A stretch of DNA of 64,000 nt from Candidatus Krumholzibacteriia bacterium. GTDB taxonomy: Bacteria; Krumholzibacteriota; Krumholzibacteriia; JAJRXK01. The position numbers and the translations under genes are program-made. Positions within the stretch are counted from its first letter, which is position 1; every line of letters starts with the position of its first letter. Positions 1 to 64,000 of the stretch are shown here, piece after piece. The stretch lies in NCBI GenBank assembly GCA_035268685.1, contig DATFKK010000036.1:5510-69509 (forward strand), in the 5' to 3' direction. The notes under the pieces were generated by a model, which saw nothing but the letters and a program-made list of their open reading frames with translations, did not search any database and was not told the origin of the DNA.

Positions 1-1716
1 CGACTTCATCACCGCGTCGTCCACGTGGTAGATCAGCAGGCCCTCGGCCTTGAGATTCACGTCGAATCCACGACGGCGGCGGTTCTCCACGAGCCAGTAC
101 TCGTCGACCGGATTGTCGGTCTCGTTGCGCGGGCAGTACCACCCCTCGCGATGTTCCTCGAAGTCGGCCGCGTACGACTCGCCCCCACCGACGACCGAGA
201 CCTCGTCGAAGGCGAAGGCCGCGCAGCTCGACGCGTAGGCACCGTCCTCGTTCGAGAAGGCCGTGTCCGACCGGAAGCGGAACTTCACGCGGTAGTCGAC
301 CGGGCCGGAGCCGAGCAGAGCGGTGAGATCGTGCGTAGCGGTTCCGCTGCTCGTCCAGTCGTAGACGTCGAGCTGGGCCTCCACACCGTCGACCTCCACG
401 ATCGCGAAGACGAAGTCGAAGCCTCCTTCGGTGTCGACGGCGTAGTCGTAGCTCAGCGTCACCGGGCCGTTGCCGTCGTAGTGGAAGTCACGCGCCACCG
501 TCTCGACCCAGCGATTGCCGTAGCCCTTCGGCTCGACCCATCCACGAGCGGTGCTCTCGTCGAGAGTCGCCCCCAGGGCCATGGATGCGTCTCCGGCGAT
601 CGCGCAGTCGGTCCGGACCCGCCAGCGGTCGTGGTCGAAGGGCAAGCGGTACACGGTGTCCGAATCGAACACCGGCGCGACGTCGGTCACGACGGGCTCG
701 GGGCCGATGTCGATCACGTCCACCCAGCCGAGCTCGGCCTTGGTCCACGCGCTCATGTGCGCGGGAGACTCGGGGCGGTTCCAGTTCCCCGACGCCATCA
801 GGCACCAGTGGCCCACGCCGTTGGCGCCACCGCCGTTCGTGTCGTAGAGATCGGGAAGGCCGAAGGCGTGGCCGAACTCGTGGCAGAACACGCCGATCTG
901 GATCATGTCGACTCCGTTGCAGTCGAGCCCGGGCTGCATGACGTAGTCGTCGATGACGATCGGTTCGCCGCTCGGTGAGAGGTCGTTGGTCTGCAGGGGC
1001 ACCTGGGCCCACGCCGGGTACCGCCAGCGATGGCTCCAGATGTGCGGATTGTCGCCACCGCACTCCCCCCCGAAGGCGGGGTGCACGAAGGCCACGAAGT
1101 CGACCCGACCGTCGTCGTCACCGCTGTTGGGGATTCCGTCGGGACCGTCGTTGTCGAACTGACCGAAGTCCACGGTGGCATCGTGCGCGGTGATCGTCTC
1201 GGCGATCAGTTCTCCGATCTTCGCGTCGGCCGGACTCAGCCCGTTCGACGCGCCGGCGTAGTAGCTCTCGTCCTCGTTCAACTGCGTCCAGCCGATCACC
1301 TGTCCGCCGACACTCGCGCGACCACCGCTGATCTCATGGTAGAAGTCGGTGAGGCTGGCCCCCTGGGCGTCGAACAGGCGCTGCTCGAGGTCCGCGGGAT
1401 TCCAGGGCACGGTGTCGGTGTCCGCGAAGCTCACGGTGAACACGGGCACCGAGTAGTTCCCGCTGACCGCGGTCTGCGCTCCACGGGCCAGGGCGCCGTC
1501 GGCCAGCGCTGCCCGCGCCGCCGCCGCGCGCTCGGCCACCCCGATCCAGGCGTGGCCGAAGGAGAAGGCGCGGGGGTCCCGCTCCATGAGCTCCCGCGCG
1601 GCGGGAGGCAGCTCGACACCGGGTCGAGGCGCGCACAACTGCGCCATCGAACCCGACGACTGGGTCAGGATCGTCAGCAGAACCGCGAATGTGGTGGCGA
1701 TGACGGGCCGTCGCAT
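1..1716 (-). CDS. M6 family metallopeptidase (immune inhibitor A-like), C-terminally truncated by the window edge. It is absent from the ORF track because it has no in-window stop codon.
   Basis: Manual reverse-strand translation (codon tops at positions 0 mod 3) gives a continuous ORF from ATG at 1716 to position 1. GGAGG lies 5 nt upstream (revcomp of 1721-1725). The translation contains HEFGHAFGLPDLYD (zinc HEXXH, revcomp of about 841-900), NRPESPAHMSAWTKAELGWV, HIWSHRW, and an N-terminal signal-like MRRPVIATTFAVLLTILTQ. All are typical of the M6/InhA family. Confidence 0.85.
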   Translation of the reverse strand, partial: MRRPVIATTFAVLLTILTQSSGSMAQLCAPRPGVELPPAARELMERDPRAFSFGHAWIGVAERAAAARAALADGALARGAQTAVSGNYSVPVFTVSFADTDTVPWNPADLEQRLFDAQGASLTDFYHEISGGRASVGGQVIGWTQLNEDESYYAGASNGLSPADAKIGELIAETITAHDATVDFGQFDNDGPDGIPNSGDDDGRVDFVAFVHPAFGGECGGDNPHIWSHRWRYPAWAQVPLQTNDLSPSGEPIVIDDYVMQPGLDCNGVDMIQIGVFCHEFGHAFGLPDLYDTNGGGANGVGHWCLMASGNWNRPESPAHMSAWTKAELGWVDVIDIGPEPVVTDVAPVFDSDTVYRLPFDHDRWRVRTDCAIAGDASMALGATLDESTARGWVEPKGYGNRWVETVARDFHYDGNGPVTLSYDYAVDTEGGFDFVFAIVEVDGVEAQLDVYDWTSSGTATHDLTALLGSGPVDYRVKFRFRSDTAFSNEDGAYASSCAAFAFDEVSVVGGGESYAADFEEHREGWYCPRNETDNPVDEYWLVENRRRRGFDVNLKAEGLLIYHVDDAVMKS

Positions 1717-1883
1717 GGAGCCTCCGGAAACTTCGGGACCTGACGACGAACACACACCGACCGAGGCACTGCACAGAACTGCAGTCGGCGCGCCACACGT
1801 CGCGTTCCGGGTCGCGGTCGAACACGGAACGGGGCTTCGGAGACGGGGGCCATGGGGGTTCTACTGTCCCAACAGGCGTGCGT

Positions 1884-3263
1884 CTAGATTCGCACACGAA
1901 GGGTGGCCGTGACCAGTGTCAGTCGAGCGTCGTCCTCTTCGTCCCGGTGTGATTCCGGCTCGTCGCTCAGGAACAGTTCGACCGATGTCGAAGCGCTGAT
2001 CCGGTAGCTGGCCAGTACAGTGCTTCTCAGGAACCAGTAGTCACTGTACAGGTCCAGGCCGCCACCGAGGGGCTCGCGGTAGTCCCGATGCCCCAGTTCC
2101 TCGCTCACCGACAGGAAGAGACGGTCTCCGCCGAAGCCGTCGAACGAGACCACCAGGCTCGGCTGGACGTACTCGTCCTCGTTGGGCGCGGGGGCACTCA
2201 GCCAGCTCAGACGAGGCTCCACGCTCCACTCCCAGGTGCTCCAGCGGCGCGCGACGGCGACGCCCGTCCGGCCCAGGGCGAGGTCGTAGTACGCATCGCG
2301 GCTCTCGTCGTAGTCCAGCCACTCCATGGCGGAGCGCCATCGCAGCTCCCAGTCCTCGTCGACTCGCAGGCGCACCTCGGGCTCGACCACCAGATTCAGC
2401 AGCGAGCTGCGCTGTTCCTCGTCGTCGTACACGCGGCGCTCGATCCAGTGCACCAGAGCCAGTCGCCAGGGCCCGGCCGTGTCGTGGGACCATTCGGCGA
2501 GCCCGAACCACCGGTCGTAGGCGAAGAGCGCCGGTCCCACCTCCTGTCCTTCTTCCGAGGTCGACGCGAAGTCGTCGACCGATCGACGACCGAGACCGAT
2601 CTCCAGATCGAGCCACTGGCCCAGGCCTCCCCGCAGCTGACTCGTGAGGGCGAGATCGAAGCGTTCGTTGTCGATCTCGAACTCACCGGGATCCTCGTAG
2701 CGCGTCACCCGGCCTCGAGTGCGCAGACCGACTTCCCAGCCCTGGTGGGCCGCCCAACGCCAGTGCGCACGGAGCCGTCCTTCGCCGACGTCCGAGCTCA
2801 GCGCGTAGTCGGTGTCGTCGCGGAAGCGACGCCCCTCGAAGTCCAACTGGAGGTCGAGGCGTTGGACCTCGTCGCGCAGATCCACGTCGAAGGTCGCGTC
2901 GCCACGCCAGGTGTCGGTGCCGGCCGAGAAACGGGTGCGGAGGTCGGCGCCGCGATCACGGTCGCCCACCCGCAGTCCGAACTCCGCGGCACCGCGCAGC
3001 TCGGTGAACACGTCGGTCTCGGTGCGCAGCGTGCTCTCGTCGCTGAGCAGCGACTCGCTGGCGAACTCGGTCAGGCGGTAGATCTGGGCGAAGCTGTCGA
3101 CGCCGAACTCGAAGGTCGCACGGGGCTGCCACCGCACCTCGGCCGGGACCTCCGACGCGGCCAACGTGGTCAGCAGGAACAAGGGCAGGATCGGGCGCAC
3201 GTCGACACGGGGCGGGAAGGGGGCCCTCCCGCCGAACCCCGGTCGGCGGGAAGCCGTGGACAC
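1884..3263 (-). CDS. Hypothetical secreted or outer-membrane protein, rich in D/E/R/W with beta-strand-like alternation.
   Basis: 459-aa ORF with an N-proximal hydrophobic stretch (RPILPLFLLTTLAASEV) and no recognisable catalytic motif. Its C-terminus ends LRVRI. The true start may be an internal GTG. Confidence 0.45.
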   Translation of the reverse strand: MSTASRRPGFGGRAPFPPRVDVRPILPLFLLTTLAASEVPAEVRWQPRATFEFGVDSFAQIYRLTEFASESLLSDESTLRTETDVFTELRGAAEFGLRVGDRDRGADLRTRFSAGTDTWRGDATFDVDLRDEVQRLDLQLDFEGRRFRDDTDYALSSDVGEGRLRAHWRWAAHQGWEVGLRTRGRVTRYEDPGEFEIDNERFDLALTSQLRGGLGQWLDLEIGLGRRSVDDFASTSEEGQEVGPALFAYDRWFGLAEWSHDTAGPWRLALVHWIERRVYDDEEQRSSLLNLVVEPEVRLRVDEDWELRWRSAMEWLDYDESRDAYYDLALGRTGVAVARRWSTWEWSVEPRLSWLSAPAPNEDEYVQPSLVVSFDGFGGDRLFLSVSEELGHRDYREPLGGGLDLYSDYWFLRSTVLASYRISASTSVELFLSDEPESHRDEEDDARLTLVTATLRVRI

Positions 3264-3284
3264 GACCTCGTGGCGCGTCGAGGT

Positions 3285-4397
3285 CTAGCCGCGGCCTCGG
3301 CCGACCTGGCGTTGCAGCCGGGCCAGCAGATCGGCGGCGGCGCGGATGTGCTGCTGGGCACGTGACTCGTCGTCGTCCTCCAGTGCCCGTCGGGCCCTGT
3401 CCCGCGCCTCGGCCGCCTGCCGCAGGAGACGGACGGCGGGATCGGGGAGGTCGTTCCCGAAGCGATCGCGGATCCGTTCGATCTGGGCATCGAGGCGGTC
3501 CAGGGCTCGCTCGGTGCGGCTGCCGGCCCGCGAGCCGGACCGCTCGGCTTCGTCCATCACGCGACGGGCGGTCAGGATCTGCTGCGCGCTCTCCCGTGGG
3601 CGACCGTTGCGGAGGGCGACCGCGGCGCGTTCGAGCAGACGTTCGAGGATCTTCGCCTCGGCCTCGGCCACGAGTCCCCCACCGCGCATGCGCTCGAACC
3701 GCTCCCGTGCCCGCTGCAGCGATGCCGCCACCCGCTCGGTGTCCGGGGCATCGCCCTCACGCTCGCGCAGCGTCTGCAGCACGGTCAGCGCGTTCTGGGC
3801 CAACCGCAGCGCCTGTTCGAAGCGACCGTCGCGCCACTGGAACCCCGCGCGATCGATGAGTTGCGCAGCCTGCGCCCGGAGACGCTCGTCGCCACCGTCG
3901 GCGCGTTCGAGCTGCTGCCGCGCGCGCTCCAGGGTGCGCCGCGCGTTCTCCTCCTGGCTCAGGTCCTCCCTCAACTGACGAGCCGCCCGCGTGGTCAGGT
4001 CCCGCGCACGCAGCGTGAAGGTGAGACTGTTGCGCAGGTGCAGGTTCGCCTGCGGGCTCAGGGCGGTGTCGCCGGACTCGCGGAAGGCGTCCTCGGCCGC
4101 GCGCAGGGCCTCCTTGGCCCGCACCTGGATCCGCCGCGCCTGGTCCACGAGCTCTCGGACAGCAGGGAGGTTCGACTGCGTGGCGCGCCCGTTGATCTCG
4201 ACCCACAGGTCCTGGGTGCGCTCGAGTTCACGCTCTACCCTGCTGTGGCGCTCCAGGAATCCCCGGAACTCGAAGCTCTGCGCGTCGGACGACCCCGCGG
4301 ATCCCACGAGGACCACGACGCACGCGACCAGCGACAGCGTCCGGGACGCGATCCGGCGGGAGGAGAGGCAGCGGTGATGGTGTCGTCGGCGGACCAT
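3285..4397 (-). CDS. Hypothetical secreted alpha-helical (coiled-coil-like, A/R/E/L-rich) protein.
   Basis: The track ORF 3285..4922 was trimmed to an internal ATG at 4397 (MVRRRHHHRCLSSRRIASRTLSLVACVVVLVGSAGSS, signal-peptide-like). GAGG lies 6 nt upstream. The rest is low-complexity helical repeats (ERARQQLERA, AQAAQLIDRAG). Confidence 0.5.
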   Translation of the reverse strand: MVRRRHHHRCLSSRRIASRTLSLVACVVVLVGSAGSSDAQSFEFRGFLERHSRVERELERTQDLWVEINGRATQSNLPAVRELVDQARRIQVRAKEALRAAEDAFRESGDTALSPQANLHLRNSLTFTLRARDLTTRAARQLREDLSQEENARRTLERARQQLERADGGDERLRAQAAQLIDRAGFQWRDGRFEQALRLAQNALTVLQTLREREGDAPDTERVAASLQRARERFERMRGGGLVAEAEAKILERLLERAAVALRNGRPRESAQQILTARRVMDEAERSGSRAGSRTERALDRLDAQIERIRDRFGNDLPDPAVRLLRQAAEARDRARRALEDDDESRAQQHIRAAADLLARLQRQVGRGRG

Positions 4398-4439
4398 GAT
4401 GAACCTCGTCGGGTGATCCCCAGGTACATCGAAGGGGGA

Positions 4440-4456
4440 TGCACGGTCCGTTCCCG
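4440..4456 (-). promoter_or_regulatory. Candidate sigma-54 (-24/-12) promoter, CGGAACggaccgTGCAT, about 42 nt upstream of the 4397 start.
   Basis: The revcomp of 4441-4454 reads GGAACGGACCGTGC. The GG and GC elements are at the canonical 12-nt offset and 9 of 12 consensus positions match TGGCACG-N4-TTGCA. The site lies directly downstream of an NtrC-family sigma-54 activator gene. Confidence 0.3.
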
Positions 4457-4621
4457 GCGCCGGAAGCGTCCGGACCCGGCCCGGCCGAGGTGACAAATCC
4501 TTCGTCGGCAACAGTTTGCGGGATGCACCGCCCGGGATCAACGTCGGGGAAGGTCGAGCGGACGGGCTCACGGTGTCCCTCAGCGTACAAGCGTGTCCCC
4601 TGGGGGGCGCCCCGATGCGGA

Positions 4622-5971
4622 TCAGGTCCCCGGATCGTCGATCGGAATCCTCAGCCGCTCCATCCTCGAGTAGAGGGCACGCCGGGTCAGGCCGAGCATC
4701 TCGGCCGCCTGGGTCTTGTTTCCCGCGGCCCGCCGCAGGGCGAGACGGATCAGACGACGCTCGTGCTCCTCGAGGTTCAGGTCGACGGGCTCGTCGCCGA
4801 CCTTCGCACCCGATCCGCGCGAACGCGGGAGCACCACGTGTTCGGGCCGAAGCGCCGTGTCGCCGGCGAGGATGTGCGCACGCTCGAGCGTGTTGCGCAG
4901 CTCGCGGACGTTTCCGGGCCACGAGTGCGCCCGCAGCGCTCGGAGCACTTCCGGCGAGAGTCGCTCGTCACGTCGGCCGAGATCGGTCATCAGGCGCGCG
5001 GCGACGATCTCGATGTCTTCGAGTCGATCGCGCAGCGCCGGCAGGTCGACCGGGAACACGTTGAAGCGGTAGTAGAGATCCTCGCGGAAGTCGCCGTCGT
5101 CGATCAACCGCTCGAGGTCCTTGTTCGTGGCCGCCACGATCCGCACGTCGACCTCGATCTCGCTGCGCCCCCCCACGGGGATGAACTTCCGTTCCTCGAG
5201 CGCACGCAGAAGCTTGCTCTGCACGCCGGCATTCGCCTCGCCGAGCTCGTCGAGGAAGATCGTCCCACCGTGCGCGAGCTCGAAGAACCCCTTCTTGTCC
5301 TGGTCGGCGCCCGTGAAGGCCCCCTTGGTGTAACCGAACAACTCGCTCTCGAGCAGCGAATCGGGGATCGCCGCGCAGTTCACCGGCACGAAGGGCCCGC
5401 CGGCGCGCTGGCTGTGCCGGTGGATGGCCTTGGCGCACAGCTCCTTGCCCGTGCCGCTCTCGCCGCGGATGAGCACCGTGGCGTCGGTGGGCGCCACGCG
5501 GAGGATCAACTCCTTCACCTGGTGCATGGCCGGACTCTCGCCGACCATGTCCCACTTCTCGGCCGTGCGTGTGTGCAGTTCGCGCTGACGCGCCTGCGCC
5601 GTCTTCATCTCGCTCTGCTGCACGAGCCGATCGGCGAGCAGGTTCAGCTCGTCGAGGTCGACCGGTTTGTTCAGGTAGTGCGCCGCACCGGCCTTCATCG
5701 CCGCGACCGCGGTCTCGACCTCACCGTAGGCGGTCATCATGACCACGGCCGTCTGCGGCCGACCGGCCTTGATGCGCTGCAGGAGTTCCATGCCGTCGAT
5801 CGGGTCCATCCGGTGGTCGGTGAACACGATGTCGGCGGGGGCTTCGTCCAGTTCCGCGAGGGCCTGGCGGCCGTTCGCAGCGGTGCGGACGTCGTGTCCG
5901 CGTCGGCCGAGGGATCGCGCGACCACGTCGCACATGCGCTGTTCGTCGTCCACCACCAGGATCCGGGCCAC
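4622..5971 (-). CDS. Sigma-54-dependent Fis-family response regulator (NtrC-like, receiver + AAA+ + HTH).
   Basis: The translation has the receiver motif ARILVVDDE, the sigma-54 interaction domain (GESGTGKE Walker A, GAFTGA sigma-54 contact motif, ELFGY) and a C-terminal HTH (LGLTRRALYSRM). The start was reassigned to GTG at 5971, preceded by AGGAGG at a 6-nt spacer. Confidence 0.9.
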   Translation of the reverse strand: MARILVVDDEQRMCDVVARSLGRRGHDVRTAANGRQALAELDEAPADIVFTDHRMDPIDGMELLQRIKAGRPQTAVVMMTAYGEVETAVAAMKAGAAHYLNKPVDLDELNLLADRLVQQSEMKTAQARQRELHTRTAEKWDMVGESPAMHQVKELILRVAPTDATVLIRGESGTGKELCAKAIHRHSQRAGGPFVPVNCAAIPDSLLESELFGYTKGAFTGADQDKKGFFELAHGGTIFLDELGEANAGVQSKLLRALEERKFIPVGGRSEIEVDVRIVAATNKDLERLIDDGDFREDLYYRFNVFPVDLPALRDRLEDIEIVAARLMTDLGRRDERLSPEVLRALRAHSWPGNVRELRNTLERAHILAGDTALRPEHVVLPRSRGSGAKVGDEPVDLNLEEHERRLIRLALRRAAGNKTQAAEMLGLTRRALYSRMERLRIPIDDPGT

Positions 5972-5972
5972 G

Positions 5973-7376
5973 TCAGTCCTCCTGCGCGACGTCGACCGAG
6001 CGGACGTCGTCGGGGACGGGAAGATCCACCGTGAAGGTACTGCCCCGTCCGGGTTCGGTCTCGAGCTCGATCCGGCCCCCGTGGTCCTCGACGATCCGCT
6101 GGACCACGTGGAGTCCGAGTCCCGAACCCTTCTCCTTGCTGGTGACGAAGGGCTCGAAGATATCCTGCGCCCGTGCAGGGTCCATGCCGGTGCCGGTGTC
6201 CCGCACATGCAGCGCGACGCGACCGTCCACCGAGTCGAGTCGCAGGTCGAGCGTACCACCCTCGGGCATGGCCTGCACCGCGTTCAGTACGAGGTTCAGG
6301 ACGACCTGTTGCAGACGGCGTGGATCGGCCCACAGCGCCAGCCGATCGACGGAGTCCAGGTTGGACCTCACCGCCACCCCCGCGCTCTGCAGGTCGCGCT
6401 CGACCAACTTCAGCGTCCGTCGTACCAGCCGCACCAGATCCACGGTCTCGGGGCGAAGGGGCGCGTCCCTGGCGAACTCGAGGTAACCGGTCAGCGTCTC
6501 GTTCAGTCGATCGACCTCTTCGGGAATGTAGCGGACGAGGTCGCTGTCGACGCCGGCATCGTCGAGTTCCTCGCGCAACAACTGCGCGGTGTTCTTGATG
6601 ATCCCCAGGGGATTCCGGATCTCGTGGGCGATTCCCGCCGCCATTCGGCCCATCGCACCCAGTTGTTCGCTGCGTGCCAGGGCCGCGTGCGCACGGGCGA
6701 GCCGCTGGGCGTAGAACAGATACACGGCGACCGCCGTCGTCAGGAGCACCACGAGAGCGACACCGACGAACACCAGGGTTCCCCGCAGCGTGCGCAGGGT
6801 GTCGAAGAAGTCCGGAGCGGCGTGGACCGCGACGTGGCCGAGCAATTCCGCCTCGGAGCCACCGGAATCCAGGATCGGCCAGAACGCCGCCTTCAGGTAC
6901 TCGTCCTGCTCGGTCGCGCGGGTGGGCAGATGAACCGGTTCGAGCGACGACAGGGCCAGGAAGGCTTCGCCGAACAGGAAGTCGTCGGGGCTGCCCGGTG
7001 TCCGCAGACCGGAGGTGTCGAGGAGAACCGTGCCCTCGAAGGAATACACGACGACGTAGTTGACGTCACGCCGCAGAGCCAGGTCCGTCAGGTGCGCCCG
7101 GAGACCGGCCGGCCGCAGGGGATCAAGGTCCTCTCCCTCGAGAGTCCACTGCGTCAGACTCTCGGGCGCCGCCGTGGCCGCGACCTCCTCGGCGATCAGC
7201 AGGAGGCGCTCGCCCATCTCGCGGTCGAGTGCTTCGCGACTGCGCTCGTAGATGGTCCAGAGCCCCGCGCCCGAAGCGATCGCCACGAGCACACCCAGGG
7301 TCAGGGCGCCCAGGACCTGCGCCCGCCGCCCGGGCACACCCGGATCAGCCGAGCGCCTGGGTCTGATCCGCGGCAT
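5973..7376 (-). CDS. Sensor histidine kinase (HisKA + HATPase_c) with two predicted TM segments.
   Basis: H-box AHEIRNPL, G-boxes DTGTGM and GSGLGL. Its stop abuts the regulator start. The start is ambiguous: ATG at 7376 overlaps lipA by 31 nt, and an alternative GTG at 7337 does not overlap. Confidence 0.8.
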   Translation of the reverse strand: MPRIRPRRSADPGVPGRRAQVLGALTLGVLVAIASGAGLWTIYERSREALDREMGERLLLIAEEVAATAAPESLTQWTLEGEDLDPLRPAGLRAHLTDLALRRDVNYVVVYSFEGTVLLDTSGLRTPGSPDDFLFGEAFLALSSLEPVHLPTRATEQDEYLKAAFWPILDSGGSEAELLGHVAVHAAPDFFDTLRTLRGTLVFVGVALVVLLTTAVAVYLFYAQRLARAHAALARSEQLGAMGRMAAGIAHEIRNPLGIIKNTAQLLREELDDAGVDSDLVRYIPEEVDRLNETLTGYLEFARDAPLRPETVDLVRLVRRTLKLVERDLQSAGVAVRSNLDSVDRLALWADPRRLQQVVLNLVLNAVQAMPEGGTLDLRLDSVDGRVALHVRDTGTGMDPARAQDIFEPFVTSKEKGSGLGLHVVQRIVEDHGGRIELETEPGRGSTFTVDLPVPDDVRSVDVAQED

Positions 7377-8211
7377 GATAGGAGCTGCGTACGAAGGGAC
7401 CCGACTCGACCCACGCGATGCCGGCGCGACGACCACGCTCGGCGATGCGATCGAAGTCCTCGGGATCGTAGAACCGCTCCACGCGGTGGTGTCTCGCCGA
7501 AGGCTGCAGGTACTGCCCCACGGTGAGGATGTCCGCACCCGCGCCGGCCACGTCGTCGAACAGGCGGTCGAGTTCGTCTTCGGTCTCTCCCAGACCGACC
7601 ATGATTCCTGTCTTCACCAGTGGCCGCGGGCGATGCATGTGCGCCCGACGAAGCACCTCCAGGGAACCGCGGTAGCTCGAGCGGGGGCGCACGCCGGCGT
7701 ACAGGCCCTCGACCGTCTCGAGGTTGTGCGCGAAGACGTCGGCGCCGACGGCCAGCACCGCTTCGAGCGCGCCGACCTTGTCGCGGAAGTCGGGCGCGAG
7801 CAGTTCGATCTTCGTGTCGGGACACTGGTCCCGCAGACGCTCCACGAGGTCGACGAACACCGCGGCCCCACCGTCGTCCAGGTCGTCGCGATCGACGGAG
7901 GTGATCACCACGTGGTCCAGCCCGATCTCCTGCACCGCGTCGACCAGGCGGCGCGGCTCGTCACGATCGACCTCGCCCGTCCACCCGTAACCCACGTCAC
8001 AGAAGGTGCAACGCCGGGTGCACTGGTGGCCCAGGATCAGGAAGGTGGCGGTCCGTGCGTTCCAGCACTCGCCGATGTTGGGACACCTGGCCTCTTCGCA
8101 GATCGTGTTCAGCCCCTGCTCGCGGAACAGACGCTTGAGTTCGAAGTAGTCCTTGCCCGTTCGCGAGCGCATGGTCAGCCACGAGGGCTTGCCCCGCCGC
8201 GGATCGCCCAT
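7345..8211 (-). CDS. lipA: Lipoyl synthase.
   Basis: Radical-SAM CTRRCTFC motif and auxiliary CEEARCPNIGEC cluster motif. KPSWL aligns with E. coli RKPEWMK. The start was trimmed to MGDPRRGKPSWL (8211). Confidence 0.9.
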   Translation of the reverse strand: MGDPRRGKPSWLTMRSRTGKDYFELKRLFREQGLNTICEEARCPNIGECWNARTATFLILGHQCTRRCTFCDVGYGWTGEVDRDEPRRLVDAVQEIGLDHVVITSVDRDDLDDGGAAVFVDLVERLRDQCPDTKIELLAPDFRDKVGALEAVLAVGADVFAHNLETVEGLYAGVRPRSSYRGSLEVLRRAHMHRPRPLVKTGIMVGLGETEDELDRLFDDVAGAGADILTVGQYLQPSARHHRVERFYDPEDFDRIAERGRRAGIAWVESGPFVRSSYHAADQTQALG

Positions 8212-8419
8212 GCGGTGCTTGCGCCGAAGGGGGCGCGGGGCGGGATCGGACTCGGCAGTGGATCGACGCACGGTGGCCTCGTTCGGGGGCGGAATCGGCG
8301 GCCCGGGGCCACGATCACATCTGAACCCTGGCAATCCGGCCGACGATCGTGGATGGTGCGCACGGTAGTCCAGGCCCTGGACATTGACAAGACGGCCCCT
8401 GCGGCCGCAGCGCCGAGCC

Positions 8420-9199
8420 ACCATGGATTCCTTCGCGACCGAATGGGGTCAGATCGTCGTCCTGGCCGTCGTGGGCTTCGTGGCCGGCTTCATGAACGTG
8501 TTCGCCGGCGGGGGCTCGCTGCTGACGCTGCCGATCATGCTGTGGCTCGGAATGCCCGCGCCGGTGGCCAATGCCACCAACCGCATCGGTCTGATCACCC
8601 AGAACATCGCCGCCACCACCGCCTTCCATCAGGGACACGTGCTGCCCCTGGGGACGGTGCTGAGATTGTCGCTCGTGGTGATCCCGGGATCGCTCCTGGG
8701 CGCCTGGCTGGCGATCGACATCGACGAGACCCTCTTCCGTCGGATCCTCGTCGGTGTCATGCTGGTTTCGCTGTGGGCGATCCTGCGCAGGAAGCCCGCG
8801 CGCGAGGTCTGGAAGCCGCGGACCGACGGGGTCACCTGGCAACTCGTACTCAGCTTCCTCGGCATGGGATTGTACGCGGGCTTCATCCAGGCGGGCCTGG
8901 GCTTCGTGATCATCGCGGTGCTCACCTCGGTCGGCCACTTCGACCTGATCCGGACGAACGCGATCAAGGTCGCGACCGTGCTGATCGCCCAACTGGTGGC
9001 CTTGACGGTCTTCGGACTGACCGGGACCGTGGACTGGGCCGCCGGGGCGGCGCTCGCCCTGGGCAGCACCACGGGTGCCTGGTCGGCTGCCCACGTCCAG
9101 CTCGCACAGGGGGCGCTGTGGGTGCGCCGGGTGGTGGTCGCCCTGCTGGTACTGTTCACCCTGCGCCTGGTGTACGAAGGATTCGTGGCGGGAGTGTGA
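8420..9199 (+). CDS. TauE/SafE (DUF81) family anion (sulfite/organosulfonate) exporter.
   Basis: Two half-repeats with G-rich motifs (FAGGGSLLTLPIM, GTVDWAAGAALALGSTTGAWS), about 8 TM segments. Start taken at MDSFATEWGQ. Confidence 0.7.
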   Translation, partial: TMDSFATEWGQIVVLAVVGFVAGFMNVFAGGGSLLTLPIMLWLGMPAPVANATNRIGLITQNIAATTAFHQGHVLPLGTVLRLSLVVIPGSLLGAWLAIDIDETLFRRILVGVMLVSLWAILRRKPAREVWKPRTDGVTWQLVLSFLGMGLYAGFIQAGLGFVIIAVLTSVGHFDLIRTNAIKVATVLIAQLVALTVFGLTGTVDWAAGAALALGSTTGAWSAAHVQLAQGALWVRRVVVALLVLFTLRLVYEGFVAGV

Positions 9200-10071
9200 T
9201 GGCTTCGAAGCGTTCGACCGGTGTGGTTCTCTGGATCCTCGCCCTCTTGATCATGCTGGCCGCGGCCACCTACCAACGCCGTACGGGACCGACCTACCCC
9301 CTGGACGTGACGGTCGACGTCGCGGGACAAACCGTCGAGGTCGAGTTGCCGCGCTCGGCAACCACCGATGCTCCGGCCACGGTGACCTGGCCGGCGCATG
9401 CCGACGTCGATCGCGTGTGGCTGGTCTGGAAACGCTACCCCTCCGAGGACCCTCCCAGCCGCGTCGCCTTCGGTCCCGACGGGACCGCCGAGCTCCCGGT
9501 CCAACCCGCCGCCGGCAAGCTCGAGTACCACCTGCTGGTCCGGACCCACGCAGGGCAGGACCTGCTCCTGCCACCGGGTCAGGACCCGCCCGTGCTGCGC
9601 TACAAGGACCCGGTTCCCCTCGCCGCCCTGCTCCCCCACGTGGTCATGATGTTCCTGAGCATGCTACTGGGCGTCCGCGCGGCCCTGGCTTCCGTCGCCG
9701 GCCGGAACGAGACCCGCTGGCTGGTCCCGCTGACGGCCGTCGGCCTCACCCTGGGCGGAATGATCCTGGGCCCGGTCGTGCAGAAGTACGCATTCGGTGC
9801 CTACTGGACGGGCTGGCCGCTCGGCGGCGACCTCACCGACAACAAGACGCTGCTCATGTGGGTGGTCTGGGCAGCGACGGCGATCGCGCTCGCCGTGCGT
9901 CCGTCGTTGCGCCCGCGCTGGACCGGACGGGCGATGATCCTCGTCGCGACGGCCGTCATGCTCGCCGTCTACCTGATCCCGCACAGTCTGCGCGGCAGTC
10001 AGCTCGACTACGAAGCCCTGGAGTCCGGTGTGGACGCCCACGAGGCCATCCGGACCGGCAAGACGGAGTGA
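9199..10071 (+). CDS. Membrane protein of unknown function (N-terminal TM segment, about 130-aa extracytoplasmic beta-rich domain, 4 C-terminal TM segments), translationally coupled to the TauE gene.
   Basis: ATG at 9199 overlaps the TGA of the upstream gene (tgATGg) and GGAG lies 5 nt upstream. This is the in-frame C-terminal part of the spurious 939-aa track ORF 7252..10071. Confidence 0.6.
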   Translation: MASKRSTGVVLWILALLIMLAAATYQRRTGPTYPLDVTVDVAGQTVEVELPRSATTDAPATVTWPAHADVDRVWLVWKRYPSEDPPSRVAFGPDGTAELPVQPAAGKLEYHLLVRTHAGQDLLLPPGQDPPVLRYKDPVPLAALLPHVVMMFLSMLLGVRAALASVAGRNETRWLVPLTAVGLTLGGMILGPVVQKYAFGAYWTGWPLGGDLTDNKTLLMWVVWAATAIALAVRPSLRPRWTGRAMILVATAVMLAVYLIPHSLRGSQLDYEALESGVDAHEAIRTGKTE

Positions 10072-10078
10072 TCCCGCC

Positions 10079-11509
10079 TCAGGGGCGTCCCCAGCGCACG
10101 GTGCCCAGACGATCGTCGGGATCGAAGTGCCTCTTCAACACGTCGCTCACGGCAACGGTCGCGGGATCGGCGTAGCGATCGTACACGCGCTGGTTGTGGG
10201 GCCCCACACCGTGCTCGGCACTGTAGCTGCCCCCGAAGTCCTCCACGCACAGGGCGTAGATCGAGTCCTGCAACGAGAGCCAGGACTCCGAGCCCGGACG
10301 GAGATCGCGCGTCGCGGGATCGTTCGGATCGATCAGCAGATTCACGTGGGTACCCCCGTCCCCCCAGTGGCCGTAGTCGCACACCCGCAGGCTCGGCCAC
10401 CGTTCCGCCACGCGCCGGCGGATCGCCTCCGAGAACTCGGCCAGTCGCGACCGCGGGACCGACAGGTCGAAGGCCAGGACCTCGCCCTCCAGACGAATCG
10501 CCTCGGTCACGGAGTGCCGCAGGTGCCAGAAGGCGTCGTCCTGTTCGAGCAGGATGGCGTCGTCGTCGACCCCGGCGACCGTCGCCGCGACGCCGGACAC
10601 GGTGCCCAGCACGAGCGTCGGCAGATCGAGTCGCTCGGGGGTGCAACTCGTCGCGAACTCGACGAGGGCGACCATGGACGGGTCGCGATCGGGGAAGGGA
10701 TCGCGCACGCGCGAACCGCGGCGCACCGTCACCTCGATCGCCTCGCGGCTGATCACCTCGAATGCGGCCAGGAAGTCACCCAGGGTGCGTTCCAGACGCG
10801 AAAGCAGGTCGAGCGCCACCGCCCCTTCGTCGATCGCGAACAACAGCGTGGTGGTCTGGACGGGCAGGGGCGCGAGATCCAGTGCTGCGCGAGTGATGAC
10901 GCCGAAGCTGCCGCTGGTGCCCACGAAGAGCTGGGCGGGATCCAGACCCGTGTTGTTCTTGCGGAGCGGTTGCAAACGCCGCATCACGGTTCCGTCGGCG
11001 AGGACGACCTCGACGCCCAGCAGGTTGCTGCGCACGTCACCGTAGCGGACCAGGCGGGTCCCGCCAGTGTTGGTGGCGACCATTCCCCCGACCTGGGGAT
11101 CGGCCCCGAGATCGATCGGATACCACAGGCCGTACTCGCGCAGCGCCTCGTTCAGAGTGCCCAGACCGACGCCCGCTTCGACGACGGCCACGCGGTCCAC
11201 CGGGTCGATCCCGACGATACGGTCGAGCCGTTGCAATCCCATCACGAGCTGTTCGCCGCTGGCGTCGGGATTGGAGGCTGCGACCAGACCGGTGTTCGCT
11301 CCCATCGGCTGGAGCCGCACGCCGTGCTCGGCGCAACGGCGCATGACGGCTGCGACCCCTTCCGTCGACGACGGCAACACCACCGCCCGGGCCCGCCCTT
11401 CGCCGTAGCGCCAGCCCTTCTCGTACGGCGCGCGGTCTTCGGGGACGGTCAGGACCGCCGACTCGCCGACGTCGGCACGCAGGGCTCCGAGCAGCGCGGA
11501 ATCGTTCAT
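10079..11509 (-). CDS. FAD-binding oxidoreductase (GlcD / D-lactate dehydrogenase-like, FAD_binding_4 + FAD-oxidase_C).
   Basis: 476 aa with typical family motifs (PMGANTGLVAAS, GTSGSFGVITRAAL, SAEHGVG). Its start overlaps the upstream gene's stop (ATGA). Confidence 0.85.
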   Translation of the reverse strand: MNDSALLGALRADVGESAVLTVPEDRAPYEKGWRYGEGRARAVVLPSSTEGVAAVMRRCAEHGVRLQPMGANTGLVAASNPDASGEQLVMGLQRLDRIVGIDPVDRVAVVEAGVGLGTLNEALREYGLWYPIDLGADPQVGGMVATNTGGTRLVRYGDVRSNLLGVEVVLADGTVMRRLQPLRKNNTGLDPAQLFVGTSGSFGVITRAALDLAPLPVQTTTLLFAIDEGAVALDLLSRLERTLGDFLAAFEVISREAIEVTVRRGSRVRDPFPDRDPSMVALVEFATSCTPERLDLPTLVLGTVSGVAATVAGVDDDAILLEQDDAFWHLRHSVTEAIRLEGEVLAFDLSVPRSRLAEFSEAIRRRVAERWPSLRVCDYGHWGDGGTHVNLLIDPNDPATRDLRPGSESWLSLQDSIYALCVEDFGGSYSAEHGVGPHNQRVYDRYADPATVAVSDVLKRHFDPDDRLGTVRWGRP

Positions 11510-13026
11510 CGCGTGCCCGCGCCCAGAGATTCACCGAACAGGATCGCGCGTGTCACCGCGTACACGTCGGTGTTCGTGAATCTCGACGCATACCGTCCGT
11601 GCACTTCTTCCGCGCGCCATCCGGCCAGGCGCGAAAGGATGCCCCCGTGGACGTCGACGGTGCCGATCCAGGCCACGGTGAATTCCATCTCGCGGCCGCT
11701 GTCGTCGGCGCTGGCCACGAAGGGTGCAGTGTCGCGTCCGAGCATCCCGTCGGTCGGAACCCGAACGTCGTCCTCGGACCGTCCGGTCGGATTCACGCGT
11801 ACGGTCGACCGCGGCGGCGACACCACCTGCAGCGAGCTGCCGTCGCTGTCGGCCGCGGTCAGGACGAAGGTCCGTGGGTTGCGCCGCACGAAGCGCAGAC
11901 TGGCATCGATCACCCGGTCTGCGCTGCGAAGACCGACGAGCGTGCCGAGAGCGTTGTTCTTGTTGCCGAAGTTGTCGGTGCTCTCGACCTCGCTGACCAG
12001 CAGGAAGGGCTTGCCCGCGGCTTCCGCGTGCCGGCGCAGGACCTCGAGCGCGACGTCGTGCATCTCCTCGGCACGCGGAGGGTCGTAGCCAGGCGTCCCC
12101 GGTGGCGAGCCGTGCGTGATCAACCGACCCGCGCGCGGATCGAGCCGCGACGGTTCGTCGCGTACCAGACCCGCTGCGACCATGCGTTCCTCGGTCGTGT
12201 CGTTGAACACGTCCTCGGCCGCGAACAGCCCGAGCACGCGCGGCGTCCAGCCGGGCTCGGCCCGCAGACGCCGCGCGAAGTCCTCGAACCCGGCTCGGGT
12301 CCGCAGGACCACCCAACCGTCGCCGAGGAGTTCACGGACCAGGTTGCGACCGTCTTCGCGCGCGGCCCGATCCCCGCTCAGCGGGTCGACGTGCAGGTAG
12401 CAGTCCGGAGTGATCCGGTCACCGCACGGCGGGGCGTCGTCGGGAAGGAAGAAGGCCTCGCCCCCACCCAGGGCGACGACCGGGCGCACGTCGACGTCCT
12501 CGAATCCGGGACGTCCGTCGACGAACTGTCGGGCGATCTCGTTCGCCTCGTCGCGGTGCGAAGCCTCGGCCCAGTACACTCCGGTGCCGGGCTCGGGCAG
12601 GTCACCGTCGTTGACCAGGCCCACGGGGTGACCGGTGTTGGCCGCCTCCCGCAGAACACTGCCGTGATAGCCCGAGGCCGCGGTGATCTCGACCGATTCC
12701 TCCCGTGATCCGTCGCGACCGAAGGAGCCGCCCCCCTTCACACGCTGCCCGAAGGCATGGGCGGTGGCTCCGCCGTTGGACGTCGCCCCCAGACGGTCGG
12801 ACATGTGCCCGCGGTAGACCAGCATCTCCGGCATGAGATCCCACGCCAATCGCCCGTCGGGACCTTTCCAGTAGGTCCGCGCGGCGTTCCACGAGTTGAG
12901 CGCCGCGCCGTCGGGATGGACGAAGATCACGTTGGCCGGCTGCGACTGCGACTGCGACTGAGCCCAGGCCGAGCCGACGGCGGTCACGAGGGAACCGAGG
13001 ACGAGAGCGAGGTGTTGAAGGCGCAT
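11506..13026 (-). CDS. Alkaline phosphatase family protein (PhoA-like), secreted.
   Basis: Signal peptide MRLQHLALVLGSLVTAVGSAWAQ (start trimmed to 13026, with GGAGAGG upstream). SEVESTDNFGNKNNALG aligns loosely with the PhoA metal-site region. Family-level call only. Confidence 0.65.
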   Translation of the reverse strand: MRLQHLALVLGSLVTAVGSAWAQSQSQSQPANVIFVHPDGAALNSWNAARTYWKGPDGRLAWDLMPEMLVYRGHMSDRLGATSNGGATAHAFGQRVKGGGSFGRDGSREESVEITAASGYHGSVLREAANTGHPVGLVNDGDLPEPGTGVYWAEASHRDEANEIARQFVDGRPGFEDVDVRPVVALGGGEAFFLPDDAPPCGDRITPDCYLHVDPLSGDRAAREDGRNLVRELLGDGWVVLRTRAGFEDFARRLRAEPGWTPRVLGLFAAEDVFNDTTEERMVAAGLVRDEPSRLDPRAGRLITHGSPPGTPGYDPPRAEEMHDVALEVLRRHAEAAGKPFLLVSEVESTDNFGNKNNALGTLVGLRSADRVIDASLRFVRRNPRTFVLTAADSDGSSLQVVSPPRSTVRVNPTGRSEDDVRVPTDGMLGRDTAPFVASADDSGREMEFTVAWIGTVDVHGGILSRLAGWRAEEVHGRYASRFTNTDVYAVTRAILFGESLGAGTR

Positions 13027-13119
13027 CCGCGTGTACCTCTCCTGACGACGATCGACCCGAACGGCGCGAATCGGTAGTCTACACGAGCGCTTCGCCCTTC
13101 CCAACCCATCGAGGCCCCC

Positions 13120-14031
13120 TTGACGTGGAATTCATCGCGCGTGCCGGCAGGCCTCGCGGCCGTGGTCGTCGCCTTCGGTCTGGCCGTGGCTCCACTCCCA
13201 CGTGAAGGCATCCTCACCAGCGAACTCCAGGACGCCCTGCACGCGATCGGCTTCGCCGTGTTCACATTCGTCCTGCTGCACGCGATCGAACGCTCGGCGC
13301 CCGCGACGCGACGCTGGACCCACCTCGGCCTCGCCCTGGCCTTCGCTCTCGCACTGGCCGTCGGCACCGAGGGGATCCAGAAGTTCACGCCCCGGGACTC
13401 CGATCCCTTCGACTTCGCTCGCGATCTGCTCGGCATCGCCATCGGCACCGCTGCCGCCGCGGTGCCGTGGGTCCGGACGCTGCCCGCACGCACGCTGCTG
13501 GTGGTCGCAGCCGTCATCGGCACCGGGGCGGCCTTGTCGCCGCTGTATTCCACGTTGCGCGCATTGGACGCCCGGCAGGCGCGCTTCCCCGTTCTGCACG
13601 ACTTCGAAGAGGCGTGGGAACGCCTCTTCCTGGCCACGCGCGGAGGCGACCTGCGCTTCGATTCGGAGGGCCACGCCCGGCTGACGCTGATCGAGGGGAA
13701 CTACCCCGCCCTCATCGTGCGCGAGTTCCCCTCGGACTGGTCCGGCTACGACCGACTGTCCTTCCGGATCGCAGCCGAGGGCGACGTCCCGACCGATGTC
13801 GCCATCCGGGTGGACGACGTGCTCCACGACGGGACGTACCACGACCGTTTCCAGACACGGGTCCGCGTGGACGCGGAATGGCGGGACGTCACGATCCCGC
13901 TCCGTGCGATCCGTGAGGGGCCGCGCGATCGACACCTGGACCTGAGCGCGGTGAAGACGGTGGTCCTGTTCGGTACGCCGAACACGCCTCGGCCACTCGT
14001 CCTGAGGGTCGACGACCTGCGGCTGGAGTGA
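13120..14031 (+). CDS. Hypothetical membrane protein (VanZ-like N-terminal TM region plus a C-terminal soluble beta domain).
   Basis: 303-aa ORF with four hydrophobic segments then a hydrophilic domain. The track start is TTG, and an internal GTG at 13141 (MPAGLAAVVVAF) is an alternative. Confidence 0.45.
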   Translation: MTWNSSRVPAGLAAVVVAFGLAVAPLPREGILTSELQDALHAIGFAVFTFVLLHAIERSAPATRRWTHLGLALAFALALAVGTEGIQKFTPRDSDPFDFARDLLGIAIGTAAAAVPWVRTLPARTLLVVAAVIGTGAALSPLYSTLRALDARQARFPVLHDFEEAWERLFLATRGGDLRFDSEGHARLTLIEGNYPALIVREFPSDWSGYDRLSFRIAAEGDVPTDVAIRVDDVLHDGTYHDRFQTRVRVDAEWRDVTIPLRAIREGPRDRHLDLSAVKTVVLFGTPNTPRPLVLRVDDLRLE

Positions 14032-14038
14032 GACGAGT

Positions 14039-14695
14039 TCAGCGGACGGGAAGCACCATCGCCTTCAGCGCGGTCCAGCTGATCGTGTCGTTCGCGCGCG
14101 CCGCGGGACCTCGGGATCCCGGCACCCCGAGGTCGTCCCAGGCGACCAGGCGGTACGAATCGACGGCCTGGCCGTCGACCATCGTGGACTCGCGCGCCAG
14201 GTACATGCGCTGCAGCCCGGCGACGTCGCGTGAGTCTGCGCCGAAATCGGCGGTCGCCCGCAGCGCGAGCACCGCGCGTACGTCGGCCTGGGGCGCCACG
14301 TCCGGCGCCAGGTCCTCGGTCCATTGCCCATCGAGATCGATCTCGAGGATCCGGAAGAATTCCACCGGTGGGCCGGTCCCCGTGGAATCGGAGAACAGTC
14401 CGGCGAAGGCCTCGAGTTCCGTCGTGCGATCCCAGGTCGGTGCGAGTCCGATCGCATCGACATCGGCCGGGGCGAGACGGAACACGAAGAGCGGGTGGAG
14501 GAGATCCGCGTAGACCTGCGCATCACGCTGCCCCCAGGCCGCCTCGAAGGCATCGAGCCACTCGGAGGGCGAAGTCGGCACCGTCGGCCCGTCGCCGTCG
14601 TCGGGACCGACCCCCACCACGTCGTCGTCGTCACTGCACCCCACGACGGACCACGACAGGATCGCGACGAGACCGATTGAACAGAGTGTGCGCAT
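14039..14695 (-). CDS. Hypothetical lipoprotein.
   Basis: Trimmed to ATG 14695 (MRTLCSIGLVAILSWSVVGCSDDDD: signal + lipobox Cys), with AGGA upstream. The long overlapping track ORFs 14039..15163 and 14065..16611 are otherwise junk frames. Confidence 0.6.
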   Translation of the reverse strand: MRTLCSIGLVAILSWSVVGCSDDDDVVGVGPDDGDGPTVPTSPSEWLDAFEAAWGQRDAQVYADLLHPLFVFRLAPADVDAIGLAPTWDRTTELEAFAGLFSDSTGTGPPVEFFRILEIDLDGQWTEDLAPDVAPQADVRAVLALRATADFGADSRDVAGLQRMYLARESTMVDGQAVDSYRLVAWDDLGVPGSRGPAARANDTISWTALKAMVLPVR

Positions 14696-14768
14696 GGAGT
14701 TCCTCGTGGCCAGAGTTCGGTTCCACGAACGGTAGCGACAGCGCCCGCGCCAGGGCAAGCCCCACGCG

Positions 14769-16592
14769 TCACCCTTCGTCGGTCGGTGCCTCGTCGCGCC
14801 GTCGCGCCCGGCCGGGAGGATCGGCATCGCCCGGGACCAGTCCCACGAGCTTCTGCCCCTCGCGCGCCTGCAACGGCAGCTTCGAATCGAAGGGGACGAT
14901 CGACTCGTCCTCCGACACCACGAACAGCGGCAGCGCGTCCGCCCCGTACAGCTCGTGGTAGTCGTCGATCGTGAAGTCCTGACTGAGCCGCGTGGACTTG
15001 AACACCCACCCCTCGCGGTGCCGGCGCGTGATGGATCGGTAGGTGACGTCCTCGTCGAACAGCCGCCTTCCTCCCACCTCGAGCTCGTCCTCGCCCTCCG
15101 TCGCGTCGGCCGTCTCGAGCTGGTACACGTTCGCGCGCCCGAAGACCTCGGCCAGACGGACACAGGCCAGCGAATTCACCTCGTCGTTCGGGGTCAGCGC
15201 CAGGAAGACCCCTCGGTCCGACAGATCGATGTCCTCCAGCGCCCCCTCGGTCAGGATGTTCTCGCCCACCGCTTCGAGTCCGGTCATCCGCGCCGCACCC
15301 ACGTGATTGCGGTTCGTGTCGACCAGTAGGACGTCGCCGCCGACACGCTGCAAGGTCTCGGCGAGGGCACGCGCCCACTCGTGCGCGCCCAGGATCAACA
15401 GGCCCTTGTGGGCGGCGGAGCTCACACCCAACCACCGTGCCACGAAGGGCGCACCGGTTCCGTAGACGAGCACGGTCCCCACGATCACGAAGAAGGCCAG
15501 GGGCACGATCATTGCCGCGTCGGCGACGTCGTGCTCGGCGAACTCCAGCGCGATGACCGATGCCAGAGCAGCCGAGACGATCCCCCGCGGGGCGACGAGC
15601 GCCACGAAGAATCGCTCCCGCCATGCCATGGGCGTGCCCAGGCCGCTCAGCAGGACGGAAACCGGTCGCACGACGACCACCAGGGCCCCCAGGAACAGCA
15701 CGTGCCGCCACGAGATCTCGAGCAGCATCTCGCGGTCGATCCGCGCGGCCAGCAGGACGAACAGGACCGCCAGCAACAGGACCTGAAGGCTCTCCTTGAA
15801 CTCGACGATGTGGCGGATGTCGACCCGACGCTGGTTGGCCAGGGTCACGCCCATGACCGTGACGGCCAACAGCCCCGACTCGGGCTGCAACTGCTCGCTC
15901 GCGCCGAAGACCACGAATACGAGCATGAGCGACACCGGGTTCTGCAGATGGTCGGGAAGCAGGTGACGGCGCAGCAGGAAGCCCATGCCCAGACCCGCCA
16001 GCACTCCGTAGAGGCTCCCCATTCCGAGCGTGAAGGCAACCCCCCGCACCGGATTCGCCCCTTCGAGGCCGTGCAGGATCACTTCGAACACGAGAATGGT
16101 GACCATCACACCCAGCGGGTCGGTGACGATCCCCTCCCACTTCAGCGCGGTTCCCACGCTGCGGTGGGGGCGGATCTGCCGCAGCATCGGGCCGATCACC
16201 GTGGGACCGGTGACGATGAACAGGGCACCGAGGAGGAGCGCCATGTTCCAGGGGACGTCGAAACACCACCGCGCGAAGAGCGTGCCCCCGGCCCACGTGA
16301 CGACGACTCCGATCGTGCACAGGTTCCGGACCATGGTGCCGACGTGGCGGAGTTCCCCCAGACGCAGGCTCAGACCACCCTCGTACAGGATCACCGCGAC
16401 CGACAACGAGACCAGTGGGAGCAGCAGGTCGCCGAAGAGAGCGTCGGGATCCAGCCACCCGAGAACCGGGCCGGCGAGGATCCCCACCGCCAGGAGCAGA
16501 AGAATGCTCGGCAGGCCGGCTCGCCACGCGATCCACTGGGCCAGCACGCCGGCCACGACGATCCCCGCCAGGCTCTGTACGATGGATTCCAT
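14769..16592 (-). CDS. Na+/H+ (cation:proton) antiporter, CPA1 family (NhaP-type) with a C-terminal cytoplasmic regulatory domain.
   Basis: 607 aa with about 12 TM segments, the TDP motif (GIVTDPLGVM) and a TrkA-C-like C-terminal tail. Confidence 0.85.
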   Translation of the reverse strand: MESIVQSLAGIVVAGVLAQWIAWRAGLPSILLLLAVGILAGPVLGWLDPDALFGDLLLPLVSLSVAVILYEGGLSLRLGELRHVGTMVRNLCTIGVVVTWAGGTLFARWCFDVPWNMALLLGALFIVTGPTVIGPMLRQIRPHRSVGTALKWEGIVTDPLGVMVTILVFEVILHGLEGANPVRGVAFTLGMGSLYGVLAGLGMGFLLRRHLLPDHLQNPVSLMLVFVVFGASEQLQPESGLLAVTVMGVTLANQRRVDIRHIVEFKESLQVLLLAVLFVLLAARIDREMLLEISWRHVLFLGALVVVVRPVSVLLSGLGTPMAWRERFFVALVAPRGIVSAALASVIALEFAEHDVADAAMIVPLAFFVIVGTVLVYGTGAPFVARWLGVSSAAHKGLLILGAHEWARALAETLQRVGGDVLLVDTNRNHVGAARMTGLEAVGENILTEGALEDIDLSDRGVFLALTPNDEVNSLACVRLAEVFGRANVYQLETADATEGEDELEVGGRRLFDEDVTYRSITRRHREGWVFKSTRLSQDFTIDDYHELYGADALPLFVVSEDESIVPFDSKLPLQAREGQKLVGLVPGDADPPGRARRRDEAPTDEG

Positions 16593-16628
16593 GGCCGCAG
16601 CGTCCGCCCACCCCCGAAGGGTGTCAAG

Positions 16629-18032
16629 TCAGTCCACGTAGCCCAGACTGCGCAGACGTTCGAGCTGCTCGGGACTCAGGGCGTCCAGATCGACGAACTC
16701 CCGGCCCCAGGTCGCGGTCTTTCCCTCTTCCCATTCCTGCAGAAGGGGGCGCAGTTCGCGCACCATTCGGTGTTCGGGGTCGTAGAGATCGTCTCGCTCG
16801 TAGGGGTCGTCCGATCGGTCGTAGAGTTCCCAGCTCCCGGCGGCCAGATCGTGGATCAGTTTCCAGTCTTCGCGTGTCACGGCCGTGAGGAAGGCTTCCT
16901 TCTCGATCACCTGGGGGTCGCGCTCGTCGCCGTCGACCAGGAACGACACCTCGGCGAACAGCGGCCGGCGCTGCCACTCGGATTCGGGGGCGCCGGCCAG
17001 GAGGGGCACGAGCGAGTCTCCGTCGAAGCCCGACCCGACGTCCTCACCCCCCAGGTCCAGCAGGGTGACCGGCACATCCACCAGGGACACCGGCGCCCTC
17101 ACCGTGTCGGGCGGGAGGTGGGAAGGCAGGCTCATGATCATCGGGACGTGCACGAAGGTGTCGTAGAGATAGCGCGTGTGCCCGATCCAACCCTGCTCCA
17201 TGAACGACTCGCCGTGGTCCGCGACCACGATCACCAACGTGTCGTCGTGCAGACCGGCGCGCTCGACGGCGTCGAGCAATCGTCCGACGTGGTGATCGGT
17301 GAAGGCGACCTCCTCGCGGTAGACGTCGCGGAAGTAGCGGACATCGTCGGGGGACATGTCGTGGCGCCGGCGCCGCAGCTCGTTGATCCGCGGATCCCAG
17401 TGCCGCGCGGGACCGTCGTACCAGTCGCTGCGCGAGAAGTCCTGGTGGTGCACGTAGACGTTGTGTGGGTCGAAGTAGTGCACGAAGAGGAAGAAGGAGT
17501 CGCCGGCCATGGCCTCGAGCTGGGCGATCGCACGGTCGGTGACCTCCCGCGACGACACTCCCCGGTGACCGGCGATCGGGGTCTCGTCGTAGCGGTCGAA
17601 ACCCTGCGCGTACCCCAGTTCGCGATCGATCAGGAAGTGGCTGATCACACCGCCCGTGCGCTTCCCACGGGCCTTCATCCACTCGGCCAGTGTCGTGTGC
17701 TCGTCGGACAGGGAATCCATCAGGTGGATGGCGCCGTGGTGCGAAGGGGTCAACCCGGTGAAGAGCGAACCGACGCTCGGCTGGGTCCAGGGCGCCGGCG
17801 CCTGCGCCCGCGTGAACAACACGCCGCCTCGTGCGAGTGCGTCGAGATTCGGTGTCGTGTCGAGACCCGGCTCGTCCTCGGGAGCCAGCGCCCCCACGTG
17901 ACCAGCACCGAGCGTGTCGATGCAGATGAGCAGTACGTTCAGATCTTCGAGCGGAGGCAACGGCGACTCGACACGCGGCGCGCACGCCACGAGCAGCACG
18001 ACGAAGACCAGGACGAGCCGGGAACGCACCAT
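16629..18032 (-). CDS. Alkaline-phosphatase-superfamily hydrolase (sulfatase / NPP-like) with a Thr nucleophile, secreted.
   Basis: Trimmed to MVRSRLVLVFVVLLVACAP (18032). LLICIDTLGAGH metal-site motif. The nucleophile region PWTQPSVGSLFTGLTPSHHG has T-x-P-S-V where formylglycine sulfatases have C-x-P-S-R, and it resembles the NPP/phosphodiesterase TFPN..TGLYPESHG region. C-terminal VADHGESF motif. Confidence 0.8.
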   Translation of the reverse strand: MVRSRLVLVFVVLLVACAPRVESPLPPLEDLNVLLICIDTLGAGHVGALAPEDEPGLDTTPNLDALARGGVLFTRAQAPAPWTQPSVGSLFTGLTPSHHGAIHLMDSLSDEHTTLAEWMKARGKRTGGVISHFLIDRELGYAQGFDRYDETPIAGHRGVSSREVTDRAIAQLEAMAGDSFFLFVHYFDPHNVYVHHQDFSRSDWYDGPARHWDPRINELRRRRHDMSPDDVRYFRDVYREEVAFTDHHVGRLLDAVERAGLHDDTLVIVVADHGESFMEQGWIGHTRYLYDTFVHVPMIMSLPSHLPPDTVRAPVSLVDVPVTLLDLGGEDVGSGFDGDSLVPLLAGAPESEWQRRPLFAEVSFLVDGDERDPQVIEKEAFLTAVTREDWKLIHDLAAGSWELYDRSDDPYERDDLYDPEHRMVRELRPLLQEWEEGKTATWGREFVDLDALSPEQLERLRSLGYVD

Positions 18033-18055
18033 GACGGGCCTCTCGGGAAGACGAA

Positions 18056-19426
18056 TCAGAAGTAGCCCAGCGACCGGAGCCGCTCGATCTCCTCGGGGTC
18101 GAGCTCCGGTGGCGCGACCGCCCGGTCGTTCATCTGCTCGAAGGTGGCCCGCGGATTCTCCAGTCGGAACTCGAGCACCTCGGCCAGATCGTCCACGGCG
18201 TCGGGTTCGATCCGGGTCAGATCCACCTGCTCGTGCGGATCTTCGACCAGATCGTAGGCCTCGTGGTCGCCGTCGCTCGAGTGGATGTACTTCCGCGGCC
18301 ACTCGATCATCACGCGGCGACTGCGATCGAAGCGATCGGCCCACGCCGAGCGCAGGTCCTTGATCCGCGTGAAGTGGTTCTCGGCGAGCACGGCCGACCC
18401 GGGCCATGCGTAGGGGAAGGCCTCGGCCGGCAGCACCTCGAGATGACGCGCCACGAGATGGGGCACGTGCACCAGGCTCGTCTCCCCGGACTCCACCCGC
18501 CCCTCGGTCTGCCCCGGTCCCTTGATCATCAGGGGCACGCGCAGCACCGGTTCGTACACGTCCTTCGAGTGCTCGATCAGATCGTGCTCACCCAGGAACT
18601 CGCCGTGATCGCTCAGCACCACGATCAGGGCGTCATCGAACCGCTCGAGCCGGCGCAGTCGTTCGAACAAGTCCCCGAGACCCGCGTCGAGGTTCGCGAC
18701 GGACAGGTCGTACAGATCGCGCAGGCGTCGAAGGTTCTTCTCGGGGTCGTCGCCGTCGAGGACCCGGGGGTACAGCGACTTCAACAATCGCACCCCTTCC
18801 TGCGGCGACCTCGGGGTCACGAATCCCTCGCGCGGGGTCAGGTTGTAGGGTCGGTGCGTGTCCATGTAGTTGAGGAACAGGAAGTCGGGCCGGTCGTCGT
18901 CGTGGCGTAGCCAGGCCTCGGCGGCGGCGTTCAGCGCGGGCGCGAAGCGCATCGAGACGTCGAAGTGCTCGAAGCCCTGGTCCATCCCGTAACGCGGCGT
19001 GACGTAGGCCTCGTTCGCGACGATCGCCCCGGTCCGGTACCCCATGCGTTGCAGACGCTCGGCCAGCGTGAGCGCGTTCTCGCTCAACGGCACCACGTTG
19101 TTGTTCTGCACGGCTGCGGTGTCCTCGAGCGCCACGGTGCGTGCTCCGTGCTCGAAGGCGTGCTGTCCGGTGAACATCGACGCGTGCGACGGCAGGGTCC
19201 ACGGAGAGGTCGCCCATGTGCGGGCATGGCGCGTGGACCTGCCGGCGAAGGCATCGAGGTGAGGGGTGATGCTCGGACTGCGACCGTAGCTGCCCAGCCG
19301 GTCCGCGCGCAGGGTGTCGAGGCAGATCAGGACGACGTCGGGCGGCGACGTGTCGTCGCTCGGCCCTCCACATGCGAGAAGGGCCACGAGAGCGACGAGC
19401 AGGAAGGTGCGTCGAAGGACAGCCAC
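18056..19426 (-). CDS. Paralogous alkaline-phosphatase-superfamily hydrolase (Thr-nucleophile sulfatase/NPP-like), lipoprotein-like signal.
   Basis: Signal with LLACGG. VVLICLDTLRADRL, SPWTLPSHASMFTGQHAFEHG (T-x-P-S-H) and SDHGEFLGEH motifs. Shares the C-terminal ERLRSLGY tail with the neighbouring paralog. Confidence 0.8.
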   Translation of the reverse strand: MAVLRRTFLLVALVALLACGGPSDDTSPPDVVLICLDTLRADRLGSYGRSPSITPHLDAFAGRSTRHARTWATSPWTLPSHASMFTGQHAFEHGARTVALEDTAAVQNNNVVPLSENALTLAERLQRMGYRTGAIVANEAYVTPRYGMDQGFEHFDVSMRFAPALNAAAEAWLRHDDDRPDFLFLNYMDTHRPYNLTPREGFVTPRSPQEGVRLLKSLYPRVLDGDDPEKNLRRLRDLYDLSVANLDAGLGDLFERLRRLERFDDALIVVLSDHGEFLGEHDLIEHSKDVYEPVLRVPLMIKGPGQTEGRVESGETSLVHVPHLVARHLEVLPAEAFPYAWPGSAVLAENHFTRIKDLRSAWADRFDRSRRVMIEWPRKYIHSSDGDHEAYDLVEDPHEQVDLTRIEPDAVDDLAEVLEFRLENPRATFEQMNDRAVAPPELDPEEIERLRSLGYF

Positions 19427-19583
19427 GCCGGATTCCGGAGGGTTGACGGGATCGGGCGCCGTCGCGCCCTGCGGCGGTCACGATAGCCCGGGCCCGGCTC
19501 CCCCCGCAAGGTCACCCCCCACGACGAGGACCCGCGGCCGGCCGGCCACGGGTCCCGTCGAACGCGGTCGAACCGATCCGGGG

Positions 19584-20105
19584 CTAGAAGCGTGCGCCAC
19601 CGGTCAGGATGAACTGCTCGGCTCCGCCGAGTTCGATCTTCAGCTCGGCGAAGGGCGTCACCGACGGGCCGGCGTCGAAGTCGACGCCACCGAGGATGTT
19701 CAGGCCCACCCCGCTGTCGTCGTTGTCGATCGAATCGGCGAAGGGTCCGAACTCGCTCTCGTCGAAGTCGACCGACACGTTGTAGATGTGCAGTCCGCCC
19801 CCGGCGTACACACCCACCGGGGAGTTCTCGATCGGGATCATGTAGTGACCATTGATGTTGATCTCCCAGAAACTCACATCGGCGCTGCCGGCGTCGTCGG
19901 GGAAATAGAAGTCGAAACTGGCCATGGCACGGGTGTTCTCCACGAACTCCCCGGTCCCCATCACCGCACGGGCTCCGATGCCCAGATCGAAGTCGTCGGC
20001 GTAGTTCAGCTGGCCGCCGAACGACACGGGTGTCTGGGCCGAAGCCACGGTGGCCGTCGTGCAGACCAGGGCGACGGCGAGGACCACGAGGGTACGCAGG
20101 TGCAT
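19584..20105 (-). CDS. Small outer-membrane beta-barrel protein (OmpW/OmpA-like, 8-strand type).
   Basis: 173 aa with signal peptide (LAVALVCTTATVASAQ), alternating amphipathic strands and a C-terminal Phe (GGARF). Confidence 0.65.
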   Translation of the reverse strand: MHLRTLVVLAVALVCTTATVASAQTPVSFGGQLNYADDFDLGIGARAVMGTGEFVENTRAMASFDFYFPDDAGSADVSFWEININGHYMIPIENSPVGVYAGGGLHIYNVSVDFDESEFGPFADSIDNDDSGVGLNILGGVDFDAGPSVTPFAELKIELGGAEQFILTGGARF

Positions 20106-20192
20106 GGAACCTCTCCTTGAAGAGATCGAGGGGGAACGGCAAGACGGCGAAGTGTAGGTCCGGCCCCCGATCGGCGCAACGCCGAAGCGCGG

Positions 20193-21452
20193 CTAGACCC
20201 TTGCCGGCTGCCCCCACATCTGGACCAGGTTGAGCAGGGCGCAGGTCGTGAGACCCAGGGCCCGCGTACTGATCCATTCCTGGGGACCGTGGAAGTTCAC
20301 ACCGCCGGCGAAGAGGTTCGGAGTCGGCAACCCCTTCGCCGTGAGCTGCGAGCCATCCGTCCCGCCCCGGATGGGAACCACCCGCGGCTGCAGCCCGGTC
20401 GCCGCGATCGCCCGCTCGAGCACCTCGCCGATCTCCGGACGGTCGCGGAGGTCGTTCGCCATGTTCCGGTACTGCTCGCTGATCTCGACCTCGACCTTCA
20501 GCCGAGGCTCCTCGGCCCGTAGCCCCTCGGCCATCGTCATGAGACGGCGGCCCCGCTCCGCCAGGGTGTCGTCGTCGAAGTCCCGCACGATGAGATCGAC
20601 ATGGCAGGCTGCGGCGTCGCCGCTCACGGCGAGTGGGTGGTAGAAGCCCTCGCGGTCGCGGGTCCCTTCGGGTGCCTCGGTGAGCGGTAGCCGTGCCAGG
20701 AACTTGCCGGCCCACGTGAGTGCGTTCACCATCTTGCCGTACGCGCGTCCCGGGTGGACCGATACGCCTTCGAAGGTCAGTCGTGCCTTGTCGGCACTGA
20801 AGGTCTCGACGTTCATCTCCCCCGGGAAGCCCCCGTCGACCGTGAAGGCGGCGGGAACGCCGAAGCGCTCGAAGGGGAAGCGGTGTGCCCCTCGCCCGAT
20901 CTCCTCGTCGGGCGTGAACCCGACCAGGATCGTGGGCCGCTCGATCTCCGGGTTCTGTTGCAACACCTCGAGCAGACTCATGATCGCGGCCACGCCGGCC
21001 TTGTCGTCGGCGCCGAGCAGGGTGGTTCCGTCGGTGGTGACGATGGTGTCACCGATGCACTGCTCGAGTTCGGGGTTGTCCTCGGGATCCAGCCGCAGCC
21101 CGTTGCCGATCTCGATCGGTCCGCCGCTGTAGTCCTCGTGCAACTGCGGATCCACGCCGGTTCCGGTGAACTGCGGCGCGGTGTCCATGTGCGCGACCAG
21201 GCCGATCCGGCCCTCGCGTGTCCCCGGGAGTCGCGCCGTGACGTAGCCGTTGTCGTCGAGGACGACGTCGTCGAGCCCCAGGCTCCGCAGTTCTTCCTCG
21301 AGCAGCCGCGCGAGATCGAACTGTTTCGCGGTGCTCGGACACGAGTCGCTGGACTCGTCGCTCTGCGTGTCGATGCGCACGTAGCGCAGGAAGCGATCGA
21401 GCAGATCCGTGGAATCGAGGACAGCTCGTGGGTCGTCGAAGACTCGGCTCAT
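20193..21452 (-). CDS. pepT: Peptidase T (tripeptide aminopeptidase, M20B).
   Basis: Trimmed to MSRVFDDPRAV (21452). VAHMDTAP, DDKAGVAAI and TPDEEIG metal-ligand motifs typical of PepT. Confidence 0.85.
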   Translation of the reverse strand: MSRVFDDPRAVLDSTDLLDRFLRYVRIDTQSDESSDSCPSTAKQFDLARLLEEELRSLGLDDVVLDDNGYVTARLPGTREGRIGLVAHMDTAPQFTGTGVDPQLHEDYSGGPIEIGNGLRLDPEDNPELEQCIGDTIVTTDGTTLLGADDKAGVAAIMSLLEVLQQNPEIERPTILVGFTPDEEIGRGAHRFPFERFGVPAAFTVDGGFPGEMNVETFSADKARLTFEGVSVHPGRAYGKMVNALTWAGKFLARLPLTEAPEGTRDREGFYHPLAVSGDAAACHVDLIVRDFDDDTLAERGRRLMTMAEGLRAEEPRLKVEVEISEQYRNMANDLRDRPEIGEVLERAIAATGLQPRVVPIRGGTDGSQLTAKGLPTPNLFAGGVNFHGPQEWISTRALGLTTCALLNLVQMWGQPARV

Positions 21453-21681
21453 GGTTCGCGCTCCGGTTTGGGTCGGAGCGAAGTGTAGACAGACGGCGAG
21501 GGCATCTCCAGAGGGTCCACGGGCGGGATCACGTTTCCGTTGGACACGTCCCCACGATCCGTGGATCGGCCGATCGCTTGGTGCGCACCGTCCCGATCGC
21601 TTATGATCATGGACACGAGCGAGGACGCCGCGAGCCACGCTCTGCCAACAGCGCTCCTGTCGTCGTCCGGGAAAGGGCACC

Positions 21682-22647
21682 GTGCCCCGCGTCAGTGTCG
21701 TCATCCCCTGCTACAATGCTGCGGACACGCTCGGGGAAGCGCTCGACAGCGTCCTGTCGCAGTCGTTCGACGATCTCGAGGTGATCGTCGTCGATGACGG
21801 ATCCGACGACGATCCACGGGCGGTGGTCGAGGCCCGCTCCGACCCACGAGTCCGTCACCACCGGATTCCGAGGAGTGGCGCCCCCTCGCGCCCACGGAAC
21901 GTCGGGGTCGCCGACGCCCGCGGCGACGTGGTGTTCTTCTGCGATGCCGACGACGTCATGCTTCCCGGAAAGATCGCGAAGCAGATGACCGTCCTCGACG
22001 CCCGACCTCTCGTGGGCATGGTGTTCACCGACTTCGAGGTGATCGACGCGTCGGGAAACGTGGTCCGGCCTTCGTTCCTGGCCCGCTTCCGGACGCTCCG
22101 CTGGGTCGCCGAGGGGGGTACGCGCGAAGGAGGTGGCTATGACCCCGGGCGCATGCTCCGAGGCCTGCATCGAGCGAACTTCGTGGGAATGTCCGGTGTC
22201 GCGATCCGCCGCTCGGTTCTGCGCGACGCCGGCGGCTTCGACGAATCCCTCGATTCGAGCGAGGACTTCGACCTCTGGCTCCGGGTGGCCGCCGTCACAC
22301 AGTGCCTTCACCTCGACGAACCGCTCCACAGGTACCGGGTCCACCGGAACGGCCTGATGCAGGAGAGTTCGGCCCGCCATCCCCTGGCGAGAATCGTCGT
22401 TCTCGAGCGTGAGAGGAACCGCGTGGCAGATCCCGGAAGCCGGCGCGACCTCGGGCAACGTATCGGCAGCAATCATTTCTCGGCGGGGTGGGCGTTCAGC
22501 AACCAGTACCGTTTCCCGGAGGCGCGGGCACACTACCGTCACGCATTCCGTCACCAGCGCAGCTGGAGATCGCTGAAGGCTCTCGTGACCACGCTCCCGA
22601 TCGTCGACCGTCTGGTCGCGCGCATCCGCACGCATCTTCGCGGCTGA
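21682..22647 (+). CDS. Family 2 glycosyltransferase (GT-A fold).
   Basis: GTG start. VSVVIPCYNAADTLGEALDSVLSQ and VVDDGSDD (DxD) motifs. Confidence 0.85.
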   Translation: MPRVSVVIPCYNAADTLGEALDSVLSQSFDDLEVIVVDDGSDDDPRAVVEARSDPRVRHHRIPRSGAPSRPRNVGVADARGDVVFFCDADDVMLPGKIAKQMTVLDARPLVGMVFTDFEVIDASGNVVRPSFLARFRTLRWVAEGGTREGGGYDPGRMLRGLHRANFVGMSGVAIRRSVLRDAGGFDESLDSSEDFDLWLRVAAVTQCLHLDEPLHRYRVHRNGLMQESSARHPLARIVVLERERNRVADPGSRRDLGQRIGSNHFSAGWAFSNQYRFPEARAHYRHAFRHQRSWRSLKALVTTLPIVDRLVARIRTHLRG

Positions 22648-22683
22648 CCTCACCCACCCGGTACCGTACGATCGCCGACTCGC

Positions 22684-23730
22684 TCAACTCGACCCCGGCC
22701 ACGCGTGGGCGGACAGGCCGTAGATCATGGCGCCACCGACGAACCCCGTGGCCAGGACGACGACCGCGAGCACGAACAACGCCACGCGATACGCCCGTGG
22801 ACCGGTTCGTGCGAGCCGCGCACGCTCCCCCATCGCGACGACCACGACGGCCCCGACGGCGAGCGCTGTCCCCGCCCACCGGTGTGCGGTCAGCATCCAC
22901 GCGCCGTCGGTGATCCGGAAGCCGGCGAAGAACCATCCGAGCACGGCCGCCACCACTGCGCTCGCAGCGCCCAGCCAGAGGCAGAAGCGTGCGGCGTGCA
23001 GGCTCGTCTCGTGCCACCGACCGCTCATCGCGAGCAATTCCGCCAGAGCCGCGGCCACGAGCAGGCCGATCGGAAAATGCACGACGGGCGGGTGGAAGGT
23101 CCCCAGCCACGAAATCACCCGGAGCCCGAAGGTGTCGGGGGAACGGACCTCGTCGTGCCGTGGAGGCACGTGCGCGCCCAGGTGGAAGGCCGGCCCTTCC
23201 TCGTCGGCCTGGCCGGCCTCGCCCTCCACCGGAGCGTCCGACGCGACCTCGCCCTCGGCGAGCACACGGATCGTTCCCACCATCCCCGCCCGTTCGTGCG
23301 GAATGCAGAAGTAGGTGTAGTCGCCCGGCACCTCGAAGGTCCGCGTGTAGCTCTCTCCCGGCCCGACGTTGCCCGAGTCGAAGGGCGGCGCGTTGCGCGG
23401 CCGGGACACGTGCGAGGGGTCGGCTGCCTTCGAGGAGTCGGCCGTCACGGTGTGCGGTACCGACCCGGGATTGACCCAACGGACGGTACCGCCGACCGCG
23501 ACCGTGGCGTGCTCCGGCGCGTACTCGAGGGTGTCGGTCATCTCGACGACGACCGTGTCCCGCGGAGCCGCATCACGGGCGGGCGCGGAGACGGGCCAGA
23601 GCACGCATGCGACCGCGGCGGCGGACAGTGCGAACGCCCACACGGTGGGTGTCCTCCACGAACGCCGTGGAGACGGGGACGAACGTGGACACCGAGGGAC
23701 ACCGCACTGCCGCCGCCGGGAATCACTCAT
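22684..23730 (-). CDS. Type-1 copper cupredoxin (plastocyanin/pseudoazurin-like) fused to a His-rich polytopic membrane domain.
   Basis: Start ATG at 23730 overlaps the upstream gene's TGA by 8 nt (ATGAGTGA). Signal-like TVWAFALSAAAVACVLWPVSAPA. Cupredoxin ligands PHTV...YFCIPHERAGM (His, Cys, His, Met). The C-terminal roughly 170 aa form 4-5 TM helices with several conserved His. Confidence 0.7.
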   Translation of the reverse strand: MSDSRRRQCGVPRCPRSSPSPRRSWRTPTVWAFALSAAAVACVLWPVSAPARDAAPRDTVVVEMTDTLEYAPEHATVAVGGTVRWVNPGSVPHTVTADSSKAADPSHVSRPRNAPPFDSGNVGPGESYTRTFEVPGDYTYFCIPHERAGMVGTIRVLAEGEVASDAPVEGEAGQADEEGPAFHLGAHVPPRHDEVRSPDTFGLRVISWLGTFHPPVVHFPIGLLVAAALAELLAMSGRWHETSLHAARFCLWLGAASAVVAAVLGWFFAGFRITDGAWMLTAHRWAGTALAVGAVVVVAMGERARLARTGPRAYRVALFVLAVVVLATGFVGGAMIYGLSAHAWPGSS

Positions 23731-24247
23731 CGTTGGCGAATACGTAGTCGTTCCCGCCGGCATTGGCGTGGCAAGAGCGACACGACGGAACCCGTCCCGC
23801 CACCTCGTTCCCACCCTGCTCGGCGACCTCGCCGGCGGCGGTGTACTTGGCGTACCACCAGTCGCGATGTTCGGTGTCGTAGCCCTCGACTCGCTTCATC
23901 ACCGTGATCGCCGCGAGTTCCTCTTCGGGCGAGTAGTTCTCCTTGACGATGATCGTGCCGTGCGGTGGGTCATCGGGGTTCGCCGCACCCACCCGATTCA
24001 CGTAGGTCTTGAGCAGGGCACCGTGGGGCCGGCTCCCTTCGTAGAAGCCCGCCGGCAGCCCGGGATACGGTGCCCAGTGCTCGTACTCGGCGTCGTCCAG
24101 CCAGCTCCATAACTCGGCCGGCTCCGGGGCCATCGAGCTCGAGCCTCCGTGGCTCTCCGAAGCCGAAGCTCCCGGTTCGACCGCGATGAGCGTTCCGGCC
24201 AGCAGGAGGCCGAGGCCCACGGTGACGGTGATCGACGTGATGCGCAT
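23723..24247 (-). CDS. Periplasmic monoheme c-type cytochrome, probably cytochrome P460 / c'-beta family (C-terminal CXXCH).
   Basis: Trimmed to MRITSITVTVGLGLLLAGTLIA (24247, with GGGAG upstream). A single CRSCH lies 16 aa from the C-terminus in a roughly 170-aa beta-rich secreted protein, the architecture of the P460/c'-beta family. Family assignment is from memory. Confidence 0.5.
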   Translation of the reverse strand: MRITSITVTVGLGLLLAGTLIAVEPGASASESHGGSSSMAPEPAELWSWLDDAEYEHWAPYPGLPAGFYEGSRPHGALLKTYVNRVGAANPDDPPHGTIIVKENYSPEEELAAITVMKRVEGYDTEHRDWWYAKYTAAGEVAEQGGNEVAGRVPSCRSCHANAGGNDYVFANDE

Positions 24248-24624
24248 GTTCGTGACTCCCACGTTCGAAGGGGTCGGGCCGGCGTCGCAAGCGCCGACCG
24301 GATCGGAACGGGAGTCTCGACGTGACGGAGGGTCGTCGACAGCGGGAGTGCGCCCGGGTTCGGGCGCGGGGGCCCGACCCACGACTCCATGGGGACTGCC
24401 CTTCCCCGTCTGGGGGAGGGCCCATGGGAGGAGCAACCCGGATCGGGTGTCCGGGTCCGAACTTCGCGCGAAGCCAGCGGCTCCGGGGACCGTCGTACAG
24501 CTCCGTCTGTCGCCGGAGGCACGGACGCCGCCCCTACCCGCGATCCCGTTGACACCCGCTGGATCGCGGACGCACATTCACGCCGTTCCCGGATCCGAAT
24601 CGACGTCCCGCTCCGGCGGCCACC

Positions 24625-27057
24625 ATGCACCGAGCCATCGCCTCCACCCTCGCCCTCGTGCTGTTCGCGGCCGGCTGCGCCGACGAAGCGCTCATCGGCG
24701 AACGCGTGCCGAACTCCGCGCCCGACACGCAGGTCGAGGCCACGCCACCCAACCTCGGCGCATCGACCTTCCGCATCACCCTGTTCTGGTCGGGCAGCGA
24801 CCTCGACGGCACCGTCGACGGCTACGAGTGGATCATCACCGACAACGGATCCGACGGGATCCTCTCACCCAGCGACACCACCGGGACCTGGAACTACACC
24901 GAGTCCACCGACTCGACCTTCGTCGTGTCAGCCGACATCCCGGACTTCGGACCGGACGTCGAGAATCCCGGTATCGACGACGTCGAGGACGTCCGCTACT
25001 GGCAGACGCACACCTTCCTCGTTCGCGCCGTCGACGACCGCGGTCGCCGGGACCCCAGCCCTGCGCACGTCAGCTTCACGGCCACCACGCTGGCCCCGAA
25101 GATCGAGATCGATCGGCCCACCGTCCCCGCGACACCGTCGTGCGTCGAGGGCCCGCTGGCCCTGTCGTTCGGCTGGACGGCCGAGGATCCGGACGACACC
25201 CGCGGCGGAGTGGCCGAGGTGCGTTACCTGCTGATCGAGATCGGCGGACCCGACGACCGCTGCCTCACCGACACACAGTTCCGCGACTCGAATCCAGTGG
25301 CCTCGGCGCCCGAGACCGCCTGGAGCGAGTGGATTCCCTACGAAGCCGGCCAGGACAGCGGACGGGTCAAACGCTATCGCATCCTCGAACAACCCGTGGG
25401 CACTTCGTACATCTTCGCGGTGCAGGCCCGGGACGTGGCCGGAGCCGTCACCCCCACCTTCGACTGGGGCGTGAACGTCCGCCACGTGAAGACGACACGG
25501 AACAAGTTTCCCCTGCTCACGGTCACCGAGAGCAACCTGGGAACCACGGTGGGCGCCGGAACTTCGACACTGCTGCGCTTCGACATCGTGGCCGGCCAGC
25601 CCCTCGACTTCTCCTGGCGAGCCGAAGCCGAGAGCTACGGCGGCGTGATCGAAGCCTTCCGCTACGGGTTCGGGGTCGTCGACCCGAACGACGAGGAAGA
25701 CCCGAACTGGTCCGTTCCCTGGGGACCGAGCTGGCGCACCGCGCGGCGGCCGACCGGATTCTCGCAGGGATCTCCGAACTTCGTCCTGCAGGTACGCGAC
25801 AACTCCGGATCGGTCTCGCGGATCAGCTATCAGTTCCAGGTGATCCAGATCAAGGCCCGCAAGGACCAGAGACCGCTCCTGGTGGTGGACGACGACACCG
25901 GAGGCGGCGAGATCCCGACCCCGATCCGCCGCATCGACCAGCAGTGGGACGAGGAGTGGCGCCGTACGCTCTTGCGCGTCCAGGGATTCGCCTCGGCCAG
26001 CGACATGATCGACACCGCCACCGACGCGAACCGTCTGACCTTCTCGCTGCTCAACGACTACCGCGCGGTGATCTGGTTGGTCCGAACGGGACAGTCATCG
26101 TTCATGACGACCCGATTCGCACCGCCGAACCCACGCGGTGCCCGCTTCAACTGGTTGCAGGTCTACCAGAAGTTCGTGGGGAACGTCATGCTGGCCGGGC
26201 CGGCGGCAGCAATGCAATCGGTGCAGACGAACACCTCGGACTTCACCGACTTCCCCATGCCGCTCGTGCTGAACACCTCCGACGGGGGCAACAACGGACT
26301 GGGCACGATCGTCGATGCAGAGGGCCGCACGGTGAACGTGGGAACACTCCGCTATGCGTACACCTCGTGGTGCCTCGACACGATCGACTGGGTGCGCCCG
26401 TTCAGGGTGTACGGCGAACGCGACGGCGCGCCGCGCCGTCGCCGGATCGGGTGTGAGAGCTACACGTACGCGCGCGTCTCCCCGGACTTCGTCTCCGAGT
26501 TCCGTCCGACGGTCCAGGAGGTGACCCACCTTCGCCCGACCGAGATCCGTCTGCGCGCCGGCGACACGACGGTCGACCCGCAGCTCCTCGACCGTCAGAA
26601 CCTCGCCGCGCTCGGCGCCGAGGAGTTCTACAACGTGAACGCGGCCAACCGGCCGGTCCTGGTGAGTCCCCGCGAGTGCCAGACGCCGATGTTCCTGGCC
26701 GTGGCCCGGATGGACGTCGACAATGCCGAGGTGATGGAGCCGGAGGACCTTCCCGAGCGCTATCGAGTCGGTGTGCAGGAACGACTGGTGAACCTGACCG
26801 AGTCGCCCCCGGGATCGGGACAGCTGGTCGACGACTGCCCCGCGGTGACGCTCGCGCGCCGGTCGACTTCGACGATCACCCATGCTCCCGTGGCCATCGC
26901 CAGCACCCAGTACCTCCGCGAACGCACCAAGCAGGGCGGCACGCTGCTCACCGAGGACTACATCTGGGGCTTCAATCCCCTCACCTTCGAGCGTGCGGAG
27001 TTCGACGCGGTCATGGATTGGATCCTGCTCACGCGATGGGGACTGAACGACGAGTAG
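24625..27057 (+). CDS. Large (810-aa) lipoprotein of unknown function.
   Basis: Signal with lipobox LFAAGCADE, several beta-sandwich-like segments, no catalytic motif recognised. Confidence 0.65.
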   Translation: MHRAIASTLALVLFAAGCADEALIGERVPNSAPDTQVEATPPNLGASTFRITLFWSGSDLDGTVDGYEWIITDNGSDGILSPSDTTGTWNYTESTDSTFVVSADIPDFGPDVENPGIDDVEDVRYWQTHTFLVRAVDDRGRRDPSPAHVSFTATTLAPKIEIDRPTVPATPSCVEGPLALSFGWTAEDPDDTRGGVAEVRYLLIEIGGPDDRCLTDTQFRDSNPVASAPETAWSEWIPYEAGQDSGRVKRYRILEQPVGTSYIFAVQARDVAGAVTPTFDWGVNVRHVKTTRNKFPLLTVTESNLGTTVGAGTSTLLRFDIVAGQPLDFSWRAEAESYGGVIEAFRYGFGVVDPNDEEDPNWSVPWGPSWRTARRPTGFSQGSPNFVLQVRDNSGSVSRISYQFQVIQIKARKDQRPLLVVDDDTGGGEIPTPIRRIDQQWDEEWRRTLLRVQGFASASDMIDTATDANRLTFSLLNDYRAVIWLVRTGQSSFMTTRFAPPNPRGARFNWLQVYQKFVGNVMLAGPAAAMQSVQTNTSDFTDFPMPLVLNTSDGGNNGLGTIVDAEGRTVNVGTLRYAYTSWCLDTIDWVRPFRVYGERDGAPRRRRIGCESYTYARVSPDFVSEFRPTVQEVTHLRPTEIRLRAGDTTVDPQLLDRQNLAALGAEEFYNVNAANRPVLVSPRECQTPMFLAVARMDVDNAEVMEPEDLPERYRVGVQERLVNLTESPPGSGQLVDDCPAVTLARRSTSTITHAPVAIASTQYLRERTKQGGTLLTEDYIWGFNPLTFERAEFDAVMDWILLTRWGLNDE

Positions 27058-27062
27058 CCGTC

Positions 27063-29333
27063 CTAGCGCTCGAAACCGATCCGCAGCGTGTCCTGTTTCA
27101 GCCGTTTGGCCATCTGCTCGTACTGGGCCTCGGTCTCGGCCGTGACCGAGGGCACGGTCTCCTCGATCGCGGCGAGGAATTCCTCGTGGCCGACACGCTC
27201 GGCCCGTGGATCGGTACGAAGTGCCAGCATGCCGGCACGGGTGCACACGCCTGCGATGTCGGCCCCACTGAATCGTGCCGTACGGGTGGTCAGATCATCC
27301 AGGTCGACGTCGTCGCCGACGTGCATGCCACGCAGCTGCGCCTCGAAGATCTTGCGCCGTTGCTCGGCGTCGGGCATCGGAACGTAGACCATCTCGTCGA
27401 GTCGGCCGGGGCGCAGCAGAGCCGGATCGACCCGGTCGGGGCGGTTGGTCGCGCCGAGGATGCACACGCCCTGAAGTTCCTCGACACCGTCGAGCTCGCT
27501 GAGAATCTGGTTGACCACGCGCTCGGTCACCGCGGGCTCCCCCAAGGACCCGCCACGCACCGGCGCCAGCGAGTCGAGCTCGTCGAAGAAGATCACGGCT
27601 GGCGCCACGTGCCGCGCACGCTGGAAGAGCTCTGCGATCTTCTTCTCGGACTCGCCGTACCACTTCGACAGCAGCGAACTGCCGCGTGCGGCGAGGAAAT
27701 TCGCCCCCGCCTGGTTGGCGACGGCCTTCGCCACCAGCGTCTTGCCCGTGCCCGGCGGCCCGTACAACAGGATCCCCTTCGGCGCGCGAATCCCCAACCG
27801 CAGGAACGCACCCGGATCCTGCAGCGGCAGCTCGACCATCTCGCTCAGCGCCCGCTTGACGTTCTCGAGCCCGCCGACGTCCTCCCAGGTGACACGCGGG
27901 ATCTCCACCATGACCTCGCGCAGCGCCGAGGGCTGGATCTCCTTGAAGGCCTCGTCGACATCGGCGTTGGTCACCTCGAGCTGCTCGAGCTTCTCGCTCG
28001 GAATGGTGTTCTGCTCGAGATCGAGTTCGGGAAGCATCCGGCGCAGCGTCTCCACGGCGGACTCGCGGGCCAATGCGCTGAGATCCGACCCCGTGTAACC
28101 GTGGGTGCGGGCTGCGATCCCCTCGAGGTCGACGTCCTCGTGCAGAGGCATGCCGCGCGTGTGGATCTGCAGGATCTGGAATCGGCCGTCCTGGTCGGGA
28201 ATCCCGGCCACGATCTCACGATCGAAGCGACCCGGGCGACGCAGGGCCTCGTCGACCGCGTCGATGCGGTTCGTGGCCCCGATCACCACGACGTTGCGTC
28301 GAGCCTTCAGTCCGTCCATCAGCGTGAGCAGCTGGGCGACGATCCGGCGCTCGGTCTCCCCGCTCACGTCACCCCGTTTCGGGGCGATCGAGTCCAGTTC
28401 GTCGATGAAGATGATCGCCGGGGCGTTCTTCTCGGCCTCTTCGAAGACCTGCCGCAGTCGTTCCTCCGACTCGCCGTAATGCTTGCCCATGATCTCGGGC
28501 CCGTTGACGACGGCGAAGTAGGAATCGGTCTCGTGGGCGACGGCCCGGGCCAGCAGGGTCTTGCCGGTTCCGGGTGGGCCGTGCAGCAGAACGCCCAGCG
28601 GAGGTTCGATACCGAGACGGTCGAAGAGCTCGGGGTGCCGCAACGGAAGTTCGATCATCTCGCGGACCTTGGCCACGGCGTGGTCCAGTCCGCCGATGTC
28701 GTCGTAGGTGATGACGTGGCCCTCGTCCTCGCGCACCTCGGTGTACTCGGGCGCGAGTTCGATCTCGGTCTCCGGGGTGACGCGCACCACGCCGCGGGGC
28801 TTGGTCGAAACCACGGTCAGCCGGATCTCCATGAGACCGAAGGCCGGCGATTCGAAGAAGTCGCGGAAGAAGTCGTCCCGGTAGCCGTCGGTGCCCACGC
28901 TCTGCCGTGGTCGCCGGAACACGCTCGTCGACACCAGGTCGCCCGACAGCACGGGACGGTGTAACAGAGTGGGGCGTAGGGCCTCGCCCGTGCCGGCCAC
29001 ACGCAGCCCCTTCTGGGCGGGCGCCACGACCACACGGGCAGCCGGACTCCACTCGGCCTCACGGATCTCGACATGCTCACCGATGCCGACACCGACGTTG
29101 TGCCGAGTGAGACCGTCCAGTCGCACGATCTCGAGTCCCACGTCCTCCTGCTCGACCGGAACGACGGTGGCGGCCGTGAGATGCTTGCCCTCGACCTCGA
29201 CCACGTCCCCGCGCTCGAGGCCGAGTGCCCGCATGCTCTCGGGTCCCAATCGGACGATTCCCTTGCCGACGTCGTTCTGGCGCATCTCCGCGACCTTCAG
29301 ACGGATCGCGTTCTGCGTCTGCTGGGGGGACAT
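27063..29333 (-). CDS. CDC48/VCP-like AAA+ ATPase (N-domain + two AAA domains).
   Basis: Two Walker A motifs (GPPGTGKT twice), two Walker B motifs (IIFIDELD, VIFFDELD), second-region-of-homology Arg residues, and a CDC48-N-like double-psi barrel N-terminus. Confidence 0.9.
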   Translation of the reverse strand: MSPQQTQNAIRLKVAEMRQNDVGKGIVRLGPESMRALGLERGDVVEVEGKHLTAATVVPVEQEDVGLEIVRLDGLTRHNVGVGIGEHVEIREAEWSPAARVVVAPAQKGLRVAGTGEALRPTLLHRPVLSGDLVSTSVFRRPRQSVGTDGYRDDFFRDFFESPAFGLMEIRLTVVSTKPRGVVRVTPETEIELAPEYTEVREDEGHVITYDDIGGLDHAVAKVREMIELPLRHPELFDRLGIEPPLGVLLHGPPGTGKTLLARAVAHETDSYFAVVNGPEIMGKHYGESEERLRQVFEEAEKNAPAIIFIDELDSIAPKRGDVSGETERRIVAQLLTLMDGLKARRNVVVIGATNRIDAVDEALRRPGRFDREIVAGIPDQDGRFQILQIHTRGMPLHEDVDLEGIAARTHGYTGSDLSALARESAVETLRRMLPELDLEQNTIPSEKLEQLEVTNADVDEAFKEIQPSALREVMVEIPRVTWEDVGGLENVKRALSEMVELPLQDPGAFLRLGIRAPKGILLYGPPGTGKTLVAKAVANQAGANFLAARGSSLLSKWYGESEKKIAELFQRARHVAPAVIFFDELDSLAPVRGGSLGEPAVTERVVNQILSELDGVEELQGVCILGATNRPDRVDPALLRPGRLDEMVYVPMPDAEQRRKIFEAQLRGMHVGDDVDLDDLTTRTARFSGADIAGVCTRAGMLALRTDPRAERVGHEEFLAAIEETVPSVTAETEAQYEQMAKRLKQDTLRIGFER

Positions 29334-29475
29334 GGCGGACCTCCTGGGGCTGCGCGGTAACGGTCGACAACATCGACCTTTCGCAGCAGAGGTACGCCAT
29401 CCGACCCGGATCAGGGGTCCGGGGAAATCCCGCCTCTGTCGTCATGGCCCCCCGGGGGGTGCGCGCGACGCCCGG

Positions 29476-29907
29476 TCACTCCCCGATCTGCACGACTTCG
29501 ACCTCGAAGTTCAAGGTCTCGCCCGCCAGCGGATGGTTGGCGTCGAGCACGACCGTGTCGTCGGTGACCGAGTCGACCTTCACCGGCACCGTCTGCCCCT
29601 GGGGCGTCTGCACCTGGAGCGGTGTGCCGATCTCGAGCGGGATGTCGTCGGGGATGTTGCTGCGCGGCACGGCCTGCTTCGCGTCCGGATTGATGTGGCC
29701 GTAGGCCTCCTCCGGCGGAACCGTGACCTTCTTCGTCTCGCCCTCGCTCATGCCCGGCAGTGCGCTGTCGAGTCCCGGGATGATCTGTCCCGACCCCACC
29801 TCGAACTGCAGCGGGTCGCGCTCGCGCGAGCTGTCGAAGACGGTCCCGTCCTCGAGCGTTCCCGTGTAATGGATGCTGACGGTGTCGCCCGTCTTGACCT
29901 GTTCCAT
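29476..29907 (-). CDS. FKBP-type peptidyl-prolyl cis-trans isomerase (SlyD-like).
   Basis: 143 aa with GDTVSIHYTGTLEDGTVFDSS and LQFEVGSGQIIPGLD FKBP motifs plus an IF-like insert. Confidence 0.9.
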   Translation of the reverse strand: MEQVKTGDTVSIHYTGTLEDGTVFDSSRERDPLQFEVGSGQIIPGLDSALPGMSEGETKKVTVPPEEAYGHINPDAKQAVPRSNIPDDIPLEIGTPLQVQTPQGQTVPVKVDSVTDDTVVLDANHPLAGETLNFEVEVVQIGE

Positions 29908-30234
29908 GGCGTCTCCAATGCGCGTGCGTGCTGGGGGTCCGGGTCGCCGGGACCGCGGATCGACCGGGGACGGACCCGCTGCGGGTCAGGCAGGGTAACA
30001 CGAGAGTTCGTCGTGTAAAGGCGACCCCGGAAGTTCGTCCGGAAGGGCCGGGGGCGATGAATGGGGGAAGACCCCAGGCCGGGGAGCACTCGCGCGGCGG
30101 TGGTCGGATCCGCGAACGAGCCCGAGATCACACCTCCGCCATCGGCGCTCTCCGGTTCGGCCCACGCGACTGGAGCTGGAACTCGGACCGGGAAGCCGGC
30201 CGACGGCGTGCTCCGTGTCGGACTTCCGATCGTG

Positions 30235-30702
30235 TCACTGCAACACGCCACGCACCCGCATCGCCCGTGCATACAGCCACAGGAACACCGCGACCACGAC
30301 GATCACCGCGCTGAAGGCGATCATCTGGGATCCGCCCATGAGCTCCCATGCGCCGCTGACCGAGGTCCGGACCGTATTGACCAGCAGTGCGATCAATGCC
30401 ACCAGGAACACCGGCTCCGCGAGCTTCTTACGAAGCAGCAACAACACCGATCCGAGCACGGCACCCCAGATGGCGATCGCCCAGACCGACGTGGCCCAGA
30501 CCGGGAACCCCTCGTAGTAGGCGAGTTGCTCCGCGGTGAGTTCGGCCGTGTAGGCCGCGTTCCCGGTCTGGATCATGAGGTAGTCGTAGGCGCCGAAGCC
30601 GTTCCACAACAGGGCGAGGACACCGACGATCCAGAGGTGCACGGGAGTCGGGCGGCCGGGTCCGGCCGCTCCGGGACGAGGTTCCTTCGCTTCGGACACG
30701 GG
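30235..30702 (-). CDS. Small integral membrane protein (4 TM segments), unknown function.
   Basis: The track ORF was trimmed to an internal GTG at 30702 preceded by GGAGG at 6 nt (revcomp of 30709-30713). MSEAKEPRPG then HLWIVGVLALLW. Confidence 0.5.
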   Translation of the reverse strand, partial: PVSEAKEPRPGAAGPGRPTPVHLWIVGVLALLWNGFGAYDYLMIQTGNAAYTAELTAEQLAYYEGFPVWATSVWAIAIWGAVLGSVLLLLRKKLAEPVFLVALIALLVNTVRTSVSGAWELMGGSQMIAFSAVIVVVAVFLWLYARAMRVRGVLQ

Positions 30703-30887
30703 AGACCTCCGGTCGAGCACGCAGGTGGGCGCGAGATTTCGTTCGGGAACATCGAAGTCCCGGAACGGGATCATCCGATGAACCGAACGAATTCGTCAAT
30801 GGCTCCGGTGCGGACGACCATCGCGGGGCTTCGCTCCGGCCGAACGTCTGCTAGACTGCTCGACAGCCCGCGTCGGGAGTGGTGTCC

Positions 30888-31409
30888 ATGCGTCCGTCCG
30901 TCGTCCTGCGTACATCCCGCTTGCGTCTGCGCCGTCTGCAGCCCGACGACGTCGACTGGATGGTCCATCTACACGCCGATCCGAAGGTCATGCGTCAGAT
31001 CCGCCCTCCCGACGACCGTGAGGCGACGGAACGAAGAATCACGGAGCTGCTCGAGGAGCAGTCCAGGGATCCGCGCTTCGGCGTCTTCCCCGCCGAGGCC
31101 ACACGGACGTCCGAGGTCGTCGGATGGTTCGTGCTCAGCCCTCTCGAGAACGGGCCGGAGATCGAACTGGGCTACCGTCTCTTCCCCGAGCACTGGGGCC
31201 GCGGCTACGCCACCGAGGGCGCCCGTGCACTCGCCCGGCACGCATTCGAGACGATCGGCCTCGAACGCCTGGTGGCGGTCACGCGCGAGGACAACGAAGC
31301 CTCGATCCGCGTGCTCGAGAAGATCGGCTTCGTCCGCGCCGGCATGCGTCATGTCTACGGGGCCGATCTCGTCGTGTTCGAGGCCACCCCCGACCAGATC
31401 CACACCTGA
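30888..31409 (+). CDS. GNAT family N-acetyltransferase (RimJ/RimL-like).
   Basis: LRLRRLQPDDVDWM, GYRLFPEHWGRGYATEGARAL acetyl-CoA binding motif. ATG 30888 with GGGAG 8 nt upstream. Confidence 0.85.
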   Translation: MRPSVVLRTSRLRLRRLQPDDVDWMVHLHADPKVMRQIRPPDDREATERRITELLEEQSRDPRFGVFPAEATRTSEVVGWFVLSPLENGPEIELGYRLFPEHWGRGYATEGARALARHAFETIGLERLVAVTREDNEASIRVLEKIGFVRAGMRHVYGADLVVFEATPDQIHT

Positions 31410-31562
31410 AGGGTACCGCTGCCACCGATCCCGAGCCGGGATCCAGAGCGGTGACGCCCGGCACGGTTGGTGCTAGGTTCCAGGCTCCCGAACCACCACG
31501 GACCCTTGCGCCCCGACGACGGTCCCGGTCCGTGGACGTACCCCATGATCCCGGAGGAATCC

Positions 31563-32432
31563 ATGCGCATGCGCACGCTCGGGTCGCTGTCGGCGACCCT
31601 TCTCCTGAGTGGAACGATCCTGCTCGCCGGTTGCGGTGACGACGACGACGGTGGCACCGGTCCCACCGGAGGCAACGACGCCGACGTCCCCCAGGGTGTC
31701 GCCGAGGAGCAGGTCGGAACCACCGTCGAGCTCGCGACCGATCTGGTCGTCTCGGTCCAGGACCTGGCGACCAACGGGAGCAGCGCCCTCACCGGATTCG
31801 GCGGAGGCTTCTTCCCCTTCGAGAAGGCAGCGGCCGACGACCCGACCGAGTCGAGGACCTATGACGACCAGTCCGGACAGTGGAACTACACCTACGTCGA
31901 GAGCTTCGCCGAAGGTGGGTCGTCGTCCTCGATCGACATGACGGGGACCCTTCGGTTCCTCGACGCCATGGCGAATCCCCAACAGGAGCCCGACGCCTCG
32001 ACCACATCGATGAGTTACGACCTCGACGCCGTGTTCGGCTTCGACCTCAGCTTCACCGATCAGGGTGGCAACACGACGACGACCACGCTCGACATGGACT
32101 ACACCGCCCAGACCACCGTGACCGGCCTCGACTCGTCGATCCTCCGCGTGGACAGCAGCGGATCGCAGGTCGTGAGCACGTCGACCGACACCGGACAGGG
32201 AGCGAGCTCCTACGACTTCTCCATGGATTGGGACATGAACGTGGATGCACCCACCACGCCCGGTGGTTGCCCGACCGGCACCGTCACGTTCGACTTCGCC
32301 CAGTGGTCCGTGGCCGTCACCTACGACGGCTCGCCCAGCGCGTCGTGGCAGATGCTCGACAACGGCGTGCCCGTGGCGGACGGCAGCGAGACGCTGCCCT
32401 GTGGCGGGATCACCTCGGCGTCGATCGACTGA
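31563..32432 (+). CDS. Hypothetical lipoprotein (Thr/Ser/Asp-rich).
   Basis: ATG 31563 with GGAGG 5 nt upstream. MRMRTLGSLSATLLLSGTILLAGCGDDDD lipobox. Confidence 0.65.
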   Translation: MRMRTLGSLSATLLLSGTILLAGCGDDDDGGTGPTGGNDADVPQGVAEEQVGTTVELATDLVVSVQDLATNGSSALTGFGGGFFPFEKAAADDPTESRTYDDQSGQWNYTYVESFAEGGSSSSIDMTGTLRFLDAMANPQQEPDASTTSMSYDLDAVFGFDLSFTDQGGNTTTTTLDMDYTAQTTVTGLDSSILRVDSSGSQVVSTSTDTGQGASSYDFSMDWDMNVDAPTTPGGCPTGTVTFDFAQWSVAVTYDGSPSASWQMLDNGVPVADGSETLPCGGITSASID

Positions 32433-32519
32433 TCCCCGGGCCGCGGCCCCGTGTCACGCGGCCCGGGATCGGCGATTCCCGGGCCGCGGACGCGCCCTTC
32501 GCGCGTTCACGCATCCTCT

Positions 32520-33357
32520 TCAGCGCAGCAACACGACCTTGCGCGTCCGCGAGACCTCGTCCGCACCTACCCGCACGAGATAGGTCCCGGACGCGACAGG
32601 TCGACCGTGTAGGAGCGGGCGACACCATCGGCGATCACCGGGACCTCGATCGCCCGGCCACTACCGAAACTCTCTCCCGGGGCGGCGAAGAACAGTTGCG
32701 CTCGATCGTCGCCGGTCCGGTGCGCTGCCCGGATCTCGATCGCCGGAACGAGCTCGGCCTTCCAGTGCGCCGGCGGCAGGATCACCTGCGGGTCGGGCGC
32801 GTCGAGACGCAGGGTCCACGCCCCGCCGTAGGGCGGTGCGTCGTCGCTCAGGTTGCGCGGCACGCAGTGCTGCCGGTCGTGTCGGGCCGCGCGCTCACCA
32901 ACCGGTTGCGCACGTTCACCCGGTTGGCCTCGAGCGTGATCCACTGTTCCATGGTGCAGGCGGTGTCGACGTCGTCGAGCGCCCACTGCTTGGGCACGCT
33001 CTTCACGTACAGGGTGTCGTTGCGGGTCCACGGCTCCAGCGTGGTCGACGCGTTCCGGTACACCGAACCCGCCTGCACGGGATTCCAGCCCCATCCCGCG
33101 TAGGCCGGATGTTGGCGCGTACCGTCGGGCAGGTAGGGATCGGGCCCCGAGTAGTAGGACTGCTGCACGTAACGGCCCAGGTCGCGGATGTTCACCACGT
33201 TGCGCGACGATCCGCTCTCGCCGAGGTGCGAGATGGCACCCCCGCGCGAGAGGTCGGCGCCCACGCGGACGACACCGTTGTCCAGGTATTCGACCTGCGC
33301 ACCCGCAGGCACGCCGACGAGGACACAGAGGGCCAGAACCACGAATCTCGAGACCAT
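32520..33357 (-). pseudogene. Secreted protein with a FlgD-Ig-like C-terminal sorting-type domain, apparently interrupted by two frameshifts (possibly sequencing or assembly errors).
   Basis: Frame A runs from ATG 33357 (MVSRFVVLALCVLVGVPAGAQV signal) to a stop at 32848. Frame B continues with protein-like sequence (...RNLSDDAPPYGGAWTLRLDAPDPQVILPPAHWKAEL...VDLSRPGP). Frame C ends GRPVASGTYLVRVGADEVSRTRKVVLLR*, close to the C-terminus of the 60255..61625 protein (GRPAASGIYRARL...TLVR). Confidence 0.45.
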
Positions 33358-33413
33358 GTGACAGCACTCGGGGGACGAAGCAGAACACGATCCTACCACG
33401 AATCCGACCCAGG

Positions 33414-36505
<3,092 letters not shown>

Positions 36506-36509
<4 letters not shown>

Positions 36510-37666
36510 GACGACTCCTCGGCGGTGCGCAGCGGGGCCCCGTCGACGACGGTGGTGAGATTCGTGGTGACCACCCGGTCTCCGTCCTCGAGTCCTTCGC
36601 TCACGTAGACGTACTGCTGGTCGCGCACCTCGATCCGGACGTCACGGACGTCGAGTGCTCCGTCCTGCATCACCCACACGGTGTCGTCCGCGCGCAGGTA
36701 CTCGCGCGGAAGACGGACCGCTCCCTCGACGGGCCGGCCCTCGATCCGTGCCTCGACGAAGGAGCCGAGGATCAGCGGCCGACGATCCGCGTCGCCGTCT
36801 TCGCGCACGAGTGGGTCGTCGACCGTCACCAGCACCCGCGCGAGACGCGTGCGGCCCTCCAGCGAGCCGATCAGCCGATGCAGACGGCCTTCGCGGAACG
36901 CGCCCTCGGGCCACGCGGTGCGATTGCGCACCCGTACCCGCGCCCCGGCTTCGCCGTCCTCGGGGAAGCGCAGCCAGTCGAGCTTCGGCACGGGAACGGC
37001 CACGACGACCCAGTAGGTGTCGACACCCACCAACCGCGCCAGGGTGTCGCCCGGCCGCACGTGGGACCCGAGGTCGGCGGTGCGCTCGAGCACGTGGGCG
37101 TCGAAGGGCGCGAGCACCGTGGTGCGCTCGAGTTCCAGCTCGGCCTGTTCCAGCGCCGCGCGCGCGGCCTCGACCCGGGCGCGCGCGGTCTCGAGCTGGG
37201 GCTCGCGCAGCACCAGCGCCTCGTTGCCGGGCTCGAGTTCGGTGTCGAGCAGCTCGTAGTCCTGGCGCGCCACGTTCTGCCGCCCCATCTCGACGTCGAG
37301 GTCCGCCTGGGCCTGCGCCAGATCGCTACGCCGCTGCCGCACCTGGTTGCGGTAGTCGCTGGGATCGATGCGCACGAGCAACTCGCCCGCGTCGATGAAG
37401 CCCCCGGGCTCGAACGACGGTGCGACCTCCACGATCTGCCCCTCGATCCGCGGGGCCGCCACGACGTCGCGCGCCGGCTCGACCACCCCGGTGACCACGA
37501 CCGTGGGGCGATAGGTCCCCCGACGGACCTCGAGCAGATCGACGAGCATCGCCGTCTGCTTCGTGGCTCCTTCGCGCTTCGCCTCGGGTTCGGTGGCGAA
37601 GAGGATGGCAATCGCACCGGCCCCCGCCGCGACGATCGCCACGCAGATGATCAGGGTCCTCTTCAT
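36506..37666 (-). CDS. RND efflux periplasmic adaptor subunit (HlyD/MFP family).
   Basis: N-terminal TM/signal, coiled-coil hairpin ([30 protein letters not shown]...) and a beta-barrel/MP domain. Its start overlaps the OMF gene's stop (ATGA). Confidence 0.9.
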
Positions 37667-39066
37667 CGGCTCTGCCCTTCCTGGGCGTCGGGAACTCGTG
37701 GATCGTGGATGGGCCCCGCGAGCGCGCGGTACAGGGCGATGCGCGTCTCCAGACGTGCGCGCTGCACGGCCAGTCGGGCCCGGCGGAGCTCCTGCGTCTC
37801 GGTCAGGGCCGTGAGGACGTCGAGATAGCCGCCGAGACCGTTCAGGTACTGGCTGCGCAGCTGCTCGTAGGACTGCACGGCCAGTTCGATCTGCCGGTCG
37901 AGGCTGCGGATCCGCTCCGACTGCTTCTGCTCGAGGACCAGCGCGTCCTCGACCTCGCGGAAGGCCTCGAGAACGGCCTGAACGTAGTCGAACAGGCGTT
38001 GGGCGCGGACGGCATCGGTCCGCTCGACCTCGGCTCGGAGCGCCCCACCGCGGAAGATCGGCGCCAACAGGTCCCCCGCGAGCCGCGCGATCCAGTCTTC
38101 GAACAGACCGGACGGCTCCGATGCAGTCGTGGTGATCGAAGCGGTGAGATCGATCCGGGGATACCGCTCACGGATCGCCGTGGCGAGATCGCGATCGGCC
38201 GCCTGCACGTCGAACCAGGCGCGGCGCACGTCGGGCCGGCGCTCGACCAGCGCGGCCGGAACGCCCGTGGCCGGGAGCGGTGGCAGAGCCGGCAGCTCGA
38301 CCGTTCCCGTTGCCATCGCACTGCCGGCCGGCCGTCCGAGCAGCACCGCGAGCGCATGCTCCGACGTGCGCAGGCGACCCTCGGCCTCATGGATCCGCTC
38401 CCGCGTGGACTCCACGAGCTGACGTTGGCGCAGGACGTCCACGCTACGGATCCGGCCGCTGCCGAAGCGAGCCCCGAGCAACTCCAGCACGGCGACGTTC
38501 GTCTCCTCCTGCCGACGCAGGAGATCCACCTGACTGCGGGCCTCCACCACGCGACACCACGTCGACGCGACCTCCGCCGCCACGACGTGTTCCACCGCGC
38601 GCAGGTCGGCCCGGACGGCGGCCGCGCGGAAGCGATCGGCCTCGACCGAGGCGTCGACCGCACCGAAGAGATCGAGTTCGTAGCTCGATCGGAGACCGAG
38701 CGACATCTCCTCGCCGAAGACGAATCCCTCGCCTTCGCGCAGCTCACCCGTCGCGGTGGCGTCCAGCGAGGGAAGACGCCGGGCGGATTCGATTCCCAGA
38801 ACGGCATCGGCCTCGCGAATCCGTTCCCGTGCAGTCCGGACGTCGAGGTTCGATTCGAGAGCGCTGTCGACCAGCGAGTCGAGGGCCGTGGCTCCGAAGT
38901 CGGTCCACCAGCGGGCGGAAGGGGGCTCCGCGCCGGTCCGCGCGAAGCGCTCGGGGGCGCTCACGCCGGTGTCGACGGGCGTCGGCGAGGGTCCGCACGC
39001 AGCCAGGAGGGCGATCCACAGCAGTGCGGTGGTGCGGCGCGGGGCGCGGGAAGGCATCGTCGGCAT
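37663..39066 (-). CDS. Efflux outer-membrane factor lipoprotein (TolC/NodT family).
   Basis: Trimmed to MPTMPSRAPRRTTALLWIALLAACGPSP (lipobox). Two TolC-type repeat halves with long helical segments. Confidence 0.85.
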   Translation of the reverse strand: MPTMPSRAPRRTTALLWIALLAACGPSPTPVDTGVSAPERFARTGAEPPSARWWTDFGATALDSLVDSALESNLDVRTARERIREADAVLGIESARRLPSLDATATGELREGEGFVFGEEMSLGLRSSYELDLFGAVDASVEADRFRAAAVRADLRAVEHVVAAEVASTWCRVVEARSQVDLLRRQEETNVAVLELLGARFGSGRIRSVDVLRQRQLVESTRERIHEAEGRLRTSEHALAVLLGRPAGSAMATGTVELPALPPLPATGVPAALVERRPDVRRAWFDVQAADRDLATAIRERYPRIDLTASITTTASEPSGLFEDWIARLAGDLLAPIFRGGALRAEVERTDAVRAQRLFDYVQAVLEAFREVEDALVLEQKQSERIRSLDRQIELAVQSYEQLRSQYLNGLGGYLDVLTALTETQELRRARLAVQRARLETRIALYRALAGPIHDPRVPDAQEGQSR

Positions 39067-39246
39067 TCGGCCGGGGACGGGAGAGTGCGACCCGCACATC
39101 ATAGCGGGAAGTGCGCGTTCGTCATATCCGACACGACTCGGACCGTGACCCCGCCGCCAACGAGAACACCCGGCCACCTCACGGCGACCGGGCGTCTCTT
39201 TCGGACTCGGCGGAACCGGGGCGACGGCCCGGACCGCGTCGTTCAC

Positions 39247-39699
39247 TCAGTCCTTCGCGTGGCAGTCGTTGCAACGCGTCGGCGCGGCGTAAGCCTCTTC
39301 GCCCGTGTCCATGTCCTTGTGGCAACCCACACAGCTGATGTGGTAGGCGTTCTTCTTGAGACTCATCGACGAGCAGTCGGGCACACCGTCCCCGGCGGGC
39401 TCGAAGTGGCACGACACGCAGGTCTCGACCTCGGTCTCGGCGACGTTCTCGAGCGTCAGGCCTTCGGTCGTGTGGTGGCAGGTGACGCAGTCGCTGACTT
39501 CGAAGTGGGCCGTGTGCGGGAACTCCACGAGCCCCTTCTTCTCGCCACAGCCGTCGAGGGTCATGACGTCCGGCAGACCGCCCTCTTCTTCTTCGGCAGC
39601 ATTGGCCGGCACGTAGGTCGCGCCCCAGACGAGGGCGAACACGGCGGCGACGGCGAGACATGCGAAAGCCGCGGTGCGGATACCTCTGGAATCGATCAT
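39247..39699 (-). CDS. Periplasmic tetraheme cytochrome c3 (class III).
   Basis: ATG 39699 with GGAGG 7 nt upstream. Signal MIDSRGIRTAAFACLAVAAVFALVWG. Four CXXCH motifs (CVTCHH, CVSCH, CVGCH, CNDCH) in about 120 mature residues plus a bis-His ligand motif FPHTAHF. Confidence 0.8.
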   Translation of the reverse strand: MIDSRGIRTAAFACLAVAAVFALVWGATYVPANAAEEEEGGLPDVMTLDGCGEKKGLVEFPHTAHFEVSDCVTCHHTTEGLTLENVAETEVETCVSCHFEPAGDGVPDCSSMSLKKNAYHISCVGCHKDMDTGEEAYAAPTRCNDCHAKD

Positions 39700-39916
39700 G
39701 GTTGGTTCCTCCGAGTTCGGAAAGAGGGTCGCGGGTGCGAGATGAAAACGGTGATCAAAATCTTCCCGACCAACGCCGCGATCCTCGTTGAGCCTACGCT
39801 CAGATCGTGAAATTCCTAGAGTGAGGCTGTACCGATTCGGTGATCCGCACGGAAGTGACACGGGAAGATTCCGACATAACGTCAGGATTCCGTGAAGTGC
39901 GCCCGGTCTCCGATCG

Positions 39917-41104
39917 TCACCGGAGTCGCGCCAGGATCGCGTCGGTGACCTGCTGGGTGGTCGCCGCGCCCCGTCCCACCACATCGGGGCCTCCCGGCAG
40001 ACGCATCATGTCGTAGGTGCGGACCCTGCCCTCGACCACGACGTCGCCGACGGCGCGGCGCACCGCCTCGGCCCGTCTGGTCTCGCCGACGTGGTCGAGC
40101 AGCATCGCCGCCGACAGGATCATGGCAATGGGATTCACGATGCTCGGCTCGAGCTCGGCGTACCGGGGCGCCGAACCGTGCGTGGGCTCGAACACCGCCA
40201 CGTCGTCGCCGATGTTCCCCGAACCCGCGAAGCCCAGCCCCCCCACCAGCCCGGCAAAGGCATCGCTGACGATGTCGCCGAAAAGGTTGCCGGCCACGAC
40301 CACCCCGTAGTCCTCGGGGTTCCGGGTCAGCCACATCATCTGCGCGTCGACGTTCGTACTCCGGAGCTCGATCTCGGGGAAGTCGGCGTGCACCTTCCCG
40401 GCTTCTTCCACCATCATGCCGCCGGTCTCGCGCAGCACGTTCGGCTTCTCGCACACGGTCACCGAGCGGTACCCGTGCTCACGCGCGTAGCCGAAGGCGG
40501 CGGTCAGGATCCGGCGCACGGCGCGGCGCGTGAACAGGCGAACGGAGACGGCCAGATCCTCTTCCGGTGTCTCGGCGAAGCGTCGCCAATTCGGATGCAG
40601 GGACAGGGCATCGCGCACCGCCTGCGGGGGATCGGTCCATTCGATGCCGGCGTACAGGCCCTCGGTGTTCTGACGGAAGATCACCACGTCGATCATGGGT
40701 TCGTCGATCGGCTCGGCACTCCCGCGGCGGACGAAGTTCAGTGGATTGCCGGCGAAGCTACGGCACGGGCGGATGCAGACGTCGAGGTCGAAGTGCTGCC
40801 GCAGGCCGACGATCGGACTGGAGTAGTCGAAGCCGTGGTCGCGCAGATCCGCGTCGAGATCCTCGGCGGCTTCCTTCTTCGGTTTGCTCGTGATCGCACC
40901 GAAGAGGCCGAGCCGGTGGCGTTCCAGGAGAGCGATCGTCGCGTCGGGCAGCGGATCGCCGGTGCGCCTCCAGCACTCCCAGCCGATGTCGGCGTGGAGG
41001 TAGTCGGCGTCGAAGCCCACTTTCTCGAGGACGCGGACCGCTTCGGGCAGGACGATGGCACCGATCCCGTCCCCGGGCATGGTGACGACGGTGTGCCTGG
41101 CCAT
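39917..41104 (-). CDS. Isocitrate/isopropylmalate dehydrogenase family protein (LeuB- or homoisocitrate-DH-like).
   Basis: Trimmed to MARHTVVTMPGDGIGAIV (41104, with GAGGAGG upstream). Family motifs include the Rossmann-like N-terminus GDGIG and the metal/substrate motif GNLFGDIVSDAFAGLVGGLG. Confidence 0.85.
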   Translation of the reverse strand: MARHTVVTMPGDGIGAIVLPEAVRVLEKVGFDADYLHADIGWECWRRTGDPLPDATIALLERHRLGLFGAITSKPKKEAAEDLDADLRDHGFDYSSPIVGLRQHFDLDVCIRPCRSFAGNPLNFVRRGSAEPIDEPMIDVVIFRQNTEGLYAGIEWTDPPQAVRDALSLHPNWRRFAETPEEDLAVSVRLFTRRAVRRILTAAFGYAREHGYRSVTVCEKPNVLRETGGMMVEEAGKVHADFPEIELRSTNVDAQMMWLTRNPEDYGVVVAGNLFGDIVSDAFAGLVGGLGFAGSGNIGDDVAVFEPTHGSAPRYAELEPSIVNPIAMILSAAMLLDHVGETRRAEAVRRAVGDVVVEGRVRTYDMMRLPGGPDVVGRGAATTQQVTDAILARLR

Positions 41105-41121
41105 GACCGCGAACCTCCTCG

Positions 41122-43074
41122 TCAGAACTTCAGTTCGCGCCGGATCATGGATTCGATTCCTCCCGCTGCCACCAGCGACTGGGGAAGCTCGCCCATCGGT
41201 GGGAAGGGATACTCGCGACCGTCGTAGCGGACGACGCCGGCCACGAAGTCGACGGTCACCGTCGCCGGGGCGACGACGGTGCGGAGGTCCTGTGCGGAGC
41301 GCACCGAGCGGATGGACTCGACGAACTCGGGGCACGTGATGCAGGGAAGGCCGTTGTTGTACGCGTTGCGCAGGAAGGTCTGCGCAAAGCTCCCAGCGAT
41401 GACCAACCGGATCCCGGCTGCGGTGAGTGCGGTGGCGGCCTGTTCGCGGCTGCTGCCGGTGCCGAAGCCGAATCCACCGACCAGGACGTCGCCCTCGCGA
41501 ACGATCGAGGCGAAGTCGGGGTCGTGGTTCTCCAGGACCACACGGGCCATCTCCCCGGCGCTCAGGTCACGGTAGGTGTGGTCCTTTCCGTACATGGCGT
41601 CGGTGTCGAGGTCGTCGGCGGGCACGACGATCGCACGACCCTCGATGCGCTCGGGAAAGCCCTCGAGGATCTCGACCGGTTCGACGAGCGCGGCGTCGGT
41701 CTCCACACCGCATTCGAACCGGGCCGTCGCCACCGGCCCCTCGGTCCGCACGCCCGACGGCGCGGTGATCTCGCCCTCGAGCGCCGAGGCCGCCACGACG
41801 GCGGGACCGGCCAGAAAGGCCCTCGCGTCGCGCGAACCCATGCGTCCTGGAAAATTGCGATTGGTCGCGCTGATCGCGACCTCGCCCGGCTCGAGCGATC
41901 CCTCGCCCAGACCGATGCACGGCCCACAACCCGGCGGCAACGCGTGGGCGCCCGCGTCGAGCAGCGTCTGCCAGGTCCCGTCGGCCTCGGCCGCCGCCTG
42001 CACGTCGGCACTCGCGGCCGCCACGTAGAACGACACCCCGTCGTGCACGTGACGCCCCCTCAGAACACGTGCCGCGGCCTGCAGGTCCTCGAGCCTCCCG
42101 TTCACGCAACCCAGCAGATAGGCCTTGTCGATCTTCGTGTGTCGCGCACCGACCTCGGCCACCGTGGCCAGGGCGCGGACGCTGTCGGGACCTGCGACCA
42201 CGGGCCGCAGGGTCGAGAGATCGAACTCGATGCGACCGGCGTAGACCGCATCGGGGTCGGCAGCCGGAGGGTCGGTGGACCAGTGCATCAGATCGGCCTC
42301 GCAGAAACGCTGTTCCCCACACGCGGCCAGGGCGTTGCGCACTCGACGCATGTGGTCGACGGTCACCTCGTCCACGGGGAAGATTCCCGCCAGCCCACCC
42401 CACTCGGTGGTCATGTTGGCGATGCTCAGCCGCGCGTCCATGCCGAGCGAGGCGACGCCGTCGCCGGTGAACTCGACGACCGCGTTCAGCACCTCACCGG
42501 CCGCGAACATGCCGCACAGGGCCAGGATCACGTCCTTGCCCGCCACTCCCGTGGCCAGTTCTCCACGAAGTTCCACCCGCAGGGTCCGCGGCACCTGCCA
42601 CCAGAACGTACCGGTGCTCCAGACCGCCGCGGCGTCGGTGCGGACGATCGGCGTGCCCAGAGCACCCAGTGCACCGTACGTGGTGGCGTGGGAATCGCTG
42701 GCCACACACAACGATCCCGGAACCACGTAGCCGCGCGACACCATGATCTGATGGCCGATGCCGGTGCCGGCGGGGTAGAAGTCCACGCCGTGGCCGCGCG
42801 CGAAGCCCTCGATCGAAGCGTACCTGCGCTGGTTGGCCTCGCTGCGGTTCTGGACGTCGTGGTCGAGCGCGAACACGGGCTGGGTCGGGTCGTGGATCCT
42901 GCCCACGCCGATCGCACGGAACTTCTCGATGACCGCGGCCGTGTTGTCGTGGGTGAGGACGTGCCGGGGACACAGACCGACGACGTCGCCGGCACGGATC
43001 CGGCGCCGCGGTCCGCGCGTCATGTGCGCCTGGACGATCTTCTCGGCCAGGGTCTGGCCGCCGACGGTGTTCAC
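41122..43074 (-). CDS. Aconitase-family dehydratase with fused large (LeuC-like) and small (LeuD-like) subunits.
   Basis: N-terminal roughly 420 aa carry the LeuC Fe-S ligand region (ASDSHATTYGALGALG, CGPCIG). The C-terminal roughly 190 aa are LeuD-like (swivel domain, GGFGFGTGSSREQAATAL). Start reassigned from the track TTG (43092) to GTG at 43074, overlapping the upstream gene's TGA (GTGA). Confidence 0.85.
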   Translation of the reverse strand: MNTVGGQTLAEKIVQAHMTRGPRRRIRAGDVVGLCPRHVLTHDNTAAVIEKFRAIGVGRIHDPTQPVFALDHDVQNRSEANQRRYASIEGFARGHGVDFYPAGTGIGHQIMVSRGYVVPGSLCVASDSHATTYGALGALGTPIVRTDAAAVWSTGTFWWQVPRTLRVELRGELATGVAGKDVILALCGMFAAGEVLNAVVEFTGDGVASLGMDARLSIANMTTEWGGLAGIFPVDEVTVDHMRRVRNALAACGEQRFCEADLMHWSTDPPAADPDAVYAGRIEFDLSTLRPVVAGPDSVRALATVAEVGARHTKIDKAYLLGCVNGRLEDLQAAARVLRGRHVHDGVSFYVAAASADVQAAAEADGTWQTLLDAGAHALPPGCGPCIGLGEGSLEPGEVAISATNRNFPGRMGSRDARAFLAGPAVVAASALEGEITAPSGVRTEGPVATARFECGVETDAALVEPVEILEGFPERIEGRAIVVPADDLDTDAMYGKDHTYRDLSAGEMARVVLENHDPDFASIVREGDVLVGGFGFGTGSSREQAATALTAAGIRLVIAGSFAQTFLRNAYNNGLPCITCPEFVESIRSVRSAQDLRTVVAPATVTVDFVAGVVRYDGREYPFPPMGELPQSLVAAGGIESMIRRELKF

Positions 43075-44450
43075 GACCGGTCCCTCTGACAAAGGGACAT
43101 GAAGTTCCGCGCCGAGCCGAAGTCGTCGAGCATCCAGACCGTCTCCTTCACTCGCTTCCGGGCGATCTCACTGAGGACGGGATCGGACAGGGCGTCGAAC
43201 TTGGCCTCGATCTCGTGATCGCTCAGGGGATTGCGAGGATCACCCTTCGGGTGGTCCAGCTTCTCGGAGAACTCGCGCCCGTCCTTGGTCCGGATCCTCA
43301 CGACCGCCTGCTGGAGCTCGGGGAACACGGCCTCGACGTCGGGATCGGGCATGACCTCCACCTTGCCCAGCTGCGCCCGCAACACCGGATCGGCGATCCT
43401 CTCGGGCGTGAACTGCGCCGGGGTGACGTTCCGGTCCACGAGGACGGCTGCGATCACGTAGGGCAACGAGTGGTCGGCCGTCTCCTTGCTCTGCGGATCG
43501 TACTTGCTGGGATCGGCGAGGATGTCCGCGGCGCGCGCCGTCGTTCGGACCAGAACGCTCTCGATCTCGTCGGGTGCGAGATCGTTGTCGCGGACGATGT
43601 CGAGCGTGGCCGAGATCGGCGCGTGGGTGAGCGCCTCGGTCGGAAAGGCCTTCATGCCACATCGTTCGATCCGCCAGGTCTCGCCCAGTCCGTCGGTCAG
43701 CACGTCGAGATCCCACTCCGGTCCCAGGCAGTGCACCAACCCCTCCTTGCCGTCGATCACGTGCCGCGGGCCGGTGTACCCCCGCTCGGCCAGCAGCGCG
43801 GCCGTCATTCCCGACTGGGTGGCCATCGGGTCGACCGAATTCTTCGTCATGGTCAGTTCGCCCGCCGTGACCGCTCCGAAGGTCGCGTTGTGCGACGCCG
43901 CGATGCCGATGGCGTGCTGGATGCGCTCGGTGTCGAGTCCCAGCAACCGGCCCGCTACGATCGGGGAGACGACGGCCGTCAGGGTGGCGTGGTGCCAACC
44001 GCGTTCCCTGATCCCGGGAAAGGCGGCCTCGGCCAGCCGCATCTCGAACTCGTGACCCAGCACCACTCCCAGCAGCAGATCGCGTGCATCGAGGTCCTGA
44101 CGTTCGCAGGCGGCCATGGCGGCCGGGATCACGTCGCTCGGATGCACCGGATCCTGCCGCCAGTAGATGTCGTTGTAGTCCATGGAACGGATCATCAACG
44201 CGTTCGCGAGTGTGGCCGACACGGGATCGGCCTTCTCGCCACTGGCCAGGACGGTGCACTCACCGGTGCCCGCGCACTCGGCGAGCACATCCAATGCGAT
44301 CCCGCAGTCCTCCTGCAGGAATCCACCGAACGCGCACCCCACCGAATCCAGGAGGAAGCGCTTGGCCTGGTGCAGGACCTCGGGTGGAATGTCGTCGAAG
44401 CGCAGGCCGGCAGCCCACCGGGCCATGGTCGCGGTGACGGTGTCGGACAT
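43071..44450 (-). CDS. MmgE/PrpD family protein (2-methylcitrate dehydratase-like).
   Basis: Trimmed to MSDTVTATMARWAAGLRFDDIPPEVLHQAKRFLLDSVGCAFGG, the typical PrpD N-terminus, with GGAAGG upstream. 459 aa. Confidence 0.85.
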   Translation of the reverse strand: MSDTVTATMARWAAGLRFDDIPPEVLHQAKRFLLDSVGCAFGGFLQEDCGIALDVLAECAGTGECTVLASGEKADPVSATLANALMIRSMDYNDIYWRQDPVHPSDVIPAAMAACERQDLDARDLLLGVVLGHEFEMRLAEAAFPGIRERGWHHATLTAVVSPIVAGRLLGLDTERIQHAIGIAASHNATFGAVTAGELTMTKNSVDPMATQSGMTAALLAERGYTGPRHVIDGKEGLVHCLGPEWDLDVLTDGLGETWRIERCGMKAFPTEALTHAPISATLDIVRDNDLAPDEIESVLVRTTARAADILADPSKYDPQSKETADHSLPYVIAAVLVDRNVTPAQFTPERIADPVLRAQLGKVEVMPDPDVEAVFPELQQAVVRIRTKDGREFSEKLDHPKGDPRNPLSDHEIEAKFDALSDPVLSEIARKRVKETVWMLDDFGSARNFMSLCQRDRS

Positions 44451-44730
44451 TGCGAACCCTTCCGTCCGGAACGCGGCCGGACGTACGCAGAGGAGCCGGA
44501 CACGGAGGCGATCGCCACGACGCCCCCGGTCCGTCGGATTCGGAGATGAGACCCAGCGTGGCACCGCCACCACCACGGTCGACAGCGTGGAACTGTGAGA
44601 ACCGCGCAGGCCGTCGGGCCGAAAATGTGAGCTCGCGCGTCGCCGTGATGCACGTGCACCGGGCAGGCAGAGCGGAGGGACGATCCGACCGGGTCCCTCC
44701 GCCCCGGGGGGCACACGTACGGGGAGTACG

Positions 44731-45921
44731 CTAGAACGCAGCCGTGAAGCCGACGACCGCGCGTGTCTCCTCGATCTCGAGGTCGTAGGTCAGCTCGGCG
44801 ATCATCCGCAGATTCCGGGCGTGCAGATGCGACCACGACGCGGTCACCGTCTCGTAGTCGGTGGCGTCGTCGTCGGAGTCGATCCAGTTGTACAAGAGGA
44901 CGACGGCATCCATGCCGTCGGGACCGGCCGGCATGATCGTCAGTTCGCCGATCACGCCGTCGGTCTCGATCTCCGATCCCGAGCCCGTGGCGTCGCTGTC
45001 GGTTCGATGCAGGTATTGCACGCTCGCCGAGACCTTGTCGAAGCCCACGTGCACGTCGGGACCGAAGACTTCGACATCGTTCTCGAAGCCGGTACCGCTC
45101 GCGCTCAGGGCCTCGGTCGTGGCGTAGTAGGTTCCGGCCGCGGTGACCGGACCCGCCGCGTAGACCAGGCGCCCGAGGTAGCCCTTGTCTGGGTCACGAT
45201 CGAAGAAGTCGTCTCCTCCGTCTTCCGCGGCGGCCAGGCCGTTGCCGTTGACCACCTCACCCACGAGGGACAGACCGATCGGCGTGTCGTAGGTGACCAG
45301 CACTCCACGATCGTAGGTGAGCCGTGCGACCGATCCTCCGGGTTGCGCCTTGTAGATCTCGTAGTCCTCGAAGGTCAGGCGCAGCTCGCGCTTCATCATG
45401 GGGTCGGAGATCTGGAACTGACCGACCATCACGTCGAGAGGTTGCCCCCCGAGATCGTTGAAGTGCAGGTAGGCGTCTTCCACCCCGGCGACCTCGCCCT
45501 CCTCGGCCATGTAGAAGTAGACGTAGTAGCCCACGTCGTCCATCACACTGCCACCACTCAGGAGCTTGATACCCCACGGAACCTGCAGATCGGGGACGTT
45601 CTCGTCGTCCTCCCGTGTCTCGTAGACGCCGTAGGCGTCCAGACGCACGGCCAGGGGCAGGTCGCGTTGGAGCAACAACTCCGGGTCGCCCGTGTCCTGG
45701 TAGGCTCGACGTGGTTCCTCGCCGTCGGGAAGACGGAAGCCGTTGCCGGCGAACTCGTCACCGTAGTCCTTCAGACGCGGAGCCGGCGCGTGGCACGTCG
45801 TACACGAGAGATTGTACTTGCGGGCGAAGGCGGGTATCGCGTTCGCCTCGGACACGAAGGTACTCACGAGCACCAGTGCCGCGATCATCGGGAACACAAG
45901 GTTCTTCGTCGTCTTCATCAC
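44731..45921 (-). CDS. Cyc2-like fused monoheme cytochrome c - outer-membrane beta-barrel porin.
   Basis: Signal (LVFPMIAALVLVSTFVSEANA), then a single heme motif CTTCH at about residue 42 in the context PAFARKYNLSCTTCH. The roughly 350-aa remainder has alternating amphipathic beta-strands and a C-terminal aromatic residue (VGFTAAF), the defining architecture of Cyc2 iron oxidases. Its start overlaps the upstream cytochrome gene's stop. Confidence 0.65.
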   Translation of the reverse strand: MMKTTKNLVFPMIAALVLVSTFVSEANAIPAFARKYNLSCTTCHAPAPRLKDYGDEFAGNGFRLPDGEEPRRAYQDTGDPELLLQRDLPLAVRLDAYGVYETREDDENVPDLQVPWGIKLLSGGSVMDDVGYYVYFYMAEEGEVAGVEDAYLHFNDLGGQPLDVMVGQFQISDPMMKRELRLTFEDYEIYKAQPGGSVARLTYDRGVLVTYDTPIGLSLVGEVVNGNGLAAAEDGGDDFFDRDPDKGYLGRLVYAAGPVTAAGTYYATTEALSASGTGFENDVEVFGPDVHVGFDKVSASVQYLHRTDSDATGSGSEIETDGVIGELTIMPAGPDGMDAVVLLYNWIDSDDDATDYETVTASWSHLHARNLRMIAELTYDLEIEETRAVVGFTAAF

Positions 45922-47333
45922 CAGTTCACCACCTCGACGGAAGTATCGGCTTCGCCGACGACGACGGCCTCGGTCTCCTCTGCGGGGACGTCGAGGAAGT
46001 CACCGACGGACTTCACGAGTTTGCGATAGCGGAGCACGGCCTCGAACCGCAGCTCCCCGTAGGGCACGTCCTGCGGGACCGTGAACAGATAGGTTTCGGT
46101 CTTGGTCTCTCGGGGCGCGATCCGGTAGTCGGTCCCCAGGCTCGCCGTGTTCCACTGCATGATGGTGCGGCGACCCTGCTCGTCGAAGTAGGGCAGGCAG
46201 AAGATCCGGTCGCCTTCGTAGGCCGTGGAGTCCCGGGGCAGGCCGGCGAAGTCCGGATCGTCCAGAGGTTCGCCCATGTCCTGGTAGGCCAGCTCGTTGC
46301 TGGTGATGGTCTGCTCCTCGCCCTCGAAGCCCTTCTTCTCGACCGGGAGGTGATACCGATTGCCATCGGCGTCGACGGCGTGGACGGTCACCCACAGCTG
46401 TCGCTCCTCGGCCGAGCCCGAAGGCACCTTGTGCCCGGCCTTGCCGTTGAACAGCGCCAGCTTCAGGGTCACCGGATCGCCGGGAAGACACTCAGGATGC
46501 TCGGTCCACATGACCATCTCGACCACACCGGCGAGCTTGCTCTGGTGATGGGCACCGTGGAAGAGGTGGTTCCGCCGATCGTCGACCACCTCGGCCCCCA
46601 TGATCGCGAGGCGCCCGTGCCCCGGCGGCATGTGGCAGTCGTGACAGGTGATCCCCATGTCCGGGTACGGACCCTCGGCGTACTCGAGCTGTGTGCTCTT
46701 CACCCAGACGTCGTAGGGACTCTTCTCGTTGTGGCAGGTCCCGCAGAACTCCGCACTCTGGATGAACTCGCTCTTGGCGGTGAGGTGGTGCGGCGACTCC
46801 ATGCCCTCGCGCCCGCCCCACTTCGTGCGACCGGGCTTCACGAGGTAGTTGTAGTTGTGGGGAACCTCTCCGGCGAAACCCACGACCTGATGGCACATGT
46901 CACAGTTCACGGCCTCGTCGGCCATGCTCCCCTCACCGGGCCGCGGCGGCGGGGTGTCGCCCGCGAGGAACGAGACGGGCGCGTGGCAGCCGTTGCAGCC
47001 GTGCTTCACCTCGGCCACCTTCTCCTTCCGCTCGGCGTGGGGTACGGCGAGCCGGAAGTATTCGATCTCGTCCCAGTGGTGCGTGTAGGCCTGGCTCATG
47101 AGCGAGCGGCGCCACTGCCCGGCGATGTCCAGATGACAGCCGGTGCACTGCTGGGCAGGTTGGAAGTCGTCGTAGGAGAACTGACCGTGGGCGTCGTCCC
47201 CGGAGGGGATCGCCCGGAGTTCCTCCTCGGGCAGGACCCCCGTCACGGGCTGGGCGAGAACCGGACAGGTCAGGAGCAGAACGAGGAATCCCGCTACGCA
47301 CGAGGCGAAGCGGGAGATCGCGGGGATGGGCAT
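45918..47333 (-). CDS. Periplasmic pentaheme c-type cytochrome.
   Basis: Trimmed to MPIPAISRFASCVAGFLVLLLTCPVLAQP (47333, with GGAGG upstream). Five CXXCH motifs: CTGCH, CNGCH, CDMCH, CGTCH, CHDCH. Confidence 0.8.
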   Translation of the reverse strand: MPIPAISRFASCVAGFLVLLLTCPVLAQPVTGVLPEEELRAIPSGDDAHGQFSYDDFQPAQQCTGCHLDIAGQWRRSLMSQAYTHHWDEIEYFRLAVPHAERKEKVAEVKHGCNGCHAPVSFLAGDTPPPRPGEGSMADEAVNCDMCHQVVGFAGEVPHNYNYLVKPGRTKWGGREGMESPHHLTAKSEFIQSAEFCGTCHNEKSPYDVWVKSTQLEYAEGPYPDMGITCHDCHMPPGHGRLAIMGAEVVDDRRNHLFHGAHHQSKLAGVVEMVMWTEHPECLPGDPVTLKLALFNGKAGHKVPSGSAEERQLWVTVHAVDADGNRYHLPVEKKGFEGEEQTITSNELAYQDMGEPLDDPDFAGLPRDSTAYEGDRIFCLPYFDEQGRRTIMQWNTASLGTDYRIAPRETKTETYLFTVPQDVPYGELRFEAVLRYRKLVKSVGDFLDVPAEETEAVVVGEADTSVEVVNW

Positions 47334-47509
47334 GAGTCCTCCGATATGTCGAGCACCCACCGGAATGGGCGCCGGATCGCGCGACGCGGAAGCCTGGTCG
47401 AGGACAGGTGGCTCCCGGCGTCACGCTCTCGATTCACTGCGCGAGGCATTCCATCTATACCAGCCTCGGCCGATCGAACCCATGATGCATGTGGATCAGA
47501 TCGGTGGGA

Positions 47510-47998
47510 TCACTCGCTCTCGCCGAGACGATGATCACGTAGATGCTCGAGCTCCTCGGGGCCGAAGTACGCCGCACTGAACTCCGAGATCAGCTCGTCG
47601 AGCTTCTCGGTGTGCGCCGTTTCCGTGGTCTGCTTCGACTTCATGGCGTGCACGAGCATCTCGTGAAGCAGTGTGAGCTGCTTCACGTAGTCCGAGTCGT
47701 CGGCACCGGCCGGCTTGATCCGCTGGTGCAGGAAGTACTGGCTGACGATGTGCTGGAACTCGACGGCGTGCTGTTCCTTGTTGGTGATCCAGCGCACGAT
47801 CTGATTGTAGTTCTTGTCGCCCTCGGCGGTCAGGGCGTCGATCTGGTTCATGGCTTTCTCGATCGTGGTCACGTGCTCGCGCAGCATCTCGATGCGCATG
47901 GCGTCGCCGTAGATCCCGCACGGGATCTCGCAGTGGGCGCGCACGGTGGCGGGAGCGAGAAGGACGAGCAACAGGGCGGCGCTCAGGGCACGGCGCAT
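47510..47998 (-). CDS. sodN: Nickel superoxide dismutase with a Sec-type signal peptide (periplasmic).
   Basis: MRRALSAALLLVLLAPATVRA | HCEIPCGIYGDA. The Ni-hook motif H-C-x-x-P-C-G-x-Y directly follows a predicted AxA signal-peptidase site, so His1 becomes the N-terminus. The rest is a four-helix-bundle-length (about 140 aa) sequence. Confidence 0.85.
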   Translation of the reverse strand: MRRALSAALLLVLLAPATVRAHCEIPCGIYGDAMRIEMLREHVTTIEKAMNQIDALTAEGDKNYNQIVRWITNKEQHAVEFQHIVSQYFLHQRIKPAGADDSDYVKQLTLLHEMLVHAMKSKQTTETAHTEKLDELISEFSAAYFGPEELEHLRDHRLGESE

Positions 47999-48132
47999 GG
48001 GAGTACCTCTCGTGGGGGGACGGGTTCTCGTTGCGTGCCATGCAGTCTAGGCCGAGGCGCGAGGGGACGCCACGCGCACCACGCCGTGGCCCCCTCCTTC
48101 CCCGGGACGCCGTCTGGGGGTCCTCCGGCTCG

Positions 48133-48687
48133 TCAGTTCGGCGGGTTGCCGAAGGGCTCGAAGCTCATGAAGTCGGCGTGGTGGACGATACAGGCTTCGG
48201 TAGAACGACCCACCATGTCCCCTTCGCCGGCATGCGTGGCGATCACGTGGCAGACCGCGTCCGGGATCCCGCACTCCATGGCCAGCGACACACCGGTGAA
48301 GGGGTGCCTCAGGGCTTTGCCACGATCGCTCTGCACCGCGATTCCGTCGATCCGATCGTACTCCAGGAGCTTTCCGACGTCGGCGAGGATCGCCCCCGCC
48401 ACGACGGTGTCGAGGTCGATCCGCAGCGCGCGCCCCAGGAAGTCCTGCATCGATTCGGCGCTGCGTCGAGCGATGTGCACCACGCACCGTTTGTGTTCCA
48501 TGAACGTCGCCGTGCAGTTCTGCACGCGCAGCGTGAAGGGGATCTGCCGGAGGTCGTCGGGGGTCAGGGGACTGCGTTCGAAGGCGAGTTCCCAGGTACG
48601 GGCGACGCGTTCGCGCAGATCCTCGTTCTCGATCCAGCCCAGCTCCGGCCAGAGATCCTCGAGATCGGCCCGGGTGACGGCGGTCAT
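48133..48687 (-). CDS. HD-domain (HDIG-type) metal-dependent phosphohydrolase.
   Basis: Trimmed to MTAVTRADLEDLW (48687). H...HD motif region VCHVIATHAGEGD and IVHHADFMS. Confidence 0.7.
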   Translation of the reverse strand: MTAVTRADLEDLWPELGWIENEDLRERVARTWELAFERSPLTPDDLRQIPFTLRVQNCTATFMEHKRCVVHIARRSAESMQDFLGRALRIDLDTVVAGAILADVGKLLEYDRIDGIAVQSDRGKALRHPFTGVSLAMECGIPDAVCHVIATHAGEGDMVGRSTEACIVHHADFMSFEPFGNPPN

Positions 48688-48983
48688 CGCGTGTCTCCAT
48701 CGCGGCGGGAAAGCATCCGGAATCCACTGCGAGAGCAAAGCATAGCGGACGCGCCGACGACACGCCGGAATCGTGAGATCACCGTTCCACTCCGGACCGG
48801 AAAGGGGAGCGTCTCGGGGAATCCCCCACCCCACCCACGAGTGCGTCCCAGGGCTCCCGCCACCGTCCACCGGGACGTCATCGCGACCGGCCGGACGCAA
48901 ACTGTGGAACGTTCCGCGGCCGGACCCCGGCCATGATCCACGTGAATCCGCCCGGTGACCCGGACGCGTGCCAGGAGGCCTCG

Positions 48984-49754
48984 ATGATCCGCACCATGCT
49001 CGAACTCACGGACTTCGAACTCCGAGCTGCCGACGGCCCCCTGGGCCCGCTGCAGGACCTGTACTTCGAAGATGTGGAGTGGGTCGTTCGTTACCTCACC
49101 GCCGACGTCTCGGCATGGTTGCCCGGACTGACCGTCCTGCTGGCTCCTTCTGCACTCGACTCCGTCGACCGTGAACACCGCACCATGCGGACCCGCTTCG
49201 ATCGGCGGCAGATGCAGAACAGCCCGACGGCGATCGAGGACGACGCGGTCTCGAAGCGCAACATGGAACACGTGGGGGATCCCACCTGGCAGCCCTTCTG
49301 GTTGACGACCTCGAGCCAGCTCGGTGCCACCGCGCCGATCACCCCGCTGCGGTCCGGGGTCTCCGGGGAGAAGACCGGCGAGACCGGGAGCGGCGCCGAC
49401 CTGCGGAGCGCGCAGGAACTGCTGGGGTACGCCGTCGAATGCGAAGGACAGCGGGTCGGAAGAGTGTCGGATCTCGCCTACGACGACGAGACCTGGAAGA
49501 TCCAGTACCTCGTGGTGGACACCGTGGCCCCGGCCGAGGAACGCCGGATCCTGATTGCCCCGGACTGGACGGAAGCGATCGACTGGGTCGAGCCGGTGGT
49601 CCGCCTGGACCTCGACTGCGAAGCAGTGGGCCGGGCACCGGGCTTCGAGGCCTCCACCCGCGTCGACGAGGCGTACCGCCGTCGGCTGCTCGAACACTAC
49701 GGACGCACCGCGTCCCGACTCCACGAAACCCGACCCGCGGAGGGATCGCCATGA
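48984..49754 (+). CDS. PRC-barrel domain protein (two PRC-like beta-barrel repeats).
   Basis: Start taken at MIRTMLELTDFELRAADGPLGPLQDLYFED. The same pattern recurs as LLGYAVECEGQRVGRVSDLAYDDETWKIQYLVVD. Confidence 0.55.
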   Translation: MIRTMLELTDFELRAADGPLGPLQDLYFEDVEWVVRYLTADVSAWLPGLTVLLAPSALDSVDREHRTMRTRFDRRQMQNSPTAIEDDAVSKRNMEHVGDPTWQPFWLTTSSQLGATAPITPLRSGVSGEKTGETGSGADLRSAQELLGYAVECEGQRVGRVSDLAYDDETWKIQYLVVDTVAPAEERRILIAPDWTEAIDWVEPVVRLDLDCEAVGRAPGFEASTRVDEAYRRRLLEHYGRTASRLHETRPAEGSP

Positions 49755-50128
49755 ACCCCGAGCGCACCGACACGAGCATCAAGAAGGTCGACGCCTCGCA
49801 CTCGCCACAGGGCACGATGGGACAGCGCCACCTGGTCACGGGCAAGTCCATGTCGATGCGGCTGTGGGACGAGCTGCCTCCCACCACGTCGAAGGAGCCA
49901 CGCCGCCGCGACTACGAGACCGTCGGCTTCGTGGTCGCTGGGCGCGCCGAACTCGAGATCGAAGGACAGGTCGCGATCCTCGAGCCGGGCGACAGCTGGG
50001 TGATCCCGGCCGGTGCCGAGCACACCTACCGGGTCCTCGAGACCTTCACCGCGGTCGAGGCGACGTCTCCGCCGGCCGAGATCCACGCCCGTGACGAGGA
50101 CCCCGACACGGGGCCGCGTGGATCGTGA
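49751..50128 (+). CDS. Cupin-domain protein.
   Basis: ATG 49751 overlaps the upstream gene's TGA (ATGA), with GGAGGG upstream. Small beta-barrel motif GDSWVIPAGAEHTY. Confidence 0.65.
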   Translation: MNPERTDTSIKKVDASHSPQGTMGQRHLVTGKSMSMRLWDELPPTTSKEPRRRDYETVGFVVAGRAELEIEGQVAILEPGDSWVIPAGAEHTYRVLETFTAVEATSPPAEIHARDEDPDTGPRGS

Positions 50129-50730
50129 TCGATCCCGCACCCGACGTCGACCACCCCACGCTGCGGGAGCGCTGGGACGAACTGAAGGCGAATGGCGACC
50201 GCGCCGTCGCGATCGCGGGATCGCTCACCCCCTCGCAGTTGTGGGAACGCCCCCGGCCGAAACGATGGTCGGTCGGCGAGTGTCTCGACCATCTCGTCCG
50301 CGCCGGCGACGCCTACCTGGAGGTGATCGACGAAGCGGTCACCCACGCGCGCCCCGCCGAACACGCCGACGCCGCACGGAAGCCTCAACCGAACGTCCTC
50401 GAGCGGATCCTCCTGCACGGGCTGGAGCCCCCGGCCCGGCTGCGGATCCCGGCACCGGCCCGGATCCGCCCTCGGCGACCCCACTCCGCGGTCGAACCGG
50501 CCCGATCCGAGAACGACGACCCCACCGACCCGCGCGTACGGTTCCAGGAGAAACGGCAGGACTACGCCCGCCGACTCGAGGCGGCGGAGGGACTCGACCT
50601 CGGTGCGGTCGATGTCCGGTCTCCCTTCGTTCCGGTCGTCCGTATCTCGTTGGACACCGCCTTCCGGATCGTGTGCGGCCACGAGCGCCGGCACCTGGAG
50701 CAGGCGGAGAAGGCGCTCGAAGGAAACTGA
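50125..50730 (+). CDS. DinB/YfiT-like (DinB_2 superfamily) four-helix-bundle metal-binding protein.
   Basis: Its start overlaps the cupin gene's stop. GECLDHLVRAGDAYLE and CGHERRHLEQAEKAL His-containing motifs. Confidence 0.6.
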   Translation: MIDPAPDVDHPTLRERWDELKANGDRAVAIAGSLTPSQLWERPRPKRWSVGECLDHLVRAGDAYLEVIDEAVTHARPAEHADAARKPQPNVLERILLHGLEPPARLRIPAPARIRPRRPHSAVEPARSENDDPTDPRVRFQEKRQDYARRLEAAEGLDLGAVDVRSPFVPVVRISLDTAFRIVCGHERRHLEQAEKALEGN

Positions 50731-50782
50731 TCGCCACTCTTCGAGCTGGTCAGGAGACGAACGATCGTCGTACAGTCGCATC

Positions 50783-51478
50783 ATGAACGGCCCTCGAACC
50801 TCCGGAGTCGTCGTGTTCCGACTGTGCCTGTCGCTCGTCGTCGGCCTTCTCCTGGCCACACCGGACGGAGCGCGTGCGGTCGAGGTGCGTCTCGGACTGA
50901 CCGGCTCCGTCCACGCGAGCAGCAGCGCGGCCACCTCCGCCAACGTGGCGACCGAAGAGATCGACACCACGGTGCCCGCACTGGGCACCGAGCTCCGCGT
51001 GCGACTCCCCTATGGTCTGCGCGTCGGGGGCCACTACGCCCACCACCGACGGACCGTCGGCGGAATCTACGACAGCGCGTTCGGAGCGGGAGACGTGGAG
51101 TTCGATCTCGACGCCGACGAGTTCGGTGTCTTCGCCGAGGCCCACCTGAGACTGGCCCCGTGGTCGTGGGAGGATCCCTTCGTCGGGATCGGCCTCGGCT
51201 ACGTGCGCCTGGTCACCGACGGACGCCTCCGTTTCACGTCACGGATCACCTCCACCGACCCTCTCGACGTCTCGATCGACCTGGCACGGTTGTACGGGGT
51301 CGGGGGGGTCGACCTCACCGATCGACTGGGACTGATCCTGCGCGCGGGCTACACCTTCGGCGACGAGCGAACGTTGGGCACCGCGGTGCTGCAACGGATC
51401 ACCGGCGGGCCGGCCGCGGCCACGTGGGATCACGAGGGGCTGTACGGGTCGGCCGGTCTGGTCGTCGTGGTCCACTGA
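50783..51478 (+). CDS. Hypothetical outer-membrane beta-barrel protein.
   Basis: Trimmed to MNGPRTSGVVVFRLCLSLVVGLLLATPDGARA, followed by amphipathic beta-strands. Confidence 0.5.
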   Translation: MNGPRTSGVVVFRLCLSLVVGLLLATPDGARAVEVRLGLTGSVHASSSAATSANVATEEIDTTVPALGTELRVRLPYGLRVGGHYAHHRRTVGGIYDSAFGAGDVEFDLDADEFGVFAEAHLRLAPWSWEDPFVGIGLGYVRLVTDGRLRFTSRITSTDPLDVSIDLARLYGVGGVDLTDRLGLILRAGYTFGDERTLGTAVLQRITGGPAAATWDHEGLYGSAGLVVVVH

Positions 51479-51653
51479 CCGCTGCGGCTCCAAAGCCGTG
51501 AGGTCGACTCGCGCGGTACATCGAATTCGTGAATCACCCTCCCTCGCCCCGGAGCGAGGGAATATCCTGTCGGTGTCCTTTCTCCCAGGGTGTCGACGTA
51601 CGCCCTGATCCGTTCGCATCAGCGACCGGCGACCTACCACCGAGGACGGCGCC

Positions 51654-52997
51654 ATGGACGCGACACGGCTGCAGAAGTTCTTGTCCGACTCCGCGCGGAC
51701 GGCCACGCGCAACGAGATCCGCGAACTCCTCAAGCTGATCGCCAAACCCGACATGATCAGCCTCGCCGGCGGGTTGCCCGCCCCGGCGAGTTTTCCCGTG
51801 CCGGAGCTGAAGGAGGTCACCCAGCGTGTCCTCGACGAGTTCGGTCCGGCGGCCCTGCAGTACGGGCCCACGGAGGGCGACGTCGGACTCCGCGAAGAGC
51901 TCATCGGTCTGATGGAGGCCGACGGCTGCGAGAACGTCGCGCTCGAGAACGTGCTGGTGACCACGGCCAGCCAGCAGGCGCTCGACCTGTGTTCACGTGT
52001 GTTCATCGCGCCGGGAGACACGGTCGTGTGCGGATTGCCCAGTTACCTGGGCGCACTCGGTGCCTTCGTCGCCTGCGGCGCGCGCCTCAGCGGTGTCCCT
52101 CTCGACGACGAGGGGATGCGCACCGACCTGCTCGAGCACCGTCTCCTCACACTTCGGCGTGAGGGCGTGCATCCGAAGTTCCTGTACCTGGTGCCGGACT
52201 TCCAGAACCCGGCGGGGGTCACGCTGAGCGTCGAACGACGCCACGAGGTCCTTTCCATCGCCCGCGAGTTCGACCTGCTCATCGTCGAGGACAATCCGTA
52301 CCGGCAGTTGCGCTACATCGGCGAAACGCCCCCGGCCCTCGGGGCACTCGACCGCGACGGGCGTGTGATCACGCTCTACAGCTTCTCCAAGGTCTTCTGC
52401 CCCGGACTGCGCCTGGGATACGTGCTGGCCCACCCCGAGGTGATCCAACGCCTGGTCATGGCCAAACAACCGGTGGACCTGTGCACGAGCAGCTTCAATC
52501 AGATCATCGCCCGCGAGTACGTGAAGGGCGGGCACCTGTGGCCGCGTCTGGAACGCACACGCGAACTCTACGCCCGCAAGCGCGAGATCATGCTGACCGC
52601 GCTGTCCGAGCACGTCGATCCCGACTGGGGCGTCCGCTGGACCAACCCCGAGGGTGGCATGTTCCTGTGGATGACGCTTCCCAAGCACCTCGACGCGCGA
52701 GATCTGTTCCGCCTCGCGCTCGAGCGCAACGTGGCCTTCGTGATCGGCAACGCTTTCTACTGCGACAGCGGCGGCCACAACACGCTACGGCTGAACTTCT
52801 CGTACCCGAGCGAGGACCAGCTCGTGATCGCGGTCAAGCGACTGAGCGACGCCATCGACCAGTTGATCACCGACAACCCGGCCCCGAAGGCCGACACCGC
52901 CGAGGTGCGTGGATTCAGCGAAGGTCTGACCACCGGCAGCGATCACGCCCTCACGCATCTTCCACTGAATCTCGCGCTGCACGAAGTGCTCGAGTAG
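51654..52997 (+). CDS. PLP-dependent aminotransferase, class I/II fold (2-aminoadipate / aromatic aminotransferase-like, MocR-type catalytic domain without HTH).
   Basis: LAGGLPAPASFP, YLVPDFQNPAGVTLS and catalytic-Lys region YSFSKVFCPGLRLGYV. Confidence 0.85.
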   Translation: MDATRLQKFLSDSARTATRNEIRELLKLIAKPDMISLAGGLPAPASFPVPELKEVTQRVLDEFGPAALQYGPTEGDVGLREELIGLMEADGCENVALENVLVTTASQQALDLCSRVFIAPGDTVVCGLPSYLGALGAFVACGARLSGVPLDDEGMRTDLLEHRLLTLRREGVHPKFLYLVPDFQNPAGVTLSVERRHEVLSIAREFDLLIVEDNPYRQLRYIGETPPALGALDRDGRVITLYSFSKVFCPGLRLGYVLAHPEVIQRLVMAKQPVDLCTSSFNQIIAREYVKGGHLWPRLERTRELYARKREIMLTALSEHVDPDWGVRWTNPEGGMFLWMTLPKHLDARDLFRLALERNVAFVIGNAFYCDSGGHNTLRLNFSYPSEDQLVIAVKRLSDAIDQLITDNPAPKADTAEVRGFSEGLTTGSDHALTHLPLNLALHEVLE

Positions 52998-53010
52998 AGG
53001 AGGCCGTACG

Positions 53011-53589
53011 ATGACCGACTATGACGCCGAAGGACGGCTGGCGTTCGCCATGGGACTCGAGCTGCGCGGTGAGTTCGACAAGGCCGTGCAGGCCTTCGAG
53101 GACATCGTCGAGGCGGGCGACAAGGGCGAGAACGAAGCCCTGGTACGCAAGCACCTCGGCAACCTGCACCTGCGGCAGGGCCATCTGCGACGGGCACGGG
53201 AACACCTCAACGTCGCCTGCGAACTCGAGCCGGACAACGCCACGTTCTGGCACGACCTCGGTGTGGCCCACTACTACCTGGCCGACTTCGACCAGTGCGT
53301 GCAGTGCATGCGCAAGGCCCTGGAGATCGACGGCGACCTGCAGCTCAGCTACTTCTGGCTGGGCAATGCTCTGTACCATCGGGGCGACCTCGGCGACGCC
53401 GCGGCCACCTTCCAGGAACTCCTCGATCGCTACCCGAACTTCACCATCGGCAACTTCCACCTGGGCGTGATCTACCAGCGACAAGGCAAGGAAGACGAAG
53501 CCCAGGAGCAGTTCCAGACCGTGCTGTTGAAGAATCCCGACGACGCCGCGGCCCAGCACTACGTCAACGGCAACGACGGGTCGTCCTGA
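53011..53589 (+). CDS. Tetratricopeptide-repeat protein.
   Basis: Four to five 34-residue TPR units (AHYYLADFDQCVQCMRKALEID, YFWLGNALYHRGDLGDAAATFQELLDRYP...). GAGGAGG upstream, 13 nt after the aminotransferase stop. Confidence 0.8.
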   Translation: MTDYDAEGRLAFAMGLELRGEFDKAVQAFEDIVEAGDKGENEALVRKHLGNLHLRQGHLRRAREHLNVACELEPDNATFWHDLGVAHYYLADFDQCVQCMRKALEIDGDLQLSYFWLGNALYHRGDLGDAAATFQELLDRYPNFTIGNFHLGVIYQRQGKEDEAQEQFQTVLLKNPDDAAAQHYVNGNDGSS

Positions 53590-53599
53590 GCCACGCGAT

Positions 53600-53627
53600 G
53601 CGGGCGGGTGTCCGCGCACCCGCCCGG
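53600..53627. terminator. GC-rich hairpin between convergent genes (possible bidirectional terminator).
   Basis: gggcgggtg-tccgcg-cacccgccc, a perfect 9-bp stem with 6-nt loop at 53602-53625, between a + gene end (53589) and a - gene end (53636). No U-tract. Confidence 0.4.
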
Positions 53628-53635
53628 CGTCGGCC

Positions 53636-54229
53636 TCAGTAGGCCAGCCCCACCAGAACGACGTTCACGCTGATCGCGTTCGACGAGACGTCGAAGCCAC
53701 CTTCTTCGGTACTCGGCTCGCCCCAACCGAGCGAGAGCTCCACCGCGAAGTGCGAGTGGAACTCGTAGCCCACGCCGCCGCGCAGACCGAGCCCGATCCA
53801 GGGATCGCCCGAGTCCTCCTCGAAGGGCAGGTCCCAGGTCGAGAAGCCCACCCCCATGGAGTAGTAGAAGGACGGTGCGACCGGTCGCCGGTACTGGGTC
53901 AGGGCCACGGTTCCGAGAGCGTGCGTCACGGTGACGTCGTCACCGCGGAGGTTCACGATCGAGAACCAACTGACGCGGGCGCTGTAGGCGAGCACGGTGG
54001 TCTCGTTCAATCCGGCCCCGATGACGAACCCGGTGGCGAGGGCCCCCTCCTCCTGACGCTCGGTGCTGACCGTCAGTCCCCCTCCGGAGATCTCCTGCTC
54101 GAAACTGACCAGACCTGCACCGAGGCCACCGCCGAGCACGAACCCTTCGCGCTGGCCGTCGAAGGCGAGAGAGGACGACGGGAGCGCCAGCGTCCACAGG
54201 ACGAGGAGGGCCCGGGCGACTCGGAGCAT
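53636..54229 (-). CDS. Small outer-membrane beta-barrel protein.
   Basis: Trimmed to MLRVARALLVLWTLALPSSSLA. C-terminal ...VVLVGLAY. Confidence 0.55.
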   Translation of the reverse strand: MLRVARALLVLWTLALPSSSLAFDGQREGFVLGGGLGAGLVSFEQEISGGGLTVSTERQEEGALATGFVIGAGLNETTVLAYSARVSWFSIVNLRGDDVTVTHALGTVALTQYRRPVAPSFYYSMGVGFSTWDLPFEEDSGDPWIGLGLRGGVGYEFHSHFAVELSLGWGEPSTEEGGFDVSSNAISVNVVLVGLAY

Positions 54230-54380
54230 CGCTTCATCTTCCGGTGAGAGATCGCGGCCGGAACGGATACCAGCCGATGGTCCCACCCCGAACCGCTCAC
54301 GACAACGAAAACCCATGCCTTGCCAACGACGCAGATTCGTCGTTGCTCTTCATCTGGAGCTCCCCCTCGAGGAGACGCCC

Positions 54381-55343
54381 ATGAAGGTCGGAATCGTAGG
54401 AACCGGATTCGTCGGCTCGACCGTGGCTTTCGCTCTCGTCGCGCGCGGCGTGGGCCGAGAGGTCGTCCTGGTCGACGTGAACCGAGAGCGCGCCGAAGCC
54501 GAGGCCGACGACATCCTGCACGCCGTACCCTTCGCCGAACCCCTGCAGGTCCGCGCCGGCGACTACGACGACCTGCGGGGCAGCCGCGTCGTCGTCATCG
54601 GAGCCGGCGTGGGACAGAAACCGGGCGAGACCCGCCTGCACCTGCTCGCCCGCAACGCCCGGGTCTTCCGCGACGTCGTGCCCTCGGTCCTGAGCGCAGC
54701 CCCCGACGCGCTGCTGATCATCGCCAGCAATCCGGTCGACGTGATGACCCACGTGGCATCGGAGTTCGCGGCCGATTTCGGAGTTCCGTCGCGACGTGTG
54801 ATCGGATCGGGAACCATGCTCGACACCGCACGCTTCCGGGCACTGCTCGGCCGACACCTGGGCATCGACTCCCGGCACGTGCACGCCTACGTGGTGGGCG
54901 AACACGGCGACAGCGAGGTCCTGGCGTGGTCGACGGCACGCGTCGGCGGAATCGCGCTCGACGAGTTCGTGAAGCGCCGCGGACCGGAGCTCGGCGACGA
55001 CGACCGACGTCACGTCGAAGACGCCGTTCGCAACGCCGCCTATCGGATCATCGCGGGAAAGGGCGCCACCTACTACGGGGTCGCGAGTGCACTCGCGCAT
55101 CTGACGGAAGTCGTCCTGAACGATCGCCGGGCGATCGCCACCGTGTGCACACCTCGGGCGAAGATCGCCGGGGTCGAAGACGTCACCATCTCCATGCCCC
55201 ACGTGATCGGCGGCGACGGCGTGATCGGAGCGCCGCATCCACTGCAGCTCCAGGAAGACGAGCAGCACGCACTGGAGGCGTCGGCACGGACCGTGCGCCG
55301 CGCGATCGACGATCTCCATGCCGAGGACGCGGCCGAGGCCTGA
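54381..55343 (+). CDS. ldh: L-lactate dehydrogenase (LDH/MDH family; Gln at the specificity position).
   Basis: ATG 54381 with GGAG 6 nt upstream. MKVGIVGTGFVGST Rossmann motif. GAGVGQKPGETRL loop carries Gln (LDH-type) rather than Arg (MDH-type). IASNPVD, catalytic His in GEHGDS. Confidence 0.8.
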   Translation: MKVGIVGTGFVGSTVAFALVARGVGREVVLVDVNRERAEAEADDILHAVPFAEPLQVRAGDYDDLRGSRVVVIGAGVGQKPGETRLHLLARNARVFRDVVPSVLSAAPDALLIIASNPVDVMTHVASEFAADFGVPSRRVIGSGTMLDTARFRALLGRHLGIDSRHVHAYVVGEHGDSEVLAWSTARVGGIALDEFVKRRGPELGDDDRRHVEDAVRNAAYRIIAGKGATYYGVASALAHLTEVVLNDRRAIATVCTPRAKIAGVEDVTISMPHVIGGDGVIGAPHPLQLQEDEQHALEASARTVRRAIDDLHAEDAAEA

Positions 55344-56960
55344 TCAGTTCGGGCTCCGGCGTTCCGCCATGCGCCTGCGCTCGACATGCCGCGCACCGAC
55401 GATGTCGACGAGTCGTGCGTGGCGTCCGGTGTTGAAGTCCCAGATCGTGCGCAGGCGCTCCCAGGACCACACCGGATGCCGGGTGATGACGTGCAGGATC
55501 CCCACCAGGTCCACCAGGGCATCGTCCTGCATCTGGTTCACGCCGCTCTTCAGGGTCTCCCGATAACCCTCGGGCGGTTCGCGATGGATGTGCCCGATCC
55601 GCCAGGGGCGCGCGGGATCCGGCGGAAGCCGCGACATGAGAGGATCGCCCAGGCCGTAGCGATCGATGAAGTGCACACGTGGCCCGGCGAAGAAGGCACG
55701 CATGCCGGCCGCGCTGACCACGGCGATCCCCGTGGCTCGCTGGTCGCGCGCACGTCGGCCCCAGTCGGCCCATTCGTGTGCCGGCATCTCTCCGCGGCCG
55801 CCGGCCAGCATCGGGCTGGTGCCACGGAAGTAGAAGCTACGCTCGTCGGCGATGCCGTGCCCGTCCAGGAACCGCGCGTCTTCGGGCAGGTCGAGGTAGG
55901 ACCTGGGGTCGGTTCGCAGTGGACTCGAGGGGACCAGCACCGACCAGCCCAGGGCCACGGCGAGCACCACCATCGCCCATCGCGGTCGAAAGGCGGCCCC
56001 GACGTGCAGGACCAGGACCACGGAGGCCAGGATCGGCAGCGTGAAGAAACGACCCCGCATGAAGTCACCGCCGACGTTGACCACGTACACGACGTAGGCG
56101 ACGACACCCAACGCGATCGCGATCGGCATGCCGCGGCGCGCCCGGACCGCGACGACGATTCCCCCGATCAGGGTCACGAGGGCCAACGTGTCGTGCCGCG
56201 CGAAGTTGGCGACATAGCGCAGGCCCTGGGCCCAGAGCTCGGCGCGCGGGATCCCGGCGCCGAGCTTGGCATAGGCGGTGTTCGGGAACGGGAACCCGTA
56301 ATAGAGAGTGGCGAACACCATCCACGCCACGAAGGGCGTCATTCCGAGGGCCACCGTCGCCAGCGCCCGCCGACGCGACGGCGCACGGACCACGCTCCAC
56401 ACCAGCGGCGGCGCGACGATCAGGAGCATGTCCATGCGGTTGACCATCAGCAACGCCGCCAGCACCGAGGCCAGCAGCAACCGCCGTCCGACCGGCTCAC
56501 CGCGCAACACCGCGACCAGGAACGCGGCCAGCAGGAGATGTCCGAGAGCGTTCTCCAGCCCCGAGGTCGAATAGTCCACGAACGCACGGGACGAGAGCAG
56601 CAGGCCGACCGCCGCCGCCGCCGCCCAGGCACCACGGGCCTGCAGCACCACGAGCAGCACCGCACCGATCGTCGCGACCAGACTCAGCACGAGCGAGGTG
56701 TAGTAGAACTCGCGAGTGAAGAATGCCCCGCCGGCCACCACGAGGGTCCACAGCGGATTCGTGAAGGCCTGCACCCTCTCGGCCACGTTCCAACGCAGGC
56801 CGTAGCCCTCGACGAGGTTCTCGGCCACGCGGAAGGAGATGAAGGCGTCGTCTCCCAGCCAGGCGTTGCGCCAGACCACGATCACGAAGACGACGAGGAG
56901 AAGACACACCAGTGCGACCGGCGCTCGGCGCGAGGCCGCGAGGAATTCCGGGACCATCAT
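55344..56960 (-). CDS. GT-C fold polytopic membrane glycosyltransferase (ArnT/PMT-like; family unclear).
   Basis: 538 aa with about 12 TM segments. N-proximal motif WRNAWLGDDAFISFRVAENLVEGYG with the DD/E characteristic of GT-C enzymes, and a C-terminal soluble domain. Confidence 0.55.
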   Translation of the reverse strand: MMVPEFLAASRRAPVALVCLLLVVFVIVVWRNAWLGDDAFISFRVAENLVEGYGLRWNVAERVQAFTNPLWTLVVAGGAFFTREFYYTSLVLSLVATIGAVLLVVLQARGAWAAAAAVGLLLSSRAFVDYSTSGLENALGHLLLAAFLVAVLRGEPVGRRLLLASVLAALLMVNRMDMLLIVAPPLVWSVVRAPSRRRALATVALGMTPFVAWMVFATLYYGFPFPNTAYAKLGAGIPRAELWAQGLRYVANFARHDTLALVTLIGGIVVAVRARRGMPIAIALGVVAYVVYVVNVGGDFMRGRFFTLPILASVVLVLHVGAAFRPRWAMVVLAVALGWSVLVPSSPLRTDPRSYLDLPEDARFLDGHGIADERSFYFRGTSPMLAGGRGEMPAHEWADWGRRARDQRATGIAVVSAAGMRAFFAGPRVHFIDRYGLGDPLMSRLPPDPARPWRIGHIHREPPEGYRETLKSGVNQMQDDALVDLVGILHVITRHPVWSWERLRTIWDFNTGRHARLVDIVGARHVERRRMAERRSPN

Positions 56961-57013
56961 GCCGGAAGGCTAGCACAAGCCGGCCCTCCCGGAAGGGGCA
57001 ACCTGGGCCGCCG

Positions 57014-57745
57014 TCAGGCCTCCACCGTCATCGTCCGCGGAATCGACTTCAGCGCGATCCCGATCAGATCCGCGCAGGTGCCGACGCCGAGCGTCTCGGT
57101 GTCGAGCACCATGTCGTAGGCGTGCACGTCCCGCAGGTCCTGGTGCAGGATGTGGCGCACGAGCTCGTTCTGACTGCGGTCGGCCTGCTCGATCCACAGT
57201 TCCGCCTCGCGCGCCGTGCACTTCCGCCGTTTCGCCACGTTCTCGATCCGGCGCTCCGGCGAGGCGACGAGACGGAGACAGAGCCCGTGGTCTCTCGGCA
57301 GGACGAAGTGCAGACCACGGCCGATCAGGATCACGTTGCCACGGGCCGCCAGCGCGGTCCCGATCGCCACCAGACGCTTGAGGTAGGTGTAGTGACCCGG
57401 ATAGGCGCGGTCCAACGAGAGGAACACGGCTTCGCGGAGCGAATCGTGGGGACCGCGCTCGACCCGCTCGAACGCGGCCCGGGCGATCGGACCGCCCTCG
57501 GCCATGCGCTCGAGCAACTCGCGGCCGTAGACGTCGTATCCGAGGCGCCGGGAAAGGACTTCGGCCAGTTCTCGCGCTCCCGATCCCGGCTCACGGGAAA
57601 TGGTGATCCAGGGGGAGACGGGCGGTACACGCCGACGAGGACCGAAGTCCCGGCGTTCGTCGGCGGCGCGAGCCTCGATGGCCCATTTGTTCAACTGCCG
57701 TGAAACGATGCGCTGCACGGCGGGGATCTCGAGCGAGTCGTCCAT
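57014..57745 (-). CDS. Cytidylate-kinase-like family protein (P-loop NTPase fold).
   Basis: Trimmed to MDDSLEIPAVQRIV. ITISREPGSGARELAEVLSRRLGYDVYGRELLERMAEG. Confidence 0.65.
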   Translation of the reverse strand: MDDSLEIPAVQRIVSRQLNKWAIEARAADERRDFGPRRRVPPVSPWITISREPGSGARELAEVLSRRLGYDVYGRELLERMAEGGPIARAAFERVERGPHDSLREAVFLSLDRAYPGHYTYLKRLVAIGTALAARGNVILIGRGLHFVLPRDHGLCLRLVASPERRIENVAKRRKCTAREAELWIEQADRSQNELVRHILHQDLRDVHAYDMVLDTETLGVGTCADLIGIALKSIPRTMTVEA

Positions 57746-57884
57746 GGCGAAGCCTCCGTTCGGGGCCCCGCGCCACAGCGCGGAGCGTGGAGTCCGGCTG
57801 CACCTCCAGTGTAGCACCGCCGCGGGGCCTTCCCGCTCTGATCAACCTGCACCAACCCCGTGCCGCGGCTTGCCCGCCGCCGGC

Positions 57885-58075
57885 GGAGCCGTTATGGTCC
57901 TGCCACTCGAAACCGACGCCCGGCGGGTCCAACCGGGAAGCTGGTGCGATTCCAGCGCGGCCCCGCCACTGTGACCGGCGACGGCCTCCGCACACGCCAC
58001 TGGAACACGGGTTCTGGGAAGGCGCGGAGAGCCGGCTCGAGCCGGAAGCCAGGAGACCGACCCCGGGCGTTTCCA
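57885..58075 (+). ncRNA. Cobalamin (adenosylcobalamin) riboswitch in the 5' leader of the TonB-dependent receptor.
   Basis: Core GGGAAGCTGGTGCGATTCCAGCGCGGCCCCGCCACTGTGACCGG, containing the conserved GGTGxGAxTCC element and the B12 box GCCACTG (57965-57971). About 130 nt before the receptor ATG. Confidence 0.6.
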
Positions 58076-58206
58076 CCTGGTCCTTCGGGGGAAGGAAGGG
58101 TGGGTTTCGCGCACGCGGAGGTGGGCACTCCCACCGGCCGTCACCCCTGCTGCGCGCGACCGACCGTACCGACCTACCGGGACGCAACCTCCGGCGGTGA
58201 TGGGCC

Positions 58207-60258
58207 ATGCCCAACACGCGCGCACGGGGGCTGCTCCTCGGTCTGTTCGCACTGGCGTGCGGAGGAACGACGATCCCGGCGGCGAGAGCCGCCGACGCCG
58301 ATTCCACGACCGGAGCATCCCCGACCACCGTCGACGCCGACTCGACGGGCGATCTCGTGGCACCCGTGCTCGAGGTGCGTGGACGTCGGATCACGGCCCA
58401 GGGTCGCGTGGATCGCGACACCGGCTTCGCCAGCGTGCTCGAAGCCTCGAGCTGGCGCGGCGAGTCCTACGACACCGCCGAGGTCCTCTCGCGCGCGGTC
58501 GGTGTGCACGTGCGCGACAGCGGAGGCGTGGGCGGACACGCGACCGTCAGCCTGCGCGGATCGACACCGGCGCAGGTCCCGATCTACCTCGACGGAGTGC
58601 TCCTGAACGGACCCGACAGCGGAGCCGTGGACCTGGCCGACCTCCACCTGGCCCACCTCGAACGGATCGAGGTCTACCGTGGAAGCGCTCCCCTCGTGCT
58701 CGGCGGTGGCTCGCTCGGAGGCGCCATCCACCTGTACAGCCTCGACGGACGCGAGAGCTGGAACGGTTCGCTCACGCGTGGTTCCTTCGACACGTGGAAC
58801 GCGGAGGGGGGTGGTGCGTGGCGACTGGCAGACTGGTCGGTCGCGGCACGCGGTCGATTCGTGCGCAGCGAGAACGACTGGGACTACCTCGACGACCGCC
58901 GCACGCCCTACAACCCCGACGACGATCGCGTCGTCGGCCGCGTCAACAACGATGCCACCGGCTTCGGCGGACAACTGCAGCTCAGCCGTCCCGCCTTCGG
59001 AGGCACGCTACGGCTGAGCGAGATCCTCGACACGCGCGAACAGGGCCTGCCCGGACGTGGGGTACTCCAGTCGGAGACCGCACGGAGCCGGTCGCTGACG
59101 CACCACGCGCAGATCGCCTGGCGCAGTGAACGGCGTGCCCGCGGCGTCCTCCGGGAGGTCTCCCTCCACCAGCGGACCGAACGACAGGCCGTCCGCGACC
59201 TCGGCGGCGACCTGTCGGGGACCCCGCGCGACCGCGTCGACGTGCTGCACGCCGTGGGCCTGAACGCGAGCGGCGCCGCGAGACCCTTCGGGCCGACCGT
59301 CTGGAACGTCCAGAGCCGGGTCGCGCGGCTCCGCAGCGTCGACGAAGCCCTCCTCGACGGCGAGGGCGAACCCCAGTGGCGCTGGACCACCACCGCTGCC
59401 CTCGAACCGAAGTGGCGCGTCCTCGGCGACCGCCTCTTGCTGTCGCCCGGAGTCCGCGTGGAGCACCACGAGCAGTGGTGGAACGAGAGTTCGTCGCTCG
59501 AGTCCCTGCCGCGTGGCGACGAACAGAGGACGGGACTGTTCGCCTACACCGCCCAGTTCGGGACGCGCTACGCGATCAGCGACGAGGTGTCGCTGAAGGC
59601 GAACCTGGGAGTCTACCGTCGTGTCCCCACGCTGCTCGAGCTCTTCGGCGACCGGGGAACGACCACCGCGAACCCCGACCTGCGTCCCGAAGAGGGTGTG
59701 AACCGCGACGTGGGCCTGGTCTGGTCACGCCCACTCGAGGGGCGGCGCTTCGCCCTGAGTGCCTTCGCCAACGACGCCTTCGACCTGATCACCTTCGTGA
59801 AGACCTCGCCGGTCACCGCCCGGGCCCGGAACCTGGGTCGCGCCGAGATCCGCGGCCTCGAATTCGAGGCCGACTTCGGTCGATTCGGGCCCTTCGGATT
59901 CCGTGCGGCCATCACCCGCCTCTGGAGTGAGGACCGGACCGACGACACCGTCGCCGGCGGGAAGCAGTTGCCCTTCCGGCCCGGGATCGAGGTGGAGTTG
60001 CAACAGAGCCTGCACGTGGGACACCTGCGTGCCGACTTCGACCTGTTCGCGATGGGCGAGAACTACCAGCAGACCGGCGAGCGCCTGGCCGTCCCCGCAC
60101 GTGTGATCGGCTCGATCGGACTCCGCTGGAGACTGAGCTCCGACTGGGCCCTGCACGGGCGGGTCGACAACGTCTCCGACGCCGAGGTCCACGACTTCCT
60201 GGGTGATCCCCTGCCCGGACGTCAGGTCTCGCTGAGCCTGCAGGCGGGTGGACGATGA
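58207..60258 (+). CDS. TonB-dependent outer-membrane receptor, probably a BtuB-like vitamin B12 transporter.
   Basis: Signal peptide, TonB box-like DLVAPVLEV, plug domain then a 22-strand barrel, and a C-terminal TonB-receptor signature. The upstream B12 riboswitch supports the cobalamin assignment. Confidence 0.8.
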   Translation: MPNTRARGLLLGLFALACGGTTIPAARAADADSTTGASPTTVDADSTGDLVAPVLEVRGRRITAQGRVDRDTGFASVLEASSWRGESYDTAEVLSRAVGVHVRDSGGVGGHATVSLRGSTPAQVPIYLDGVLLNGPDSGAVDLADLHLAHLERIEVYRGSAPLVLGGGSLGGAIHLYSLDGRESWNGSLTRGSFDTWNAEGGGAWRLADWSVAARGRFVRSENDWDYLDDRRTPYNPDDDRVVGRVNNDATGFGGQLQLSRPAFGGTLRLSEILDTREQGLPGRGVLQSETARSRSLTHHAQIAWRSERRARGVLREVSLHQRTERQAVRDLGGDLSGTPRDRVDVLHAVGLNASGAARPFGPTVWNVQSRVARLRSVDEALLDGEGEPQWRWTTTAALEPKWRVLGDRLLLSPGVRVEHHEQWWNESSSLESLPRGDEQRTGLFAYTAQFGTRYAISDEVSLKANLGVYRRVPTLLELFGDRGTTTANPDLRPEEGVNRDVGLVWSRPLEGRRFALSAFANDAFDLITFVKTSPVTARARNLGRAEIRGLEFEADFGRFGPFGFRAAITRLWSEDRTDDTVAGGKQLPFRPGIEVELQQSLHVGHLRADFDLFAMGENYQQTGERLAVPARVIGSIGLRWRLSSDWALHGRVDNVSDAEVHDFLGDPLPGRQVSLSLQAGGR

Positions 60259-61625
60259 AGATCCTGTTGATCGCGTTCGCCCTCCTCCTGAGCTCCCGGG
60301 CAGGGGCGACCGAAGAACTCTTCGTGGTCACCACCACCTTCGAGGTCGTGGGAAGCACCGGACGGATCGGAATCGACGGCGGCTATCCGACGGTGGCCGA
60401 CGAGTTCCAGGTCCACAGCGATGCCGTCGTCCGCCAGCAGAACGGCTTCGTGTTCGTGATCAACCGCCTGTTCGCCGACAACGTGCTCGTGCTCGACGCC
60501 GCCGACGACTACGGCGTGGTCACGCAGTTCGGCGTGAGCGGAACGGGCCTCAACCCGCGCGACCTCGAACTGGTCGGCGACGATCGTGCCTACGTCACGC
60601 TGTACGAGAGCAACGAACTCCTGATCTGCAACCCCTTCACCGGAACGACGCTCGGGACGATCGACCTGTCCGCCTTCGCCGTGGCCGACGGTCTGGTCGA
60701 AATGGATCAGATCGCCCGCGTCGGCGATCGCGTGTTCGTCACCCTGCAGAACGTGGATCGGCGCGTGACGCCGTGGGCGGTGACCGGCGCGTCGACGATC
60801 GCGGTGATCGACACGAACACCGACACCCTGGTCGACGCCGATCCGGGGGCCCCCGGCGTACAGGGCATCGAACTACAGATCCAGAATCCCTACTGGCGCT
60901 TCGAGTACGATCCGGGCCGACAGCGCCTGTTCATGATCGGCGCGGGCTCGTTCCAACAGAGCGACGGCGGACTCGAACGGATCCATCCCTTCACCCTGCG
61001 CTCGGAAGGACCGGTGCTGACCGAGGCCGGCCTCGACGGCGACCTGCTGGACGTCGCGCTGGTGGACGACGCCACGGGATGGGCCCTGATCAACGACCCG
61101 ACCTTCAACACCTGTCTGGTGCGCTTCGATCCCACGACCGGCGAGCGCACCGACACCGTGCTGTGCACGAGCGGCTTCCTCCTGAGCGATCTGGAGCTGT
61201 CGCGCGACGGTCGGATCTTCGTGGGCGACCGCACGCCGTCGAATCCGGGAATCCGGGTGTACGACGCCTCCACGGCCCAATTGTTGAGCGGTCCGTTGGA
61301 CGTCGGGCTGCCACCCTTCGACGCCACGCTGATCGAAGGGGTCCCGACCGGCGCACCCGTTCCCACGCGCCCTGCCCGGCTCGCGGCCCACCCGAATCCC
61401 TTCAATCCGCGGGTGACGATCGGACTCGACGGCGCCGAGCACGACGGGGTGGTCGAGATCGTCGACGCGCGGGGGCGAAGAGTTCGGACACTGGCGCTGG
61501 AAGCCGGGACCGCGATCTGGAACGGCATGGATTCCGAGGGACGGCCCGCGGCCAGTGGGATCTACCGGGCCCGCCTGCGCGGACGGGACGACGTGACGGC
61601 CGTCCCGCTCACACTGGTGCGTTGA
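60255..61625 (+). CDS. Secreted YVTN-type beta-propeller protein with a C-terminal FlgD-Ig-like sorting-type domain.
   Basis: Its start overlaps the receptor gene's stop (ATGA). Signal peptide MKILLIAFALLLSSRAGA. YVTN-like repeats (RAYVTLYESNELLICNPFTG, RVFVTLQNVDRRV). C-terminus HPNPFNPRVTIGL...GRPAASGIYRARLRGRDDVTAVPLTLVR. Confidence 0.7.
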   Translation: MKILLIAFALLLSSRAGATEELFVVTTTFEVVGSTGRIGIDGGYPTVADEFQVHSDAVVRQQNGFVFVINRLFADNVLVLDAADDYGVVTQFGVSGTGLNPRDLELVGDDRAYVTLYESNELLICNPFTGTTLGTIDLSAFAVADGLVEMDQIARVGDRVFVTLQNVDRRVTPWAVTGASTIAVIDTNTDTLVDADPGAPGVQGIELQIQNPYWRFEYDPGRQRLFMIGAGSFQQSDGGLERIHPFTLRSEGPVLTEAGLDGDLLDVALVDDATGWALINDPTFNTCLVRFDPTTGERTDTVLCTSGFLLSDLELSRDGRIFVGDRTPSNPGIRVYDASTAQLLSGPLDVGLPPFDATLIEGVPTGAPVPTRPARLAAHPNPFNPRVTIGLDGAEHDGVVEIVDARGRRVRTLALEAGTAIWNGMDSEGRPAASGIYRARLRGRDDVTAVPLTLVR

Positions 61626-61632
61626 GCTCCCG

Positions 61633-62793
61633 CTAGGGCAGCATGATCGAGCGGCCCTCGACCTTCTCCATGCGCACGCGGTACTCGGCACCGTCGTAGT
61701 AATCACCGATGTTGCAGGGCCGTGCCCCACCCCGCACCACCTCGAGCGGCACGGCACGGTACTGACCGTCGACGAGCGCGGTCATGTGACCACTGCGGTC
61801 GTTCTTCAGGAGATCGTAGGCGAGCGTGGCGTAGGCCCGGCCGACCATGCGGTCGAGCGAGTCGGGTGAGCCCGACCGCATGAGGTAGGCCAGCTTCTGC
61901 TGCAGGGTCTCGCGCCCGGTGTGGGCCCTCACCTGCTTGGCGAACCACTCGCCGATACCACCCAGTTTCTTGTGACCATAGGCGTCCTCCTCGCCCCCTT
62001 CGAAGGGAGCACCGGCCTTCGGGTAGGCGCCCTCGCTGATCACGCACACGGCGTAGTCGCTCGGACTGGCGTCCTGGTCCGCTGCGAGCAGGTCGGCGGC
62101 CTTCTCGGGCTCGAAGGGAACCTCGCTCAACAACACGCGGTCGGCGGCCGAGAGCATTCCGACGTACAGCGCGGTGGCCCCGCTGTTGCGACCGAAGAGC
62201 TCGATGATCGCGATACGCTCGTGACTCCCGGCCGGTGTGCGGACCTGGTGGATCAGATCGACCGATCGTGTGATCGCCGTCGAGAAACCCAGGCAGTACT
62301 CGGTGCCCCGAACGTCGTTGTCCATGGTCTTGGGCACGCCGACGATCGGGAAGCCCGCCGCGTGCAGCTTGGCGGCGTAGCCGAGTGTGTCATCCCCGCC
62401 CGTCACCACCAGGGCGTCCACGCCGAGCTTCTCGAGATTGCGCATCACGACGGGTGTGAGGTCGCGCCGCCCCTTGTCGTTCTGGGGGTAGTCCGTGGCG
62501 TCGAAGCCGGCCGGGAGGTCCTTCTCGCGCATGTCGCCCGGGTTGGTCCTCGCGCTGTGGAGAATGGTCCCGCCCGAGCGGTCGATCGGACGCACGTCGC
62601 GTGAGTTCAGGGAAGCGGTGTACCGCTGGACCGAGACGGGGTCGTCGGGGTCGACGTGGACGATTCCCTTCCAGCCGTTGCGGATTCCCAGGACCTCCTG
62701 TCCGTTCGCGAAGGCGTGGTCGGCGACGGTCTTGATGACGACGTTCAGGCCCGGGACGTCGCCGCCTCCGGTCAGGATCCCGATCCGCTTCAT
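61633..62793 (-). CDS. pfk: 6-phosphofructokinase, probably pyrophosphate-dependent (PfkA family).
   Basis: MKRIGILTGGGDVPGLN. TGGDDTLG (Asp where ATP-PFKs have Gly) and PKTMDNDV (Lys at the equivalent of E. coli residue 124). Both are PPi-PFK signatures. Confidence 0.85.
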   Translation of the reverse strand: MKRIGILTGGGDVPGLNVVIKTVADHAFANGQEVLGIRNGWKGIVHVDPDDPVSVQRYTASLNSRDVRPIDRSGGTILHSARTNPGDMREKDLPAGFDATDYPQNDKGRRDLTPVVMRNLEKLGVDALVVTGGDDTLGYAAKLHAAGFPIVGVPKTMDNDVRGTEYCLGFSTAITRSVDLIHQVRTPAGSHERIAIIELFGRNSGATALYVGMLSAADRVLLSEVPFEPEKAADLLAADQDASPSDYAVCVISEGAYPKAGAPFEGGEEDAYGHKKLGGIGEWFAKQVRAHTGRETLQQKLAYLMRSGSPDSLDRMVGRAYATLAYDLLKNDRSGHMTALVDGQYRAVPLEVVRGGARPCNIGDYYDGAEYRVRMEKVEGRSIMLP

Positions 62794-63043
62794 GGCGTCC
62801 TCCCATTCGCGGCGGACCGGGTCCGCCGCCGTCAGGCTGGGTCTGCGAGGGTTTCCGGCCGCGCCCGGGCGCGCCGGCGAGGGGGGCCGCGAGAGCCTAC
62901 GGGAGGCTCGGCGCGGCGCCCACCGGGTCCCCTGTCGATCTCACAAGTTCGCTGCGACCGCAAGCCCCGGCGTGACGTTCCCGCGCCGACGCATTACCCT
63001 GAGTCGTCCGCCCGCCGCGTTCCCCTTCCCGCCCCTCGATTCC

Positions 63044-64000
63044 ATGGAACTGCTCGCACACACCGACGAAGTGACCGGATTCTGCCGCCAGGCCCGCGCC
63101 GAGGGCCTTGTGGGCCTCGACATGGAGTTCGAGCGGGAACGGACCTACCGGCCCGTGCTCCAGCTCGTCCAGGCGGCCACCCGCGAGCGGGCCGTCCTGA
63201 TCGATCCACTCGCCATCGACGACCTCTCACCCCTCTGGGAGTTGATCGCCGATCCGGCCGTCGAGCTGATCGTCCACGCCGGCATGCAGGACATGGAGAT
63301 CGCCTTCGCCGAGAGCGGTGGCCTGGTGCCGGCGAACGTGTTCGACACCCAGATCGCCGCCGCACTGCTGGGCATGGGCGAGCAACCGGGCTACGCCGAC
63401 GTCGTACGCCGGATCACGGGCGTCCACCTCAAGAAGGGCGAGCGCACGACCGACTGGTCGCGACGACCGCTGAGCAAGGCCCAGGCGCAGTACGCGCTGG
63501 ACGACGTCCTGTACCTGCACCAGCTCTACGACGAGATCGACTCCGAACTCGAGAACCGCGGACGACGGCCCTGGCTCGACGAGGAGCTCGGATTCTACGA
63601 GCAGCGGGAGAACTACGAGAGGGATCCCGGCCAGCTCTGGCTCCGCGTCTCGCGCCATCGGTCCCTCAAGGGCAAGCAGCTCGCCGTACTACGCGAGTTG
63701 GCGATCTGGCGCGAGGAAGCGGCCGCGGCCCGCAACGTACCCCGGATGCGCGTGGTCGCCGACGACGTCCTCGTCGACCTCGCCCGCCGCAATCCGCAGA
63801 CCGTGGAAGACCTCCAGCAACTGCGCCGTCTGCACCACCGCGAGATCGAGCGCGGCGCCGACGAGATCCTGGCCGCCGTCGCCCGGGGCCTGGCCTGTCC
63901 TCCCGACGAGCATCCGAAGTTGCCCAAGGTCCACGACGACGACCCCGAGCTCAACGTGACCGTCGACCTGTTGGCGACCTTCGTGAAGTACCGCGCCCGC
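63044..64000 (+). CDS. rnd: Ribonuclease D (DEDDy 3'-5' exonuclease + HRDC), truncated by the window end.
   Basis: ATG 63044. The ORF is open to the end of the window (319 codons). GLDMEFER, LVQAATRERAVLIDPL, HAGMQDMEI, YALDDVLYLHQLY exonuclease motifs. Confidence 0.85.
   Translation, partial: MELLAHTDEVTGFCRQARAEGLVGLDMEFERERTYRPVLQLVQAATRERAVLIDPLAIDDLSPLWELIADPAVELIVHAGMQDMEIAFAESGGLVPANVFDTQIAAALLGMGEQPGYADVVRRITGVHLKKGERTTDWSRRPLSKAQAQYALDDVLYLHQLYDEIDSELENRGRRPWLDEELGFYEQRENYERDPGQLWLRVSRHRSLKGKQLAVLRELAIWREEAAAARNVPRMRVVADDVLVDLARRNPQTVEDLQQLRRLHHREIERGADEILAAVARGLACPPDEHPKLPKVHDDDPELNVTVDLLATFVKYRAR

What the first reader, a model, noticed from the sequence alone, without database searches (positions are those of the whole stretch)
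47510..47998. NiSOD matured by signal peptidase instead of a SodX-type propeptide protease
The Ni-hook HCEIPCG starts immediately after a classical Sec signal peptide ending VRA. In Streptomyces and cyanobacteria the mature His1 is exposed by the dedicated peptidase SodX cleaving a short propeptide, and the enzyme is cytoplasmic. Here signal-peptidase cleavage would generate His1 and place the enzyme in the periplasm. No sodX-like peptidase gene is adjacent; the neighbour is an HD-domain hydrolase.
Basis: partly seen in the sequence, partly recalled or inferred. Interest (0 to 1): 0.5.

Follow-up and report, generated by a model that had tools for sequence, protein, structure and literature searches.

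The report
Signal-peptide nickel superoxide dismutase, probably periplasmic
This gene encodes a nickel superoxide dismutase whose essential first histidine sits directly behind an ordinary secretion signal, so the cell's general signal peptidase probably does the job of the dedicated protease SodX; this design is real but common in many bacterial phyla, not special to this genome.

Summary
Window 47510-47998 (minus strand) encodes a 162-aa Sod_Ni protein (Pfam 110 bits). Its Ni-hook HCEIPCGIY starts right after a 21-aa leader, MRRALSAALLLVLLAPATVRA, with all sequence features of a Sec/signal-peptidase-I signal.

- All 120 closest homologues, 133 of the 150 best 50%-identity cluster representatives and 76 of 80 genome loci have a variable hydrophobic leader that ends exactly before His1.
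- Position -1 is Ala/Ser/Gly in 95% of 232 leaders; position -3 is small or aliphatic in 99%.
- No S26/SodX gene was found in the 64-kb window or within 2.5 kb of sodN in the 80 loci. The same method found SodX next to a Streptomyces sodN.

The design is not rare or new. At least 585 species genomes from many phyla carry it. NCBI already names this Krumholzibacteria protein "superoxide dismutase [Ni]". A 2025 paper used such a NiSOD signal peptide as a search bait, and laboratories already make NiSOD in E. coli from a pelB fusion.

One possibly underappreciated feature is a conserved His-rich C-terminal tail, seen in the signal-peptide type but not in the Streptomyces comparison set.

Verdict: a new member of a known but little-discussed kind. 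Interest is modest.

The parts
48006..48011 (-). Shine-Dalgarno-like GAGAGG, 7 nt upstream of the ATG
   Evidence: Read directly from the sequence. Supports ATG 47998 as the start, so the leader is translated.
47936..47998 (-). Signal peptide, residues 1-21: MRRALSAALLLVLLAPATVRA. The n-region is MRR, the h-region is 16 uncharged residues, and the c-region is P(-6)ATV(-3)RA(-1).
   Evidence: The family-wide cleavage-site statistics match signal peptidase I (-1 is A/S/G in 221/232; -3 is A/V/L/I/S/G in 229/232; K/R in the first 8 residues in 221/232; median length 23).
47933..47938 (-). Predicted signal peptidase I cleavage site, Ala21 | His22
   Evidence: Inferred from the -3/-1 rule. The leader ends exactly at His1 in 120/120 homologues, 133/150 representatives and 76/80 loci. 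It aligns with the SodX site VSA|H of Streptomyces.
47909..47935 (-). Ni-hook HCEIPCGIY (mature residues His1, Cys2, Pro5, Cys6, Gly7, Tyr9)
   Evidence: H22, C23, P26, C27 and G28 are invariant and Y30 is nearly invariant in alignment A1. The hook aligns to HCDLPCGVY of PDB 1q0d.
47513..47935 (-). Mature NiSOD, 141 aa, four-helix bundle
   Evidence: Pfam Sod_Ni at 110 bits. hhalign to Streptomyces SodN gives 96.6% probability. The AlphaFold2 model has pLDDT 88.9. Foldseek finds 1t6u and other NiSOD chains at TM 0.71-0.79 of the target.
47513..47572 (-). C-terminal tail AYFGPEELEHLRDHRLGESE with conserved His residues (HxxxH); possibly handles nickel
   Evidence: At least 2 His in the last 20 residues in 167/212 signal-peptide-type proteins against 0/117 Streptomyces-type proteins. 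Tail sequences are listed. The function is inferred only.
47510..47512 (-). Stop codon

Best explanation
The gene encodes a pre-NiSOD that is exported unfolded through the Sec translocon of a diderm bacterium (a Candidatus Krumholzibacteria MAG). The housekeeping signal peptidase I (LepB) cuts between Ala21 and His22. That cut creates the free alpha-amine of His1. Together with the Cys2 amide N, the two thiolates of Cys2 and Cys6 and the His1 imidazole, this amine forms the nickel site, so nickel can only be loaded after cleavage, that is, in the periplasm. The enzyme then folds as a four-helix bundle, presumably into a hexamer, and removes superoxide made or arriving outside the cytoplasmic membrane, which superoxide cannot cross. 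No dedicated SodX protease is needed.

Shown here: the NiSOD identity and fold, the canonical signal-peptide and signal peptidase I site features, their conservation across hundreds of lineages, and the absence of an adjacent sodX.

Inferred: actual export, the exact cleavage, periplasmic nickel loading and SOD activity. Also inferred, and speculative, is that the conserved His-rich C-terminal tail helps capture nickel before the two hook cysteines are oxidised.
For: (1) Identity. Pfam Sod_Ni scores 110 bits. hhalign to Streptomyces SodN gives 96.6% probability, E 6.4e-10, 117 columns, with A|HCEIPCG aligned to VSA|HCDLPCG. The AlphaFold2 model has pLDDT 88.9, and the 16 best PDB matches are all NiSOD.

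(2) The leader is a signal peptide. It has a basic n-region, a Leu-rich 16-residue h-region, Pro at -6 and V-R-A before His. Among 232 family leaders, -1 is A 174, S 38, G 9; -3 is A 101, V 55, L 45, I 13, S 9, G 6; -2 is bulky or charged; median length is 23. The sequences of the leaders vary freely, but their character and end point do not.

(3) No dedicated protease nearby. No S24/S26 domain was found in about 46 window genes. phmmer with Streptomyces SodX against all 11,690 ORFs of the window and loci found only itself. Among 288 ORFs within 2.5 kb of sodN in 80 loci, the only S24/S26-type candidate identified is an XRE/LexA-type repressor. The called genes of three further relatives' loci show none either. 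Positive control: Streptomyces sodX lies adjacent to sodN and is detected (Pfam S26 E 4e-12; TIGR02754 88 bits).

(4) The organism has a periplasm. The window encodes a TonB-dependent receptor, OMP beta-barrels, a TolC-like OEP and an RND pump.

(5) Experimental precedent. A pelB-NiSOD fusion is exported and recovered from the E. coli periplasm by osmotic shock, then nickel-loaded in vitro (PMC10685849).

(6) A published search used the signal peptide of a planctomycete NiSOD followed by His and retrieved 'many Ni-superoxide dismutases' (PMC12537917).
Against: No signal-peptide predictor (SignalP, TatP) could be run, and nothing here is experimental.

Only 64 kb of the genome was available, so a sodX-like gene elsewhere is not excluded.

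The leader contains a second small-x-small motif (A15-P16-A17 | T18). Cleavage there would leave four extra residues and prevent nickel binding. From my recollection of von Heijne's cleavage-site rules, Pro at -2 is disfavoured, and this motif is not conserved in relatives.

The periplasm is thiol-oxidising. Recombinant periplasmic NiSOD from E. coli needed TCEP before nickel loading, so how native enzymes keep Cys2 and Cys6 reduced is unexplained.

The protein scores only 42.7 bits against NCBIfam TIGR02753 sodN (cut-off 90). It is therefore a divergent subfamily whose activity has, to my knowledge, not been assayed.
Confidence: 0.8

Rival explanations
1. Export uses the Tat pathway rather than Sec. 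The twin arginines (M-R-R-A-L-S) would direct a folded, perhaps already oligomeric, apo-protein across the membrane, and signal peptidase I would still cut before His1.
For: RR at positions 2-3 is conserved in most of the 27 closest relatives. The query has Arg at -2, which resembles a Sec-avoidance residue. From my own knowledge, the periplasmic Fe-SOD of Desulfovibrio is a Tat substrate.
Against: The leader is only 21 aa, with a 3-residue n-region and a very hydrophobic Leu-rich h-region (best 10-residue Kyte-Doolittle window 2.98). Tat signals are typically longer and less hydrophobic. Only 37 of 232 family leaders have RR near the start, and most start MKK or MKR. A basic residue in the last five positions occurs in 53 of 232. 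Nickel cannot be inserted before cleavage, so exporting the folded protein brings no cofactor advantage.
Confidence: 0.07
2. The hydrophobic leader is not removed by signal peptidase I. Either it stays as a membrane anchor, or it is removed by a SodX-like or other protease encoded elsewhere, and the enzyme works at or inside the cytoplasmic membrane.
For: Only 64 kb of the genome was inspected. SodX is itself an S26 signal-peptidase homologue (TIGR02227 54.9 bits), and its Streptomyces site V-S-A|H obeys the same -3/-1 rule. A distant SodX could therefore in principle cut V-R-A|H.
Against: An uncleaved leader would block the His1 amine, so no nickel site could form, yet the hook is under strict conservation. 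Sixteen uncharged residues with Pro at -6 and A/S/G at -1 is the pattern of cleavable signals, not of anchors. In 80 loci and 3 further relatives no S26 gene lies nearby, whereas the classical system keeps sodX adjacent.
Confidence: 0.07
3. The exported protein is not mainly a superoxide dismutase. It would use its His1/Cys hook and His-rich tail as a periplasmic nickel-binding or nickel-delivery protein, or for another redox task.
For: It is below the NCBIfam sodN equivalog cut-off (42.7 against 90 bits). Asp3 is replaced by Glu or Gln throughout the clade. The His-rich tail resembles nickel-chaperone tails (my own knowledge). The 2025 'signal strapping' study found several signal-peptide-His1 proteins that bind and deliver metals rather than catalyse.
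Against: The whole hook is conserved, including Tyr9 (Y in 197 and F in 15 of 212), and the NiSOD four-helix fold is retained. Several relatives sit beside other oxidative-stress genes: rubrerythrin in 6 and desulfoferrodoxin in 2 of the 288 neighbouring ORFs. No nickel transporter or nickel enzyme is a conserved neighbour.
Confidence: 0.05

Closest known systems
Streptomyces SodN with its maturation protease SodX (PDB 1T6U, 1Q0D; NCBIfam TIGR02753 / TIGR02754)
   Same: Same Ni-hook (H-C-x-x-P-C-G-x-Y) and same four-helix-bundle fold (TM 0.71-0.79 of the target). Both need an N-terminal cut that makes His residue 1. The cut site has small residues at -3 and -1 (VSA|H against VRA|H). The cutting enzyme belongs to the S26 signal-peptidase family in both cases.
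   Different: The Streptomyces leader is a 14-aa non-hydrophobic propeptide. The protease is a dedicated protein encoded next to sodN, which I take from my own knowledge to be soluble and cytoplasmic, and the enzyme is cytoplasmic. Here the leader is a full Sec signal, no sodX is nearby, sequence identity is only about 20%, Asp3 is Glu, and there is an extra His-rich tail of about 20 aa.
Cyanobacterial (Prochlorococcus/Synechococcus) SodN with SodX
   Same: Both are nickel SODs that require N-terminal processing. In the searched literature, lack of sodX is read as possible loss of function (PMC8346466).
   Different: The cyanobacterial enzyme is cytoplasmic and SodX-dependent (established knowledge, not tested here). 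The clade described here offers a SodX-independent route.
Ubiquitin-NiSOD fusions of marine algae (PMC6332867)
   Same: Another way of exposing His1 that borrows a general cellular protease instead of SodX. That the cut is made by a deubiquitinase is my inference; the paper passages I read do not discuss it.
   Different: Eukaryotic, with a ubiquitin leader. The location is probably cytosolic or plastid-related (my assumption), and no membrane translocation is involved.
Engineered pelB-NiSOD expressed in the E. coli periplasm (plasmid pET-22b-pelB-NiSOD; PMC10685849)
   Same: [quoted passage not shown] From my own recollection, the leader abuts His1 and signal peptidase I makes the native N-terminus.
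   Different: It is artificial. The protein comes out nickel-free with oxidised cysteines and must be reduced (TCEP) and nickel-loaded in vitro. The natural proteins presumably solve this in vivo.
Periplasmic superoxide dismutases of other metal types: Cu,Zn-SodC (Sec) and the periplasmic Fe-SOD of sulfate reducers
   Same: Same physiological logic. Superoxide does not cross membranes, so diderm bacteria place a separate SOD in the periplasm (PMC9448743 states that SOD acts in the periplasm of sulfate reducers).
   Different: Unrelated folds and metals. In those enzymes the signal-peptide cut has no role in building the metal site.
Signal-peptide-His1 metalloproteins (LPMOs, CopC, DUF4198, 'anglerases'; PMC12537917)
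   Same: Signal-peptide cleavage creates an N-terminal histidine whose amine and imidazole chelate the metal. That paper used a NiSOD signal peptide (WP_230780104.1, Roseiconus lacunae) as bait.
   Different: Those proteins have other folds and mostly bind or deliver Cu or Ni. Here the hook also supplies two thiolates and an amide N for redox catalysis.

Membership tests
NiSOD (Pfam PF09055 Sod_Ni) | Profile match above the curated gathering score | tested here: met
   110 bits against a cut-off of 25, E 1.5e-31, residues 18-145.
NiSOD (NCBIfam TIGR02753 sodN equivalog) | Score at or above the equivalog cut-off (90 bits) | tested here: not met
   42.7 bits, E 6.2e-11. Streptomyces P0272 scores 196.5. 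The protein belongs to the superfamily but to a divergent subfamily outside this equivalog model.
NiSOD | Ni-hook H-C-x-x-P-C-G-x-Y at the start of the mature chain | tested here: met
   HCEIPCGIY at residues 22-30. H, C, P, C and G are invariant and Y is nearly invariant in 46 relatives.
NiSOD | Four-helix-bundle fold like 1T6U | tested here: met
   AlphaFold2 pLDDT 88.9. Foldseek ranks 1-16 are all NiSOD chains, probability 1.00, TM 0.71-0.79 of the target.
NiSOD | Nickel binding, SOD activity and homohexamer | not testable with these tools
   Needs purified protein.
SodX-dependent maturation system (sodN-sodX) | A dedicated S26-family protease gene (TIGR02754) next to sodN | tested here: not met
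   None in the 64-kb window. None identified within 2.5 kb in 80 related loci. The control locus L085 has it adjacent. The rest of the genome could not be searched.
SodX-dependent maturation system (sodN-sodX) | A short propeptide without a hydrophobic core (14 aa in Streptomyces) | tested here: not met
   The leader is 21 aa with 16 consecutive uncharged residues and a best 10-residue Kyte-Doolittle window of 2.98.
Sec-type signal peptide cut by signal peptidase I | Basic n-region, hydrophobic h-region, c-region with small neutral residues at -3 and -1, helix breaker near -6, no Pro at +1 | tested here: met
   MRR / ALSAALLLVLLA / P(-6)ATV(-3)RA(-1) | H. The family statistics agree.
Sec-type signal peptide cut by signal peptidase I | Call by a trained predictor (SignalP 6) and experimental cleavage | not testable with these tools
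   No predictor is available and no experiment was possible.
Lipoprotein signal (signal peptidase II) | Lipobox [LVI][ASTVI][GAS]C with Cys at +1 | tested here: not met
   Cys is at +2, behind His. The sequence V-R-A-H-C does not fit (read directly).
Tat signal peptide | S/T-R-R-x-F-L-K motif with a long n-region and a weakly hydrophobic h-region, conserved in relatives | tested here: inconclusive
   RR is present (M-R-R-A-L-S), but the n-region is 3 residues, the h-region is very hydrophobic, and RR occurs in only 37 of 232 family leaders. TatP is not available.

The most novel reading that the evidence does not exclude
The signal-peptide type may be the main, and possibly the ancestral, form of NiSOD. 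On this reading, the cytoplasmic propeptide/SodX system of actinobacteria and cyanobacteria is a derivative of the Sec/LepB pathway: the signal peptide lost its hydrophobic core, and a signal peptidase lost its membrane anchor. The conserved His-rich C-terminal tail would be a built-in nickel-capture device that lets a thiolate-ligated nickel enzyme assemble in the oxidising periplasm.
Probability: 0.25. Interest if true: 0.6.

Novelty: new member of a known kind. Interest (0 to 1): 0.35.

Why it matters
Reviews and comparative studies treat NiSOD as a cytoplasmic enzyme that needs SodX. Genomes with sodN but no sodX have been read as possibly unable to use it (PMC8346466). This gene belongs to a very large clade, spread across phyla, in which the general secretion machinery appears to do the maturation and places a nickel-thiolate enzyme in the periplasm.

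This has three consequences.
- Absence of sodX should not be read as a non-functional NiSOD unless the leader type has been checked.
- Many anaerobes and microaerophiles (Desulfobacterota, Calditrichota, Omnitrophota, Planctomycetota, Krumholzibacteria) probably use nickel to defend the periplasm against superoxide.
- It raises a testable biochemical question: how are two cysteine thiolates kept reduced and loaded with nickel outside the cytoplasm? The His-rich tail is a concrete candidate.

For this particular window, though, the gene is an ordinary, already-annotated representative.

Tried and rejected
- **phmmer against PDB:** the query alone found nothing at E <= 0.001. A profile of 46 relatives found NiSOD only weakly and only over the hook (E 0.0093). 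Profile-profile comparison and fold search were needed.
- **First motif screen for S26 peptidases:** the three-box regex found nothing, but it was too strict. The Streptomyces SodX control matches only one of its three boxes. I replaced it with phmmer using SodX, Pfam scans of 288 neighbouring ORFs with SodX as an in-run control, and a looser Ser/Lys-dyad regex. The Pfam batch tables show only the 25 commonest families, so for set A2 the absence of a second S24/S26 hit rests on the regex and phmmer.
- **The single S24 hit** near an SP-type sodN (L042:6855-7676) is an HTH-XRE/LexA-like repressor, not SodX.
- **Functional link to the neighbours** (HD protein upstream; five-haem cytochrome and a porin-like protein downstream): rejected. 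The order is kept only in near-identical contigs and not in relatives at 72-76% identity.
- **Promoter, terminator and Rfam scans around the gene** gave nothing usable. One sub-threshold SAM-IV match is probably chance.
- **Alternative start at GTG (Val19)**, which would give a 3-aa propeptide: rejected. The full leader keeps signal-peptide properties across hundreds of divergent sequences, and the ATG has a good Shine-Dalgarno sequence.
- **Lipoprotein signal:** rejected, because Cys is at +2.
- **Literature searches** found no paper that explicitly describes a native Sec-exported NiSOD. Dupont et al. 2008 could not be read, so an earlier mention there cannot be excluded.
- **Genome-wide search for sodX** in the source organism was not possible with the available data.

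Full report
**1. What is at the coordinates**

Window 47510-47998 on the minus strand is one ORF of 162 codons plus a stop. Its ATG (47996-47998) is the first start codon after the upstream in-frame stop. It is preceded by GAGAGG with a 7-nt spacer (48006-48011). The base composition by codon position (GC3 0.86) matches the other genes of this 68% G+C window.

The product is MRRALSAALLLVLLAPATVRA | HCEIPCGIYGDAMRIEML...AYFGPEELEHLRDHRLGESE. It matches Pfam Sod_Ni with 110 bits against a gathering score of 25.

**2. Is it a NiSOD?**

Sequence similarity to the solved Streptomyces enzymes is low. phmmer against PDB finds nothing, and a profile of 46 relatives finds 1q0d only over the hook (E 0.0093).

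Profile-profile comparison of the clade with a Streptomyces SodN alignment gives 96.6% probability (E 6.4e-10) over 117 columns. An AlphaFold2 model (pLDDT 88.9, four long helices) retrieves NiSOD chains as the 16 best PDB matches. These include 1t6u, 1q0d, 3g4x and 4ncq, with probability 1.00, TM 0.71-0.79 of the target and about 20% identity.

His, Cys, Pro, Cys and Gly of the hook are invariant and Tyr9 is nearly so. Asp3 of Streptomyces is Glu or Gln throughout the clade.

The protein falls below the NCBIfam sodN equivalog cut-off (42.7 against 90 bits). It is thus a divergent subfamily. Even so, NCBI already names this exact protein "superoxide dismutase [Ni]" (HKK70310.1, Candidatus Krumholzibacteria MAG).

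**3. Is the leader a signal peptide that ends at His1?**

The leader has these features:
- two Arg at positions 2-3;
- 16 consecutive uncharged, Leu-rich residues (best 10-residue Kyte-Doolittle window 2.98);
- Pro at -6, Val at -3, Arg at -2 and Ala at -1.

There is no lipobox, because Cys is at +2.

The comparative evidence is strong.
- All 120 closest homologues from the 5.8-billion-protein collection have a hydrophobic leader of 17-45 aa that ends immediately before HC[EQ][IVL]PCGI[YF].
- In an exhaustive search of 1.84 billion cluster representatives, 933 clusters match at E <= 0.001. Of the best 150, 133 have such a leader, 13 are fragments or lack the hook, 3 have other leaders and 1 has a short propeptide.
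- In 232 clean leaders, position -1 is Ala 174, Ser 38, Gly 9. Position -3 is Ala 101, Val 55, Leu 45, Ile 13, Ser 9, Gly 6. Position -2 is mostly bulky or charged, and Arg occurs there 22 times. Pro at -6 occurs 66 times. The median length is 23, and 221 have Lys or Arg in the first eight residues.

This is the classical signal peptidase I pattern. The leader sequences themselves are not conserved; only their character and end point are. That is what a signal peptide under selection to expose His1 would look like.

A second small-x-small motif in this particular leader (A-P-A | T, four residues earlier) has Pro at -2 and is not shared by relatives. I consider it unlikely to be used. SignalP could not be run.

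**4. Sec or Tat?**

The twin arginines are shared by the nearest 27 relatives but by only 37 of 232 leaders overall. The leader is short and very hydrophobic, which favours Sec. The His1 amine is a nickel ligand and exists only after cleavage, so nickel must be inserted after export whichever route is used. I keep Tat as a minor rival.

**5. Is a SodX present?**

As a positive control I fetched a Streptomyces sodN locus. A 144-aa S26/S24 protein lies divergently adjacent (L085:3421-3855). It scores 88 bits on TIGR02754, "nickel-type superoxide dismutase maturation protease".

No such gene was found around the SP-type genes.
- Pfam scans of about 46 genes across the 64-kb window show no S24/S26 domain.
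- phmmer with SodX against all 11,690 six-frame ORFs of the window and 86 loci hits only itself.
- I Pfam-scanned 288 ORFs within 2.5 kb of sodN in 80 genome loci of SP-type NiSOD, of which 54 have at least 2.5 kb on both sides. The only S24/S26-type candidate identified, with support from a Ser/Lys-dyad regex over all ORFs, is L042:6855-7676. It is an HTH-XRE/LexA-like repressor.
- The called genes of three further relatives also lack it.

A sodX elsewhere in these genomes cannot be excluded with the data available.

**6. How widespread is the design?**

The phyla include Calditrichota, Omnitrophota, Planctomycetota, Bacteroidota, Desulfobacterota, Zixibacteria, WOR-3, Latescibacterota, KSB1, Nitrospirota, Acidobacteriota and Poribacteria. 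Cultured species include Draconibacterium mangrovi and Desulfacinum infernum DSM 9756. Of the 80 loci returned, 76 encode a canonical leader.

Neighbours differ from lineage to lineage, so the gene stands alone. Rubrerythrin (6 ORFs) and desulfoferrodoxin (2 ORFs) recur among the neighbours, which fits an oxidative-stress role in anaerobes. The HD-domain and cytochrome neighbours in this window are kept only in near-identical contigs and not at 72-76% identity.

**7. Mechanism proposed**

The proposed sequence is Sec export of the unfolded precursor, cleavage by LepB at Ala21|His22, nickel binding in the periplasm, folding and oligomerisation, and removal of periplasmic or external superoxide. 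The window's organism is diderm: it encodes a TonB-dependent receptor, OMP barrels, a TolC-like OEP and an RND pump.

A laboratory precedent exists. pET-22b-pelB-NiSOD is expressed in E. coli, released by osmotic shock and then reduced with TCEP and loaded with NiCl2 (PMC10685849). This shows that the fold tolerates Sec export. From my own recollection, the pelB leader is removed by signal peptidase I to give the native His1. The same protocol also shows the difficulty: in an oxidising periplasm the hook cysteines are oxidised and nickel is not inserted spontaneously.

The SP-type proteins have a feature that the Streptomyces comparison set lacks, a conserved C-terminal tail (AYFxxE[DE]LxHLxxH[RH]...). 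At least two His occur in the last 20 residues in 167 of 212 SP-type proteins against 0 of 117 Streptomyces-type proteins. The His fraction is 0.117 in the tail and 0.046 in the body. I suggest, as inference only, that it helps nickel capture.

**8. Relation to the classical system**

The Streptomyces propeptide ends V-S-A | H and aligns column for column with V-R-A | H here. SodX is itself a signal-peptidase homologue (TIGR02227 54.9 bits). The two systems therefore look like two versions of one mechanism, one membrane-linked and one cytoplasmic. Which is ancestral cannot be decided here.

**9. Novelty**

The searchable literature does not explicitly describe a native Sec-exported NiSOD. Lack of sodX has been read as possible lack of function (PMC8346466).

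[quoted passage not shown] NiSODs of deltaproteobacteria and planctomycetes are in published trees (PMC6332867). The pelB construct has been in use for years. Dupont et al. 2008 could not be read.

The kind is therefore known implicitly, and this gene is a typical, already-annotated member of it. The scale of the clade, the systematic absence of an adjacent sodX and the His-rich tail are useful points but not a discovery specific to this window.

**Scores**

Interest is 0.35. Novelty is "new member of a known kind".

Noticed in passing
window 47513-47572 (-); relatives P0001-P0120: There is a conserved His-rich C-terminal tail (AYFxxE[DE]LxHLxxH[RH]...) in signal-peptide-type NiSODs. At least 2 His occur in the last 20 residues in 167/212 of them, against 0/117 in Streptomyces-type NiSODs. 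It may be a nickel-capture tail.
   Followed up: partly
P0168, P0170 (cluster representatives): A NiSOD domain is fused to a C-terminal type II secretion pseudopilin G domain (PF08334). These proteins also have a Pro/Ala-rich linker between the hydrophobic leader and His1 (...APV|HC...AVV|HC), so a simple signal-peptidase cut would not expose His1. N_methyl pilin-like ORFs are also frequent neighbours of sodN (5).
   Followed up: no
P0140, P0146, P0147, P0148, P0153, P0187; L067:723-1154: In these NiSODs a signal-like segment is followed by 10-25 further residues before His1. That implies a second, unknown processing step, or eukaryotic targeting peptides.
   Followed up: no
P0179: This is a NiSOD with a short 9-aa non-hydrophobic propeptide (MSSFVKVNA|HC) inside the otherwise signal-peptide-type clade. 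It is fused to a C-terminal rhodanese domain.
   Followed up: no
P0266, P0198: These relatives have the hook's His1 replaced (…ANA|QCDIPCGIYN) or lack the His-Cys pair (…QPQMPCGVYND). They may be variants that do not bind nickel or use another chemistry, or they may be sequencing errors.
   Followed up: no
window 44731-47360 (-): Directly downstream of sodN lies a 480-aa protein with five CxxCH haem motifs and a signal-like start. It overlaps by 4 nt a 396-aa protein with a signal peptide, one CxxCH and no Pfam match. The pair might be a cytochrome-porin type pair. It is not conserved next to sodN in relatives.
   Followed up: partly
L088:5560-7242 (-), L089:9712-10486 (+): A PDZ/S41 C-terminal processing peptidase lies next to or near sodN in two of three close relatives examined. 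This may be coincidence, or it may relate to the C-terminal tail.
   Followed up: no
L001-L080 neighbours: Rubrerythrin (6 ORFs) and desulfoferrodoxin (2 ORFs) recur within 2.5 kb of signal-peptide-type sodN in other phyla. This suggests small oxidative-stress gene neighbourhoods in anaerobes.
   Followed up: no
window 27063-29333 (-): A bacterial Cdc48/p97-like double-AAA ATPase with CDC48_N and CDC48_2 domains.
   Followed up: no
window 39917-44714 (-): A run of genes for a PrpD/MmgE-family protein, aconitase and isocitrate/isopropylmalate dehydrogenase, followed by a class III multihaem cytochrome (39247-39984) and an RND efflux system (33414-39246).
   Followed up: no

What the first reader, a model, noticed from the sequence alone, without database searches (positions are those of the whole stretch)
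57885..61625. B12 riboswitch - BtuB-like receptor - surface beta-propeller operon (possible BtuG-like B12-capture protein)
A cobalamin riboswitch (B12 box GCCACTG at 57965) precedes a TonB-dependent receptor. The receptor gene's stop overlaps (ATGA) the start of a secreted YVTN beta-propeller protein that ends in a FlgD-Ig-like C-terminal domain. In Bacteroidota the B12 receptor BtuB is partnered with BtuG, a surface beta-propeller that binds B12 with very high affinity. A structurally analogous propeller co-transcribed under a B12 riboswitch in a non-Bacteroidota lineage would suggest convergent or shared accessory B12-scavenging machinery.
Basis: partly seen in the sequence, partly recalled or inferred. 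Interest (0 to 1): 0.6.

Follow-up and report, generated by a model that had tools for sequence, protein, structure and literature searches.

The report
BtuG-like B12-capture propeller outside Bacteroidota
A vitamin-B12 riboswitch in an uncultured Krumholzibacteria genome controls an outer-membrane B12 receptor and a secreted seven-bladed propeller that is a distant relative of BtuG, a protein the literature calls exclusive to Bacteroidetes, here with a secretion-type C-terminal tail instead of a lipid anchor.

Summary
A full-length cobalamin riboswitch (RF00174, 91.8 bits) lies at 57878-58079. It is followed by a BtuB-type TonB-dependent receptor (58207-60258). A 456-aa secreted protein (60255-61625) overlaps the receptor's stop by ATGA.

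Context was read for 45 non-redundant family members. In 36 of the 39 where the upstream region could be read, a cobalamin riboswitch lies upstream on the same strand. In 43 of 45, a receptor gene is adjacent. One locus is a complete corrinoid-salvage operon.

The family is large: about 1,100 clusters at 50 % identity score E<=1e-30. It has no Pfam model for the propeller. Named members are all MAGs of Krumholzibacteriota, Latescibacterota, Eisenbacteria and Binatia, plus one MAG labelled Bacteroidales.

It differs from BtuG in three ways. It has no lipobox, its tether is a T9SS-like C-terminal domain, and its pocket is remodelled and very acidic.

B12 binding and surface location are inferred, not shown. 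Verdict: a new variant of a known kind; interest 0.6.

The parts
57878..58079 (+). Cobalamin riboswitch aptamer
   Evidence: RF00174, 91.8 bits against a gathering score of 31.5, E 1.9e-21, model positions 1-189 of 189.
58080..58206 (+). Leader between the aptamer and the start codon (expression platform, mechanism unresolved)
   Evidence: No ORF in this stretch. No intrinsic-terminator-like site was found. The fold of 58040-58235 is no more stable than shuffled sequence (z -1.2).
58207..60258 (+). BtuB-type TonB-dependent receptor, 683 aa (signal peptide about residues 1-28, Plug 88-173, barrel to the C-terminus)
   Evidence: Pfam Plug 60.7 bits and barrel 102.3 bits. Partial matches to TonB-B12 TIGR01779 and BtuB NF007926, both below their cut-offs. 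A profile of the propeller-linked receptors finds B. theta BtuB1 best (E 1.2e-49, full length), then BtuB3, BtuB2 and E. coli BtuB.
60255..60308 (+). Sec signal peptide of the propeller protein (residues 1-18, AGA/T cleavage site judged by eye, no lipobox cysteine)
   Evidence: Translation. N-termini of 120 homologues compared.
60309..61334 (+). Seven-bladed beta-propeller domain (residues 19-360), remote homologue of BtuG
61335..61376 (+). Flexible linker (residues 361-374)
   Evidence: pLDDT drops to about 58 here, and is below 50 at residues 366-368.
61377..61625 (+). C-terminal Ig-like domain (residues 375-456) of the FlgD_ig / T9SS-sorting-domain type, plus the stop codon
   Evidence: FlgD_ig 29.6 bits. 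Por_Secre_tail scores only E 0.17 in this protein but is hit in 33 of 58 family members. The profile matches the C-terminal domains of PorZ and PorU at E about 1e-3. NCBI names several homologues 'T9SS type A sorting domain-containing protein'.

Best explanation
This is a two-gene, B12-repressed corrinoid-uptake cassette. When intracellular adenosylcobalamin is low, the riboswitch lets the operon be expressed.

The first product is a BtuB-type TonB-dependent outer-membrane transporter. The second is a distant homologue of the Bacteroides BtuG protein. It is a seven-bladed, strongly acidic propeller. It is exported by Sec, most likely carried across the outer membrane by a type IX-like pathway that recognises its C-terminal Ig-like domain, and then tethered at the cell surface.

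There it captures corrinoids on the conserved loop face of the propeller. It passes them to the partner transporter, probably by sitting on it as a lid as BtuG does on BtuB. BtuFCD-type genes encoded elsewhere would complete import.

What is shown here: the riboswitch, the gene pair, the fold, the homology to BtuG, and the family-wide linkage to riboswitch and receptor.

What is inferred: corrinoid binding, surface location via T9SS, and lid docking.
For: - **Riboswitch:** 91.8 bits.
- **Fold:** BtuG is the top hit by two independent methods.
- **Homology:** BtuG chains are the only significant propeller hits of the family profile in the PDB. hhalign gives 97-98 % probability with alignments in register.
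- **Linkage across the family:** of 45 non-redundant members, 36 have RF00174 upstream on the same strand, 3 do not, and 6 are cut off too close to tell. At 50 % identity, 19 of 21 clusters have the riboswitch. A receptor is adjacent in 43 of 45.
- **Riboswitch directly before the propeller:** seen in L127, L150, L142/L155 and L169.
- **Salvage and uptake contexts:** L092 reads riboswitch-BtuF-TBDR-propeller-CobA/BtuR-CbiZ-CbiB-ABC-FecCD. The Binatia locus reads TBDR-propeller-BtuF-FecCD-ABC.
- **Partner receptor:** the partner receptors are closest to B. theta BtuB1, the BtuG1 partner.
- **One conserved face:** about 33 of the 40 near-invariant residues lie in the loop sets on one face of the propeller. 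The positions that align to BtuG's B12 contacts are among the most conserved: T27 54/58, N70 53/58, N100 55/58, E/D118 53/58, Q165 54/58.
- **BtuG contacts retained:** N107 aligns to N70 and Q219 to Q203, both identical, and S131 aligns to N100. The position of BtuG2 Phe58, which stacks on the DMB base, is F or Y in 35 of 58 members.
Against: - No binding, localisation or transport data exist for any member.
- The Pfam BtuG model (DUF5074) does not match this protein, and matches only 2 of 58 relatives, weakly.
- The aromatic contacts of BtuG (W149, W194, W272, and F58 in this protein) are replaced by E118, Q165, V254 and E30.
- The domain is far more acidic than BtuG3 (net -30 against -4). 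The ligand or binding mode may therefore differ.
- The T9SS assignment of this protein's tail is weak (Por_Secre_tail E 0.17). No T9SS, btuFCD or cob genes lie in the window.
- The receptor falls far below the NCBIfam BtuB cut-offs.
- The expression platform could not be defined.
Confidence: 0.7

Rival explanations
1. The propeller is a released scavenger, analogous to a haemophore, rather than a tethered lid. It would be secreted, would bind corrinoids free in the medium or on vesicles, and would then return to the receptor.
For: T9SS cargo can be released as well as anchored (established knowledge). The family swaps its tethering module freely: T9SS-like tail, lipobox cysteine, or dockerin/EF-hand modules at either end. 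In some loci the propeller has its own riboswitch, or no receptor is detected within 3 kb (L142/L155, L160).
Against: A receptor is immediately adjacent in 43 of 45 cases, often with overlapping or nearly touching genes. The homologue BtuG forms a stable lid complex with BtuB (PMC10404256). Nearly every member carries some anchoring module.
Confidence: 0.15
2. The propeller belongs to the B12 regulon but does not bind complete corrinoids. It might bind cobalt or another cationic precursor, act on corrinoids enzymatically, or serve as a periplasmic helper.
For: - Extreme acidity, with many invariant Asp and Glu residues.
- Loss of BtuG's tryptophan contacts.
- Lipoprotein-type members in Binatia could face the periplasm.
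Against: - BtuG outranks every enzyme propeller by both structure and sequence.
- The partner receptors are BtuB-like.
- The loci carry corrinoid salvage genes (CbiZ, CobA/BtuR, CbiB) and BtuF.
- BtuG2 is itself reported to use a negative face to attract B12 (PMC6143338, PMC10404256).
Confidence: 0.12
3. The adjacency is incidental. The propeller is an unrelated surface protein that happens to follow a btuB gene.
For: None beyond the lack of a Pfam assignment for the propeller.
Against: The linkage to riboswitch and receptor is conserved across members sharing only 33-62 % identity with the window protein, and across several phyla. The start and stop codons overlap.
Confidence: 0.02

Closest known systems
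BtuG (BtuG1/2/3 of Bacteroides thetaiotaomicron; Pfam DUF5074, PF16819), the surface B12-binding lid of BtuB
   Same: - Detectable sequence homology.
- Encoded directly after a btuB-type receptor under a cobalamin riboswitch.
- Conservation concentrated on the face that binds B12 in BtuG.
   Different: - Only 14-18 % identity, and not recognised by the DUF5074 model.
- No lipobox Cys or lipoprotein export signal. Instead it has a type-I signal peptide and a C-terminal T9SS-like Ig domain.
- Aromatic B12 contacts are replaced by E, Q and V.
- Much more acidic.
- The host is Krumholzibacteria, whereas BtuG is described as exclusive to Bacteroidetes (PMC6143338; 10.1101/2024.02.16.580637).
XusB (Bacteroides xenosiderophore-binding propeller lipoprotein paired with the TonB-dependent transporter XusA)
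   Different: It is a weaker match than BtuG. It binds siderophores under iron control, whereas this locus is under a B12 riboswitch.
BtuK1 and BtuH (other Bacteroides surface B12 binders)
   Different: BtuK1 is a much weaker match. BtuH uses a DUF4465 domain, which is absent here.
E. coli YncE / archaeal YVTN surface-layer propellers
   Same: The same general fold. JGI names some family members 'YncE', and 1l0q also combines a propeller with an Ig-like domain.
E. coli BtuB / classical riboswitch-btuB units
   Same: A cobalamin riboswitch controlling a TonB-dependent B12 receptor.
   Different: E. coli BtuB works without a surface partner. Here a co-translated propeller is part of the unit.

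Membership tests
BtuG (surface B12-capture propeller of Bacteroidota) | Seven-bladed beta-propeller that superimposes on solved BtuG structures | tested here: met
   [not shown]
BtuG (surface B12-capture propeller of Bacteroidota) | Sequence homology to BtuG at profile level | tested here: met
   Family profile against PDB sequences: BtuG chains score E 2.9e-10 to 1e-7 and all other propellers score above 0.02. hhalign gives 97.1 % with E 6.2e-11 and 98.2 % with E 2.9e-13 over 281 columns.
BtuG (surface B12-capture propeller of Bacteroidota) | Match to the Pfam model of the family (DUF5074, PF16819) | tested here: not met
   No hit at E<=0.1 for this protein. Only 2 of 58 relatives hit, at E 0.016. 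True BtuG fragments do carry PF16819.
BtuG (surface B12-capture propeller of Bacteroidota) | Encoded next to btuB in an operon under a cobalamin riboswitch | tested here: met
   Met in the window. Riboswitch present in 36 of 39 assessable non-redundant relatives, and a receptor adjacent in 43 of 45.
BtuG (surface B12-capture propeller of Bacteroidota) | N-terminal lipobox cysteine followed by a Bacteroidota lipoprotein export signal | tested here: not met
   The N-terminus MKILLIAFALLLSSRAGATEE has no Cys. Most relatives are the same, although a minority (for example P0085, P0102, P0112) do have a lipobox.
BtuG (surface B12-capture propeller of Bacteroidota) | Conservation of the B12-contacting residues (BtuG2 E55, G56, F58, Q93, N107, S131, R133/135, W149, W194, S195, Q219, W272) | tested here: inconclusive
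   Mapped through hhalign. N107 to N70, Q219 to Q203 and R133 to R102 are identical. S131 to N100 is similar. E55 to T27, F58 to E30, W149 to E118, W194 to Q165 and W272 to V254 are changed. The aligned columns are nevertheless highly conserved within the family. The blade-1 alignment has low confidence.
BtuG (surface B12-capture propeller of Bacteroidota) | Direct high-affinity binding of cobalamin or cobinamide, and a lid complex with BtuB | not testable with these tools
   Needs recombinant protein or complex modelling.
Cobalamin riboswitch (Rfam RF00174) | Covariance-model score above the gathering threshold over the full aptamer | tested here: met
   91.8 bits against 31.5, model positions 1-189 of 189.
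Cobalamin riboswitch (Rfam RF00174) | Sits in the 5' leader of a B12-related gene on the same strand | tested here: met
   The aptamer ends 127 nt before the receptor start codon.
Cobalamin riboswitch (Rfam RF00174) | Defined expression platform (terminator or RBS sequestration) | tested here: inconclusive
   No terminator-like site. The leader fold has z -1.2.
BtuB-type TonB-dependent B12 transporter | Plug plus 22-strand barrel domain architecture | tested here: met
   Pfam Plug and TonB_dep_Rec_b-barrel match. The strand count itself was not verified, because the structure model failed.
BtuB-type TonB-dependent B12 transporter | Score above the NCBIfam BtuB equivalog cut-offs | tested here: not met
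   TIGR01779 scores 112.7 bits against a cut-off of 599.7. NF007926 scores 78.8 against 836.
BtuB-type TonB-dependent B12 transporter | Closest characterised relatives are BtuB proteins | tested here: met
   Profile of propeller-linked receptors: B. theta BtuB1 1.2e-49, BtuB3 5e-40, BtuB2 1.4e-39, E. coli BtuB 1.2e-38. An unnamed TonB-linked receptor (9gbc_A, 1.1e-42) ranks second, between BtuB1 and BtuB3. Cir scores 5e-33 and siderophore receptors score E >= 4e-19, i.e. far weaker.
Type IX secretion cargo (type A C-terminal domain) | Sec signal peptide plus a C-terminal beta-sandwich of about 80 aa that matches the sorting-domain models | tested here: inconclusive
   FlgD_ig 29.6 bits, above its cut-off, but Por_Secre_tail only E 0.17 in this protein. 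33 of 58 relatives hit Por_Secre_tail. PorZ and PorU C-terminal domains match at E about 1e-3.
Type IX secretion cargo (type A C-terminal domain) | T9SS machinery (SprA/Sov, PorV, PorU, PorZ) encoded in the same genome | not tested
   None found in the 64 kb window. The rest of the genome was not available, and no paper was found on T9SS in Krumholzibacteriota.
YncE / YVTN propellers | Match to YVTN-repeat or YncE family models | tested here: not met
   No such Pfam or NCBIfam hit. The similarity is at fold level only and lower than to BtuG.

The most novel reading that the evidence does not exclude
Propeller-capped B12 transporters are not a Bacteroidota invention. They would be an old, widespread design, with more than 1,000 sequence clusters across uncultured FCB phyla and Binatia. 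In this design the same BtuG-type propeller is fixed to the cell surface by interchangeable anchors: a T9SS tail, a lipid, or a dockerin-like module. The family's acidic, tryptophan-poor pocket would be a second solution for binding corrinoids, possibly tuned to cationic or incomplete corrinoids such as cobinamide in sediments and soils.
Probability: 0.45. Interest if true: 0.7.

Novelty: new variant of a known kind. Interest (0 to 1): 0.6.

Why it matters
B12 is made by few microbes and needed by most, so the machinery for capturing it shapes communities. BtuG is the best-studied 'super-binder' and has been described as exclusive to Bacteroidetes. Lipoprotein-capped TonB transporters have likewise been described as a Bacteroidetes speciality (PMC6143338, PMC10404256).

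This locus and its relatives suggest otherwise. The BtuB-plus-propeller design appears to extend to several uncultured phyla common in soils and sediments. It uses a different anchoring chemistry and a different pocket.

Three things follow:
- a testable family of new corrinoid binders;
- an annotation for more than 1,000 'hypothetical' or 'FlgD Ig-like' protein clusters;
- a natural experiment in how a surface lid can be tethered to an outer-membrane transporter.

Tried and rejected
- **Genome-contig scan with the full-length alignment.** The patterns chosen hit the promiscuous C-terminal PNPFNP sorting domain, so L001-L080 are unrelated proteins.
- **Search with a 100-aa BtuG3 fragment.** It returned only fragments of 175 aa or fewer. 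BtuG3 residues 1-312 had to be rebuilt from a fragment and from PDB alignments. The last 43 residues, which hold the adenosyl contact Tyr335 of BtuG2, could not be mapped.
- **AF2 of the receptor.** The single-sequence model was useless (pLDDT 30.5), so there is no structural comparison of the receptor and no complex model.
- **afdb50 fold library.** Unavailable.
- **Expression platform.** The terminator scan and leader fold gave nothing.
- **Cluster look-up.** It added little taxonomy.
- **Literature searches.** Searches for BtuG-like proteins outside Bacteroidota, for BtuG with T9SS, for DUF5074, and for T9SS in Krumholzibacteriota found nothing relevant.
- **Considered and rejected on ranking and context:** a YncE-type DNA-binding protein, a lactonase-type enzyme, and an XusB-type siderophore binder.
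Full report
**What is in the sequence**

A scan of the whole 64 kb window against Rfam gives one hit. It is the cobalamin riboswitch RF00174 at 57878-58079 on the + strand, at 91.8 bits (gathering score 31.5) and E 1.9e-21, covering model positions 1-189.

It has a second copy at 57996, and it is this second copy that aligns with the model's conserved GCCACUG. The heptamer alone is no more frequent than chance (11 found, 10 expected).

The first ORF starts 127 nt downstream (58207-60258, 683 aa). It has Plug and TonB-dependent barrel domains. Its stop overlaps the start of the next ORF (ATGA at 60255-60258). That ORF (60255-61625, 456 aa) begins with a cysteine-free signal peptide. It has no Pfam match over its first 370 residues and ends in a FlgD_ig domain (29.6 bits).

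A convergent phosphofructokinase gene ends 7 nt after its stop, so the unit is a two-gene cassette. The rest of the window is housekeeping and holds no btuFCD, cob or T9SS genes. An identical protein is on record from a Candidatus Krumholzibacteria MAG.

**What the second protein is**

An AlphaFold2 model built on 58 homologues is confident (mean pLDDT 92.8). It shows 28 strands (seven blades) over residues 21-360, a floppy linker, and a beta-sandwich over residues 375-456.

The similarity is also visible in sequence. A profile of the family finds only BtuG chains among PDB propellers (E 2.9e-10 to 1e-7; the next propeller scores E 0.03). Profile-profile comparison with a BtuG alignment gives 97.1 % probability (E 6.2e-11, 144 columns). 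In global mode it gives 98.2 % (E 2.9e-13, 281 columns, in register across blades 1-6). This is therefore remote homology, not convergence.

Even so, the Pfam model that covers BtuG (DUF5074, identified) does not match this protein. It matches only 2 of 58 relatives, weakly.

**Is the family tied to B12?**

I read the surroundings of relatives obtained in two ways. Nine came from look-ups of individual proteins, eight of which returned DNA. Eighty came from a metagenome scan using a propeller-only alignment.

After removing near-duplicates, 45 members at 90 % identity or less were examined, counting the window.
- 36 have an RF00174 riboswitch upstream on the same strand (47-117 bits).
- 3 do not, within the sequence available.
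- In 6, the receptor ORF runs to the edge of the fetched DNA, so nothing can be said.
- At 50 % identity, 19 of 21 clusters have the riboswitch.
- A receptor gene related to the window's receptor is adjacent in 43 of 45: 41 upstream and 2 downstream.

Several arrangements tie the riboswitch to the propeller itself. L127 and L150 read riboswitch-propeller-receptor. In L169 the riboswitch sits between receptor and propeller. L142/L155 read riboswitch-propeller with no receptor detected nearby.

One locus (L092) is a complete corrinoid-salvage operon: riboswitch, BtuF-like binding protein, receptor, propeller, CobA/BtuR, CbiZ, CbiB and ABC transporter genes. The Binatia locus continues with BtuF-FecCD-ABC genes.

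A profile of the partner receptors is closest to B. thetaiotaomicron BtuB1, which is the BtuG1 partner (E 1.2e-49, full length). An unnamed TonB-linked receptor (9gbc_A, 1.1e-42) follows, then BtuB3, BtuB2 and E. coli BtuB. Siderophore and haem receptors are far weaker. As a single sequence, the window's receptor is well below the NCBIfam BtuB cut-offs.

**Where the function probably sits**

About 33 of the 40 near-invariant residues of the family fall in or next to two alternating sets of inter-strand loops. Because successive loops alternate between the two faces, these residues lie on one face of the propeller.

The published B12 contacts of BtuG2 are listed in bioRxiv 10.1101/2024.02.16.580637. 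I checked the numbering against BtuG3. Through the alignment, these contacts map onto the same loops:
- N107 to N70 (identical; 53 of 58 in the family)
- S131 to N100 (55 of 58)
- R133 to R102
- Q219 to Q203 (36 of 58)
- E55 to T27
- W149 to E118 (E or D in 53 of 58)
- W194 to Q165 (54 of 58)
- W272 to V254

The position of Phe58, which stacks on the lower base in BtuG2, is F or Y in 35 of 58 members but Glu in this protein.

So the same face is under selection, but its chemistry is different. The propeller domain is also very acidic: net -30 over 341 residues, with a family median of -7.5 per 100 residues, against -4 over 292 residues for BtuG3. BtuG2 is reported to attract B12 with a negative face (PMC6143338, PMC10404256). 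The acidity here is consistent with that idea but also with cation binding.

**How it is probably anchored**

BtuG is a lipoprotein with a lipobox cysteine and a Bacteroidota export signal (PMC6143338). This protein has neither.

Its C-terminal domain belongs to the FlgD_ig / Por_Secre_tail group. 33 of 58 relatives hit the T9SS sorting-domain model, and the profile matches the C-terminal domains of PorZ and PorU. NCBI calls several relatives 'T9SS type A sorting domain-containing protein'. For this particular protein the Por_Secre_tail score is weak (E 0.17).

The family uses at least three tethering solutions:
- signal peptide plus C-terminal sorting domain (most members);
- lipobox cysteine without the tail (for example P0085, P0102, and P0112 from Binatia);
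- dockerin/EF-hand-like modules at either end.

In a closed propeller the two chain ends normally lie close together. A C-terminal tether could therefore leave the molecule in much the same orientation as BtuG's N-terminal lipid. That is an inference.

**Mechanism proposed**

Low AdoCbl leaves the riboswitch open, and both genes are expressed. The receptor is inserted into the outer membrane. The propeller is exported, passed across the outer membrane through a type IX-like route, and tethered. It captures corrinoids on its conserved face and delivers them to the receptor, probably as a hinged lid. TonB-driven import and a BtuFCD system encoded elsewhere finish the job.

Shown here: the riboswitch, the gene pair, the fold, the homology, and the regulon membership. 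Inferred: ligand binding, surface exposure, docking, and the type of expression platform. For the platform, no terminator was found and the leader fold was not significant.

**Comparison with what is known, and novelty**

The published view is that BtuG homologues are 'exclusively found in the Bacteroidetes' (PMC6143338; repeated in 10.1101/2024.02.16.580637). [quoted passage not shown] The 2018 survey behind the first statement used BlastP on human gut genomes, which could not have seen this family.

I found no paper in the held library describing BtuG-like proteins elsewhere, or linked to T9SS.

A propeller-only profile finds 1,123 clusters (50 % identity) at E<=1e-30 and 2,565 at E<=1e-10 among 1.84 billion representatives. 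Named members come from MAGs of Krumholzibacteriota, Latescibacterota, Eisenbacteria and Binatia, plus one labelled Bacteroidales.

I therefore rate it a new variant of a known kind. The job and the ancestry are probably the same as BtuG's. The lineage range, the anchor and the pocket differ. It fails two BtuG membership features, the lipoprotein signals and the Pfam model, so I do not file it as BtuG proper.

**Limits**

- All members are from uncultured organisms.
- Nothing is known experimentally about any of them.
- The receptor could not be modelled, so docking is untested.
- The blade-1 part of the alignment to BtuG has low confidence.
- The last 43 residues of BtuG3 were not available for mapping.

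Noticed in passing
L001-L080; window 61377-61622: The C-terminal Ig-like domain of about 80 aa, with its PNPFNP motif, is a promiscuous module. A pattern scan pulled it from unrelated proteins of Fibrobacteraceae, Cloacimonadota, Latescibacterota, Zixiibacteriota, Ignavibacteriota, Gemmatimonadota, Eisenbacteria, KSB1 and Marinimicrobia MAGs. This suggests a sorting signal used across the FCB group. Only one copy lies in this window.
   Followed up: partly
L092 2194-11860: A complete riboswitch-controlled corrinoid salvage operon containing a family member that carries a C-terminal dockerin/EF-hand-like module. Gene order: BtuF-like, TBDR (with a CarboxypepD_reg domain), propeller, CobA/BtuR, CbiZ, unknown, CbiB, ABC ATPase, FecCD permease.
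   Followed up: partly
L127, L150, L169, L142/L155: Variant gene orders. L127 and L150 read riboswitch-propeller-TBDR. In L169 the riboswitch lies between TBDR and propeller. L142/L155 read riboswitch-propeller, followed by an 859-aa ORF with no Pfam match and no receptor detected within 3 kb.
   Followed up: partly
L170 212-259 (+) and 299-344 (-): Two Acido-Lenti-1 RNA (RF01687) matches lie just upstream of the cobalamin riboswitch. The propeller protein of this locus is unusually long (664 aa), and its extension has no Pfam match.
   Followed up: no
P0198: A 739-aa family member with two matched propeller stretches, so possibly a tandem double propeller. Other members are 560-860 aa long, with unexplored extra domains.
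   Followed up: no
window 60309-61334 and alignment A1: The propeller domains of the family are strongly acidic (median -7.5 net charge per 100 aa; -30 in the window protein). That is more acidic than most other proteins encoded in the window.
   Followed up: partly
window 27063-29333 (-): A CDC48/VCP-like double AAA+ ATPase with CDC48_N and CDC48_2 domains, an architecture more usual in archaea and eukaryotes.
   Followed up: no
window 41122-44714 (-) and 47510-47998 (-): Adjacent PrpD (2-methylcitrate dehydratase) and aconitase genes, that is, the B12-independent methylcitrate route for propionate. A nickel superoxide dismutase gene lies nearby.
   Followed up: no
window 24625-27057 (+), 44731-47360 (-), 55344-56960 (-), 1884-3263 (-): Several long ORFs with high third-position GC and no Pfam match at the thresholds used (E<=1e-5, or E<=1e-3 for 55344-56960). 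55344-56960 lies two genes upstream of the riboswitch, on the opposite strand.
   Followed up: no
PDB 6v81/9c4o: The propeller-linked receptors also resemble E. coli YncD/PqqU (E about 2e-28). To my recollection the E. coli yncD gene lies next to yncE, which encodes the YncE propeller. This hints at an older receptor-propeller pairing, but the adjacency is from memory and was not checked here.
   Followed up: no
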